NCBI GenBank assembly: GCA_043228905.1
Contig: JBHGNT010000001.1
Span: forward strand, 13,392,001 to 13,456,000
Origin: Azolla caroliniana
Lineage: Eukaryota; Plantae; Polypodiophyta
DNA length: 64,000 bases
Direction: 5' to 3'
The translations under genes were made by a program, and so were the position numbers. A model generated the notes under the pieces. The model ran no database searches. It saw only the letters and a program-made list of their open reading frames with translations, and was not told the DNA's origin. Positions 1-64,000 of this stretch are shown here, piece after piece. Numbering within the stretch: position 1 is the stretch's first letter; every line of letters starts with the position of its first letter.

Positions 1-56
1 TAGGAACGTCCATTTTTGGTTATATATGGGAGCAATATGGAGGCTTTACCACACCT

Positions 57-140
57 CCGACCTTAGCTCAGTTGGTAGAGTGGAGGACTGTAGTGTTGAT
101 TGATATCCTTAGGTCGTTGGTTTAAATCGGACATGTCGGA
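57..140 (+). pseudogene. trnY-GTA: tRNA-Tyr(GTA), intron-containing, probably pseudogene
   Basis: ccgaccttagctcagttggtagagtggaggactgtag-[tgttgattgat intron 94-104]-atccttaggtcgttggtttaaatcggacatgtcgga matches plant nuclear tRNA-Tyr. The T-loop/B box is mutated (GGTTTAAA). Confidence 0.85.
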
Positions 141-1319
141 AGTCGAAGTTGGTTGCGATTTTAGCTATGCTTTCCTTGCATAAATTCCTTTCACAATGGC
201 AATGTGCAATTTGCATTGCAACATTCATTGGTAAAGGTGTTGTACATGTAGATGTAGTGGTCACTTTTACCTTTATTATGTAAAATGAAATATAAAATTT
301 ATTTTTCCCACAAATACTATACTCCATTGGTATTAAAATTAACAATGCCAAAGTCCATCTACAATTTGTATATAATAATTTCCACTACACAAGTATCTAT
401 CAAAAAAATACCAAATATAAATGATGGCCTTTGGCAAGATAAGGCTAATTATATCCATGAAAACTCTCTCAGCCTTTGCCAACAAGACTCATTGTCAACC
501 TATAACCAAATTCCCGTGGTCCAAGAGAATACATATCTTTACATATCTTGGTGGTAATCCTAGTCAATATACCCTAGTTGTCGACCCTAACCAGTAGTCT
601 AAAAACGAGTCCATGTATGCATTTGACTCCACCTATACTGAAGTTGTTCACCATCACTGGCTATCCACTAGGGTGATGCTATTTGACAAATGTTTATTAC
701 ACAACAGTTGAGGACACCAAAGTAGTCCATGATGCACCTGACGCTTGGGTAAAATGTGATGGGTGGCCTATGTCGCCCCCATGTATCATCTCCCATATCA
801 AAACGACCATGTCCTTCATCTCTACGAAAATTGAAAATGTACTTATAATAATCTCCCTATAAACAAGATGAACTATGTCCTCCTCACCTCACACCATCTG
901 CTTCGATCCCCACACCATCTTCACTCAACCTTAACACTAAACAAAATTATGATTCATTCCGTTCCAATCAACCATCTCGCCGCTTACTACCAAGGTCCTG
1001 TACAAAGAACAACAAAATGAGTCTAGTGTGATTCTCAACCCCTCACGATTTGCTTCAATCCCCCCCACCATCTATCGATTTACCTTTGCACAACACCTCC
1101 AAACTTTGTCACTCCCCGTTTGTCTGAGTATCGTCCCTTTATTAAATCCCAAATCTGACTTTGGTCATGCAATTAATAAATATGCCACATTGCAAGCTCG
1201 ACATCAAGTATTATATGTTAGCTATCAATGGAAACATGTCATTCATGTTGCATTCACACTAGGAACACCCATCCATCATTGGTTCTATATCGAATCAATA
1301 CGAAGTCTATTAGACAGCT

Positions 1320-1410
1320 TTCCCCTTAGCTCAGTTGGGAGAGCGAAGGATTGTAGTTTCAATATTCAATAGTCATCCTGAGGTCATTGGTTCAAATCCG
1401 ACAAGTCACA
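1320..1410 (+). pseudogene. Degenerate tRNA-Tyr copy
   Basis: ccttagctcagttgggagagcgaaggattgtag...atcctgaggtcattggttcaaatccgacaagtc; acceptor stem broken, longer intron. Confidence 0.8.
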
Positions 1411-1444
1411 ACTCTAAGTTGGTTGCGATTTTTACTATACTTTA

Positions 1445-1606
1445 CTTGCATGAATTTCTTCCACAATCGCAATGTGCGCTCTCCATTGCAACATTCATGG
1501 GAAAAGGTGTTGAACATCTAGATCTAGTGATCACTTTCAACCTTATTATGTAAAATGAAATATTATTCATCTAATAGGTAGAATATAATATAATCTACCT
1601 ATCTAT
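1445..1606 (+). mobile_element. LINE 3' end with degenerate (CTAT)n tail, part of the array unit
   Basis: Translates LHEFLPQSQCALSIATFMGKGVEHLDLVITF, versus LHEFLSQPQCALSIATFIGKVLEHRESLLTF in the LINE ORF at 18564-19433. Ends ataatataatctacctatcta like the LINE tail at 19481-19510. Homologous tails occur at ~175-300, ~2033-2160 and ~2465-2588. Confidence 0.85.
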
Positions 1607-1838
1607 TTTTACCGAATACCTCCATTCTCTGTCACTCCTTGTTCGTCTAAACATCGTCCCTATATAAAATCCAACATCTGACTATGTTCACTAATATAAT
1701 ATATCTGCAATGTTGCGTGCTTAACATCAAGCATTAGAAGTTACTCATGAATGGAAACTTGGTATAGATGTTGTGTTGTCTCTAGGAACATCCATTTTTG
1801 CTTCTATATTGGAGCAATATCCAAGCTTTACCACACCT

Positions 1839-1921
1839 ACGATCTTACCTCGGATGGTAGAGCGGAGGACTATAGTGTGATTGTCATCCTTAGGTTGTTG
1901 GTTCAAATCCGATAGGTTGGA
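1839..1921 (+). pseudogene. Degenerate tRNA-Tyr copy (anticodon mutated to ATA)
   Basis: acgatcttacctcggatggtagagcggaggactatag...atccttaggttgttggttcaaatccgataggttgga. Confidence 0.8.
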
Positions 1922-1927
1922 ACTCAA

Positions 1928-1998
1928 AGTCGGTAGAGTGGAGGACTGTAGTATTGATAGTCATCCTTAGGTCATTGGTTCAAATCCGAGAGGTCGGA
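1928..1998 (+). pseudogene. 5'-truncated tRNA-Tyr copy directly behind the previous one
   Basis: agtcggtagagtggaggactgtagtattgatagtcatccttaggtcattggttcaaatccgagaggtcgga. Confidence 0.8.
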
Positions 1999-2346
1999 AC
2001 TCTAAGTTGGTTGCGATTTCAACTATGCTTTCCTTGCATAAATTCCTTTCACAATGGCAATGTGCAGCATTGAAACATTCATTGGTAAAGGTGTTGTACA
2101 TGTAGATGTAGTGGACACTTTTACCTTTATTATGTAAAATGAAATATAAATTTGGTCTTAAACGTTTGTTCTTTTTCACTCCTTGTTCGTTTGAATATCG
2201 TCCCTATATTAAAGCCAACATCTGACTATGGTCACTAATATAATATATTTGCACCATTGTAGGCTTGACATCAAGCATTAGATTTTACCCTAGGAACGTC
2301 CATTTTTGCTTCTATATTGGAGCAATATCCAGGCTTTACCACACCT

Positions 2347-2430
2347 CCGACATTAGCTCAATTGGTAGAGCGGAGGATTGTAGTATTGATTGAAATCCTT
2401 AGGTCATTTGTTCAAATTCGACAGGTCGGA
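2347..2430 (+). pseudogene. Degenerate tRNA-Tyr(GTA) copy
   Basis: ccgacattagctcaattggtagagcggaggattgtag-intron-atccttaggtcatttgttcaaattcgacaggtcgga; T-arm mismatches. Confidence 0.8.
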
Positions 2431-2588
2431 ACTCGAAGTTGGTTGGGATTTCAACTATGCTTTCCTGGCATACATTCCTTTCACAATGGCAATGTGCAAT
2501 GTGCATTGCAACATTCATTGGTAAAGGTGTTGTACATGTTGATGTAGTGGTCACTTTTACCTTTATTATGTAAACTGAAATATAAATT

Positions 2589-2921
2589 TGTTGAGCGGCA
2601 AGCTCAACCAGATCCAGATCGGCTGAATAAGCCTGAGCCGTATCGGCATCTAGAAGGATGAGACGGATCGGTGAGCCGGTGAGCAAGTGAGCTGGTGAGC
2701 TGGGGTGCTGGTTAGCCGGATCCAGCAGTAACCGGAAGCCTGGTAGCAACCTAGACTACTAGGTAGTTAATGTCTCGTAGTTAGTGTTAGACGCTCGTGT
2801 GAGCATTGAAGTACACTATACTTCTGTCAGTCCTCTTAGGACTTGTATAAATAGTGTTGTTGAGCACGTTGTATGCATAGAGAATTTTATAGAGTTGATG
2901 ATAATAGATTTATGTTGTTCT

Positions 2922-2963
<42 letters not shown>

Positions 2964-3051
2964 GCGTATCTTCTGTGTGTTAATCTCTCTCTCTCTCTGT
3001 TGCTATCCGGCTAAGCCGGTTGTCTAACACTTCCGCACCTTTGTTTTTACA
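2589..3051 (+). repeat. 5' LTR of element A
   Basis: TG...CA termini; TATA tataaata ~2847; (CT)n tract; homologous to 31765-32233. Confidence 0.92.
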
Positions 3052-3143
3052 TGGTATCAAAGTGCGAGGGCTGAGAACCTCTACAGCCGACATCAACATC
3101 TGGAGACAAACCCTAAGACTCGGTAAGTATAGAAAGAGAAGTA

Positions 3144-5408
3144 ATGGGCAGAGGAATGGCTAGCTTGCTCCCGGTGGAGATGCTTGACAGATCCAACGAC
3201 GCATCTTGGTCATACAAGATGCACCAGTACCTGCTTGGGCATGGTTACTTGAGCTATGTCGACGGAACTAACGACACAACACCTGATGCGGCACACAAGG
3301 ACTTCCCAGCGTGGGAACAAGCTACAAGCAAAGTGATATACTGCTTTGCGTCCAGTGTCGGAGACCAGCTGTTGAGCCATGTCCGAGATGCCAAGACGCC
3401 AAAAGAACCTTGGGGAAACCTGAAGAAGGTTTTCGCGGCAAGCACTATGGCCTGGAAGCTGCAACTCTGACAGGAGTTGAGCAATGTTCGATAGAAGGAC
3501 ATGTCGGTAGCCGATTACACGGCCCAAATCAAAGAGATTTGTGACTCACTTGCCTCTATCAACGTCATGGTAGAGGAAGATGAGATGGTGCAGATCTGTC
3601 TTGGGGGCCTAGCGTCTAAGTTCAAAGCGTTCCGAACGGCAGTATGTACAAGGGAGAATACATCGACATTTTTCGACTTACAGTCGATGCTCCTTGTAGA
3701 GGAGAACCACGCCGGTGCGTCAACAAGTGCACCCACCAATAGCCGAATGCTGTACACGGAGGCGGATCGGCCCCGTGGGCGTGGTGGACGAGGCGGGTCG
3801 GCTCACAATGGCAGCGGCCGGCAAGAGCAGGACCGAAGGCACAGAGAACGTGCTGATAGCAGTTTCGGACCCTCCACAAGCAAGGGGAGTCAATGCGGTG
3901 CCGGAAGCCGGCAAGCAAAGGCCATCACGAAATGTTGGTATTGTGGTAAAAAGGGCCACAGAGGAAGCGAGTGCTGAAAGAAGCGCGCCGATTCGGACAG
4001 ATCTGGATCCTGCAAGGCCGGCAGAGAGAACCGGCAATACTCACACTACGCAAAAGGATCGGGAGGATCCAAAACCGGAAAAGCCGGTAAAGGGCCAGCC
4101 TTGGTGATCAAACACAAGGCTAACTCGATGAAGAAGACAACTTCCAAATCGGAGGAAGTGTGGTACGTTGATTCCGGTGCGTCGAATCACATGACGAGCC
4201 ACAGGGAGTGGTTCTCCTTCTTGGAGAAACCGGAACAACTGGGAGTCTTCGAAACCGGAGATGACACTCCTCACCCAATTGTGCATGTCGGAGAAGTCCC
4301 TTTGAGCCACGACGGATAGAGGGGGAAGCTGATGAACGTATTACACATAACGACTATCACGAAGAACCTAGTGTCAGTAGGTCAGATCGTTGACGAAGGG
4401 ATGTAGGTGCAGTTTATGCACCTTGGGTGCTTCATCGAGGAAGAAGGCCAGATTATTGCGCAAGGGCGCAAAGATGGGAGGATGTTCATCCTCGACACCA
4501 ATAACGTCGGCACCGCTTTGTTCGCCAAAGGACAGAAAATTGAATCGGATATTGATCTTTGGCACAAGCGGATCGTCCACGTCAATTACCAGAGGCTTCA
4601 AGACCTGCAAATGAAACAAGTTGTTTTCGGTTTGCCGAAGTTCAGTGGCCGGAAGGTCCAAATATGTGAAGCTTGCCAACTCGGGAAGCCACACCGGCTT
4701 CCATTCCCCACCGAACGAAACCGGAGCCGTAACAAGCTCGACCTTATTCATCGGATGTATGGGGACCGGCATAGAACGTTAGTCTTGGCAAGAGTTGATA
4801 TTTCATCTCCTTCATCGACAACTACAGCCGACACACGTGGATCTACCTCATCGAGAGGAAGAGAGAAGTCTTCGAGTGTTTCCCGAACCTGCAAAGCCTG
4901 GTTGAACAGGAAACGAAGAGGAAGATCAAGTGCCTGCGGTCGGATGGCGGGAAAGAATACTTTTCCGGCCAATTCAATAGTTATCTGCAGCAAAAAGGAA
5001 TTCGGAGAGAGTTCAGTTGCAGATACACACCGGAGCAAAACGGTGTGGCCGAGCGGAAGAACTGGTCGATTATCGACGCGGCAAGGGTGATGCTGGAGGA
5101 GAAGAGCATGCCCAAATTCTACTGGGTTGAGGCGGTCCAGACAACCGTCTATATCCAAAACCGGATCGGTGACAAGGTGTTGGCGCATGAGGTATATTTC
5201 GGGCGCAAGCCGAATTTGAGACACCTTCGGATATTCGGTAGCATTGCATATGTGCATGTGCCGGATGAGAAGTAGAGGAAGTTGGATGCAAAGTCGGAAA
5301 AATGCATCCTCGTCAGTTACTCGCATGAGCAAAAGGGGTATAAGTGTTATAACCCCCGGACGAAGCAGTTCCGAGTTAGCCGGGATGTTGAGTTTGATGA
5401 GACGGATC
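3144..5408 (+). pseudogene. Element A gag-protease-integrase (stops and frameshifts)
   Basis: Gag with CWYCGKKGH zinc knuckle; protease WYVDSGASNHM; LWHKRI..CEAC zinc finger; integrase core (EQNGVAERKN-like); ends at SRDVEFDE. Confidence 0.9.
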
Positions 5409-6149
5409 TAACGGGAACTGAAACACTCCCTATACGCAACGCTCGGCCACAACCGAGCTTAGAATCATACACAAAAAACGGGAAATAAAGAACGACACAA
5501 TGGAAGAGAAGAGTACGCAGGATGTTTACGTGGAAAACCCCACACTAGGGGAAAAACCACAGTAGCCCACAGGCTGCAAACTATCACTAGGTTAGTATGT
5601 ACAACAGTGAGTTCACGGAGGCAACAACCTCGTGCTCACGATCTTCGCCACAGGCGGCGGTTACAATAAAGGCAACAACCTCTTTCTCTCTTGACGGGAA
5701 CCCAACGTTCCTTATGCGTAACGCTCGGCCACAACCGAGATTCTTTTCATACACAGAAAACGGGAAGTAGAACACGACACAAAGAAGAGAAATGGTACAC
5801 AGGAGGTTAACGTGGAAAACCCCAAACTAGGGGAAAAACCACGGCAGCCCACAGGCTGCAAACTGTCACTATGTATGAATGTACAAAACAGTGAGTACAC
5901 GGAGGCAACGACCTCGGACTCACGATCTTCGCCACAGGCGGCGGTTACAACAAAGGCAACGACCTCGTCTCTCTCTCTCTCCCTGTACAGTTACGCACTC
6001 TCTCTTTTTCTTGCACCAACAAGAAAAATGACAACAACAACAGATACTAAAAGTTTGCCCTAAGTCATATTTATACTAATATGACTTTTCGGCTATTTAC
6101 AAATGTAGCCTCGATGGGCTCTCAGAAACATATTTACGAATATGTCTCT

Positions 6150-6398
6150 TCCTCCGGTTCATACCGGGCCTGCACCATCCGGCTCTCCGTAGCCGGGTAC
6201 TCCTCATTCGGTTCATACCGGGCCTCCACCATCCGGCTCTCCGTAGCTGGGTCCTCCTCATCCGGTTCATACCGAGCCTGCACCATACGGCTCTCCGTAG
6301 CCGGGTCCTCCTCATCCGGTTCATACCGGGCCTGCACCATCCGGCTCTCCGTAGCCGGGTCCTCCTCATCCGGTTCATACCGGGCCTGCACCATCCGG
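6150..6398 (-). repeat. 54-bp tandem repeat in U3 of B-family LTRs
   Basis: Unit tcctcctcatccggttcataccgggcctgcaccatccggctctccgtagccggg, ~4.5 copies; also at ~10678-10895 and ~19678-19953. Confidence 0.9.
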
Positions 6399-6427
6399 AG
6401 GGACCTGTTTCCCAACAAACTCCCCCT

Positions 6428-9400
6428 TCACTCCGGCATGGGGTGTCTTACTAGTCCGATCCTCTTTCGGCATGCGTCCAGCTTGTCGGGTGTCAGCACT
6501 TTGGTCAGCATATCTGACCCGTTCTCGGTTGTGTGGATCTTCGTTAGTGCGAACTCCTGGTCATCTACTCTTTCCCGGATCCAGTGATACCTCTGCTGGA
6601 TATGCTTCGTCCGGGAATGGTAGGCCGCATTCTTAGCAAGGTGGATGGCACTTTGACTGTCGCAGTAGAGCCGGTATTCCTCTTGCCGGATACCGAGCTC
6701 TTCGATGAAGTCCTTCATCCATAATATTTCCTTGCCGGCTTCCACAACCGCCATGTACTCCGCCTCCGTGGTTGACAATGCAACCGTCTTCTGCAGCCTC
6801 GACTGCCACGAAACAGCTCCCCTTGCATATGTCATTACATACCCGGATGTAGACCGGCTGGTATCCACATCAGCCGACATGTCCGAATCGGTGAAACCGT
6901 CCAGTTGAGGTTTTCCGGAGCCGAATCGGAGACACATATTTGAAGTGCCCTTCAAATACCGGAGTATCCATTTGACCGCGTTCCAGTGCTCCTTGCCGGG
7001 ATTACTCATGAACAGGCTCACCACTCCGACTGCGTATCCAATGTCCGGTCGGGTACAAACCATTCCGTACATCAAGCTTCCGACGGCAGAGGCATATGGA
7101 ATCTTTATCATATCCGCATTCTCTGCTTTCGTCTTCGGGCTTTGCTTGCCGGATAGCCTGCAGTTTGCCGGAAGTGTCAATCCGACCGGTTTCGCTTCTG
7201 ACATGTTGAACCGATGAAGCGCCTTTGTCACATACTTCTCCTGTGACAGCCATAATTGCTTCACTGACCGGTCCCGAATGATGTGCATCCCCAGCATCTG
7301 TCTTGCCGGACCCAAGTCTTTCATTGAGAAGGTCCGGTTGAGAGCCTTCTTCAGCATCCGTATTTTGACTTGGTCCCGTCCGACGATCAACATGTCATCC
7401 ACGTACAGAAGGAGTATCAGGAAGTCTCCTCCTTCGATCTTCTTCACAAACACGCAGTGATCGGCTTGCGTCTTGTGGTACCCTTGATCGGTTTGGAAGG
7501 AGTCGAACTTCCGGTACCATTGCCGGGGGGCCTGCTTTAACCCGTAGAGGCTCTTCTTCAGCTGGCAAACCAGGTGCTCCTTCCCTTTCTCCACGAATAC
7601 TTCCGGTTACTGCATGTAGATCTCGTCTTCGAGGTCACCGTGAAGGAATGTCGTCTTCACGTCTAGCTGCTCTACCTCGAGGTCCATGCTTGCCGCTATA
7701 CTCAGCACCGTCCGGATGGAGGTCATCTTTACTACCGGAGAAAATATCTCGTCGAAGTCCACGCCCTTCTTCTACTGGAACCCCTTCACCACGATCCTGG
7801 CTTTGTATCTCGGGGGGTTGCCGGCATCTCCCGGTTTCAACTTGTACACCCACTTGTTTCGGAGTGCCCGCTTTCCTTTCGACAACTCCACCAATTCGTA
7901 CGTATGGTTCTCATGTAGGGAATCCATCTCATCCTGCATGGCACTTAACCATTTTCGGCTGTGAGTGTCTTCCTTCGCTTCTTCGAAGCTTTCCGGCTCC
8001 CCCTCATCGGTCAGCAAAACATGCTCTGCATCCGGAAATCTCTAGGGGGCCCTTCTCTCTCTGAGAGGATATCTCCGTCTCTGGGCTTCGGTGACCGGCT
8101 CATCCATCTGCTCTTCATCCGAATCCGATTCGGGGTCTTGGCCGGTTCCGGTTTCAGCTTCCACTACTTCTTCTTCAGCCTGTTCGGTATCCTCACCGTA
8201 ACCGGCTGGTCCCTCGAGTGCTAACCGGTCTCTTGCCGGTTGGGTCTGCTCATCGTAGAGTCGATCCTTACCGGTATCGATCCTTAACGGTCGACTCGGA
8301 GTTCATTATCTTCTTCTCCGACTCCAAGTCGGCGAGTGTCTTGTCCTCCATGAAGATAATATCTCGACTCCGGAATACCTTCTTGTCGACCAGGTCCCAC
8401 ACTCGGTAACCGAACTCATCATCACCGTAACCGAGGAATATGCATGGCCGGGTCTTTGGATCTAACTTTCCTCTCCGGTCCTTAGCTACATGCACGTACG
8501 CGAGACACCTGAACACCCTCAGATGCCGGTAGGACACTTCCTTACCGGTCCAGACTCTCTGTGGCGTGTCTCCGTCCAAGGGTACTGAGGGTGATCTGTT
8601 TATCACATATGTCGCCGTCGACAGTGCCTCAGCCCAAAACTTCTTGGGTAGTTTTGCATGCGCTAGCATGCTCCGGACCCTCTCCATTATGGTCCGGTTC
8701 ATCCTCTCGGCCAGTCCGTTTAGTTCCGACGTCTTCGGCACGGTAAATTTGAGCCGGATTCCCTTCGAGCGGCAGTACTCCTCGAACTGCCCCCGGTATT
8801 CTCCTCCGTTGTCTGCTCGAATCGCCTTCAGCTTCCGGCCGGTTTCTCTTTCCACTCTCGCGTGGAGCTTTTTGAAGACGGATAACACCTAATCCTTCGT
8901 CTTCAGCGGTGTGGCCCACAGCTTCCGGCTGTGGTCATATATGAACGTCACGAAGTACTGCGCTCCGGCATGTGACTTCGTGTCTACCTAACACACATCC
9001 GTATGCACCAACTCCAGTGATGCATTACGTCTCATCGGTGGCCTTGGTCGGAAGGAGGTCCGGTTCTGCTTGCCGGCCAGACATTCAATGCACTTCTCTA
9101 AGTGCACGTTCTTCACTGGAATGAGGTTGTCATTTGCAAGCCTCTTCATCCCCTTCTCGCTCATATGACACAGCCTCTTGTGCCACAGCTCACCGGCAGT
9201 GTCGGATGCCACGTTCACTTCTTTCGGACATAACCGGGCATTCATCAGGTACAGCGTGTTGACCTTCCGGGCCGAGCCACAATCAGGCTCCCTTTGCTGA
9301 ACTTCATGACACCGTTCCGGATGCTACCCGTGTAGCCTTCATCATCTAGCCGACCGGCTGATATCAGGTTCAGGCGAACTTCCGGAACGTGTCGGACATC

Positions 9401-10209
9401 CTTCAGCAGCAACTTGCATCCGGTTGGTGTTGTCAGCCACACGTCTCCCATGCCGACAATTCGGCATGTTCCTTCATTCCCCATCCGGACACAGCCGTGA
9501 TCACCGGCTGAATAGGATGAGAAGCATTTCCGGTCCGGGGTAAGATGGAACGATGCTCCAGAGTCTACCACCCAGGTCATCTCGTCGCCGGCAAGGTTTA
9601 TTTCACTCTCTTCGGTGATGAGCATCAACTCGTATCTTTATCTTTCCGACGCGCCTCCTCATCTAGCAAGCTTGACTTTACTCTTGCTAGGGATAACCGT
9701 TTTCCTTCCAACCCGGCGTTGCCCAAAGTGACAACCAACGTCTCCCAGCTATCCGGGAGGGAACCGAGCAGGAGTAGCGCTAATACTTCATCGGCAAGAG
9801 GAACTTCCAACGACGTTGCCTGGTGTATCAGCCCCTGGAAGGCATTCATATGCTCCGCCATGCTGGAGCCATCTTGGTACCGGAGTCTTACTAGCTTCCG
9901 GAATACCGAAACCTGATTAACAACATTTTTGTTTTGGAACATTATGCCGATCTTCTCCCAGAGCTCATGAGCCTTGCTTTCTTCATTGAAGTTGTTGTAC
10001 AGGCTCATGTCGATGAAGCACCGTATGTACGCCGTTGTCTTCATGTCCATCACCTCCCATATCGCGGTGTCGATTTTGTCCGGTCTCTTGTCCCCGATCT
10101 GAACCGGCAGCCAGAGGTCTTTAACAACGAGCATGTCCCTCATCTTCGACTTCCATACTGAATAGTTGGAGCCGGTGAGCTTGAACATGCCGCCAAATGA
10201 TTTGTCCAT
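6428..10209 (-). pseudogene. Element B2 gag-pol (disrupted)
   Basis: Gag 9625-10209; protease WVVDSGASFH; LWHKRLCH; integrase 8268-8888; RT LLLYVDDML; RNase H to 6428. Several stops and frameshifts, and a 280-bp gag deletion relative to B1. Confidence 0.9.
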
Positions 10210-10954
10210 TTTCTGTGTCGATTTCGCTCTGATACCACTTGACGGGAACCCAACGCTCGGCCACAACCGAGATTCTTTTCATACACAGAAAACGGGAAGT
10301 AGAACACGACACAAAGAAGAGAAATGGTACACAGGAGGTTAACGTGGAAAACCCCAAACTAGGGGAAAAACCACGGCAGCCCACGGGCTGCAAACTGTCA
10401 CTATGTATGAATGTACAAAACAGTGAGTACACGGAGGCAACGACCTCGGACTCACGATCTTCGCCACAGGCGGCGATTACAACAGAGGCAACGACCTTGT
10501 CTCTCTCTCCCTGTACAGTTACGCACTCTCTCTTTTTCTTGCACCAACAAGAAAAATGACAACAACAACAGATACTAAAAGTTTGCCCTAAGTCATATTT
10601 ATACTAATATGACTTTTCGGCTATTTACAAATGTAGCCTCGATGGGCTCTTAGAAACATATTTACAAATATGTTTCTTCCTCCGGTTCACATCGGGTCTG
10701 CACCATCCGGCTCTCCGTAGCCGGGTACTCCTCATCCGGTTCATACCAGGTCTGCACCATCTAGCTCTCCGTAGCCGGGTACTCCTCATCCGGTTCATAC
10801 CGGGTCTGCACCATTTGGCTCTCCGTAGCCGGGTACTCCTCATTCGGTTCATACCGGGTTTGCACCATCCGGCTCTCCGTAGCCGGGTCCTCCTCATACG
10901 GTTTCGGCCGAGGCCGATAAGCACTGTTCTTCTCCCTTCCCATCCGAAGGGACC

Positions 10955-13900
10955 TGTATTAGAGATCTAAGTACTAAAGTAAGCTTAAGATAAGGATAAA
11001 CAAATGATAGATAGAAAGGAGAAAGAGAAAGAAGGGTGTCGATCCACCGGACCACCCCCGAGCGAAGGGATCGAGACAGACTCGACCCTCGATCGGCGTC
11101 CCATACCACCGCCGTACCTGGTGCTGGCGCGCTCGCTACAAGAGTTGACCCACCACAAGAGCAGAGTGTCGATGTAGTCAAAAGATGATCAAATGAGGGT
11201 AGCTAGGCCTCTTATTTATAGCGATACCCAAGGCCCCCAAGCAAGTTCACACTTGACCTAATGGGTTGTCTCAATCCTGAGCATTAAAAGTAATCCTCCC
11301 CTTCTTTACACTCTCGTTTAACCCTCACACTTATCCACGTGTATAGAATACTACGGTAAATTCTCACCACGGGATATTAAATGGTCATGCCCGTAACATA
11401 CTTCCCCTCTTTAAAACATTGCACTCTTGCAATGGAAAGTTAGGGAAATTAGTTCTGAAAGTATTTTCGCGTTCCCATGTGGCATCTTTTATTGATTTAT
11501 CCATCCATTTTATTTTAAATTCTCGGATTTCTTTAGTATGTAATTTTTTTGTTTTAACATCAAAAATTCTTTCTGGTACATGTGGTTTAGAAGATAATTC
11601 TTCAGAAGTAACCAGAGTTTCAGTTGTAACTGTATTGTCGCCAGAACCTAGAAGTTCTTTTAAACGACTCACATGGAAGACTGGATGAATTCCAACACCA
11701 TCGGGAAGAGCAAGACGATAGGCTGATGACCCAATGCGTTTGACGACTGTAAAAGGTCCACAAAACCGTGGGGCTAACTTAGCGCACTTACCCCTAGACA
11801 ATGTCTTAGAATTGTGAGGTACACGTAAAAATACCTTCTGTCCAGGGTTGAATACACGAGGTTGCCTATGATGATCGGCATAAAAACGCGCTCTATCTTG
11901 AGCTGTTTTTATATTATCTCGTGCAATATGCAACATATCTTGCATATCCCGAAGAAAGTTTTGCGTACTTCGCAACTCATCATGATGTATATTAACATCA
12001 ATCGGGGCTCGTGGCTGAAAACCATACATCAACATAAAAGGACTATATCCCGTCGACGTATGCTTGGAGCTGTTATAAGCAAATTCCAAAATTGGGAGAT
12101 AACGTTCCCATTTTGTTGGTTTTGCACCAACGTATGCTCGAAGCATGTCCTCAATAATTTGATTTACTCGTTCTGTCTGTCCATCGGATTGAGGATGATC
12201 CGTGGAGCTCATGGTCAATGTAGTTTCTAACTTCTTAAAGACTTGCGTCCAGAAGTCACTAGTAAACTTTGGATCTCGATCACTCATGATATCCATCGGT
12301 AACCCATAAAAACGAAACAATTCGTCAACGAATTGGTAAGCCAATTCAGGAGCTGTTACCATGGTTTTAGTAGCTATAAATCTGGCCATTTTAGTTAGTC
12401 GTGACCTTTTTGGGTGCGAGGAAGGCTAACAATAAAATCCATGGATATACTTTCCCACTTATTATTGGGAATGTCCAAGGGATGTGAAAGTCCTGCGGCT
12501 TTAAGTCGCTCGGCTTTGTTAACCTGACACTGGTGACATTTAGTCACATAGCTATGTATGTCAGGATGCATCTTAGGCCAATAAAATTGAGTGGAGATGA
12601 GAACGAGTGTACGATGTATTCCAGGGTGCCCTGCTGAGGGTGCATCATGGCATTCAAAAAGAATCCTCTTTTTGACCTTGGGTAAATCTGGAACACAAAC
12701 CTTCCCATTAAGGTAGAGCAAACCGTTAGCAATGTGGAAGTATTCCTTCGAGGATGTGGTGGTGTCTATTCCAGACTCAACTCTTGCCCAGTATTTTGCA
12801 AAATAACTGTCATCAGGATACTTTCCTCGAAGGTGATCATAAAGATCTGATGTTATTTCAGTGAAGCTAAGCATGTTAACTTCACGGATGTGACTTAGTG
12901 CATCAGCGACAATGTTCATGGAACCTTTACGATACCGTATGGAAAAATCAAAGTCCTGGATGAGATCAGCCCATCGTGCCTTACGACCTTTTAGGTCTTG
13001 TTGGTCACAAAAATATTTCAAGGACTCGTGGTCCGTAGTTACCACAAAGCGATTTCCATAAAGATAATGGCGACATGTTTTGAGCGCATGTATAACTGCA
13101 AATAATTCCTTTTCTTGAACGGTATACCGAGATTGAGCAGAATCAAGTTTCTTACTCTCGAATGCTATTGGTTTACCATCTTGATACAAGACAGCACCTA
13201 TAGCATAATCTCTTGCATCGGTTTCAACCTCAAAAGGTTTTGAAGGATCAGGTAAAAGAAGTGAAGGAACCTTGCAAACCAAGTACTTGAGTTCCTTAAA
13301 GGCGAGGTCTAGTGTAGCATTCCACACAATAGGTTTTGTAGACTTACGCGTTTGACCTTTTAAAAGATCAGTAAACGGTGTCGTCAATTGGGAGTAATTA
13401 CGAAGAAACTTTTGCAAAAACCCGACAAAACCAAGGAATGATCGAACTTCTCGAATATTCCGAAGAGTGGGCCAAAGCTTGATTTTCTCAATGCGAGAAG
13501 GATCAATTTCAACTCCTCGTTCGGTTATGAGATGTCCTAGATAAGTAATTGATTTCTTGAAGAACTCACATTCTGAGATCTTTGTATAAAACTGTTTGTC
13601 ACGCAATGTTTGTAAAACAAAGCGGACATGTCTAGCATGTTCTTGTAATGTACGGCTATAAACTAAAATATCATCCAAGAAAATAACGACAAATTTTCCA
13701 AGTTGTTCTCGGAAAATGTCATTCATTTCTTGTTGAAAAGTAGCCGAAGCATTGGTCAAACCAAAAGGCATAACCAAAAACTCGTAATGGCCATAGCGCG
13801 TACGAAATGCCGTTTTAGGAACATCGTCCTCACTTATTCGTATTTGATGGTAGCCAGTACGGAGATCAAGTTTCGTAAAATACCGAGCTCCTTGGAGACG

Positions 13901-15996
13901 GTCAATTAGATCGTCAGCCCGGGGCAATGGGTACGAATTCTTGATCGTCACTTTATTCAAGCGTCGGTAATTAATACACATACGCCATGTGCCCTCTTTC
14001 TTTTTAACCAAGAGAACTGGTGCACCCCATGGAGATTTACTATACCGTATATAACCCATTCATAAATAGTCCTTGAGTTGCTTAGATACCTCATCTTCTT
14101 CGGATTGACTTAAGCGATACGGAGGTATACTTATTGGTGCAACACCAGGTACAATATCTATACGATGGTCTATATTACGTTTAGGAGGTAACCCATCAGG
14201 TAGTTCACTTGGAAAAACATCATGAAAAACATTTAAGATTTCATCAAATTGTTGTTGTTCAAAATATGTTAATTGAACCGGGACATTATCGATATTGTAA
14301 ATGTGAATGTCCGGATAAGTACACAATAAAATAATGTAGAACAAGACAACTCGGATATTGATGGACATGAGGAAACAATCGAGAGGGATTGTTTTTTTAC
14401 ACATTGAATAAAATGCGTACAATCGTTCAGTACAAAAGAAATGGAATGACGAACCCAATCAATAAATAAAGAAGAGTTTTTATTATAAAACCAGGGATAA
14501 CCCAGTATTACATCGGTGGTACAAAGATTCATTACATGGAAGTCTACTTCCTCTATATAAGTATCAATAGAAATTCCTAATGAATGAATCGCCTCGTTGA
14601 TGTATTGTACTCTTCCATCAGCCAAGTGCACCTTGTAGGTGTGATCACTTATGGTGGGTTGGATTCCCCATATCTGAACCAAACGATCATTCACAAAATT
14701 GTGTGAGCTTCCCGAATCAAATAAAAATTGTACGGGAGATCCATTGATATACCCGTTTGCACGTAGTAAATCATTGGGACCTAATACATAGTGAGGGAAA
14801 GAACATTGACAATTACTTAAATGATGTGTATAGACCTGAAGGACATTAGGAATCTGACCTTTATGGTCTGTAGCTTTAGCTTTGTTGTCGTGCTCTTTCT
14901 GTTGGAGCTTTCGACATTGATCTTTTGTATGACCCTTCTTTTTGCAGAATACACAAAAAGGATGTTGTCGCTTACAATCGTGATCCAGGAATTCGTTGGG
15001 TGTCTTGCGTTTCCCAACAAATTGCGACTACTTAGTCCCGGGCGCTTCGTTGGGTTTGTTATGGTCCTTCTTCGAAGTGCGTTGATAGCGAAGAACTATT
15101 TCAACAGCCTCTTCGAAGGATTTTGGATCCTTATCGTGCACTATCCAGTGATAGTCCGAATTGGGGATGCCATTGACAAAACAAGCTATCAACCAATTGT
15201 CCCCTTCTAGACCCGATTTTTGGATTTGGGTTCTAGCATGGTGAACATAGTCTTCTAGCGAGGAAAATTTCTTGCTAGAGAGGTTCATTAAAGCTTGTGC
15301 TGCCTCGGTTCGAGAGGGAGGTTGCAGAAATTGGCCCTTAAAAACCGTGACAAAATCTGTCCAGGTATCGGGCAATTTCCCCATAGTACGGAGCCCACGC
15401 CACCAGGCGGCGGCCTTACCCCCAAGTTCTCGGCCGACATATGCAATCTTCGTACTATCTGGCGTGGGATAGAGCTCAAAATGAGACTCCCATCGTCCCA
15501 GCCATGTGCAGATTGCTTCTTCGGTTCTTTCCTTTTTGTCTCCCGTAAATGGCTTAACGACAAATGATGGTTCACCTTGTCGCTCATCAGGTCTATTAGT
15601 CTCACGTTGTAGACTAATGACACGTGCCTCGAGAGCACTTTGAGATTGCCGAAGTTCGGTCATCTGTTGAGCGGTGAAACTAAGGTATTGGGTTATTTGT
15701 GCCAAATACATCTCAGTGGACATTTGTCCAGGAGGATTCCATTGAGTTCCTTCCGCTTGAGCGGATGACATCGGGTCGTTAACTTGAGCCATTAAAGATT
15801 ATTTCTGGAAAAGAAATAGGATAAGGTCAGAGAGATAGTCATAACATCATGTTGTGATGTAAACATATCATGGGCAAACATTAATCGATATCATGATCTC
15901 ACGTCAATAGCCCTCTAGACGTATGAGATGAGGTTCAAGATCAGGTTACTATGGTAACACAAAGGTGTTTTAAAAACCATGGGGGTGACAAATAAA
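10955..15996 (-). mobile_element. Element C: Ty3/gypsy chromovirus, 5' LTR lost
   Basis: 3' LTR 10955-11398 (TG..CA) and PPT tacttcccctct 11399-11410. Gag 15028-15792; protease (FLFDSGSSHNF, ~14700); [12 protein letters not shown] and RNase H in 12395-14059; integrase with GPF and chromodomain in 11385-12389. Confidence 0.9.
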
Positions 15997-18139
15997 CCAT
16001 GAAGATAATATCTCGACTCCGGAATACCTTATTGTCGACCGGGTCCCACACTCGGTAGCCGAACTCATCGTCACCGTAACCGAGGAATATGCATGGCCGG
16101 GTCTTTGGATCTAACTTTCCTCTCCAGTCCTTAGCTACATGCACGTACACGAGACACCCGAATACCTTCAGATGCCGGTAGGACACTTCCTTACCGGTCC
16201 AAACTCTCTGTGGCGTGTCTCCGTCCAAGGGTACTGAGGGTGATCTGTTTTTCACGTATGTCGCTGTTGACAGTGCCTCAGCCCAAAACTTCTTGGGTAG
16301 TCTTGCATGCACTAGCATACTCCGGACCCTCTCCATTATGGTCCGGTTCATCCTCTCGGCCAGTCCGTTTAGTTCCGGCGTTTTCGGCACGGTAAATTCG
16401 AGCCGGATTCCCTTCGAGCGGCAGTACTCCTCGAACTGCCCCCGGTATTCTCCTCCGTTATCTGCTCGAACCGCCTTCAGCCTCCGGCCGGTTTCTCTTT
16501 CCACTCTCGCATGGAGCTCTTTGAAGACGGATAGCACCTGATCCTTCGTCTTCAACGGTGTGGCCCACAGCTTCCGGCTGTGGTCATATATGAACGTCAT
16601 GAAGTACTGCGCTCCGGCATGTGACTTCGTGTCTACTTGACACACATCCGTATGCACCAACTCCAGTGGTGCATTACGTCTCATCAGTGGCCTTGGTCGG
16701 AAGGAGGTCCGGTTTTGCTTACCGGCCAGACAATCAGTGCACTTCTCTAAGTGCATGTTCTTCACTGGAATGAGGTTGTCGTCTGCAAGCCTCTTCATCC
16801 CCTTCTCGCTCATATGACACAGCCTCTTGTGCCACAGCTCACCGGCAGTGTCGGAAACCACGTTCACTTCTTCTGGGCATAACTGGGCATTCATCAGGTA
16901 CAGTGTGTTTACCTTCCGGGCCCGAGCCACAATCAGGCTCCCTTTGCTGAACTTCATGACACCGTTCCGGATGCTACCCATGTAGCCCTCATCATCTAGC
17001 CAACTGGCTGATATCAGGTTCAGTCGAACCTCCGGAACGTGTCGGACATCCCTCAGCAGCAACTTGCATCCGGTTGGTGTCGACAGCCACACGTCTCCTA
17101 TGCCGACAATTCGGCATGTACCTTCATTCCCCATCCGGACATAGTCGTGATCACTGGCTGAGTAGGATGAGAAGCATTTCCGGTCCGGGGTAAGGTGGAA
17201 CGATGCTCCAGAGTCTACCACCCAGTTCATCTCGTCGCCGGCAAGGTTTATCTCACTCTCCTCGGTGATGAGCATCAACTCTTCTTCACTTGCCGCGATT
17301 GCCATCGTTTCCTTCCGGTCCGTTCCCCTCTGGTCCTTACCGTTCTGGTCCGAGGTCCGTTTCGAATCGGTACCGTCGGTTTCCTTGTCTTTACAGAAAT
17401 GCCGACAGTTCTTTTGGAAGTGTCCCGGCTTGCCGCAATAGAAGCAAGTGGGCCTCCCCCTTGACTTTGACCGTGTCCCCAACTTCTCCCGGTTCTGGGG
17501 ACTATGGTTTCTATGTCTTCCGCGTTCCGATTCGGTAAGGAGCGCTTTGGAGTCGGAGCTCGTATCTTTATCTTTCCGACGCGCCTCCTCATCTAGCGAG
17601 CTCGACTTTACTCTTACTAGGGATAACTGCTTTCCTTCCGGCCCGGCGTTGCCCAAAGTGACAACCAACGTCTCCCAGCTATCCGGGAGGGAACCGAGCA
17701 AGAGTAGCGCTAGTACCTCATCGGGGAGAGGTACTTCCAATGAAGTTGCCTGGTGGATCAGCCCCTGGAAGGCATTCATGTGCTCCGCCATGCTGGAGCC
17801 ATCTTGGTACCGGAGTCTTACTAGCTTCCGGAATACCGAAACCTGATTAACAACATTTTTGTTTTGAAACATTATGCCGATCTTCTCCCAGAGCTCATGA
17901 GCCTTGCTCTCTTCATTGAAGTTGTTGTATAGGCTCATGTCGATGAAGCACCGTATGTACGCCGTTGTCTTCATGTGCATCACCTCCCATATCGCGGCGT
18001 CGATTTCGTCCGGTCTCTTGTCTCCGAACTGAACCGACAGCCAGAGGTCTTTAACCACGAGCATGTCCCTCATCTTCGACTTCCACACTGAATAATTGGA
18101 GCTGGTGAGCTTGAACATGCCGCCAAACGATTCGTCCAT
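15997..18139 (-). CDS. Element B1 gag-protease-integrase, open frame truncated by deletion
   Basis: ORF 15941-18232. True start MDESFGG follows the PBS; CFYCGKPGHFQKNC, WVVDSGAS, LNGLAERMNRT; breaks at SRDIIFM where gypsy C sequence begins. Confidence 0.88.
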
Positions 18140-18439
18140 TTTCTGTGTCGTTTCGCTCTGATACCACTTGACGGGAACTGAAACGCTCCCTATACGCAAC
18201 GCTCGGCCACAACCGAGCTTAGAATCATACACAGAAAACGGGAAATAAAGAATGACACAATGGAAGAGAAGAGTACGCAGGATGTTTATGTGGAAAACCC
18301 CAAACTAGGGGAAAAACCACGGCAGCCCATAGGCTGCAAACTATCACTAGGTTAGTATGTACAGCAGTGAGTTCACGGAGGCAACAACCTCGTGCTCACG
18401 ATCTTCGCCATAGGCAGCGGTTACAACAGAGGCAACAAC

Positions 18440-18481
<42 letters not shown>

Positions 18482-18483
<2 letters not shown>

Positions 18484-19510
18484 GAGCATACTATGCATTT
18501 GAGAACACATGCAATCTTGGAGATATTAAGTGTTGGGTCCTCAAGAAATATCTTTTTGACACTTTGGTGACACCAGTTCTTCTCTATGGGGTGGAAGTAT
18601 GGGGTGGTAGCATCCCTAAGTCTATGTGGAAAGAGTTTGAAAATGTCCAAAAGCATTTTCTTACGAAGTTTCTACAAGTTAAGAAACAAACGCCCTACAC
18701 CCTCCTCCTCCTTGAGACGGGATCGCTTCCCATTGAGATCATGGCCATGGAAAGGGTTGTTGAATACATGCTTAAGGTTCAAAAAAGTCCCTCACATCGA
18801 CTTCCTAGAATTGCGTGGGAAGCAAGCAAAAAGATCCAAAAGACGCATAAAAGCAAAATTTTATGTTCCGGTTGGATGCAAGATATAGAAAAATGGTTTG
18901 GTAGATGGGATGCGAGACACTTGCTTCATGATGCATCATTAGATTCCTCTGTAAATGAGGCATTTTTGCAACGCCAATGTATCATGACATGGGACAAATG
19001 TGGAGGCTCACGCTTCACACATTATACTACACATGTTGCACCTAACTACAAAACCATATTCTTTGCGGAACGGGGAAATCGTACACATCCATACATGTTA
19101 GAGCCCATACCGTTATCTGCCATTCGAACCATTGCTTCCATGCGACTTAGCTCACATGCATTGCGATGTGAAACAGGGCGTTGGGGTACAAGTGATGAGA
19201 GTGGTCGGCTATGCACACTTTGCCCTAAACAAGTTCGCGAGTCTGAGTATCACACTTTGATACAATGCTCTGCCTTTGATCATATTCGACCATGCTTTCC
19301 ACATCTCTTCGATCGAGCCCAATCTTTGCATGAATTCCTCTCACAACCACAATGTGCACTCTCGATTGCAACATTCATTGGTAAAGTTCTTGAACATCGA
19401 GAGTCACTACTCACTTTCACACGTATCACGTGAAATGTAATATTTTTGGTCTCATAGGTCATATTTGATCTCCGAAGACGATAATATAATCTATCTATCT
19501 ATCTATCTAT
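18482..19510 (+). mobile_element. 5'-truncated non-LTR retrotransposon (LINE; RTEX/CR1-L2-like ORF2 C-terminus) with (CTAT)n tail
   Basis: ORF 18564-19433 with PVLLYGVEVWG and RLSSHALRCETGRW..RLCTLC..ESEYHTLIQC; short 3' UTR; (CTAT)5 at 19491-19510; inserted in the (CT)n tract of the B1 5' LTR. Confidence 0.85.
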
Positions 19511-20032
19511 CTCTCTCTCTGTACACTATTGCGCGCTCTGATCTCACGTAGACAAGAAATAATAATAACAACAATTACTAAAAGTTTGCCCTAAGTCATA
19601 TTTATACTAATATGACTTTTCGACTATTTACAAATATAGCCTCGATGGACTCTCAGAAACATATTTACGAATATGTCTCTTCATCCGGTTCTTACCAGGT
19701 CTGCACCATCCGGCTCTCCGTAGCCGGGTACTCCTCATCCGGTTCATACCGGGTCTGCACCATCCGGCTCTCCGTAGCCGGGTACTCCTCATCCGGTTCA
19801 TATCGGGTCTGCACCATACGGCTCTCCGTAGCCGGGTACTCCTCATCCGGTTCATACCGGGTCTGCACCATCCGGCTCTCCGTAGTCGGGTCCTCCTCAT
19901 CCGGCTCATACCGGGTCTGCACCATCCGGCTCTCCGTAGCCGAGTCCTCCTCATACGGTTTCGGCCTCGGTCGAGCTTGTTCATCAGCATTGTTCTTCTC
20001 CCTTCCCATCCTGAGGGACCTGTCTCCCAACA

Positions 20033-20831
20033 GGATCATGGTATGCCTTATCGGCTCCGACTTCGGACCCCGACCCAATATCGAAGGATGAGGCTAGTGA
20101 GCCTGAACCAGTCCAGTTAGAAGAGGAAGGGTTCGAGACTCTAGATGTGAGTCCGGAATCGTTTCGGTTGAGCGGGCTGAACGAGTGGCTAAGTCAGGAT
20201 GACCAGTCGGATGAGGAACCAGCGAGTAGTGGAGACTCTCTCGTGCTCTCCCCGTGCAAGGAACCGAGGAGACGGTTCACGTGGAGAGAGATGGGGAAGA
20301 AGAAGATGCCGGAATATGAAACCGGCAACGTTGAGTTGGATTGGAGCGAATCCGACTCCGGAAAGGATGAAGGCGGATCTTCAGGAACAAATCCTGAACC
20401 GGCCAAGAAGGGCCTCAAACCGGGTAATGATAAGTCACGCCGGTCTTCCCGCTAAAAGAACCTCGCGAAGCGGTACGGGTACAATGAGTACATGGCGCAT
20501 CATTATTCGTACACGATCAAAGTGGCGGAAGTGCATGAGCCGGAGAGCTACGCAGAAGTGGTAATGGATGCAAGTTGGCGTGCCGCTATGGAGGAAGAAA
20601 TGCGGGCACTTGATGCCAATGACCCATGGGACCTAGTTGACCCTCCCCGACACTATAAACCAATCGGATGTAAGTGGGTGTACAAGGTAAAGTACAATGC
20701 CGATGGTTCGGTTAACCGGTACAAGGCCCGATTAGTCGCGAAGGGATACGCGCAGACCCACGAAATCGACTACGACGAGACCTTTGCTCTGGTAGCGAAG
20801 ATGACAACGGTTCGTGTGGTGTTGGCGGTTG
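20033..20831 (+). pseudogene. Element A integrase C-terminus and RT N-terminus
   Basis: EPESYAE..WRAAMEEEM..CKWVYKVK..RYKARLVAKGY; continues the frame broken at 5408. Confidence 0.88.
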
Positions 20832-21025
20832 TGTCGAATACGAGTGTATAATGGCCGTATTCACACTGTCCCTTTGGACAGCCCAAGTTTGGGCTATTTC
20901 TGTAAATAGCATAAACGGCAGTTGCCCTAAGATAGTCACTATATAAAGTGACTTTGTAACCTTTAGTTAAGGTGGTTGTTATTTTGTAACTGTTGCTATT
21001 GAGAAATATAACATTTCTTTTGTGC

Positions 21026-21075
<50 letters not shown>

Positions 21076-23213
21076 GTTGCTCATTCGCATACGCAGGTTC
21101 TTCACCATCACAAATGTTGTTTGTTCTTCCGCACTGACGACCTTGTTCCCCAACATTTGATATCAGAGCGTTGGAGGTCCTTCAACCTGCTGTCAGCCGT
21201 CATCGTACACCACAACATTCTGTTTTTGTAACTTCTTGAAGAACTTTGCATCTCACTATGTTAAATCACTAATTGGAGTAAGCTAGCCGGTTGTACTCTG
21301 TTCCTGTGATTGTAACCACTTGAGCGAGCTCCTTGTGCAACACCTGACCCAATCGTGCTTCATTCGGTTAAATGACATCCGAATAGGTCACCGGACGCTA
21401 TTCACCCGCTTGTTGTAACCACTTGCTGCAGATTGGTCTCCTAGCAACAACCAAATTCGTGCTTCATTCGGCTGATCGACATTCGGGAGGATCAGTTAGA
21501 TCCGTCCCTCTCATTGCTACCGTCATCCGAAGCAGAATCGTCCCAAACAATCGGTTTCTTGTAATCGGTATTCGGCATACAATCAGAAGTTAACCGGGCT
21601 CACTGCGACTCAGCAACATTCGGGAAGATCAGCCGGTTTTGTCCCTCATGTCACCGGAGTCATTCCGAGCAAGTTTAGCAACAAGTATCTGAAACCAAAC
21701 TGACTCGGGTTCAAAACCGACTAGAACGATATCGGGTGAGCAAACCGGCTACACCCCACTATGGTTCGTAGTCAACTCCGAACCGATTCTTACCAACCGA
21801 AACCGAATCAGACGAAATCAACATCCGGCTCATTGGAGATGAGTCTAAGGAAGTTTGACGGTTCGAACTTCAACTTCTGGAAGGAACAAATGCAAGACTA
21901 TCTCATAGTCAAGGGTCAGATAGACCCGATTGAGAATGAAAATCCTCTAGAAGCATACAAGGCAAACGAGTGGCTAAAGCTGGATAGAATCGTCCGCGCC
22001 ACGATTCGGATGCACTTGTCGGAGTCAGTGTACTTCACAGTGCAATCATGCTCAACAGCTTTTGAACTTTGGAAAACACTATCGGAAACTTATGAAAAGA
22101 AGGTCGCCGCAACGAAGATGTATCTGATCCGGCGCCTTTACAACTTGCGGATGAAAGAATCCGATTCGGTTCAGGCACACCTCAACGAGTACGAAAGCAT
22201 AAGCTCCCAAATCTCGTCTCAGGGGACGGCAATCAAGGATGAACTCAGAGCAATGATACTCATGAGTAGTCTCCCCTCTTCATGGGAAACTTTCGTTACA
22301 ACTGTGTGCAATGCTTCAACAACTATCGTTAAGTACTCCGAAGTCACGAGTGCAATCCTGACTAAAAGCAGCTCGGAGAAAGTCTTTCACCAAAGACTCA
22401 GCAGATGAAGCTTACGTAGTACAAGGTTCGACCGACCGATCGAACTACCGGGGAAGAAGTTCTTCCCGACCGCCGAACAATCAACGAAGCCGAAGCAAGT
22501 CCCGGGACAACCGAATTTGCAACTACTGCAAGAAACCGGGATACATCAAAGCCGATTGTCGAGCACTCAAAGCAAAAACTGACAAAACTCAGAGAGCGGA
22601 TCAGAAGAGTAGCTGGCATGAGGAGGTCAACTACGTCGGCTCTTCAGCCGAAATTTTGACGACCGACCCAAACATACTGTCCGTAGAGAACCAAGTCGAA
22701 TCAGAAGTTCTGTTTATGACTGAGGAATCGAGCACATGGCTCTTGGACTTGTTGCAAACAGCGCTCGGCCACAACCGAGGAATAGGATCAACTCACAGAA
22801 AACAGGAAATACAAAATGCTCTAAGACAATAGAGAGAAGAGTACACAGGATGTTTTACGTGGAAAACCCTAAATGGGAAAAAACCACGGGAGTCCTCAAA
22901 CTCCAACTATCACTATACACAGAGATGTACAATGGTGAAGCTACAAGGCAACAACCTTGAGCTCACTGTCTTCGCCACAGGCGGCGGCAATACACAGAGT
23001 CGTCGACCTCTTCCTTTCTCTCTCTCCCAGTCTCTCTCTGCTGCTCTCACTTCGCTCTCTCGGCTAAAACATAAAATGAGCAACAACACAAAAACTGTTT
23101 GCCCTAAGTCATATTTATACAACATATGACTTTCGGGCTATTTACAAATGTAGCCTAGAGAGCCCTTGGCAAACATATTCACAAATATGTCCCCGCTTCC
23201 GGATCTCTCTCCG

Positions 23214-23356
23214 GGGTCTTCATCATCCGGCTCCGTAGCCGGGTCTTCATCATCCGGCTCCGTAGCCGGGTCTTCATCATCCGGCTCAGTAGCCGGGTCT
23301 TCATCATCCGGCTCCGTAGCCGGGGTCTTCATCATCCGGCTCCGTAGCCGGGGTCT
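23214..23356 (-). repeat. 27-bp tandem repeat in U3 of the element E 3' LTR
   Basis: gggtcttcatcatccggctccgtagcc x5 here versus x1 in the other LTR; LTR length difference 664-556 = 108 = 4 x 27. Confidence 0.9.
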
Positions 23357-23423
23357 TCAATCCCGATTCCCGGACATCTGACCATCCCATCCGGAGGGAC
23401 CGTAATCCCAACAAACTCCCCCT

Positions 23424-26400
23424 TCACTTCGGCATGGGATGTCTTTCCAGTCCGACCCTCTTCCGGCACGCTTCCAGCTTGTCGGGTGTGAGTACTTTGG
23501 TCAGCATATCTGACCCGTTCTCGTCCGTGTGGATCTTCGTCAGCACGAACTCCTGGTCTTCTATCCTTTCCCGGATCCAGTGATATCTTCGTTGGATGTG
23601 CTTCGTCCGGGAGTGATAGGCCGCATTCTTCGCAAGGTGGATGACACTCTGACTGTTGCAGTAGAGTAGGTACTCCTCCTGCCGGATACCGAGCTCTCTA
23701 ATGAAGTCCTTTATCCATATTATTTCCTTGCCGGCTTCAACAGCCGCCATGTACTCCGCCTCCGTGGTTGACAACGCAACCGTCTTCTGCAGCCTCGACT
23801 ACCACGAAACAGCTCCCCCTGCATACGTCATCACATACCCTGATGTGGACCGGCTGGTATCTGCATCAGCCGACATATCCGAATCGGTAAAGCCGTCGAG
23901 TTCGGGCTTACCGGAGCCGAATCGGAGGCACACGTTTGCCGTGCCCTTCAGGTATCGCAGTATCCACTTGACCGCGTTCCAGTGCTCTTTGCCGGGATTG
24001 CTCATGTACCGGCTCACCACTCCGACTGCATATCCTATGTCCGGTCTTGTACACACCATTGCGTACATCAAGCTTCCTACGGCAGAGGCATATGGTGTCT
24101 TCATCATATCCTCCTTTTCAACCTTTGTCTTGGGACTTTGCTTGCCGGATAACTTGCAGTTTGCCGGGAGGGTCGATCCGACCGGTCTTGCTTCCGACAT
24201 GTTGAACCGGTGAAGCACCTTTGTCACGTACTTCTCCTGTGACAGCCACAACTGCTTCTTCTTCCGGTCCCGGATGATGTGCATCCCTAGTATTTGCCTC
24301 GCCGGACCCAGGTCCTTCATTGAGAAGGTTCGGTGAAGCACGTTCTTCAGCATCCGTATCTTGACCTGGTCCCGTCCGACGATCAACATGTCGTCCACGT
24401 ATAGGAGGAGTATTAGAGAGTCTCCTCCTTCGAACTTCTTCACAAACACGCAGTGATCGGACTGCGTTTTGTGGTACCCTTCGTCGGTCATGAAAGAGTC
24501 GAACTTCCGGTACCATTGCCGGGGAGCCTGCTTCAGTCCGTAAAGGCTCTTCTTCAGCCGGCATACCAGGTGCTCCTTCCCTTTCTTCTCGAATCCTTCT
24601 GGTTGCTGCATGTAGATCTCTTCTTCGAGGTCACCGTGAAGGAATGCCGTCTTCACGTCCATCTGTTCTACCTCGAGGTCCATGCTTGCCGCTATGCTCA
24701 GCACCGTCCGGATGGAGGTCATCTTCACTACCGGGGGAAATATCTCGTCGAAGTCGACGCCCTTCTTCTGCTGGAACCCCTTCACCACGATCCTGGCTTT
24801 GTATCTCGGGGGGTTTCCGGCATCTCCCGGTTTCAGCTTGAACACCCACTTGTTTCGAAGTGCCCACTTTCCTTTTGGCAACTCCACAAGTTCATATGTG
24901 TGGTTCTCATGCAGGGAATCCATCTCCTCCTGCATGGCACTTAACCACCCGCGGCTATGGTTGTCAAGCTTTGCTTCTTCAAAACTCTCCGGCTCCCCTT
25001 CGTCGGTTAGCAAAACGTGCTCTGGTTCCGGAAATCTCCGGGGGGGCCTTCTCTCTCTTAGAGGATATCTCCGTTCCGGAGCTTCGGTAACCGGCTCCTC
25101 CGTTTCCTCTTCATCCGAATCCATTTCGGGATCGGGGCCGGTTCCGGTATCAGTTTCATCTTCCTCGGCCGGTTCTGTTTCTTCACCGTCTTCGGCCGGA
25201 TCCTCGAGTGCTAACCAGTCCCTTGCCGGTCGGGACTGCTCTTCGTAGAGTTGATCCTCACCGGTCGACTTGGAGCTCTTCATCTTCTTCTCCGACTCCC
25301 AGTCGGCGAGTGTCTTGTCCTCCATGAAGATGATATCTCGACTCCTGAATATCTTCTTGTCGACCGGGTCCCATACTCGGTAGCCGAACTCGTCGTCACC
25401 GTAACCGAGGAATATGCATGGCCGGGTCTTTGGATCTAACTTTCCTCTCCGGTCCTTTGCCACATGCACGTATGCGAGACACCCGAACACCTTCAGATGC
25501 CGGTAGGACACTTCCTTACCGGTCCACACTTTCTGCGGCGTGTCTCCGTCCAAAGGTACTGAGGGTGATCTATTTATCACGTATGTCGCCGTCGACATTG
25601 CCTCAGCCCAAAACCCCTTGGGTAATTTCGCATGCGCCAGCATACTCCGGACCCTCTCCATTATGGTCCGGTTCATCCTCTCGGCCAGCCCGTTCAGTTC
25701 CGGCGTCCTCGGCACAGTAAACTCGAGCCGGATTCCCGTCGAACGGCAATACTCCTCGAATTGCCCTCGGTATTCTCCTCCGTTATCCGCTCGTAGTGCT
25801 TTCAGCTTCTTGCCGGATTCCCTTTCCACCCTTGCGTGGAGTTCTTTGAAGACGGACAATACTTGGTCCTTTGTCTTCAACGGTGCCGTCCACAGCTTCC
25901 GGCTGTGGGCATCAATGAATGTCACGAAGTACTGGGCTCCGCCATGTGACTTCGTTTCTACTTGACACACGTCAGTGTGCACCAGCTCCAATGGTGCGCT
26001 ACGTCTCGTCGGTGGCCTTGAGTGGAAGGAGGTTCGGTTCTGCTTACCGGCCAGGCAATCGGTGCACTTCTCCAGGTGCACATGCTTCACTGGAATAAGG
26101 TTGTCTTCTGCAAGCCTCTTCATCCCCTTCTCACTCATGTGGCACAGTCTCTTGTGCCACAGCTCACCGGCAGTGTCGGCTGCCATGTTCAGCTCCTCCG
26201 GACATAGCCGGGAATTCATGAGGTACAGTGTGTTGATCTTCCGGGCCCGAGCCACTATCAGGCTCCCTTTGCGGAACTTCATGACACCGTTCCGGATGCT
26301 ACCCGTGTAGCCTTCATCGTCTAGGCTCCCGGCCGAAATCAGGTTCAATTGAACCTCCGGAACGTGTCGGACATCCTTCAGCAGCATCTTGCATCCGGTT

Positions 26401-27497
26401 GATGTCATCAGCCACACGTCTCCTATGCCGGCAATCCAGCATGTACCTTCATTTCCCATCCGGACACAGCCGTGCTCACCGGCTGTGTAGGATGAGAAGT
26501 ATTTCTTCTCCGGGGTCAGATGGAACGATGCTCCGGAATCGACCACCCAGGTCATCTCCTCACCGGCAAGGTTCAGCTCCGTCTCTTCGGTAATGAGCAT
26601 TATCTCTTCTTCACTTGCCGCGAGTGCTGTCGTTCCTTTCCGGTCCTGCCCTCGCCGATCCGGACATCTCCGGTCCGTGCCTCCCCGGTATGCATCGTTT
26701 CTCTCCGGTGACTTCTTCGAATCGGTGTCGTCGGCTCCGTTGTCCTTTCGGTAATGCCGACAATTCTTCCGGAAGTGCCCCGGCTTCCCACAGTGGAAGC
26801 ATGTGGGTCTTCCTCTTGACTGCGACCGGGTCCCCGACTTCTCCCGTCTTTGCGGACTCCGGTTCCATTGTCTTCCCCGTTCCGATTCGGTAAGCAGCGC
26901 CTTCGAGTCGGAGGCCGGTTCTTTATCTCTCCGACGCGCTTCTTCATTTAGAATACTTGTCTTTACCGTTTGTAGAGACAAGTTATCTTCGGTGCAGGAG
27001 GTGCTGAGAGTCACCACCAAGTTCTCCCAGCTTTCCGGCAATGTACACATCAGAATGATGGCTTGCATTGCATCCTCCAACGGGAACTTGATCGCCGCAA
27101 GCTGGTTCACGAATCCCATGAACGTGCTCACGTGTTCCACCATATTCTCGCCGTCCCGGTACTTGAGCTTCACTATCTTCCTCATCAGGGAGGTCCGGTT
27201 CAACGCATTCTTCCTCTCGTAGAGGCCCGACAGCTTCTTCCACATCTCATATGCGTTGGTGTCGTTCGCCACATGTTGTAGAACGCTTACATCGACATAT
27301 TGCCGGATCGTCGCTACGGCTTTCCGGTTCAGGAGCTTCCACTCCGACTCTATTACCCCCTTGGGTATCTCGGCATTGTCGATCGGTTCATACAGGTCTC
27401 GGACGATGAGAAGGTCTTCCATCTTTATCTTCCAGTCGGCGTAGTTCTGTGAGTTCAACACCATCATGCTCGGAGGCCCACTACCGCCGCCTTCCAT
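23424..27497 (-). CDS. Element E gag-pol polyprotein with a single premature stop (23799-23801) in RNase H
   Basis: 1264-aa ORF plus in-frame continuation 23424-23774: gag, CFHCGKPGH, WVVDSGAS, integrase, RT YVDDML, RNase H. Confidence 0.92.
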
Positions 27498-29938
27498 TTT
27501 TTGTGTTACCGTGCTCTGATACCAATTTGTTGCAAACAGCGCTCGGCCACAACCGAGGAATAGGATCAACTCACAGAAAAACAGGAAATACAAAATGCTC
27601 TAAGACAATAGAGAGAAGAGTACACAGGATGTTTTACGTGGAAAACCCTAAATGGGAAAAAACCACGGGAGTCCTCAAACTCCAACTATCACTATACACA
27701 GAGATGTACAATGGTGAAGCTACAAGGCAACAACCTTGAGCTCACTGTCTTCACCACAGGCGGCGGCAATACACAGAGGCGTCGACCTCTTCCTTTCTCT
27801 CTCTCCCAGTCTCTCTCTGCTGCTCTCACTTCGCTCTCTCGGCTAAAACATAAAATGAGCAACAACACAAAAACTGTTTGCCCTAAGTCATATTTATACA
27901 ACATATGACTTTCGGGCTATTTACAAATGTAGCCTAGAGGGCCCTTGGCAAACATATTCACAAATATGTCCCCGCATCCGGATCTCTCTCTGGGGTCTTC
28001 ATCATCCGGCTCCGTAGCCGGGGTCTTCAATCCCGATTCCCGGACATCTGACCATCCCATCCGGAGGGACCGTAATCCCAACACGAACTTCAAACTTCGT
28101 GTTCAACGAGTCGGCTATGCATAAAACGACCGAAAGGTCTATTGAAGTCCGAAGGGTAATATTTTCCGAAGTGCCAACCCTTCATGAAGACACAACCCAC
28201 AACACGAGATCGGTTTCACGGGTAACCGACACCTCCCGCACTGAATCCACCGATTCAGCACAACCGAGCGGCTCGTCTTTCGACCTTCTGACACCTATAC
28301 TTGGTGCGACCAGTCCAGTCACACCTTGAAGATCTGAGAGACTGTTGCAACCTCCGGAAAGATACTCTCCCAGAATTTTCTTACCGACACCGGCAAACCG
28401 ACGTCTTACGAAGAAGCATCGGCATCTGCCGACTCAGCCACCTGGCATCTGGCAATGGTGTCGGAAATGCACTCCATTCACGCAAACAAGACTTGGGACT
28501 TGGTTGAAATACAGAAGAATCGACGTGCTCTTCCGTGTAAGTGTGTCTATCGACTAAAAGAGACGTCTGACTCGACCAACCCAAAGTACAAGGTCAAATT
28601 AGTTGCGAAGGGATTTCGACAAGAATATGGCGTCGACTTCGACGAAATCTTTTCACCAATGGTGAAAATGAGAACCCTTCGTTTCATGCTCGGCGTCATG
28701 GCCGTCGACGACTTGGAGCTCATTCAGCTAGATGTAAAAACGGCATTCCTCTACGGTGACCTACATGAGGAAATCTATATGGAGCAGCCGAAAGGCTTTG
28801 TGGCATCTGGCTAAGAACATCTAGTTTGCCGACTCAGGAAGAGTTTATACGCCCTAAAACAGGCACCTCGACAGTGGTACAAGACGTTCGATGACTTCAT
28901 CCAGTCGGTCGGCTTCTCCAAGAGCGATGAGGACCATTGTCTCTTCACCTAAACAACTCAAGACGGGTATCCCGTCTTCCTCATCATTTACGTGGACGAC
29001 ATGCTACTCTCCGGCCGACATGCTAGAGAGCTCATTGAACTCGTTCAGAAACTGCGGTTGAAGTTTGCCATGAAGGACCTCGGTCCGGCAAGACACATAC
29101 TTGGTATGAAGATTAGTCGACATCGCGATAAACAACAACCTTTCTTGTCTCAAACCGACTACATCGGACGTGTCTTGGAACGCTTCAACATGCACTCGGC
29201 CAAGTCTGCTTTGACCCCGCTCTCCGTTAACCTTTGGCTGTCTCAGCGAGACTGCCCGACATCCGGTCCGGAGGGGGAAGATATGAACGTCGATATGCAT
29301 CATTTCAGGGAAAATCGGTCTCGAGAAGATATCCACAACCGATAATGTCGCAGATGGAATGACCAAGTGTCTTTCGGCGGATCGTTTCCAATCCCTTCAG
29401 CACCAGATGGGCATAACGAAAAATCGGTCCGGTTAAAGTCGGACACACAACACAGGATGGTTTCAGACAACCGACATCGGTCCTTTGAGGATCGGCTTCA
29501 GCTCTTCTGACCCGACTAGTTCCGTCCTCTATCTTCAGATCTTGCCAACTCGAACAAGACCGATCTGTCTGATAAACCTTGAGGCTTGTATATACCTGTA
29601 ATTTCAGATAACCCATGTATACACCCATTACGGGGGAGTGTCGAATACGAGTGTATAATGGCCGTATTCACACTGTCCCTTTGGACAGCCCAAGTTTGGG
29701 CTATTTCTGTAAATAGCATAAAGGGCAGTTGCCCTAAGATAGTTACTATATTAAGTGACTTTGTAACCTTTAGTTAAGGTGGTTGTTATTTTGTAACGGT
29801 TGCTATTGAGAAATATAACATTTCTTTTGTGCCTATCTCTCTCTCTCTCTCTGTGTATATTGCTCATTCACATACGCAGGTTCTTCACCATCACAAATGT
29901 TGTTTGTTCTTCCACACTGACGACCTTGTTCCCCAACG

Positions 29939-31764
29939 GGTTGCTGCGGCAAGGGGGTGGCAACTTCACCACATGGACGTGAAGAATGCATTTCTTCAAG
30001 GTGATCTTGAAGAAGAGGTCTTTATGACCCAACCCCCCGGTTTCCAGACAAAGATGAACAAGTCGGTGGTATGCTGGCTGAAGAAGTCACTTTATAGCCT
30101 AAAGCAAGCCCCCCGAGCTTGGAATGCGAAGATCACGCACCGGTTGCGTAAGATGGGGTTTGCGACCTCCAAGTCCGACTCTTTGTTGTTCATCCAGCAA
30201 GGTCCGGACGGTCCAGTTTGCATCTTGCTATATGTTGATGATCTAGTCATCACCGGACCCGGACTCGATGAAATCAGCCAAGTCAAGTTCCAACTATCGG
30301 ACACATTTGAGATGAAGGACCTGGGGGACCTTCACTATTTCCTTGGGATCGAGCTGATCCGAACCCCCGACGGCATATTGCTATCACAAAGACACCATGT
30401 GTTGAATATGATGTACAAGTTCGGCATGATGGAATGCCGACCGATCTCGACACCCCTGGACCGAAACTAGAAGCTCCGTCCCGACTTCGGACCGGCCTGC
30501 AATGAGAAGTAGTTCTAACAAATCGTCGAAAGCCTTATATATTTGACAATCACCCGACCCAGAATCAATTATCCGGTCGGCATGATCAACAAATATATGC
30601 AGAAGTCGTCACGAAGGAACGGGGACTATTATACTGGCATGGTATAACCGAAGCGCTAGTCGGCTACACCGATGCCGACTGGGCCGGCGATGCATCGGAT
30701 CGCCGATCCACTTCCGACTATATGTTTTCCCTTGGTAGTGCAACTGTTGTGTGGAGCAGCAAAAAGCAGCCAATAGTGGCCCTTTCGAGCATTGAGGCTG
30801 AATATCGAGGCGCTACCATTGCCACCTATGAAGCCATTTGGCTTCGGCGACTGTTGCAAGACCTACGGATGAAGGTGCCGACCCCGATCCTGATCTACTG
30901 CGACAACATAAGCAGCATGCAGCTTGCCAAGAACCTTGTATTCCATGCTCGCACAAAGCACATAGAAGTGCACTACCACTTCGTGCGTGAGTGTGTCCTG
31001 AGCGGTGAAGTTGAACTTTGGTATGTTCATACGGATCGTCAAGTTGCCAACATCTTCACCAAACCGCTCGGATCGGACAAGTTGCATACTTCACCGAAAT
31101 GCTTGGTGTTCAGCATCTCAACGTGCCACACTTGAGGGGGACAACGGGCAAAGACACCGGAACAAGCAAAGGCAAAAAAGCTACCGATTGCGCCTGTGAG
31201 GGAAGAACCATCAAAGGGAGAGATAAGAAGAAGAAAGGAGCCGAGTCGACAAAGGAAGTTGACACATCCGAACAAGTCGGAACAAGCGGCAGCGGCGGCA
31301 GAGTCAAGAAGGACAGAGCCAACCGGAAGAAGAAGGCCAAGACCCTGACATGGTTTGATGTGGTGAAGGGCCTGGAACCGGAAGACAAATCAGGAGCGAC
31401 CGATTCAGACAAGAGTTGGAACGAATGGAAGACAACCGATTCGGTTCAACAGACGGATTCAGAAGAACCGGATCAATTCAAGGCCAAGAGGACGAGAAGG
31501 CAGCGAAAGTCAACGCCAACACGAAGGAATCGGGGAATCGGCAAGCGCCGAAGTCAGAACAGCGAGGGAGCTGAATTAGGTCTGTTGAGCAGACAAACCA
31601 ACCGAGGTTGAGGTGTGCAAAATCAGAAGGGTCGTGGCAAACATGACCGGACCAGATGAGGAGCGTGAGCCAGGCGGAGTGACGACAGAATGAGCCAGGT
31701 GGAAGGACCGGCTACCATGGAGACTGACACTACGATGCGACCTCGAGTTGATCTTGAGGGGGAG
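29939..31764 (+). pseudogene. Element A RT, RNase H and charged 3' extension
   Basis: [42 protein letters not shown], followed by a K/R/E-rich reading frame up to the PPT. Confidence 0.88.
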
Positions 31765-32136
31765 TGTTGAGCGACAAGCGCAACCGGATCCGGATCAGTT
31801 GAATAAGCCTGAGCGGGATCGGCATCCAGAAGGATGAGCCAGATCGGTGAGCTAGTGAGCAAGTTAGCCGATGAGCTGGCAAGCCGGTTAGCCGAATCCA
31901 GCAGTAATCGGAAGCCTAGTAGCAGCCTAGACTACTAGGTAGTTAATGTCTCGTAGTTAGTGTTAGACGCTCGTGTGAGCATTGAAGTACACTGTACTTC
32001 TATCAGTCCTCTTAGGACTTGTATAAATAGTGTTGTTGAGCACGTTGTATGCACAGAGAATTTTACAGAGTTGATGATAATAGATTTATGTTGTTTTGCT
32101 CTCTCTCTCTTTCTCTCTTGCGTATCTTCTGTGTGT

Positions 32137-32183
<47 letters not shown>

Positions 32184-32233
32184 GCTATCCGGCTAAGCCG
32201 GTTGTCTAATGCTTCCACACCTTCGTTTTTATA
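31765..32233 (+). repeat. 3' LTR of element A
   Basis: Homologous to 2589-3051; terminal CA mutated to TA; followed by the TSD. Confidence 0.92.
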
Positions 32234-32454
32234 AAATTTCGTCTTAAAGGTCAAATATATTACAATCTATCAATTTATCTTTGCACAATACCTCCGTTCT
32301 TTGTCACTCCCCGTTTGTTTTAGTGTCGTCCCTTTATTAAATCCAAAATCTGAATTTGCTCATGCAATTAATAATTATGCAACATTGTAAGCTCGATATC
32401 AAGTATTATATGTTAGCTATCAATGGAAACTTGTAATTCATGTTACATTTCGCT
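32234..32454 (+). repeat. Resumption of the tRNA-Tyr array spacer
   Basis: Matches ~1070-1255 (ctttgcacaa..ttgtcactccccgtttg..tatgttagctatcaatggaaac). Confidence 0.88.
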
Positions 32455-32739
32455 ATCAACAAAGAAGGATACTTCATCGAGAAAGATGGCCGACTCATAG
32501 CGAAGGGGCGGAGAGACGGCTGAATGTTCATCCTCGATTCGAATGAGGTAAAATCGGCAATGTACGCTAAAAGTATCAAAACCGAGACAAGCATTGAGTT
32601 GTGGCACAAGAGAATCGGCCACATAAACCTCCAACGGCTTCGAGCTATGCAAACAAAGGAAGTCGTCATCGGACTTCCGACATTCGAGTCGAAATGAGTC
32701 GACCGAGTATGCGAAGTGTGTCAACTCGGCAAACAACAT

Positions 32740-35700
32740 TGTAAAGAATAGCGTGCAGAAGCAATAGAAAACCGAACACAGAAAATGCGTAGGTTTAATG
32801 GAGAGCTTGAATATACACAGTACGGGGGAGAGACAGAGAGAGAGAGAACACACAGAAACTAAATTCAAAATAATACTCAATCTGTACATACACCGTGCTT
32901 AGTGAGCACCTTTTATACAAGCCCTGACAATAGGGCTGACACAAGTACTAACAGTACTTGACCACTCATAAATGAGCCTCGACACTCACTCCCAAACTTA
33001 TTCCTTACGAGGAATATCTCTCTAACGGCCTTTTGGTTTAAGCACCGATACGGCCAGGTTGTGCGTACCAATTTACGCACCCAGTCTACGCACTGGGTTA
33101 CGCATCGTATTACACACGAATATTGAGCTTGTCTCTCAACACTCTCGCTCAAGCTCAACTTGAGGTTCCACCTGCTCCACCGGCTCTACGCTCCAGTTCC
33201 TTCTGGCTTCACGCCTCGCTCGCGCTCCTCGACCCGTTCGATTCCGCGCGCCTTGACCCTTCCGGTCGTCTTGTCTGCTTACACGGCCCTTCTCAGCTTC
33301 CTTGTTGTTGCGGTGTTGGCACCTCTTCTGTTGCCTTCTCTTCCGCTTGGCCCTTGGTTGATTCAGCGCATCCGAATCTAACATCTGAACAAATTCGGCT
33401 TCCTCCGATCGGTCTTTGTTGACGTCCGAGTTGGCTGGCTCCAACTCTTCTTCGGTCTTCTCGCCCTTGATAGCTTCATCTCCCCCATGCTTGGCTGGCT
33501 TTGGCTCTTTCTTTCGGCTGCTCCCCTTATGTCCGCTTTCGGACTCTTCCACGGATCCGCCCTCGGCTTCTTCAGCTGATCCGAAATCAAATTCGTCAGC
33601 CGACTCGACGTGACGGTCTTTTCCGCTCCTTTCCTGCTCCCTTTTGTGGTCATCCGGGATGTCTCCCCCTCCAGTTTGGCACGTCAAGGTGACACAACCC
33701 AAGCGCACCCGAGAATTGTCGTTAACTTGTCTAGACCAAGGGGCTTGGTGAAGATGTCGGCGTTCTGCCGATCCGTCGGAACATACTGAAGTTCGACTTC
33801 ACCAGAGAGGACACGCTCACGAACGAAATGGTAGTGCACCTCAATGTGCTTAGTTCAGGTGTGGAAGACGGGGTTCTTAGCTAGTTGGATGCGGCTGAGG
33901 TTGTCGCAATAGATTGTCGTTGGATCGGATACCTCCACCTGCAGATCCGTAAGTAGCCGCTTCAACCATATGGCTTCGCATGTCGCGACAACCGCTCCAC
34001 GCGATCGTGGCACTCCCAAGAGAGAACGCAAAACCGGACGTGGATCAGCGATCGTCGGCGTTTCTGGCCCAATAAGCATTGGTGTAACCAACCAACTGCG
34101 CAGCAGTATCGGTCCGATATAGTAGCCCCCGGTCCTTAGTGCCACTGACGTACCGGAGTACGCATTGTGCGCACTAAAGGTGCTCCTCGATCGGTCACGC
34201 CATGAACTGACTAATCACCCCGACCAGGTAGCTGAGATCTGGTCGGGTGATGGTCAAGTATATAAGGCTTCCGACTATCTGTCGGAACCTCGTCAGGTCA
34301 CATACCTTTCCGGAATTGGGGCAAAGCTTAACGGTTCTATCCAAAGGAGTCGAGACGGACTTACAGTTGGCCATCCTAAATTTGAAGAGCATACTCAGCA
34401 CGTAATGTCATTGGCTGATCAGTATGCCTTCCGAGGAGCGGATCACTTTGATCCCGAGGAAGTAATGAAGGTTCCCCAGGTCCTTCATGTCAAATGATGT
34501 CGTGAGCTGGAGCTTTACGCGGTCAATTTCACCAAGGTCGGTGCTGGTGATGACCAAGTCATCAACATAAAGTAAAATACTAACCAAACCGAGTCGACGT
34601 TTCCAGATGAACAGTGAGGAATCCGATTTTGACGTCGCAAAGCCCATCCGACGCAATCGTTGAGTGATCTTCACATTCCAGGCACACGGGGCTTGCTTTA
34701 GTCCGTAAAGGGACTTCTTCAATCGGCACACCGCCGAGGTGTTGTTCCAGAGTGAAATCCGGGGGGTTGTACCATGTACACCTGTTCCTCAAGCTCACCT
34801 TGCAGGAACGCATTCTTAACATCCATTGGACTGGTCGAACCGACTCAGTCGTCCATCCGGTCCACTTAACCGAAACAAAATCAGACTCTCTTCGCGGGTC
34901 CCGATTTCAGGCTCATCCGGAGGCATCTCGGCCTTGCTGACCTCATCGTCAGAACTCGGATTGGAGATGAGGTCCGAAGCCGGAGGCAAGTACCAGGACG
35001 CGGACTCGTCAAACACAACGTCGCGACTCACGCGCGCTTGTTAGATGCGAGGGTTATAACACTTATAACCCTTTTGCTCGTCCGAATAGCCGACCAAGAT
35101 ACACTTCTCGGCTTTCGCGTCCAACTTCCTCCATTTCTCTTTCGGTACATGCACATACGCAATGCTACCGAACACTCTCAAGTGTCGTAGATTTGGCTTC
35201 GTTCCTAAGTATAGCTCATGCGCCGACACTTTTTCTCCGATCCGATTTTGGATATAGACCGCGGTTCGTACCGCCTCAACCCAATAGAACTTGGGCAAGC
35301 TCTTTTCCTCCGGCATTGCCCGCGCCGCTTCCACAACCGACCAATTTTTCCTTTCGGCCACACCGTTTTGCTCCGATGTATATCTGCAACTGAATTCGCA
35401 TCGAATTCCCATCTGTTGTAGATACCCGTTGAATTGAACGGAAAAGTACTCTTTTCCACCATCCGACCGCAAGCACTTGATCTTTCGTCCTGTTTCCGTT
35501 TCAACGAACCCTTTGAGGTCCCGGAAACAGTCGAAAACTTCACTCTTCTTCTCGATGAGGTAGATCCACATGTGCCGCGTATAGTCGTCGATGAAGGAGA
35601 CAAAATATCGACTCCCGCCAAGACTAACGTTCTGTGTCGGCCCCCATACATCGGAATGTATCAAGTAGAGGTTGTTCTGGCTCCGGTTACGCTCGTTAGG

Positions 35701-37740
35701 GAAAGGAAGTCGGTGTTGCTTCCCTAGATGGCAGGCTTCACAAATTCGTGCCTTTCGGCCACTAAATTTGGGCAATCCGAACACCACATGTTTCGATTGC
35801 AGGTCCTGAAGCCGTTGATAGCTGACGTGGCCTATCCGCTTGTGCCATAAATTGATGTCCGACTCGACTTTTTGTCCTTTCGCGAATATTGTGGTGCCAC
35901 CATCACTAGTGTCGAGGATAAACATCCTCCCATCTCTGCGCCCTTGTGCAATAACTCGGCCTTCTTCTTCGATGAAGCACCCGAGATGCGTGAACCGGAC
36001 TTGCATCCCCTGGTCGACGATCTACCCGACCAACACTAGATTCTTTGTGATTGTTGGGACGTGTAACACATTCATAAGTTTCCCTTTCTGCCCAACATGG
36101 CTCAGGGGAACTTCAACGACATTCGCGATCGGATGCGGAGTATCGTCTCCGGTTGTGACTACTCCCGGTTGCATCGGTTTCTCAAGGTATGAGAACCACT
36201 CCTTGTGGCACGTCATGTGGTTTGACGCGCCGGAGTCGACATACCACACCTCGTCTGATTTCGGGGTGGACATCTTCATCGAGTTTGCTTCGTGTCTCGT
36301 TACGAAGGCTGACCCTTTTCCGGCTTTTCTAGACCCTTCAGCGTAGTGTGATCGTTGCCGATTTCCTTTGTCGGTTTGTCCGGAACCTAATCCGGATCTG
36401 GTCCTCTCTGAATCGGCGCACTTTTTCCAGCACTCGCTCTCCTTGTAGCCTTTCTTGCCATAGTACCAGCATTCCGCAACGGATTTCCCTTGGCGGTTCT
36501 CGTCGCCTCGACTCTCCCTGTTTCCGAAGGGTCTGGAATTGCTGTCGGCATCACTTCGGTGCCTTCTTCCTTGATCCTATTGGCCGCCTCCATTGCGCAC
36601 CGACTCGCCTCATTCGCCACGACCACGGGGCCTATCCCCCTCCGTGTACAACATCTTGTTGTCGGCATGCGTGCTCGTCGACGCACCCGCGTGGTTCTCC
36701 TCTATAAGGAGCATCGACTGTAGGTCGAAAAATAATGGCGTATTCTCCCGTGTACACACAGTAGTTCGGAATGCTCCGAACTTCGATGCTAGGCCCCCGA
36801 GACAGATCTGCACCATCTCGCCTTTCTCGACGTTCACATCAATAGAGGCTAAGGAGTCGCATCTCTTTGATCTTCGAGGTGTAATCAGCCACCGACAAGT
36901 CGCGTTGTCGTAGGTTGCTCAGCTCCTGCCGGAGTTGAAGCTTCCTGGCTGTAGTGCTTGCGGCGAAAATCTTCTTCATATTTCCCCAAGCATCTTTCGG
37001 CGTTTTTGCATCCCGAATGTAGCTTACGAGCTGTTCGCCCACACAAGACGCAAAGCAGTACGGTACTCTGCTCGCCGACTGTTCCCAAGCCGGGAAGTCT
37101 TTGTGTGTCGAATTGGGTGTTGTGTCATTTGCTCCGTCAACATAGCTCCAGTAATCATGCCCGAGCAGGTACTGGTGCATCTTGTAAGACCAAGACGCGT
37201 AGTTGTTTCTATCGAGCTTCTCCGTCGGAAGCGAGCTAGCCATGCCTCTATCCATCATTCTTACCTGTTCTTCTTGGTTGGTTTTCCTTTCAAGCTATGT
37301 CAATTGTAGAGGTTCTCAACCCTCGTGCTCTCATACCATGTAAAGAATAGCATGCGGAAGCAATAGAAAACCGAACACAGAAAATGCACAAGTTTAATGG
37401 AGAGCTTGAATATACACAGTACGCGGGAGAGACAGAGAGAGAGAGAACACACAGAAACTAAATTCAAAATAATACTCAATCTGTACATACACCATGCTCA
37501 GTGAGCACCTTTTATACAAGCCCTGACAATAGGGCTGACACAAGTACTGACAATACTTGACCACTCATAAATGAGCCTCGACACTCACTCCCAAACTTAT
37601 TCCTTACGAGGAATATCTCTCTAACGGCCTTTCGGTTTACGCACCGATATGGCTAGGTTGTGCGTACCGATTTACACACCCAATCTACGCACTAGGTTAC
37701 GCATCGTATTACACACGAATGTTGAGCTTGTCTCTCAACA
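32740..37740 (-). mobile_element. Element F: Ty1/copia (A-related lineage)
   Basis: 402-bp LTRs 32740-33141 and 37339-37740; TSD AACAT at 32735-32739 and 37741-37745; PBS gctctcatacca 37327-37338. Gag ~36400-37258; protease 36022-36279; integrase 35041-36006; RT/RNase H with internal deletions. Confidence 0.92.
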
Positions 37741-39469
37741 AACATCGACTCCCATTCCCGAAGGAGAGCTCCGCAAGCAAAGGTCTCCTCAACATCATAC
37801 ACTCGGATGTATGGGGACCGGCTCAAACGCCGACGATCGGCGGATGCCAATACTACGTAACCTTCATCGACGACTACTCACGCTATGTGTGGATCTACCC
37901 GATGAAGAAGAAAAGCGAAGTGCTCTCCCACTTCGAAAAGCTCAAGGGCCAAGTCGAAAAAGAAACCGGCCGGCACATTCGATCCCTACGATCGGATAGA
38001 GGCAAGGAGTACTTCTCCGACAAATTCACCTCCTACCTCCAAAGTGAAGGCATTCGTAGAGAATTCTCATGCCGACACACACCCCAACAAAATGGAGTCG
38101 CCGAAAGGAGAATCGGCAAATACTCGAGGTAGCATGCGCCATGATGCATGAGAAGCGCATGCCAAACTTCTATTGGGCCGAAGCGGCATCCACAGCCGTC
38201 TATCTCATGAACCGGGGCACCAGTAATGGAGTCCATGAGCTAACTCCATACGAGCTCATCGTCGGAAGGAAGCCGATCATGTCGCACCTCAAGGTGTTCG
38301 GAAGCATTGCAAATGTACGCATCCCGAACGAACAATGACAGAAGCCCGACGCGAAGTCGGAGGAATGTATCTTCATAGGATACTCGTTCAAGAAGAAGGC
38401 ATACAACTGCTACAACCCTTCTACCCGAGCAGTTCGAGTAAGTCTAGACGTAGTCTTTGACAAATCCGCATCCTGGTACGCACTAGAGACAACTTCGACT
38501 CCGACTCCGCTCGACCCGGAATCCGCCGAACAAGAGGTAGAAGATGGAGATCACTTCGAACACATGTTCGAAGAAAGTCCGATTACGGCAAGGCCTAGTG
38601 GGCCACTAGAGCCCCCACGCGACCCAAGCACGTTGCGGCCAAGTACGAACTTGGACAAAGGCAAAGGTAAGATGCCCGAATACGAAGTCGACCACCCCGA
38701 CGACAATGATTCAGATGGATCGACTCCCTCACTAGACAGTGAGTTCGGTGTACCCATCATGCGTACACCCGGAGTAAAGAAGGCGCTCACATCAGTGAGC
38801 GAAAAACTTCGACGCTCTTCTAGAGAGAAGAATCCCGTCACTCGGCTCGGCTACAACGAGTATATGGCCCATCATTACGTCTTTGCGATGAAGGTAGCGG
38901 CCGAACAAGAGCCCGAGAGCTCTACAGAAGTGGCTTGTAACCCACGATGGGTGAAAACAGTCGGCCAATTTCGCATGACAAGCCTTCATCACAGGCTTGA
39001 GGGGAAGGAACCGAAACTACCACAAAAACGTCGACGCCGAAAGAATCAATATCGGTCATCCAAAGCCAAAGCTGATTCAACCAAATCAAAGATCCGAACG
39101 TCGAAAGCCAAAGCGGACATTGGATGTCCCATACTTGAGCTTGAGGGGGCGTGTTGAGAGATTAAACTCAACTTAGTTTAGTTAGTTAGTCAACCATGTA
39201 ACTTCGCAGTTACCTAGATAGAATCTAGTTAGAAGTGTTGACTATAACGCCTTAAATAGGACCTTGTACTTAAGTGGAATATTCTAGATCCTCCACTCCT
39301 AACTACATTTAATATAGGACTTACACCTTAGTACCTATATTCTACTCACACATGTGCACCTTTGCACATGAGATGTATATATACCTCATTGTGGGTATTT
39401 TTGTATTTGATGATAATAATGCTAATTTAATATAGTTACTCATCCCCCATCTTGTGTTGTTCATAAGTG

Positions 39470-39503
<34 letters not shown>

Positions 39504-39509
39504 ATGATA

Positions 39510-39570
39510 TGGCAAGACTCGAACCCATGACCTTATGCTACATGGGTCGAGCTCTTACCATTAGACTATG
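39510..39570 (-). promoter_or_regulatory. tRNA-type Pol III internal promoter (A box and B box), antisense, at U3 end of H-family LTR
   Basis: Minus strand TAGTCTAATGG (start 39568) and GGTTCGAGTCT (start 39525), 43 nt apart; also in the LTRs at 44735, 58236 and 62451. Confidence 0.7.
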
Positions 39571-39644
39571 AATTGTAATATGTAGAATATTATTTTCATT
39601 TATGCTTTATCATAGAAAATTGATGTATATTCCAGATCTCTCTG

Positions 39645-39690
39645 GAACATTCTAGAAGCTTCAGGATTATTCCTGAGAACACTATAAAAG
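39645..39690 (+). promoter_or_regulatory. Heat-shock element and TATA box in H LTR
   Basis: GAAcaTTCtaGAAgcTTC (39645-39662) about 20 bp upstream of tataaaag. Confidence 0.7.
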
Positions 39691-39925
39691 AGGGCACTAG
39701 GCATTATGTTGAACCAAATTGGTTCAACACCAGTCTTAAGCCTCTTAGCCGATTTGTACTTATCTTTCATATAATATAAGAGTTGTTGTCATCATCCTAT
39801 CTCGCTCTCTACTCTTCTCACTTCCTCTCTCTCGGGAATCTTACGCAGTCCCGTCCTCTTAGGACTAATAGTACTACTCTTCTTAGTACTAATTCAATCT
39901 CTGCTTTAGTACTATTCCTGATAGT

Positions 39926-39936
39926 TTGAACCAATT
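39926..39936 (+). promoter_or_regulatory. Self-priming PBS (Tf1/sushi type)
   Basis: ttgaaccaatt is the reverse complement of aattggttcaa (39717-39727), located ~30 nt after the TATA box. Confidence 0.8.
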
Positions 39937-39997
39937 TTCCTCTTTCCTCCAGCCTACTTGTCGTTCTCCCTCATCCTCCTACCCTTTTCCCTCTACT

Positions 39998-42900
39998 ATG
40001 GCTACTTTTAGCGCCCAAGAATATCAATCCGTTTTCTCCGAGTTACAGTGCCTAAAAGAAAAGTTTGTTGCCCTGGAACAAGAAAACCAACGGCTGATAG
40101 GGGATCTGCAACAAATCGCTCTAGAAAAGCAACAAACGCAGCAACAACATGGGGAGTTAGCGTTACGGGTGCAACAACTCGAAGCGGTATTGCAACAACA
40201 AGGATCAAGTCCCCAAGGATTTCATAAAGAGCCGAAGATTAGACTTCTTGTGAAATTTGATGGAACGCGGTCGCAATTCAGGGGATTCCTTAATCAGGTA
40301 CGATTAGTCCTCCAAATGCATCCTTCCCGATACCCCACTGATGCATCCCGAGTCGGCTTAATAGGCATGTTGCTTAGCGGCTCAGCCTTAGCATGGTTTG
40401 CTCCGCTTCTAGAAAAACAATCGCCCTTGCTTAATAACTTTGAAGATTTTATTAGTGAGTTCAAAGCCTGCTTTGGAGACACCGATAGCATCAGGACGGC
40501 GATCAACAAGATCCGGCGATTGCGTCAAGGCGATCGTCCAGCCTCTACCTACGCGGCGGATTTCCGCCTACTCGCTTCCGACATACCCTGGGATGATCAA
40601 GCACTAATGGAGCAGTTTCGCTATGGCCTGCAAAATGATGTCAAAGATCTACTTCTAACCTTCCCTGAAGAACCAAAGTCTCTTACGGAGGCAATCAGTC
40701 GAGCGGTCCGATGTGACAACCGCCTCTTCGAACGGCGTTCGGAACGTCAATTACAGATACCACGCGCTAGGCCGGAGCCCACTTACGCCGCAGTCGTGGC
40801 TAGACCATTTGCACGAGACATACCTCAAGCAAATACTTCGACACCGATGGAGATCGATACCATGCGTAGACGCGGCCCATTATCGGAAGAAGAAAAGCAA
40901 CGACGACGTGCAAATTGATTATGTCTTTATTGCGGTGGACCAGGGCATATCGCAATCAATTGTCCCCATAGGCCAAGAAGATAGGTAAATCAAATTGTAG
41001 CCTGTACTAAACCCGAGTCAATTCTTCCCTTAGGAGTGTCTGATAGTATTAATAGTACTAATAGAGTGTTTGATAGTATTCATAGTACTAATAGCCCAAG
41101 TATCTCAAATAAATTTGAAATCCTTAGTCAATTAGATGAAGAGTTAAACGATTGAGTCCAGCCAAAATAGGAGCCATTTGGTTGGACAGCAGCCCTAGAT
41201 CTGTACAGCCCATTAGTGGTTCCATTCCTTCCAAGCAAGTTAGCAATGTGTTCCTAGCCCAAGTCATTGTTAGTACTAAAAGTACTCCCCCAGTACCCGT
41301 CCTAGCACTTTTAGATTCCGGAGCTAATTCTTGTTTCATGGATCGAAATTTTGCCCAAGCTTCTCAGATATCCTTTAGAAAATTTCCTTGTCCCGCATCT
41401 GTAGTAGTCATTGATGGTCGTCCCATTGCTTCCGGGAATATTGTAGAAGAATCAGAACCCATTCAAGTTGTCCTAGGTAGTTTTGTGTGTGTAATATCAT
41501 TTAATATAATTAGTAGTCCAGAGCATCCCATTGTCCTAGGATTACCTTGGTTTGAATTACATAATCCAGCCATAGATTGGAGAACAAGAGAAGTCCGATA
41601 TCGACCACCCCAAGAATCAACTCACCAAGTTTCGACCATTTCACTCCATCAACTACGCGAAGAAGGACCCAAGGAGGAAATGTTCCTATTTGCAATATCA
41701 GTACATCCTTCCAGCACTATTAAGAAGGACTCCTCAGTACAACTTCCAGCAAAATATCATCCTTATGCCGATGTATTTGACAAGGTAAAAGTCGGTACCC
41801 TTCCTCATCACCGTCCCTATGACTGTCCCATCGATTTACAACCAGGAACCGAGCCACCATGGGGACCAATTTACAACTTGTCACCCATCGAGTTAGAAGT
41901 CCTTCGAGCCTACATAGAGGAGAACTTGGCAAGCGGGTTCATCCGCCATTCGAAATCTCCGGCCGGTGCACCCATCTTCTTTGTCAAGAAGAAAGATGGC
42001 TCACTTCGTCTTGTCGTTGATTACCGCGGATTGAATAAAGTCACCATCCGGAATAGGTATGCACTTCCTCTTATATCAAGTCTTTTAGAGCGAGTTAATG
42101 GTGCCAATTTTTTTACTAAAATCGACATACGAGGAGCGTATAACCTCGTGCGGATCCGACCGGGAGATGAGTGGAAGACCGCCTTTCGCACGTGGTATGG
42201 GCATTTCGAGTATACTGTTATGCCGTTTGGCCTAACCAATGCACCCGCAGTCTTCCAACACATGGAAAATGATATATTCAGAGACCTCTTGGATATCTGC
42301 TTGATCATTTATCTGGATGATCTATTGATCTATTCGAAGACCCAGGAAGAGCACGATTCTCATGTACTATTAGTACTAAAGCGACTCCGCGAGAATGGTC
42401 TTTATGCCAAGCTAGAAAAATGTAGCTTTGACTGCAAGCAAGTGGAATTTCTAGGCTACTTCATCTCCTCAAAGGGCATCGCCATGGATCCAGCTAAAAT
42501 CCAAATTGTACTAGAGTGGCAAATTCCACGGTCGGTACGATATGTACAATGTTTTCTAGGTTTTGCTAACTTCTACCGTAAGTTTATACAGGATTACTTG
42601 AAGATTATTTTACCTCTCACACAACTTATGAAGAAGGGCCAAGCATTTCTTTGGTCCATAGACGCAGATATGGCTTTTCGGCATCTTAAGAAAGCCTTTA
42701 CATCAGCACCGATTCTAGCTCATGTGGATACAAGCAAACCATTCATCATGGAGGCCGACGTATCAGATTTCGCCCTTGGTAGCCTCCTTTCTCAACAAGG
42801 CGATAAAGAAGAGTTGCATCCGGTGGCTTTCCATTCGCGCAAATTCGATGTCGCAGAAATCAACTACGAAATACATGACAAGGAGTTATTAGCCATCGTG

Positions 42901-44723
42901 GATTCATTTGTACAATGGCGGCATTTCTTAGAGGGCTCTCCACATCAGGTCATTGTCTTTAGCGATCATAAAAATCTTGCTTATTTTCAGAACGTTCGCG
43001 TACTAAATCGACGGCAAGCTTAGTGGGCGCAATTCCTTACGCATTTCGACTTCAAAATCACATATCGACCGGGGAAGCAGCAAGGAAAAGCAGATGCACT
43101 ATCACGGTGTTCATATCTTGCACCTCGGCCTGGTGACGCAACATTTGATAATCAAAAGCAAGTAATCTTGGGACCAACACGATTGCACACGACGCGGATT
43201 TTTCACACCCCGATGGATTCACGGATTACCGATGACATACGTGCAACCTTGAAGACGGATAGTTTTGCTCAAGACATCCTGGCGCACATTGATACTTCTC
43301 GGGCATCCTGTTCTCAGTCTCAACAACCAGGTATTGACTACCGACAATTCGAATATCATGATGGTTTGTTATTCTTTAAAAAGCGCGTATATGTCCCCGA
43401 TTGCTCCTGTCGCCTTCAAATCGTCCAACATTGTCACGACACCCATATGGCGGGACATTTCGGTAGTACTAAGACGTTGGAGCTAGTGCAGCGATCTTTT
43501 TGGTGGCCCCACATGCGCCGTTTTGTCGACGACTACGTTCGGACCTGTGATGCTTGCTGCCGAGCAAAGATGCCACGACACCATCCATATGGCTTGTTGG
43601 AACCCTTACTGATTCCAAGTAAGCCGTGGCAGTCTATTTATCTTGATTTTATCACAGATCTGCCGGTCTTGAAGGAGTTCGATTCTATCCTAACCGTCGT
43701 CGATTGATATACGAAGACGGCACATTTTGTGTCGTGTACTAAAGCCATCACTAGCGAGGAAACCGCCGCTCTTGTTATGCGTGAGGTATTTCGGCATCAT
43801 GGCCTCCCAAACAATATTATCAGTGACCGAGGCCCGCAATTTGTCTCCAAATTTTGGCAGCATCTCTTCAAGATGCTCAAGGTCTCCTGCAACCTCTCCT
43901 CCGGCTACCATCCTCAGACCGACGGGCAGGCGGAACGAACAAACCAAACGCTAGAGCAATATCTCCAGTGTTTCCTGAGTTATCAACAGGACGATTGGGC
44001 GAGATTCTCCACTTTGCGGAGTTTGCGTATAATAATGCTATTCACTCCTCGACTCGGGTCTCCCCATTTTTCGCTTATACCGGTTTCCATCCTCGTTGGT
44101 CGGTGATCGACACTCCAGAGCTACCTACCAACCCTCGTGCCGAGGATCATTTGGAGAGGCTACGCAAGATCCAGATGGATCTCTCTACTCACCTTCGTCA
44201 TGCTCAACACACACAGAAGACCTATGCGGATCGTCATCGGATTCCCTCCTCTTTTGCCATCGGAGATCGAGTATGGCTCTTACGTCGTCACATCAAGACT
44301 ACTCGACCGTGCGACAAGTTGGATTATCAACGACTCGGTCCCTTCCGTATTACGGGTAAGATTAATGATGTCACCTTCCGCCTTGATCTCCCTCCGTAGC
44401 TTCATATACATCCGGTTTTCCATTGTTCTCTTCTTGAACTTTATAAAGCAAACACCATTCCCGATCGTGTGACACCACCGCCGCCCCCGCTGGAGTTGGA
44501 CGCCGGCCCAGAGTATGAAGTTGTTGCCATCCTCGATTCCAAACTTGTTCGCAACAAACTTTATTATTTGGTCGATTGGCTCGGTTATAGTCCAAGCGAA
44601 CGTACTTGGGAACCCATCGAGCATGTTGCCAATGCTCAGGATCTTCTTGCTGATTTCCACCGAAAGTATCCGGACAAACCCGGTCCGCAATCAGCACCGA
44701 CTCGTTCCACTCATCGTCTTTAA
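39998..44723 (+). pseudogene. Element H gag (39998-41155) and pol in the -1 frame (PR, RT, RNase H, IN, chromodomain), with stops
   Basis: [76 protein letters not shown]. Confidence 0.92.
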
Positions 44724-45258
44724 GGGGGAGATAGTGTCATGATATGGCAAGACTCAAACCCATGACCTTATGCTACATGGGTCGAGCTCTTACCATTAGA
44801 CTATGAATTGTAATACGTAGAATATTATTTTCATTTATGCTTTATCATAGAAAATTGATGTATATTCCAGATCTCTCTGGAACATTCTAGAAGCTTCAGG
44901 ATTATTCCTGAGAACACTATAAAAGAGGGCACTAGGCATTATGTTGAACCAAATTGGTTCAACACTAGTCTTAAGCCTCTTAGCCGATTTGTACTTATCT
45001 TTCATATAATATAAGAGTTGTTGTCATCATCCTATCTCTCTCTCTACTCTTCTCACTTCCTCTCTCTCGGGAATCTTACGCAGTCTCGTCCTCTTAGTAC
45101 TAATAGTACTACTCTTCTTAGTACTAATTCCATCTCTGCTTTAGTACTATTCTTGACACTCTCTCTTCCTCTCACACGCATATCACATAATCTTCCGCTT
45201 AACTTAATCACATAATTAGGTACTAATTAACCCTTGCTCAATTACCTAATTATTAATA

Positions 45259-45801
45259 AGGGGGAGTACAAGCGAGAACCGGATACCGTCTGAACCGGTA
45301 CGAGCCGAAGCGGACACCGAAGATCATCCGAATTGGATACCATCCGAAGCGGACATCAATCGAAAGGAACCGACCCAAGTTGAGCTTGAGGGGGCATGTC
45401 GAGAATCAAGCTCAACATAGTGCAACGTGTGAACACACCTTTTGAGAATCTATGATTACTCAAAGGTCAAGAGTCACACCACTACTCTCTACACATAACT
45501 AATCAGTTACATATTCCCCATGACTATGAGTCTTCACATTCCCTAAGAGAGAGTGGTTGTTGTAGTTAGTAAATGAAGAGAGAAGGTGACTATATATAAA
45601 ACACCCTCCTTATACTTCATATTAAATCGGTTGTGACCCCTTGTAATGCTACATTTTGTATTTGCTATTCTACTTGTGAATATACACCTTCTTCTTGAGT
45701 ATACATTTTTCTATCTATCTTGTGTTCTCTCTATTGTCCTCTAATTCCTCTCACACATACACATAACACACATCTCTTCCGCTAGTACCCAATTCTTTAC
45801 A
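45259..45801 (+). mobile_element. Element I: copia 3' fragment with PPT and LTR (45397-45801)
   Basis: gttgagcttgagggggca followed by tgtcgagaatcaagctcaac...tttaca; the PPT context matches A, F and G. Confidence 0.7.
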
Positions 45802-46109
45802 ATGGCCTTGAACCAATTTGGTTTTTGGATGATTGATAGATCCTTATTTATAAATACCTATAGAGTAATATAGAACACTCTAGAATATTCTAGGACATTC
45901 TAGAATATAGAGTAATCTATAAGGTTTATAGAATATTCTAGGACATTCTTGAATGTAAAGTAATATAGAATATTCTAATGATATTAGATTATATATTCTA
46001 AAAACTATACATATAAATATATTATTATAATGGTTTAGGATTTAAGATGTGTATAACAAGGTTGTGGGCTCAAATCCTTTTGGGGCATAATGTGAGTGTC
46101 ATCATGACA
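45802..46109 (-). mobile_element. Truncated Tcn1-like LTR
   Basis: Ends catgaca like the H and J LTRs; has the ttgaaccaatttgg R motif, TATA, TTCTAGAA arrays and degenerate A/B boxes at 46023/46067. Confidence 0.65.
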
Positions 46110-46697
46110 AATTGAACCTTCTTTAGTTTTTATGAAGATTCTTTTCTTATTGCCATTATTAGATCCTCGAGTATCATCTACATATGGTCAAGGATTATTT
46201 GAGTGGAGGGGATAGGCCCAACTTTGTGTATCCCAAGTTTCTATTGAATTATTTAAAACGGTTAGTTGTCATTGGTGGCCAACCATGTTTATATGCTTGC
46301 TTGTTTGATGGTGGTAGAAACAATTCCGCTAGAGAGACAACATACATCTTTGCCTAGGTTGTTCTTAAATATGTAAATTGGTTTTTTTTATTATTGATCA
46401 TGAATCCTCATAGTTGTGGATCTATTTATTCATGATTATTTATCATAAATGTTCATAGTTTTGGATATGCACACATATGGCTAATGTATTGATAGTATAG
46501 GATGGTTCTCATATGGTCTTGTAGTAGCACTAAAGTTGAGAGATTGAAGCATTATTTTTCCAAGGATGGCTTAGATATGATATATCATCTCTAGAAACCA
46601 TAATAAGAGTTATATGAGGCATATTGGTGTAGGTGAGTTACATACTTGTGTCCCACGTCATGAACATTAATAACTTGGCTCATTCTCAAATAGGTTT

Positions 46698-47138
46698 TGT
46701 TAAGTAATTAGGTAATTAACTAAGGTTAATTAGAGACTAATTATATGGTTACGTTAAGCAGCGGAAGATTAGTATGATATGCACGTGAGAGTGTGTGAGA
46801 GGAAGAGAGAGAGAGAGGAAGTTACACTTATGAACACAAAGATAAATGGGGGATGATTGACTATATTGAAAAGTGTCATCAACATACAAAAATACCCACA
46901 ATGAGGTATATATACAACCCATGTGCAAAGGTGCACATGTGTGGGTAGAACATAGGTACTTATGTGTAAGTCCTACATTAAATGTACTAAGGAGTGGACG
47001 ATCTAGAATATCCCACTTAAGTACAAGGTCTTATTTAAAGGCTTAAGATCAACACATTAACTAGATTCGATCTAGGTAGCTACTAAGTTACATGTGTTTA
47101 CTAACTAGATTAAACTAGTTGAGCTTGATATCTCAACA
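46698..47138 (-). mobile_element. Solo LTR of the G family
   Basis: Reverse-complement homolog of 39152-39499 plus 45159-45258; TG..CA termini; TSD GGTTT at 46693-46697 and 47139-47143. Confidence 0.9.
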
Positions 47139-48982
47139 GGTTTCTAAATTTTACAGTAGGAAATTTGAAACCCCCAAAAATCTGGAAAAGAATATATTTT
47201 GGATAAAATTTAGAAAAAGAGTTGAACGTAAGTAATTGATATTTGAAATACATAAGCTAAGATTGGATTCTTTTGTCATAAAGAAAGTATAAGAGCTTTG
47301 TTTGGACCCAATTATACAAAAGTCCTATATCAATGATCCTTAATAACTATTCTGGTATTTCCTATGACGATTCTATTTATGAGTTACTGATTTTGATAGA
47401 AATGTAACTTTTGCTTCCTCATGCCTTGCATGAACTACTTAGAAGGAAACAAGCAACAAAGAAAGCAACAAGCATCATCCTCCATGAAAGGTCATATTGT
47501 TGAGATTCAGAAAGAAAGTATGAAACAAACCAAAGATGTGGAAAGGGTGTGGAGTGATGTCATGGCTATAATACAGGTCCAACATTGAAGATGGAAACTA
47601 CATGAAATTTATAACCTAAAATAAGCTTCTTTGGGTCTTCTATTTATATCGTTGGTATTTATGAAGATAACCTTTATTGTAATAAGTATTTTAAGTAGAC
47701 ATTGAACAACAAAATGATTAATTTTATCTCATTTTTATAGTGTGATGTTTTACATTTCAAATGGAAATATAACATATGTTGTCATTTGTTTGATCAATGT
47801 ATTTGGGAAAAAATAATGTGGTGGCTTCTTATGAGTTTATCCATTAAACGAAACACAATGTTAATTTGTTAGTAATTTCATTATTGATATGCATTTGGAT
47901 TGTCCCATGTGTGCTCTTTGAGATATGTATGTCAAGTTCAAGATTGATTTTTTTGTAAATTACATTCTTTTTTATCACATTACATTCTTCATATGTCTCA
48001 ATAAACTATCGGCATTAACTTATATGTGGCTTATATATGATATACCTCTAATGCTTTTGGGTAATGTTTTTGAATTGTTTGTGCATTAGTTTATACTTTA
48101 CACATTGTGTTTTCAATTTGTGTGGTACTTGATGAAGCATTTCTACAAAATTGGGTATGATGTTTAATGTTCTTTCACAAATTTGTGAGTCTTCAATTGT
48201 ATAGAGGGTCATAGATACATTCTAGGTTTCTTGGATTGGAAACTATGTGTGCATGTATATTTTCTATAAGGGCATTTAAAATGCGTGGTTATCAAAAAAA
48301 ATATTGGTAATAGGGGGTATTTTTATTAATCTTTTTTTTCCAAAAGGGTCTCTAAAATAGTAAAAAACATCCGTGTAAGGGGTTAATAAATGATGTCATG
48401 AACGCACGTGATACAACCTTCTTATATATTGTGGAGTCCCCAAGAGTTAACCTACCATCATCCTATACATCAAAGGTCATAAAAGCTTATTCCCCAATAT
48501 AGGCTTTTACTCCAATCAAAACATCCAATGGAGTAAATAAACTCAGCCACTTCTGTGTAGAAGATATAAATTGCATCTAAATCTTAGAAAGGGTAGTTTG
48601 TACTGCAAAATACATTGTCTTTCTGCCTCTTATATTATTAAGAATTATCGTTCATTGGTCTATAGGTGTAGACAAGAATGATGTCCACGCACCTATAGAT
48701 TGTGGGGGTCCGCGATCTAATTCTGCTCATGCAGATCGAGTATGCTTTCCCAAAATATGTCCCCAATAGTCAATAAAATACGAATTTCAAATCAAGGGTT
48801 GTCTACAAAATTCAGTTTCTGTTTTTCAAAATCTCTTAACTAAATCAAGAGAAACATATTTCCATTAATCAAGAACAGATCGAGCAAATCTGTCTTCCCA
48901 TTTTTGTTAGGGACAAGTATAATAGAGCAGAGAAAAGACAAGACTAGAAAAAAAGAGAGAGGAAAAGAACAATAACTCAACT

Positions 48983-49096
48983 TGTATGTGTGTGTATATG
49001 TATATATGTATGTGTGTGTATATGTATATATATGTTTGTGTATGTGTGTATATATGTATGTGTATGTATGTATGTATGTGTCTATATGTATATGTA
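48983..49096. repeat. (TGTA/TG/TA)n microsatellite within the N LTR
   Basis: tgtatgtgtgtgtatatgtatatatg... Confidence 0.9.
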
Positions 49097-49812
49097 AACG
49101 AATGGTTTTATAATATTCTTAGGGCCATTTTCTATTCTCGAATACCACGAATATTACGGATGTCGAATCTCACGAATATCACGCATGGGTCAATCTATGG
49201 GTATAAGCATGCATATGTAGCTCAATTGGTAGGGTTGCCCAATAGAGACCATTAGGACTTGGGTTCAATCCCTACCTTCCTCCGTGGCACATGTTTATGA
49301 CATTATCCTCCCTCTAAGGTCACCTCTTAACACCTGCACCCAGGTTATGAGGGTATCGTTGATGAAAAGCGTCAATTGCCTCCAACGCATTTTCTAAATG
49401 TGTAACTGGTTCCATGCGGTGTCCGAAAGAGGTTACATTTTGTAAATATGTAATTGGTTCTCATGTGGTGTCCAAAAGAGGGTAACCTTTCCATAAGACC
49501 AAGTATTGAAGTCTTCTTCGACGCAAGCGAGAGTCGAGGATCCGGTCAACCTCGTACTCCTCACTTGTTGATAATTCCACGGGCGGGAACGGCACAGGTT
49601 GTCGTCCCGGAATGTGAGAAGGATGGTAGAGTTCGAGGAGAGACGTGAAAAACATTGTGAAGCCAAAATATGGGGGGAAGCGCTAACCGGAAGGCGACTA
49701 GGTTAACGCGCTCGAGGATACGGAAGGGTCCTAGATTTTTGTAGTCGAGCTTCGCGTAGGGATGGGTGGTTGCGATGTGGCGACATTGCAGCCAAACCAT
49801 GTCAGTCAGCGT

Positions 49813-50568
49813 TGTCGTGCCTTTTGGCATCAAATCGTGGCGTGAGTCAGGTGGGAATCGTTGGGGTTTTGGACTAGGAGGAGGAAGAATTTGAGGCTAA
49901 TAAGAATAAGAGTATATTATAAGAAAGAGATATTGAAAACTTGTGAATCTCACAAGTATATTGTATTAGATTAATCAATACTAAGATAAGAATATGAATT
50001 TAGATTGAAAGATAAGGATATAGAAACCTCGTGAATCCCATGAGTATAATTTATTAACTGGTGTTTTAGAAATATATCCAATTTCCAAAAGATTTCACAC
50101 TTCATTACATTGTGCTCCCCATCCTTATATAGTGATGAGAGAGTCTTACCAATCCATGCTTTTTCTCTAACTATTAACTCCATGCTTTTTCTATCAATAG
50201 ATTATATGCGTTCTCTAACATGCTTCTTCTAAAAGTGATCATGCTTTTTCTAACCTCATGCGTTTTTATCGACTATATTGTTTATGCACGTTAGACGTAA
50301 CTTTTTTCTATCATGCGTTTTTCTTCTAACTAAAGCTTTTCATAGAAAATATACGTGAACTTACCTTTCTATGTGGGATATTTACTTTTTAACACTTATG
50401 ATGTGTTAGTATAATGGTAAGCCCTTACATTATAAACATGGAGGTACAAGGTTCAAATCTTGCCCTATGCATTTAATATATATTTTGATATTTCTTTCTT
50501 TTTCTTCATATTTATTCAATCGGTTATTTTATATGTTTTTCATGTAGTGTACAAAATGCACTACGATA
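49813..50568 (-). mobile_element. Element O: probable solo LTR inserted in the integrase of N
   Basis: Starts tgtcgtg and ends acgata; interrupts N coding sequence; imperfect TSD (gcgt/gtgt); A/B boxes at 50407/50450. Confidence 0.55.
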
Positions 50569-52419
50569 GTGTGAGCTTTATATTGTTTGCCAACGGCACA
50601 GAGCTCGAGGGAGAGGTCACGATGGACATCTTGTAAGGTGTGCGCACGCCTCTCGGCCGACGGATTGACGAAAATCTCTAGAATGGAAATGTTGAAACAA
50701 GGGTGGAAACCGTAGTTTGCAAAGAATGGGGAAACCTTAGTTGAGGCATGGATACTATTATTGTAGGCAAATTCTACCATGGCAAGGAAGTCCACCCAAT
50801 CGTCTTGTTGGTAGTTGATTGTACACCAGAGGTATTGTTCGAGGATTTGGTTGACTATTTCAGTTTGGCCATCAGTTTGAGGGTGGTGCACGGTTGACAG
50901 GTTTTAGAAGTTCTGAATGTCTGTAGAAGTCAGCGCCAGAAGTGGGAGATAAATTGAGGGCCTTGATCAGAAGTGACATCCTCGGGGAAGTCGTGTAATC
51001 GGACGACATTTTTCACAAAAAGGTCAGTTGTCTCCTCCCCCAAAATGGTTTTCTAACATGGGACAAAGTGAGCCATCTTGGAAAACCGATCGACGACCAC
51101 TAGCATGGTGTCATGGTCACCGACCTGAGGAAGGTCGGTGATAAAGTCCATGGAGAGAGATGCCCAAGGTCAACTGGGAATTGGAAGTGGGTGTAGAAGG
51201 CCGTATGGACGATAATGAGCCGCTTTGGAGCGAGCACAAACGTCACAAGTTTTGATAAATTCTTTGACCAATTTCCAAGGTTGGTGCCACCAAAACCGCC
51301 GAGACATCAACGCCAGCGTTTTCATGACCCCAAAGTGTCCGACAAGAGGATCATCGTGGCAAGTTTGTAGTACTCGGATGCGACATGTGCCAACTGGTAC
51401 TTAAAGGAGGTGATTATGATAGAGTGGCCCATCCTGAATTGTAAAGTGACTGAGATCCGAGCTTTGCATTTCTTGGGATGGGTTGTTGAGGCGCGCCATG
51501 ATGTCAGTAGCGAAAGGGTCCAACATGGTTACTTGGGTGATCTCATTGAGCAAGGAATCATCATCCAACATATAGGTTGTGAACGTGTGGAGTTGATCGG
51601 GCCACAATAAACAATGTGATTGTTGAGAATATGTGTCGTCACCTGGGCGTAGTGCAAAGTCGGGTTGCCGAGCGAGAACATCCACTTTCCCATGTTGAAC
51701 GTTGGGTCGAAACAAGATTTCGAAGTCGTAATCGGCGAGCCTACCTCCGATTCAACGTACAAGTGGTGGTGAAGTAGATGAGATTCTTGTGGTCGGTTAG
51801 CACCTAAATACGATGTTGGGCCCCAGCCAGATAAGGTCATCATTCGGCGAAGGCCAAGATGATAGTTGCAAGCTCCTTGTTGTCGTGACTCTTGAGTAGG
51901 AAGCAGAGAGAGAGCGATGGCGATAGAGATAACGATAACGATAGAGATGGCGAGAGCGGTAGAGATAGCGATAGTGATAGAAAGAGAGTGAAAGAGGGAG
52001 AGAGTGCGAGAGAGAGAAAAGTATAAGTGAGAGATAAGAAATGGGAATGCGATTATATTATGAGAAAGAAGATTACAAGGAGTAGGCTAAGGGCTAAAGA
52101 CTGGTGTTGAACCGAATGAGTTGTGATGAGTGTATGGACTCTTATTTATAGGCCCTTATGGAGTATTCTAGAATGTTCTAGAATATTTTAGATATTTATG
52201 AATAATAATAATAATAAATATAATCATGAAATATTCAAGAACATTCTAGAATAATCTAGAATGTTCTAAATATCTCGTAATAACTAAACATATAATTATT
52301 ATGATTACATCTCACATATGTTATTACAATGGTTAAAGTACAATATGTAAACCAAGAGGTTATGGGTTCGATTCCTGGTTCGCCAAGATGAATGTCATGA
52401 TAAGCCAAGATGTATGTCT

Positions 52420-53748
52420 TCATGACATTATCCCCCCTTTTCGATGACGAGTTGCACGAGTCGGAAGAAAAGAGTTCCGACTTGGTTTATGAGGATATTG
52501 GTTGTGAAATGCCACAACCATGTCGGAGGCATTGGCAAGATGTTCGGCAGGCTCCCATGTTCGATCATTAGGTGTATAGCCTAACCAATCAACCAAGTAG
52601 TATAGTTTGTTGTGAATGATCTTGGAGTCGAGGATAGCGGCAACCTCATATTCAGAGCCATTGGAAACGTCAATTGGAGGTGGGGGAGGTGTAACACGAC
52701 CCGGAATAGAGCTCGTTGTGTAAGGCTCCAAAAGTGAAACATGGAAGACCGGGTGAAGACGCATATGAGGAGGAAGATCAAGTCGAAATGTCACATCATT
52801 GATCTTACCACTTATGACATATGGGCCAAAACGTTGATAATCCAATTTGTAGCAAGGTCGGGTCGTTTTAATGCTACCTTGTAAGAGCCATACACGATCG
52901 CCTACTTGAAATGTAGTCGATGAATCACGCCGATGACGGTCAGCAATCTTCTTTTGAGTGTTTTGGGCTTCACATAAATGATGCAAAAGCATATCCTGAA
53001 CTTCTTGGAGTCGAGTGAGCCGATCTTCAGCAGCTGGGTTTTTTGGGAGTTCAGGATGTTCAAGCATCGTCCAACGAGGATGGTACCCAATGTTTGCAAA
53101 AAATGGGGAATATCCAGTAGAAGAATGCTCGGAGTTGTTATAAGCAAATTCTGCCAAAGGTAGTAAATCCACCCAATCATCTTGTTGATAGTTGACAAAA
53201 CAACGTAGATATTGCTCGACTGTTTGGTTGGTGCGCTCACTCTGCCCATTAGTCTCTGGATGGTAGCCGGAAGAGAGTTTACAAGAAGTATGTAAGAGTC
53301 TGAACATGTGCCGCCAAAATTTCGAGATGAATTGGGGACCCCGATCACTGATAATATCATCCGGAAGACCATGATGGCGAAACACCTCCCGCATGAGTAA
53401 ATCAGCTGTCTCTTGACTAGTAATGGTCTTTGTGCATGGAAGGAAATGTGCCATCTTCGTAAAACGATCGACAACCGTGAGAATCGAATCAAATCCCTTG
53501 GAAGGTGGAAGATCCGTAATAAAGTCCAAGGAAATAGATTTCCATGGGCTCTCCGGAATAGGCATTGGCTGTAATAAGACATATGGATGATGTCGAGGCT
53601 TTTTTGATCGGCAACATGTATCACAGCTACGAACATAATCCGTAACAAAATGGCGAAGCCGTGGCCACCAATATCGGCGAGAAATCAACTCAAAAGTCTT
53701 GTGGATGCCGAAGTGTCCCGCCATTGGTGTGTCATGACATTGTTGCAT
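52420..53748 (-). CDS. Element J integrase with chromodomain (open 442-aa ORF)
   Basis: HDTPMAGHFG..CDTC, SISLDFITDLP, SDRGPQF, FGPYVI, EYEVAAILDS..WLGYTPNDRTWEP. Confidence 0.9.
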   Translation of the reverse strand: MQQCHDTPMAGHFGIHKTFELISRRYWWPRLRHFVTDYVRSCDTCCRSKKPRHHPYVLLQPMPIPESPWKSISLDFITDLPPSKGFDSILTVVDRFTKMAHFLPCTKTITSQETADLLMREVFRHHGLPDDIISDRGPQFISKFWRHMFRLLHTSCKLSSGYHPETNGQSERTNQTVEQYLRCFVNYQQDDWVDLLPLAEFAYNNSEHSSTGYSPFFANIGYHPRWTMLEHPELPKNPAAEDRLTRLQEVQDMLLHHLCEAQNTQKKIADRHRRDSSTTFQVGDRVWLLQGSIKTTRPCYKLDYQRFGPYVISGKINDVTFRLDLPPHMRLHPVFHVSLLEPYTTSSIPGRVTPPPPPIDVSNGSEYEVAAILDSKIIHNKLYYLVDWLGYTPNDRTWEPAEHLANASDMVVAFHNQYPHKPSRNSFLPTRATRHRKGGIMS

Positions 53749-54054
53749 GTTCAGACTCTTCGACTATATCTCCTGATGCTATAGGGCGACCATCGATGAC
53801 TCCTACAGCTACTGGGTTTGGGAGTTTTTTCAAGATGATGTTTTGAGTCAATGCAAACTCGCGATCCATGAAACAAGAATTGGCTCCGGAATCTAGGAGG
53901 GCAGAGGCTAGGGCGCGATGACCTGTAGATGTGCTAAGCTCGACTTGTGCAGAAAAAACTCTACTAACTTGATTTGATGAAATGGAACCACAACTAGGTA
54001 CTGACTCTACATAACTAGGATGGTCCAACCAAATGGCTCCTATTTTGGCCGGAC

Positions 54055-55182
54055 TTATTCGTTTAACACATCCTCTAATTGGCTCAAGACATCAAATCTA
54101 TTCTCATGGCATGGGCTAGTAGGCTTAGTACTTAAGTTATTAGAAGTGATAGTAGAACTTGATGTAGGGTTGTCATGTGCACTTACTTGGTAAACTTGAC
54201 GCCTGGGTTTATGTGGACAATTCACAGCTATATGTCCTGGACCACCACAGTAGAGGCATAGGCGATGTGCCCGACGTCGTTGTTTCTCAGCATCTGATAA
54301 GGGCCCGCGACGTTGTGTCGACTCTATTTCCATCGGAGTGGGACCATCCCTCGTAACGGGTCTAGAACCTTGTGGCGGTGTGGCGACTATAGAAGCGTAT
54401 GTCTGTTCCGGTTGGCGGCGTAACATTTGTTGACGTTCAGAACGTCGCTCAAATAGGCGATTATCACATCGCACAGCTCGGCTAATAGCTTCAGTAAGAG
54501 ACTTTGGATCTTCATGGAAAGTAAGAAGAAGATCTTTGACATCGTTACGCAAACCCTGACGGAAATGATCCATTAAGGTTGCCTCATCCCAAGGGATGTC
54601 GCATGCCAAGAGACGGAAATCTGCGGCATAAGCTGAAGCGGGACGATCTCCTTGTCGGAGTCTTCGAATCTTGTTTATTGCAGTCCTAGTGCTATCCGTA
54701 TCTCCAAAACTAGCTTGAAACTCCTTAACGAATGCCTCGAAATCCTCCAGTAATGGTGATTTCTTCTCAAGAAGTGGTGCAAACCATGCTAACGCTGTAC
54801 CGCTTAGCAAGGTTCCTATTAATCCCACACGGGCAGCATCAGTTGGATACCGATTGGGATGTAACTGAATCACCAAACGAACTTGATTCAGGAAACCTCG
54901 AAAGAGAGATCTGGTACCATCAAACTTGGCAGGGAGGCTAATCTTTGGTTCCCTTGGGGAGTTTTGAACCCCCGCCGCTTGTTCTCGTAATGCTAATATA
55001 GTAGCCTCAAGTTGATGAACCCGTTGTGATAACTCCTCATATTGATGAGCTTTCTCAGTACTGACTTGTTGAAGATCCCCGAGTAGCCTTTGATTTTCTT
55101 GCTCTAATGCCACAAACTTAGTGGTGAGCATATCGAGCTCCGAAAGGACACGCATATACTCTTGCTTGCTGACCGACTCCAT
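54055..55182 (-). CDS. Element J gag (intact, 375 aa)
   Basis: Retrotrans_gag-like core and CLYCGGPGHIAVNC knuckle; homologous to gag of H and K. Confidence 0.9.
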   Translation of the reverse strand: MESVSKQEYMRVLSELDMLTTKFVALEQENQRLLGDLQQVSTEKAHQYEELSQRVHQLEATILALREQAAGVQNSPREPKISLPAKFDGTRSLFRGFLNQVRLVIQLHPNRYPTDAARVGLIGTLLSGTALAWFAPLLEKKSPLLEDFEAFVKEFQASFGDTDSTRTAINKIRRLRQGDRPASAYAADFRLLACDIPWDEATLMDHFRQGLRNDVKDLLLTFHEDPKSLTEAISRAVRCDNRLFERRSERQQMLRRQPEQTYASIVATPPQGSRPVTRDGPTPMEIESTQRRGPLSDAEKQRRRAHRLCLYCGGPGHIAVNCPHKPRRQVYQVSAHDNPTSSSTITSNNLSTKPTSPCHENRFDVLSQLEDVLNE

Positions 55183-55814
55183 AACCGCGGGGGAAAAAGA
55201 AAGAAGGATAAAGAAGAAAGCTTGCTAGGGTTATTGGAGAAAGGGAAAAGAAATATTCGGTTCAAACTGTCGTGACTCTTGAGTAGGAAGCAGAGAGAGA
55301 GCGATGGCGATAGAGATAACGATAACGATAGAGATGGCGAGAGCGGTAGAGATAGCGATAGTGATAGAAAGAGAGTGAAAGAGGGAGAGAGTGCGAGAAA
55401 GAGAAAAGTATAAGTGAGAGATAAGAAATGGGAATGCGATTATATTATGAGAAAGAAGATTACAAGGAGTAGGCTAAGGGCTAAAGACTGGTGTTGAACC
55501 GAATGAGTTGTGATGAGTGTATGGACTCTTATTTATAGGCCCTTATGGAGTATTCTAGAATGTTCTAGAATATTTTAGATATTTATGAATAATAATAATA
55601 ATAAATATAATCATGAAATATTCAAGAACATTCTAGAATAATCTAGAATGTTCTAAATATCTCGTAATAACTAAACATATAATTATTATGATTACATCTC
55701 ACATATGTTATTACAATGGTTAAAGTACAATATGTAAACCAAGAGGTTATGGGTTCGATTCCTGGTTCGCCAAGATGAATGTCATGATAAGCCAAGATGT
55801 ATGTCTTCATGACA

Positions 55815-57222
55815 CCTCATCTGCCCCACCCCTATCGGCATCGTCACCAAGTCGACCATCCATTTGAAGTGAATGGCTGGCGAGTAAGTCGGGTGTAACT
55901 CTTCTTGGTGCTGGACTCTGGAATGCACCTGTCAACTCTCGCACGTCGTTACAAAATCGTGCACGTCGTAATACATCCCCGACCATCAATACTTCTCCTT
56001 TAGTTTCTCTAATGTTGCCCATGTGCCCTGGTTTAAGGATCAGGGGCTATCATGGAACTCTATGACGAGCAACGATTGCTCTTCCTTCTTTGCCACCACC
56101 TGGAGTGGTGTGTCAGTCCGTCTCTTCGGGTGCTTCCATATCTTACCATTCCGTAGAAAGAACCGGTAAGCCTTCTTCGGAATTTGGCTCGCTTCGCCTT
56201 TCATCCATGCCACGTCTGGCCTCAACATGCTTAGGGATTTACCTATTTGGAGCTACTCCCGTTCGTCAAACTCGTTCAAGGCCGGAGTGCCCCATTTGCT
56301 TGCCCTTAGTCGGGCCGACTCGAAGAAGTCCGTGTTGACTTCTTCATCTTTGAACACCATGCCTTCCTCGTTGTCGAATTGCGCTCTCGAAAGCATATCG
56401 GCCATGGCATTGTCTTTTCTAGAGACATGTCGTATCTCCAGATGCAGGGACTTTACGTACGTGATCCACTTGAGCATCGCCAGGTCCGGAGTCGCACATC
56501 CGGAAACCATGCTGAGAATTGGCAGGTAGTCCTTCTAGATGATTAGTTTAACCCCGATCAAGTACTCCTTATCGGCCTTTACTACCAAAACGATACCCCA
56601 GAATTCGCGTTTAACTTGGGTGTATCCTTGCTACTACTTGCTCAACATATTCGCACCAAACTGGATGGGGAACCATGTGTCGTCCTTGCCTGCCTGATTG
56701 ACCACCCACCCTATTCCGGTCAGACTCGTATCCATTGTAATGTAAACTGGAGTTTCCGCCTTGTATATCGCTTTTCGGAGAGCCAGTGCCACAGTCAGCA
56801 TCTGCTTTAGTCTCCGGACCGCCTCCATGTGCTCTTCGCTCCATTCGAATTTTCGATCTTTCTTCAGCAACTAGTAGAGCAGATCGGCAATGTGCGCATA
56901 GTGCAGAATCCAAATGTGGTAGAAGGCACACGCTCCTAGGAACTATTCGACTTTTGTGACCGACCGACACCCTTCCTTAATTGCCGAGATGGCCTCTAGC
57001 TTCGCCGGAGATGGTTTCTGGCTATATGGACCGCACTAGTGACCGACCACCAGTATATCCGATTGTCCGAAAGTCAACTTCTCCCGGAGAAGGTAAGCCG
57101 AGCGCCCTTGAGCCTTTGTAGTATCTTCTCGCAGTTTGAGATGTGGTCCACGACAAATCTTCTACATCCGTTCGCCCCGATCGATCGTCCTTCATGTCCT
57201 CTGGACATCCCTTGATTGGGAT
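55815..57222 (-). mobile_element. Element M: degenerate Ty3/gypsy RT-RNase H-integrase fragment of a different lineage
   Basis: LKKDRKFEWSEEH, WITYVKSLHLEIRHVSRKDNAMADMLSR, EFHDSP; no LTRs seen. Confidence 0.7.
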
Positions 57223-58235
57223 TGTAAAAGATTATGTGCGGAAGCAATAGAAAACCAAACATACAGAAAACACGCAGGTTTAATGGAGAGCTTGAGTATA
57301 CACAGTATGCGGGAGAGACAAAGAAAGAACACACAGAAAACTCAATTCAAAAAACTAACTTTGTACATATACCGTGCTCAGTGAGCACCTTTTATACAAG
57401 CCCTGACAATCGGGCTGACACAAGTACTGACAGTACTTGACTGCTCATAAATGAGCCTCGTCACTCACTCCCAAAATTATTCCTTATGAGGAATATCTCT
57501 AACGGCCTTTCGGTTTACGCACTGATATGGCCTCTCGTTACGCACCGGTTTACGCATCCATTTTTACGCACCGGTCCAGCCTAACCGATCGGTCCCAGCC
57601 GATCCGGTTCTCGGCTTGCACAGCCGATCCAGCCAATGTTGAGCTTGTATCTCAACACTCCCCCTCAAGCTCAACTTGAGGTTCCATCTGCTCTTTCGGA
57701 TCTGTGCTCCGGTTCCTTCTAGCTTCCCGCCTCACTCGCGCTCCTCGAGCCTTCCAGTCGGTTTGTCTGCTCACACGACCCTTCTCAGCTTCCTTGCTAT
57801 TGCGGAGTTGGCGCCTCTTCTGCTGCCTTCTCTTCCGCTTGGCCCTTGGTTGATTTTGCGTATCCGAATCAAACATCCGAACTGAATTGGCTTCCTCCCT
57901 TGCTATTGCGGTGTTGGCGCCTCTTCTGCTGCCTTCTCTTCCGCTTGGCCCTTGGTTGATTTAGCGTATCCGAATCAAACATCCGAACCAAATCGGCTTC
58001 CTCCGATCGGTTTTCGCTCTCGACCGAGTTGGCTGTCTCCAACTCGTCTTCAATCTTCTCGCCCTTGATGGCTTCGTCTCCCCCACGCTTGGTTGGCTTT
58101 GGTTCTTTCTTTCATCTGCTCCCCTTATGTCCGCTTTCGGAATCTTCCGCAGATCTGCTCTCGGCTTCTTCAGCCGATCCGAAATCAGATTCGTCATCCG
58201 ACTCAACGTCACGGTCTTTTCCGCTCCTTCATTGA

Positions 58236-61200
58236 TGTCATGATATGGCAAGACCCGAACCCATGACCTTATGCTACATGGGTCGAGCTCTTACCATTAG
58301 ACTATGAATTGTAATTTTTAGGATATTATTTTCATTTATGCTTTATCATAGAAAATTGATGTATATTCCAGATCTCTCTGGAACATTCTAGAAGCTTCAG
58401 GATTATTCCTAAAAACACTATAAAAGGAGGCACAAGGCATTGTTTTGAACCAAATTGGTTCAACGCCAGTCTTAAGCCTCTTAGCCACTTGTACTTATCT
58501 TTTCACATAATATATTAGTTGTTATCATCATCTTTCTCTCTCTCTCATCCTCGCTATCTCTCTCTCTCCTCTTCTCACTTCCTCTCTCGGGAATCTTACG
58601 CAGTCCCGTCCTCTTAGTACTAAGAAGAGCAGTACTATTAGTACTAAGAGGACGGGACTACGTAAGATTCCCGAGAGAGGAAGTGAGAAGAGGAGAGAGA
58701 GAGATAACGAGGATGAGAGAGAGAGAAAGATGATGAGAGCAGCTAATATATTATGTGAAAAGATAAGTACAAGTGGCTAAGAGGCTTAACACTGGCGTTG
58801 GACTGAGGTGCAAGATATGAACGCCGTGATAGTGCATCTGCTTTTCCTTGCTGCTTCCCCGGTCGATATGTGATTTTGAAGTCGAAACGCGTGAGGAATT
58901 GCGCCCACCGAGCTTGCCGTCGATTTAGTACGCGAGCATTCTGAAAATAAGCAAGATTTTTATGATCGCTAAAGACAATGACCTGATGTGGAGATCCCTC
59001 TAAGAAATGCAGCCATTGCACAAATGAATCCGCGATGGCTAATAACTCCTTGTCATGTATTTCGTAGTTGATTTCTGCGACATCGAATTTGCGCGAATGG
59101 AAAGCCACCGGATGCAACTCTTCTTTATCTCCTTGTTGAGAAAGGATGCTACCGAGGGCGAAATCTGATGCGTCGGCCTCCATGATGAATGGTTCGCTTG
59201 TATCCACATGAGCTAGAATCGGTGCTGATGTAAAGGCTTTCTTAAGATGCCGAAAAGCCATATCTGCTTCGATGGACCAAAGAAATGCTTGGCCCTTCTT
59301 CGAAAGTTGTGTGAGAGGTAAAATAATCTTCGAGTAATCCTGTATAAACTTACGGTACAAGTTAGCAAAACCTAGAAAACATTGTACATCTCGTACCAAC
59401 CGTGGAATTTGCCACTCTAGTACAGTTTGGATTTTAGCTGGATCCATGGCGATGCCCTTTGAGGAGATGACGTAGCCTAGAAATTCCACTTGCTTGCAGT
59501 CAAAGCTACATTTTTCTAGCTTGGCATAAAGACCATTCTCGCGGAGTCACTTTAGTACTAATAGTACATGAGAATCGTGCTCTTCCTGGGTCTTCGAATA
59601 AATCAATAGATCATCCAGATAGATGATCAAACAGATATCCAAGAGGTCTCTGAATATATCATTTGCCATATGTTGGAAGACTGCAGGTGCATTGGTTAGG
59701 CCGAACGGCATAACAGTATACTCGAAATGCCCATACTGCGTGCGAAAGGCGGTCTTCCATTCATCTCCCGGTTGGATCCGCACGAGGTTATACGCTCCCC
59801 GTAGGTCGATTTTAGTAAAAAACTTGGCACCATTAACTCGCTCTAAAAGGCTTGATATAAGAGGAAGTGCATACCTATTCCGTATGGTGACCTTATTCAA
59901 TCCGCGGTAATCAACGACGAGACGAAGTGAGCCATCTTTCTTCTTGACAAAGAAGATGGGTGCACCGGCCGGAGATTTTGAATGACGGATGAACCCGCTT
60001 GCCAAGTTCTCCTCTATGTAGGCTCGAAGGATTTCTAACTCGGTGGGTGACAAGTTGTAAATTGGTCCCCATGGTGGCTCAGTTCCTGGTTGTAAATCGA
60101 TGGGACAGTCATAGGGACGGTGATGAGGAAGGGTACCGGCTTTTACCTTGTCAAATACATCGGCATAAGGATGATATTTTGCCGGAAGTTGTACTGAGGA
60201 GTCCTTCTTAATAGTGCTGGAAGGATGTATTGATATTGCAAATAGGAACATTGCCTCCTTGTGTCCTTATTCGCTTAATTGATGGAGTGAAATGGTTGAA
60301 ACTCGGTGAGTAGACTCTTGGGGTGGTTGATATCGGACTTCTCTTGTTCTCCAATCTATGGTTGGATTATGTAATTCAAACCAAGGTAATCCTAGGACAA
60401 TGGGATGCTCTGGACTACTAATTATATTAAATGATATTACACACACAAAACTACCTAGGACAACTTGAATGGGTTCTGATTCTTCTACAATATTCCCGGA
60501 AGCAATGGGACGACCATCAATGACCACTACAGATGTGGGACAAGGAATTTTCCTTAGGGATATCTGAGAAGCTTGGGCAAAATTTCGATCCATAAAACAA
60601 GAATTAGCTCCGGAATCTAAGAGTGCTAGGACGGGTACTGGGGGAGTACTTTTAGTACTAACAATGACTTGGGCTAGGAACACATTGCTAACTTGCTTGG
60701 AAGGAATGGAACCACTAATGGGCTGTACAGATCTAGGGCTGCTGTCCAACCAAACGGCTCCTATTTTGGCTGGACTCAATCGTTTAACTCTTCATCTAAT
60801 TGACTCAGGATTTCAAATTTGTGTGAGATACTTGGGCTATTAGTACTATGAATACTATCTGACACTCTATTAGTACTATTAATACTATCAGACACTCCGA
60901 AGGGAAGAATTGACTCAGGTTTAGTACAGGCGACGATTTGATTTACCTGTCTTCTTGGCCTATGGGGATAATTGATGGCGATATGCCCTGGTCCACCGCA
61001 ATAAAGACATAATCGATTGGCACGTCGTCGTTGCTTTTCTTCTTCCGATAACGGGCCGTGTCGACGCATGGTGTCGATCTCCATCGGTGTCGGAATATTG
61101 GCTTGAGGTACATCGCGTGCAAACGGTTTAGCCGTGACTGAGGCGTATGTGGGTTCCGGCCGAGAGCGTGGTATTTGTAATTGACGTTCCGAACGCCGTT

Positions 61201-62451
61201 CGAAAAGGCGGTTGTCGCATCGGACCGCTCGACTGATTGCCTCCGTAAGAGACTTTGGTTCTTCGGGGAAGGTTAAAAGCAAATCTTTGACATCATTGCA
61301 CAAGCCGTAGCGAAACTGCTCCATGAGGGCCTGATCATCCCAGGGGATATCTGAGGCGAGTAGACGGAAATCCGCCGCGTAGGCAGAGGCTGGATGATCG
61401 CCTTGAAGCAATCTTCGGATCTTGTTGATCGTCGTCCTGATGCTATCGGTATCTCCAAAGCAGGCTTTAAACTCACCAATAAAATCTTCAAAGTTATTAA
61501 GCAAGGGCGATTGTTTTTCTAGAAGCGGAGCGAACCATGCCAAGGCTGAGCCGCTAAGTAACGTGCTTATTAGGCCGACTCGAGATGCATCAGTGGGATA
61601 TCGGGAAGGATGCATCTGGATGACTAAGCGTACCTGATTAAGGAATCCCCGGAATTGCGATCGCGTTCCATCAAATTTCACAGGAAGTCCAATCTTGGGC
61701 TCTTTATGAAATCCTTGGGGACTTGATCCTTGTTGTTGCAACGCTGCTTCGAGTTGTTGTACTTGTAACGCCAACTCCCCATGTTGTTGTTGCGTTTGTT
61801 GTTTTTCGAGAGCGATTTGTTGCAGATCCCCTATCAACCGTTGGTTTTCTTGTTCCAGGGCAACAAACTTTTCTTTTAGGCACTGTAACTCAGAGAAAAC
61901 GGATTGATATTCTTGGGCGCTAACAATAGCCATAGTATAGGGAAAAGGGTAGGAGGATGAAGGAGAACGACAAGTAGGCTGGAGGAACAACAAATGAAAT
62001 TGGTTCAAACTGTTAGGAATAGTACTAAAGCAGAGATGGAATTAGTACTAAGAAGAGCAGTACTATTAGTACTAAGAGGACGGGACTGCGTAAGATTCTT
62101 GAGAGAGGAAGTGAGAAGAGGAGAGAAAGAGATAGCGAGGATGAGAGAGAGAGAAAGATGATGACAGCAGCTAATATATTATGTGAAAAGATAAGTACAA
62201 GTGGCTAAGAGGCTTAAGACTGGCGTTGAACCAATTTGGTTCAAAACAATGCCTTGTGCCTCCTTTTATAGTGTTTTTAGGAATAATCCTGAAGCTTTTA
62301 GAATGTTCCAGAGATCTGGAATATACATCAATTTTCTATGATAAAGTATAAATGAAAATAATATCCTACAAATTATAATTCATAGTCTAATGGTAAGAGC
62401 TTGACCCATGTAGCATAAGGTCATGGGTTCGAGTCTTGCCATATCATGACA
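58236..62451 (-). mobile_element. Element K: H-family gypsy with inverted LTR ends and no integrase
   Basis: LTR in + orientation 58236-58623; inverted R-U5 piece to 58800; RNase H, RT and PR 58801-60779; gag; LTR in - orientation 62011-62451. Flanks ATTGA/ATTGC, and host L is contiguous across the insertion. Confidence 0.85.
60776..61933 (-). CDS. Element K gag (intact)
   Basis: ORF 60776-62008 with first ATG at MAIVSAQ; CLYCGGPGHIAINY; ends EELND*. Confidence 0.88.
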   Translation of the reverse strand: MAIVSAQEYQSVFSELQCLKEKFVALEQENQRLIGDLQQIALEKQQTQQQHGELALQVQQLEAALQQQGSSPQGFHKEPKIGLPVKFDGTRSQFRGFLNQVRLVIQMHPSRYPTDASRVGLISTLLSGSALAWFAPLLEKQSPLLNNFEDFIGEFKACFGDTDSIRTTINKIRRLLQGDHPASAYAADFRLLASDIPWDDQALMEQFRYGLCNDVKDLLLTFPEEPKSLTEAISRAVRCDNRLFERRSERQLQIPRSRPEPTYASVTAKPFARDVPQANIPTPMEIDTMRRHGPLSEEEKQRRRANRLCLYCGGPGHIAINYPHRPRRQVNQIVACTKPESILPFGVSDSINSTNRVSDSIHSTNSPSISHKFEILSQLDEELND

Positions 62452-64000
62452 ATTGCTCCCTTCCGTGGTCATCTGGGACATCTCTCCCCCTCAAGTTCAA
62501 GCAACTTGTCCAGACCAAGAGGCTTGGTGAAGATGTCGGTGGTCTGCCGATCCGTCAGAACATACTGAAGTTCGACTTCACCAGAGAGAACACACTCACG
62601 GACGAAATGTTAGTGCACCTCAATGGTCTTTGCGAGCTGGATGCAGCTGAGGTTGTCACAGTAGATTATCGTTGGATCGGATACCTCCACCTGCAGATCC
62701 TTAAGTAGTCGCTTCAACCATACGGTTGTCGCCCCTCTATACTCAGCTTCGGTGCTCAACAACGCAAATGTCGGTTGCTTCTTGTTACTCCACGCGATCA
62801 CGGCACTCCCAAGAGAAAACGCGAAGCCGGAGGTGGATCGGCGATCAGTGACGTTGCCGGCCCAGTTTGCATCGGTGTAGCCGATCAACTACGGGGTTGT
62901 ACCGAACCGATATAGTAGCCCCCTGTCCTTAGTGCCTCCGACATACCGGAGTACGTGTTGTGCGCACTTAAGGTGCTCCTCGGTAGGTCGTGCCATTAAT
63001 TGACTAATCACCCCGACCGGGTAGCTGAGGTCTAGTCAAGTGATGGTCAAGTATATAAGGCTTTCGACGATCTATCGGAACCTCGTCGGGTCGCATACCT
63101 TTCCGGAATCGGGGCGAAGGTTGACTGTTCTATCAAAAGGAGTCGAGACGGACTTACAGTTGGCCATCCCGAACTTGAAGAGCATATTCAGCGCATAATG
63201 ACGTTGGCTGATCAATATGCCTTTGGGGGTATGGATCACTTCGATCCCAAGCAAGTAATGATGATCCCCCAGATCCTTCATGTTGAATGATGCCGCAAGC
63301 TGGAGCTTCATGCGGTTGATTTCATTTAGGTTGGCGTCGGTGATGACCAAGTCATCAACATAAAGTAGAATACTAACCAACTCGAGTCGACCTTTCCGGA
63401 TGAACAATGAGGAGTCCGATTTCAACGTCGCAAAGCCCATCCGACGCAGTTGCTGCGTGATTTTCGCGTTCCAGGCACGCAGGGATTGCTTCAGGCCATA
63501 AAGGGACTTCTTCAATCGACACACCGCCAAAGTGTTTGTTCCGGAGTGAAATCCGGGGGGCTGGACCATGTACACCTGTTCCTCAAGCTCACCTTACAGG
63601 AACACATTCTTTACATCCATCTGATGTAAGTGTCACCCCTTTGTAGTAGCTACCGTGACCAAAAGACGGATGGTCGTCATCTTCGCGACCGGTGCAAATG
63701 TCTCATTGTAGTCGATGCCGTGTTTTTGCACGTAGCCTTTCGCTACTAACCAGGCCTTGTATCGGTTGAACGAGCTGTCAGTGTTGTACTTGACCTTGTA
63801 CACCCACCTGCATTCGATCAGCTTCACACCCTTTGGTGCGTCAACTAGGTCCCAGGTTTCATTTTCCGCTAATGTGCGCATCTCTTCCTCCATTGTGGCG
63901 CACCAATTCTCATCCTTCGCCGCTTCTACGTAGCTCTTCGGCTCACGCACTTCCGTAAAACGGGTCATGTACGCATAGTGATGCACCATGTACTCATTAT

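Follow-up and report, generated by a model that had tools for sequence, protein, structure and literature searches.

Chromoviruses carry a chromodomain integrase that is expected to direct insertion into heterochromatin, and how such elements stay transcribable after targeting that compartment is an open question. The 64-kb stretch of DNA analyzed here (the window), a nest of Ty1/copia and Ty3/gypsy elements, raises it in a specific form: what does a tRNA-type RNA polymerase III (Pol III) promoter do when it lies antisense at the U3 tip of a chromovirus long terminal repeat (LTR)? One such LTR belongs to element H, a Tcn1-like Ty3/gypsy chromovirus on the plus strand (39500..45158; 5.66 kb) with stops in its gag-pol and a 5-bp target site duplication (TSD) within a CT repeat. 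The element encodes gag, RT, RNase H, integrase, and a chromodomain (PF00385) between two 424-bp LTRs, 98% alike, at 39500..39923 and 44735..45158 (both plus strand). A candidate Pol II TATA box at 39683..39689 (+) is followed 34 nt later by the predicted 5' end of the element RNA (39717..39727, +), which is complementary to an 11-nt primer binding site (PBS) at 39926..39936 (+); this is a self-priming arrangement with no tRNA PBS. The polypurine tract (PPT) is at 44722..44734 (+). The self-primer sits within a local palindrome (39710-39728), through which the PBS sequence occurs a second time immediately before the predicted start of the RNA.

The hosts of the module had been described as independent of tRNA primers, and this held for H and for two further elements, K and J: in all three, the PBS pairs with the predicted RNA 5' end, which lies about 35 nt after the TATA box, as in self-priming Tcn1-like chromoviruses (N, O, and F, described below, were not assessable). 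The aromatic cage residues Y, W, and Y of the chromodomain were found in J and relatives. The nearest named matches are fungal, amphibian, or fish elements at 45 to 54%, as expected for the Tf1/Sushi group, and there was no named Tcn1 reference among the matches. In the part of the source available to us, REXdb knows the combination of an aromatic-cage chromodomain and a self-priming PBS in plants only from the Tcn1 elements of mosses and club mosses (PMC6317226). Together with the intron-containing tRNA-Tyr-like copies described below, this points to a non-seed land plant as host. Elsewhere in the window, 54-bp tandem repeats are tied to a copia family (6093-6497, 10621-10971, and 19624-20028).

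In the H 5' LTR, the module is a tRNA-derived type-2 promoter covering tRNA positions 1 to 68 (39509..39575, minus strand), antisense to the element and directed outward from the U3 tip. It contains an A box (T8...G18 G19) at 39558..39568 (-), an AGGT at positions 44 to 47 (39530..39533, -) that is as conserved as the B box, and the B box itself at 39515..39525 (-), 15 nt from the LTR tip. The 3' LTR repeats it, with the A box at 44793-44803 and the B box at 44750-44760. J carries the module in both of its LTRs, which are 99.8% alike: the 3' LTR (51881..52427, -; A box 52322-52332, B box 52365-52375) and the 5' LTR (55268..55814, -; A box 55709-55719, B box 55752-55762). The K 5' LTR (62011..62451, -) has a plus-strand module with its A box at 62383-62393 and B box at 62426-62436, and a K-family LTR at an inversion (58236..58623, +) has an A box at 58294-58304 and a B box at 58251-58261. 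Plus-strand modules were also found in the N 3' LTR (48906..49301, -; a 12-nt A box at 49218-49229, B box 49262-49272), in the truncated LTR F (45800..46109, -; A box 46023-46033, B box 46067-46077), and in O (49846..50597, -; A box 50407-50417, B box 50450-50460), an LTR-like insertion of about 750 bp with uncertain ends that splits the N integrase.

Every A and B box string and spacing listed in the original prediction is present in the window sequence. Its treatment of H and K as sharing one pair of boxes was right in part: the boxes are there and the two are one family (LTRs 87 to 98% alike), but two of the four H/K copies carry a one-base change in the B box, at 44756 in the H 3' LTR (position 56, private to this copy) and at position 58 in the K copy at 58251-58261. 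The predicted orientation, antisense and outward from the U3 tip, could be read directly from the PPT and the TG tip in H, K, J, N, and F; for O, neither the ends nor a TSD could be fixed, and its status as an LTR is uncertain. We counted eight module pairs in the window with at most one mismatch and nine with at most two, against 0.05 and 0.22 in 60 dinucleotide shuffles; the consensus was chosen after the motifs had been seen, and the nine copies represent five families. Two of the host elements are rearranged. J (51881-55814) has no matching TSD despite its near-identical LTRs, a large internal deletion joins its gag to its integrase, and a short duplication lies within its U3 tip. In K (58236-62451), a near-perfect inverted duplication (58458-58803) forms the end of the plus-strand LTR and connects it to internal sequence of a minus-strand copy; the arrangement would yield a long fold-back RNA.

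The distribution of the module was followed in related elements fetched by their integrase, blind to the LTR. This set comprised 111 loci, including the best 80 of 540 confirmed metagenome loci (of an estimated 2,800 or so) ranked by likeness. A 3' LTR could be scored, meaning a PPT followed by at least 110 nt of LTR, in 72 of the 111; no PPT was found in 34, and 5 were too short. The antisense module at a spacing of 43 to 44 was present in 11 of the 72 scorable LTRs and also in a short contig (L061). The remaining 61 lacked it, and therefore chromoviruses do not require the module. A profile of 13 modules searched against 97 sources gave matches below E 1e-6 only to the nine window copies and 12 loci, the 13 training rows matching by construction. 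Viral and genome collections yielded only distant elements; viral contigs scanned for the pattern contained 34 matches, with no integrase close to any of them, and we regard these as chance.

In a first integrase tree (79 of 99 pieces, 20 near-duplicates having been dropped), the module bearers form one 15-row clade with an SH-aLRT of 94, and its other two members, L004 and L014, end before the module site. The clade, to which H and J belong, also holds in a second tree of 39 rows (84 to 98), but there N groups with L047, a relative without the module (97.6); both trees are quick searches without bootstrap. The two N integrase pieces are each, separately, closest to L047, and the N module is itself peculiar in its 12-nt A box, its weaker AT block, and its greater likeness to tRNA-Tyr-like copies. 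Since N groups with a module-less relative, the module was gained twice, swapped, or lost; a separate gain or a swap is the probable history of the N copy. Across 12 families (one taken per near-identical group), the position in U3 is fixed and no tail or TSD was seen, and the module is inherited with one integrase clade, so that the copies are not independent SINE insertions; such insertions are what the original prediction had named as fatal to it. What one clade inherits, at a constant position and in a constant orientation, is a decayed tRNA-type unit at the U3 tip.

A donor for such a unit might be sought in the window itself. Between 57 and 2430, degenerate tRNA-Tyr-like copies with an intron stand in tandem (Rfam RF00005 matches at 57-140, 1326-1403, 1839-1921, and 2347-2430; a further, partial one near 1930-2000); the repeat units measure 0.4 to 1.3 kb, and T-run terminators are absent. 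Derivation of all modules from this array was rejected: only N is similar to it (17/23 and 20/34, versus 6 to 10 of 23 and 14 to 18 of 34 for the others), and the part that N shares with the array is common to many tRNAs. A free-standing unit with an A box, AGGTC, a B box, and a T-run lies outside any LTR in a related locus (L017:11733-11792, -; E 1e-5) and is possibly the decayed head of a SINE of the donor type. A separate case is found in two related elements, where the coding region of the protease-RT linker contains, in antisense, a sequence like a B box together with a weak A box (L011:1006-1062 and 6330-6386, -), probably a product of chance.

The existence of a free-standing unit shows that donors exist, and look-alikes also arise in coding DNA, so one has to consider a neutral relic: a single insertion of a SINE or tRNA copy close to the tip of U3 that has persisted because the integrase attachment site is next to it. 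The LTR tip is constrained by integrase in any case. The pattern of conservation across the 12 families tells against this account. Ten positions (R9, Y11, G18, G19, A44, G46, G53, T55, R57, and A58) are kept in all 12 and seven more (T8, A14, G45, T47, T54, C56, and C61) in 11; T20 and Y60 are also invariant or kept in 11, and G10 is kept in only 5. The spacing from G18 to G52 is 34 to 35 in all 12 families, while the distance from B box to tip varies from 15 to 52 nt. Mean pairwise identity is 0.66 in the A box, 0.83 at positions 44 to 48, and 0.75 in the B box, versus 0.41 in the spacer, 0.42 to 0.46 upstream, and 0.35, the lowest value, between the B box and the tip. The stretch nearest the attachment site is thus the least conserved, yet the boxes are retained between elements whose integrase identity drops to 52 to 56%. 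On this sequence evidence, we consider a neutral relic largely refuted and very improbable.

The conserved block at positions 44 to 47, beside the boxes, had been absent from the original prediction. According to the accessible part of one study, a base immediately before the B box is contacted by TFIIIC in yeast, binding is 5-fold weaker with a G45A change, and transcription is influenced by positions +44 to +47 (PMC11724288). Greater conservation of the boxes than of the adjacent U3 is seen not only among families but also within family H, as compared across contigs of four organisms; these values are weighted by depth, so they are not copy counts, and about 30 nt at each end appear to lie outside the assessed part. 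From the tip through position 44, only 1 of 34 sites varies at 8% or more, and this is the site of the private change at position 56 in the window H copy, where 88 to 93% of the depth is the consensus base. By the same threshold, 4 of 23 spacer sites, 4 of 12 A-box sites, and 17 of 66 sites in the adjacent upstream U3 vary. None of the variable A-box sites is at T8, A14, G18, or G19, and two of the four keep R9 and Y11. Most variants of the A box leave its consensus intact. The B box and positions 44 to 51 taken alone against the upstream U3 give a P of 0.06. In many genomic copies of the H LTR, the D-loop part is longer by one base (window 44791), giving a spacing of 44 instead of 43; this was seen, as loose ends, in all four runs and in L007.

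The predicted absence of a full cloverleaf was borne out: at the modules, ARAGORN called no genes and RNAalifold formed no pairs. An Rfam RF00005 search of the window, a check suggested with the original prediction, matched only the tRNA-Tyr-like array and none of the modules, and ARAGORN found no tRNA genes in the 111 related loci. Cloverleaf covariation did not rise above shuffles, with the anticodon stem 37% paired, and the constraint is therefore not on tRNA folding. A different fold, which is not that of a tRNA, was seen in part of the set. In H, an arm at 39541-39559 (positions 18 to 36) pairs with 39510-39529 (positions 48 to 67) in a long hairpin on the minus strand (39510..39559; z -5.7). 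The same two stretches pair in five of the 12 families (H, N, L080, L008, and L009; P at most 0.035 each) and not in J, F, O, L003, L030, L010, or L013. In N and L008, other bases make up the hairpin. Pairing is better between matched arms than after permutation of the arms (P 0.01), which is not the case for a control arm (P 0.66), but the P is 0.14 without H and L080 and the signal is gone without N. The hairpin is a real but partial trait. Sequence resembling a B box also occurs on the sense strand in H, L080, and L008; a second promoter there was rejected, since most families lack an A box at the right distance.

Folding on the sense strand brings in an account based on the genomic RNA, in which the U3 tip would anneal to the D and T arms of a host tRNA or would form a hairpin beside the PPT that aids dimerization, strand transfer, or plus-strand priming. 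The U3 of Ty3 binds the T and D arms of tRNAiMet (PMC5371799, in the part available), the module lies 15 to 52 nt from the PPT in the packaged RNA, and the sense strand folds in H, N, F, L003, and L007 (z -2.2 to -4.1). However, the PBSs of H and J are self-priming, hence no tRNA primer is needed; variation at positions 10, 49 to 51, 59, and 62 to 65 breaks contiguous tRNA pairing and spares the bases read by TFIIIC; and the fixed spacing and AT block are DNA-level traits. We regard this account as improbable.

Upstream of the H module is a block of 82% AT (39576..39625, -) that is a candidate platform for TFIIIB. Over the two 25-nt bins upstream of the module, AT content is 77% and 83%, versus 62 to 67% deeper in the LTR, and the rise holds even where the inner enhancer is GC rich. 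The best 50-nt AT block averages 0.84 in 10 LTRs with the module versus 0.64 in 20 without it, LTRs that are not independent of one another. The 50-nt leader is 72 to 90% AT in 11 of the 12 families, and plant tRNA genes likewise have an AT-rich leader of 50 nt, as far as the consulted text of that study goes (PMC11700998). A CAA near the start was present in only 3 of 12 families, compared with 36 to 45% of plant tRNA genes in the same source. Runs of four T's are absent from inside the unit in all 12 families (3.5 expected; P 0.009). A4, which serves as control for the opposite strand, is likewise scarce (1 versus 3.0 expected; P 0.14), and therefore the avoidance of terminators is not clearly strand specific. 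On the inner side of the module, the Pol II enhancer blocks differ among families. An array of GAAnnTTC at 39645..39662 (+), between the H module and the TATA box, is what we take to be heat-shock-element-like; comparable arrays, with the same assumption, stand between module and TATA in J, L007, L010, and L080, and presumably RY or ABRE-like repeats take their place in L008, L009, L013, and L030. The enhancer block has been swapped among families while the Pol III module stays.

Judged from sequence, the module is best described as a selected, DNA-level Pol III promoter signature, because the bases read by TFIIIC and a fixed spacing are conserved, the upstream DNA is AT rich, T4 is absent inside, and the cloverleaf has decayed. 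The constraint appears to be on these bases, the spacing, and the AT leader, and not on tRNA structure. TFIIIC and TFIIIB probably bind the module. What follows from binding may be described as follows. One self-priming Tcn1-like clade keeps, at the tip of U3 in each LTR and in antisense orientation, a decayed unit derived from a tRNA or a SINE, of which only the promoter bases and their spacing are conserved. TFIIIC would bind this unit and place TFIIIB on the AT-rich block on its LTR-facing side, and together they would form a chromatin barrier that travels with the element and holds the neighboring enhancer and TATA box of Pol II accessible. With these 110 to 250 bp from the module, the arrangement would be a divergent Pol III/Pol II pair, and short outward Pol III transcription would be a by-product. 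Elements that are expected to land in heterochromatin through their chromodomain integrase would gain most from it. By analogy with tRNA gene (tDNA) and ETC barriers, we give this role in chromatin opening or barrier formation slightly less than an even chance. According to the available text of one source, yeast tRNA genes and ETC sites stop heterochromatin in a TFIIIC-dependent manner, and in human such sites block enhancers (PMC12409998); no demonstration of TFIIIC barrier activity in plants was found in the literature examined.

The avoidance of T4 and the hairpin in five families count against pure occupancy and point to an RNA product. The hairpin would thus give weight to a transcript that the original prediction did not see. 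Such a product could be a short outward Pol III RNA, folded as a long hairpin and complementary to U3 (in the case of the 3' LTR, to the PPT as well), that tunes the element by yielding self-limiting small RNAs, serving as a silencing decoy, or partnering the 3' end of the genomic RNA. Its terminators would fit this: T4 is missing inside the unit yet occurs between the B box and the tip in 5 of 12 families (1.9 expected; P 0.018), and antisense LTR RNAs regulate Ty1, according to the accessible part of a 2025 review (PMC12786077). Against it stand the seven families without the hairpin, the dependence of the pairing signal on a few of them, and the fact that quasi-palindromes can arise or homogenize without selection. 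Furthermore, H, with the strongest hairpin, has no terminator inside its LTR, and neither does J have a T4 between B box and tip. We consider hairpin RNA unlikely as the main explanation.

Binding of TFIIIC could also serve integration or nuclear positioning, the module acting as a tether to Pol III sites or as a landing pad for elements that target Pol III genes. The DNA signature would be the same as for a barrier, and Ty1 targets Pol III genes (PMC12786077, in the part seen). But an insertion just upstream of the module was found in none of the seven assessable window LTRs (both of H, both of K, both of J, and F), and no module-bearing element lies within the window's tRNA-Tyr-like array. 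We hold this use of TFIIIC to be quite improbable. The barrier reading can be extended to a fuller proposal, which we advance tentatively and with well under even confidence: autonomous, heterochromatin-seeking elements captured an outward Pol III promoter at least twice, each copy brings a TFIIIC barrier and a divergent Pol III/Pol II pair, and some families may also make an antisense hairpin RNA.

The original prediction knew of no description of such a module. That stands only in part: Pol III tRNA promoters inside LTRs are known from Helenus, and an antisense version in an autonomous element was not found. No description of this module was found in the literature searched, and an annotation may exist in Repbase or in subscription papers; the portions seen of PMC9033089, PMC2864245, and PMC13578239 contain none of a tRNA-type module in LTRs. 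As far as the available text of its description goes (TRIMp3; Kojima 2024, PMC10886601), Helenus likewise has a tRNA-derived unit within the LTR, with boxes A and B conserved and no functional cloverleaf, and families in its supplement also keep AGGT before the B box, as here. Its function was inferred from conservation only, and the proposed origin is insertion of a SINE into an LTR. Helenus elements, however, are nonautonomous, under 1.3 kb, and tRNA primed, whereas the elements described here encode gag-pol, self-prime, and keep a Pol II TATA box. Moreover, the unit in Helenus families SMo, PTrit, AmAr, CCin, PSt, and ToGe is in sense orientation and mostly near the 3' end of the LTR, where it would make element RNA; here, it is antisense at the U3 tip. 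By the same text, the autonomous partners have to be transcribed by Pol II, and a passing remark has it that "not a few LTRs" in Repbase hold part of a tRNA (PMC10886601). Two defining features of Helenus, nonautonomy and sense orientation, thus fail here, and therefore the module is a captured Pol III promoter in its working and yet not a TRIMp3.

Cassandra and Ajax, in the parts of the sources consulted, are further cases in which a plant LTR acquired a Pol III promoter that selection has preserved (PMC10886601, PMC12786077). They differ in that the promoter is type 1 and derived from 5S rRNA, the elements are nonautonomous TRIMs, and it drives genomic RNA in sense; for plant LTR elements, the 2025 review lists Cassandra alone as using Pol III in place of Pol II (PMC12786077). 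Tcn1-clade chromoviruses share with the elements described here the domain order, the aromatic-cage chromodomain, the self-priming PBS, TG..CA LTRs, a 5-bp TSD, and non-seed plant hosts; the portions seen of their descriptions mention no tRNA-like or Pol III element in the LTRs (PMC6317226, PMC2864245), and most relatives examined here lack the module. The insulators of yeast and human, tDNA and ETC sites, have the TFIIIC-binding B-box geometry beside a Pol II promoter, as here, but they are fixed host loci at which occupancy has been measured, whereas the plant module is a mobile copy in every LTR and is known from sequence (PMC12409998, available part).

Retroelements can also carry tRNA-related sequence in U3 that, in the genomic RNA, is complementary to a tRNA, as does HIV-1 with its U3-R tRNA-Lys3-like sequence. 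Ty3 has a bipartite PBS in which tRNA-related sequence in U3 is complementary to the tRNA in the genomic RNA (PMC5371799, in part). Ty3 and HIV-1 match one primer tRNA contiguously (for Ty3, see the same source), whereas the elements described here self-prime and conserve scattered promoter bases and their spacing.

What is new is accordingly the autonomous, antisense, U3-tip version; the idea of tRNA parts in LTRs is itself not unique. Pol III promoter capture is extended from nonautonomous TRIMs to autonomous elements, and since the orientation of the module is opposite to that in TRIMs, its purpose would be different. A conserved, abundant, clade-wide module beside a Pol II promoter of the stress type offers clear targets for point mutation; with it, the continued transcription of chromoviruses in heterochromatin and TFIIIC barrier activity, documented in yeasts and animals, would both become testable in a tractable plant lineage. 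If both the capture of the promoter and its reading as a TFIIIC barrier are true, the module would for the first time make TFIIIC insulation in plants directly accessible to study, and these elements would have seeded thousands of TFIIIC sites through the host genome.
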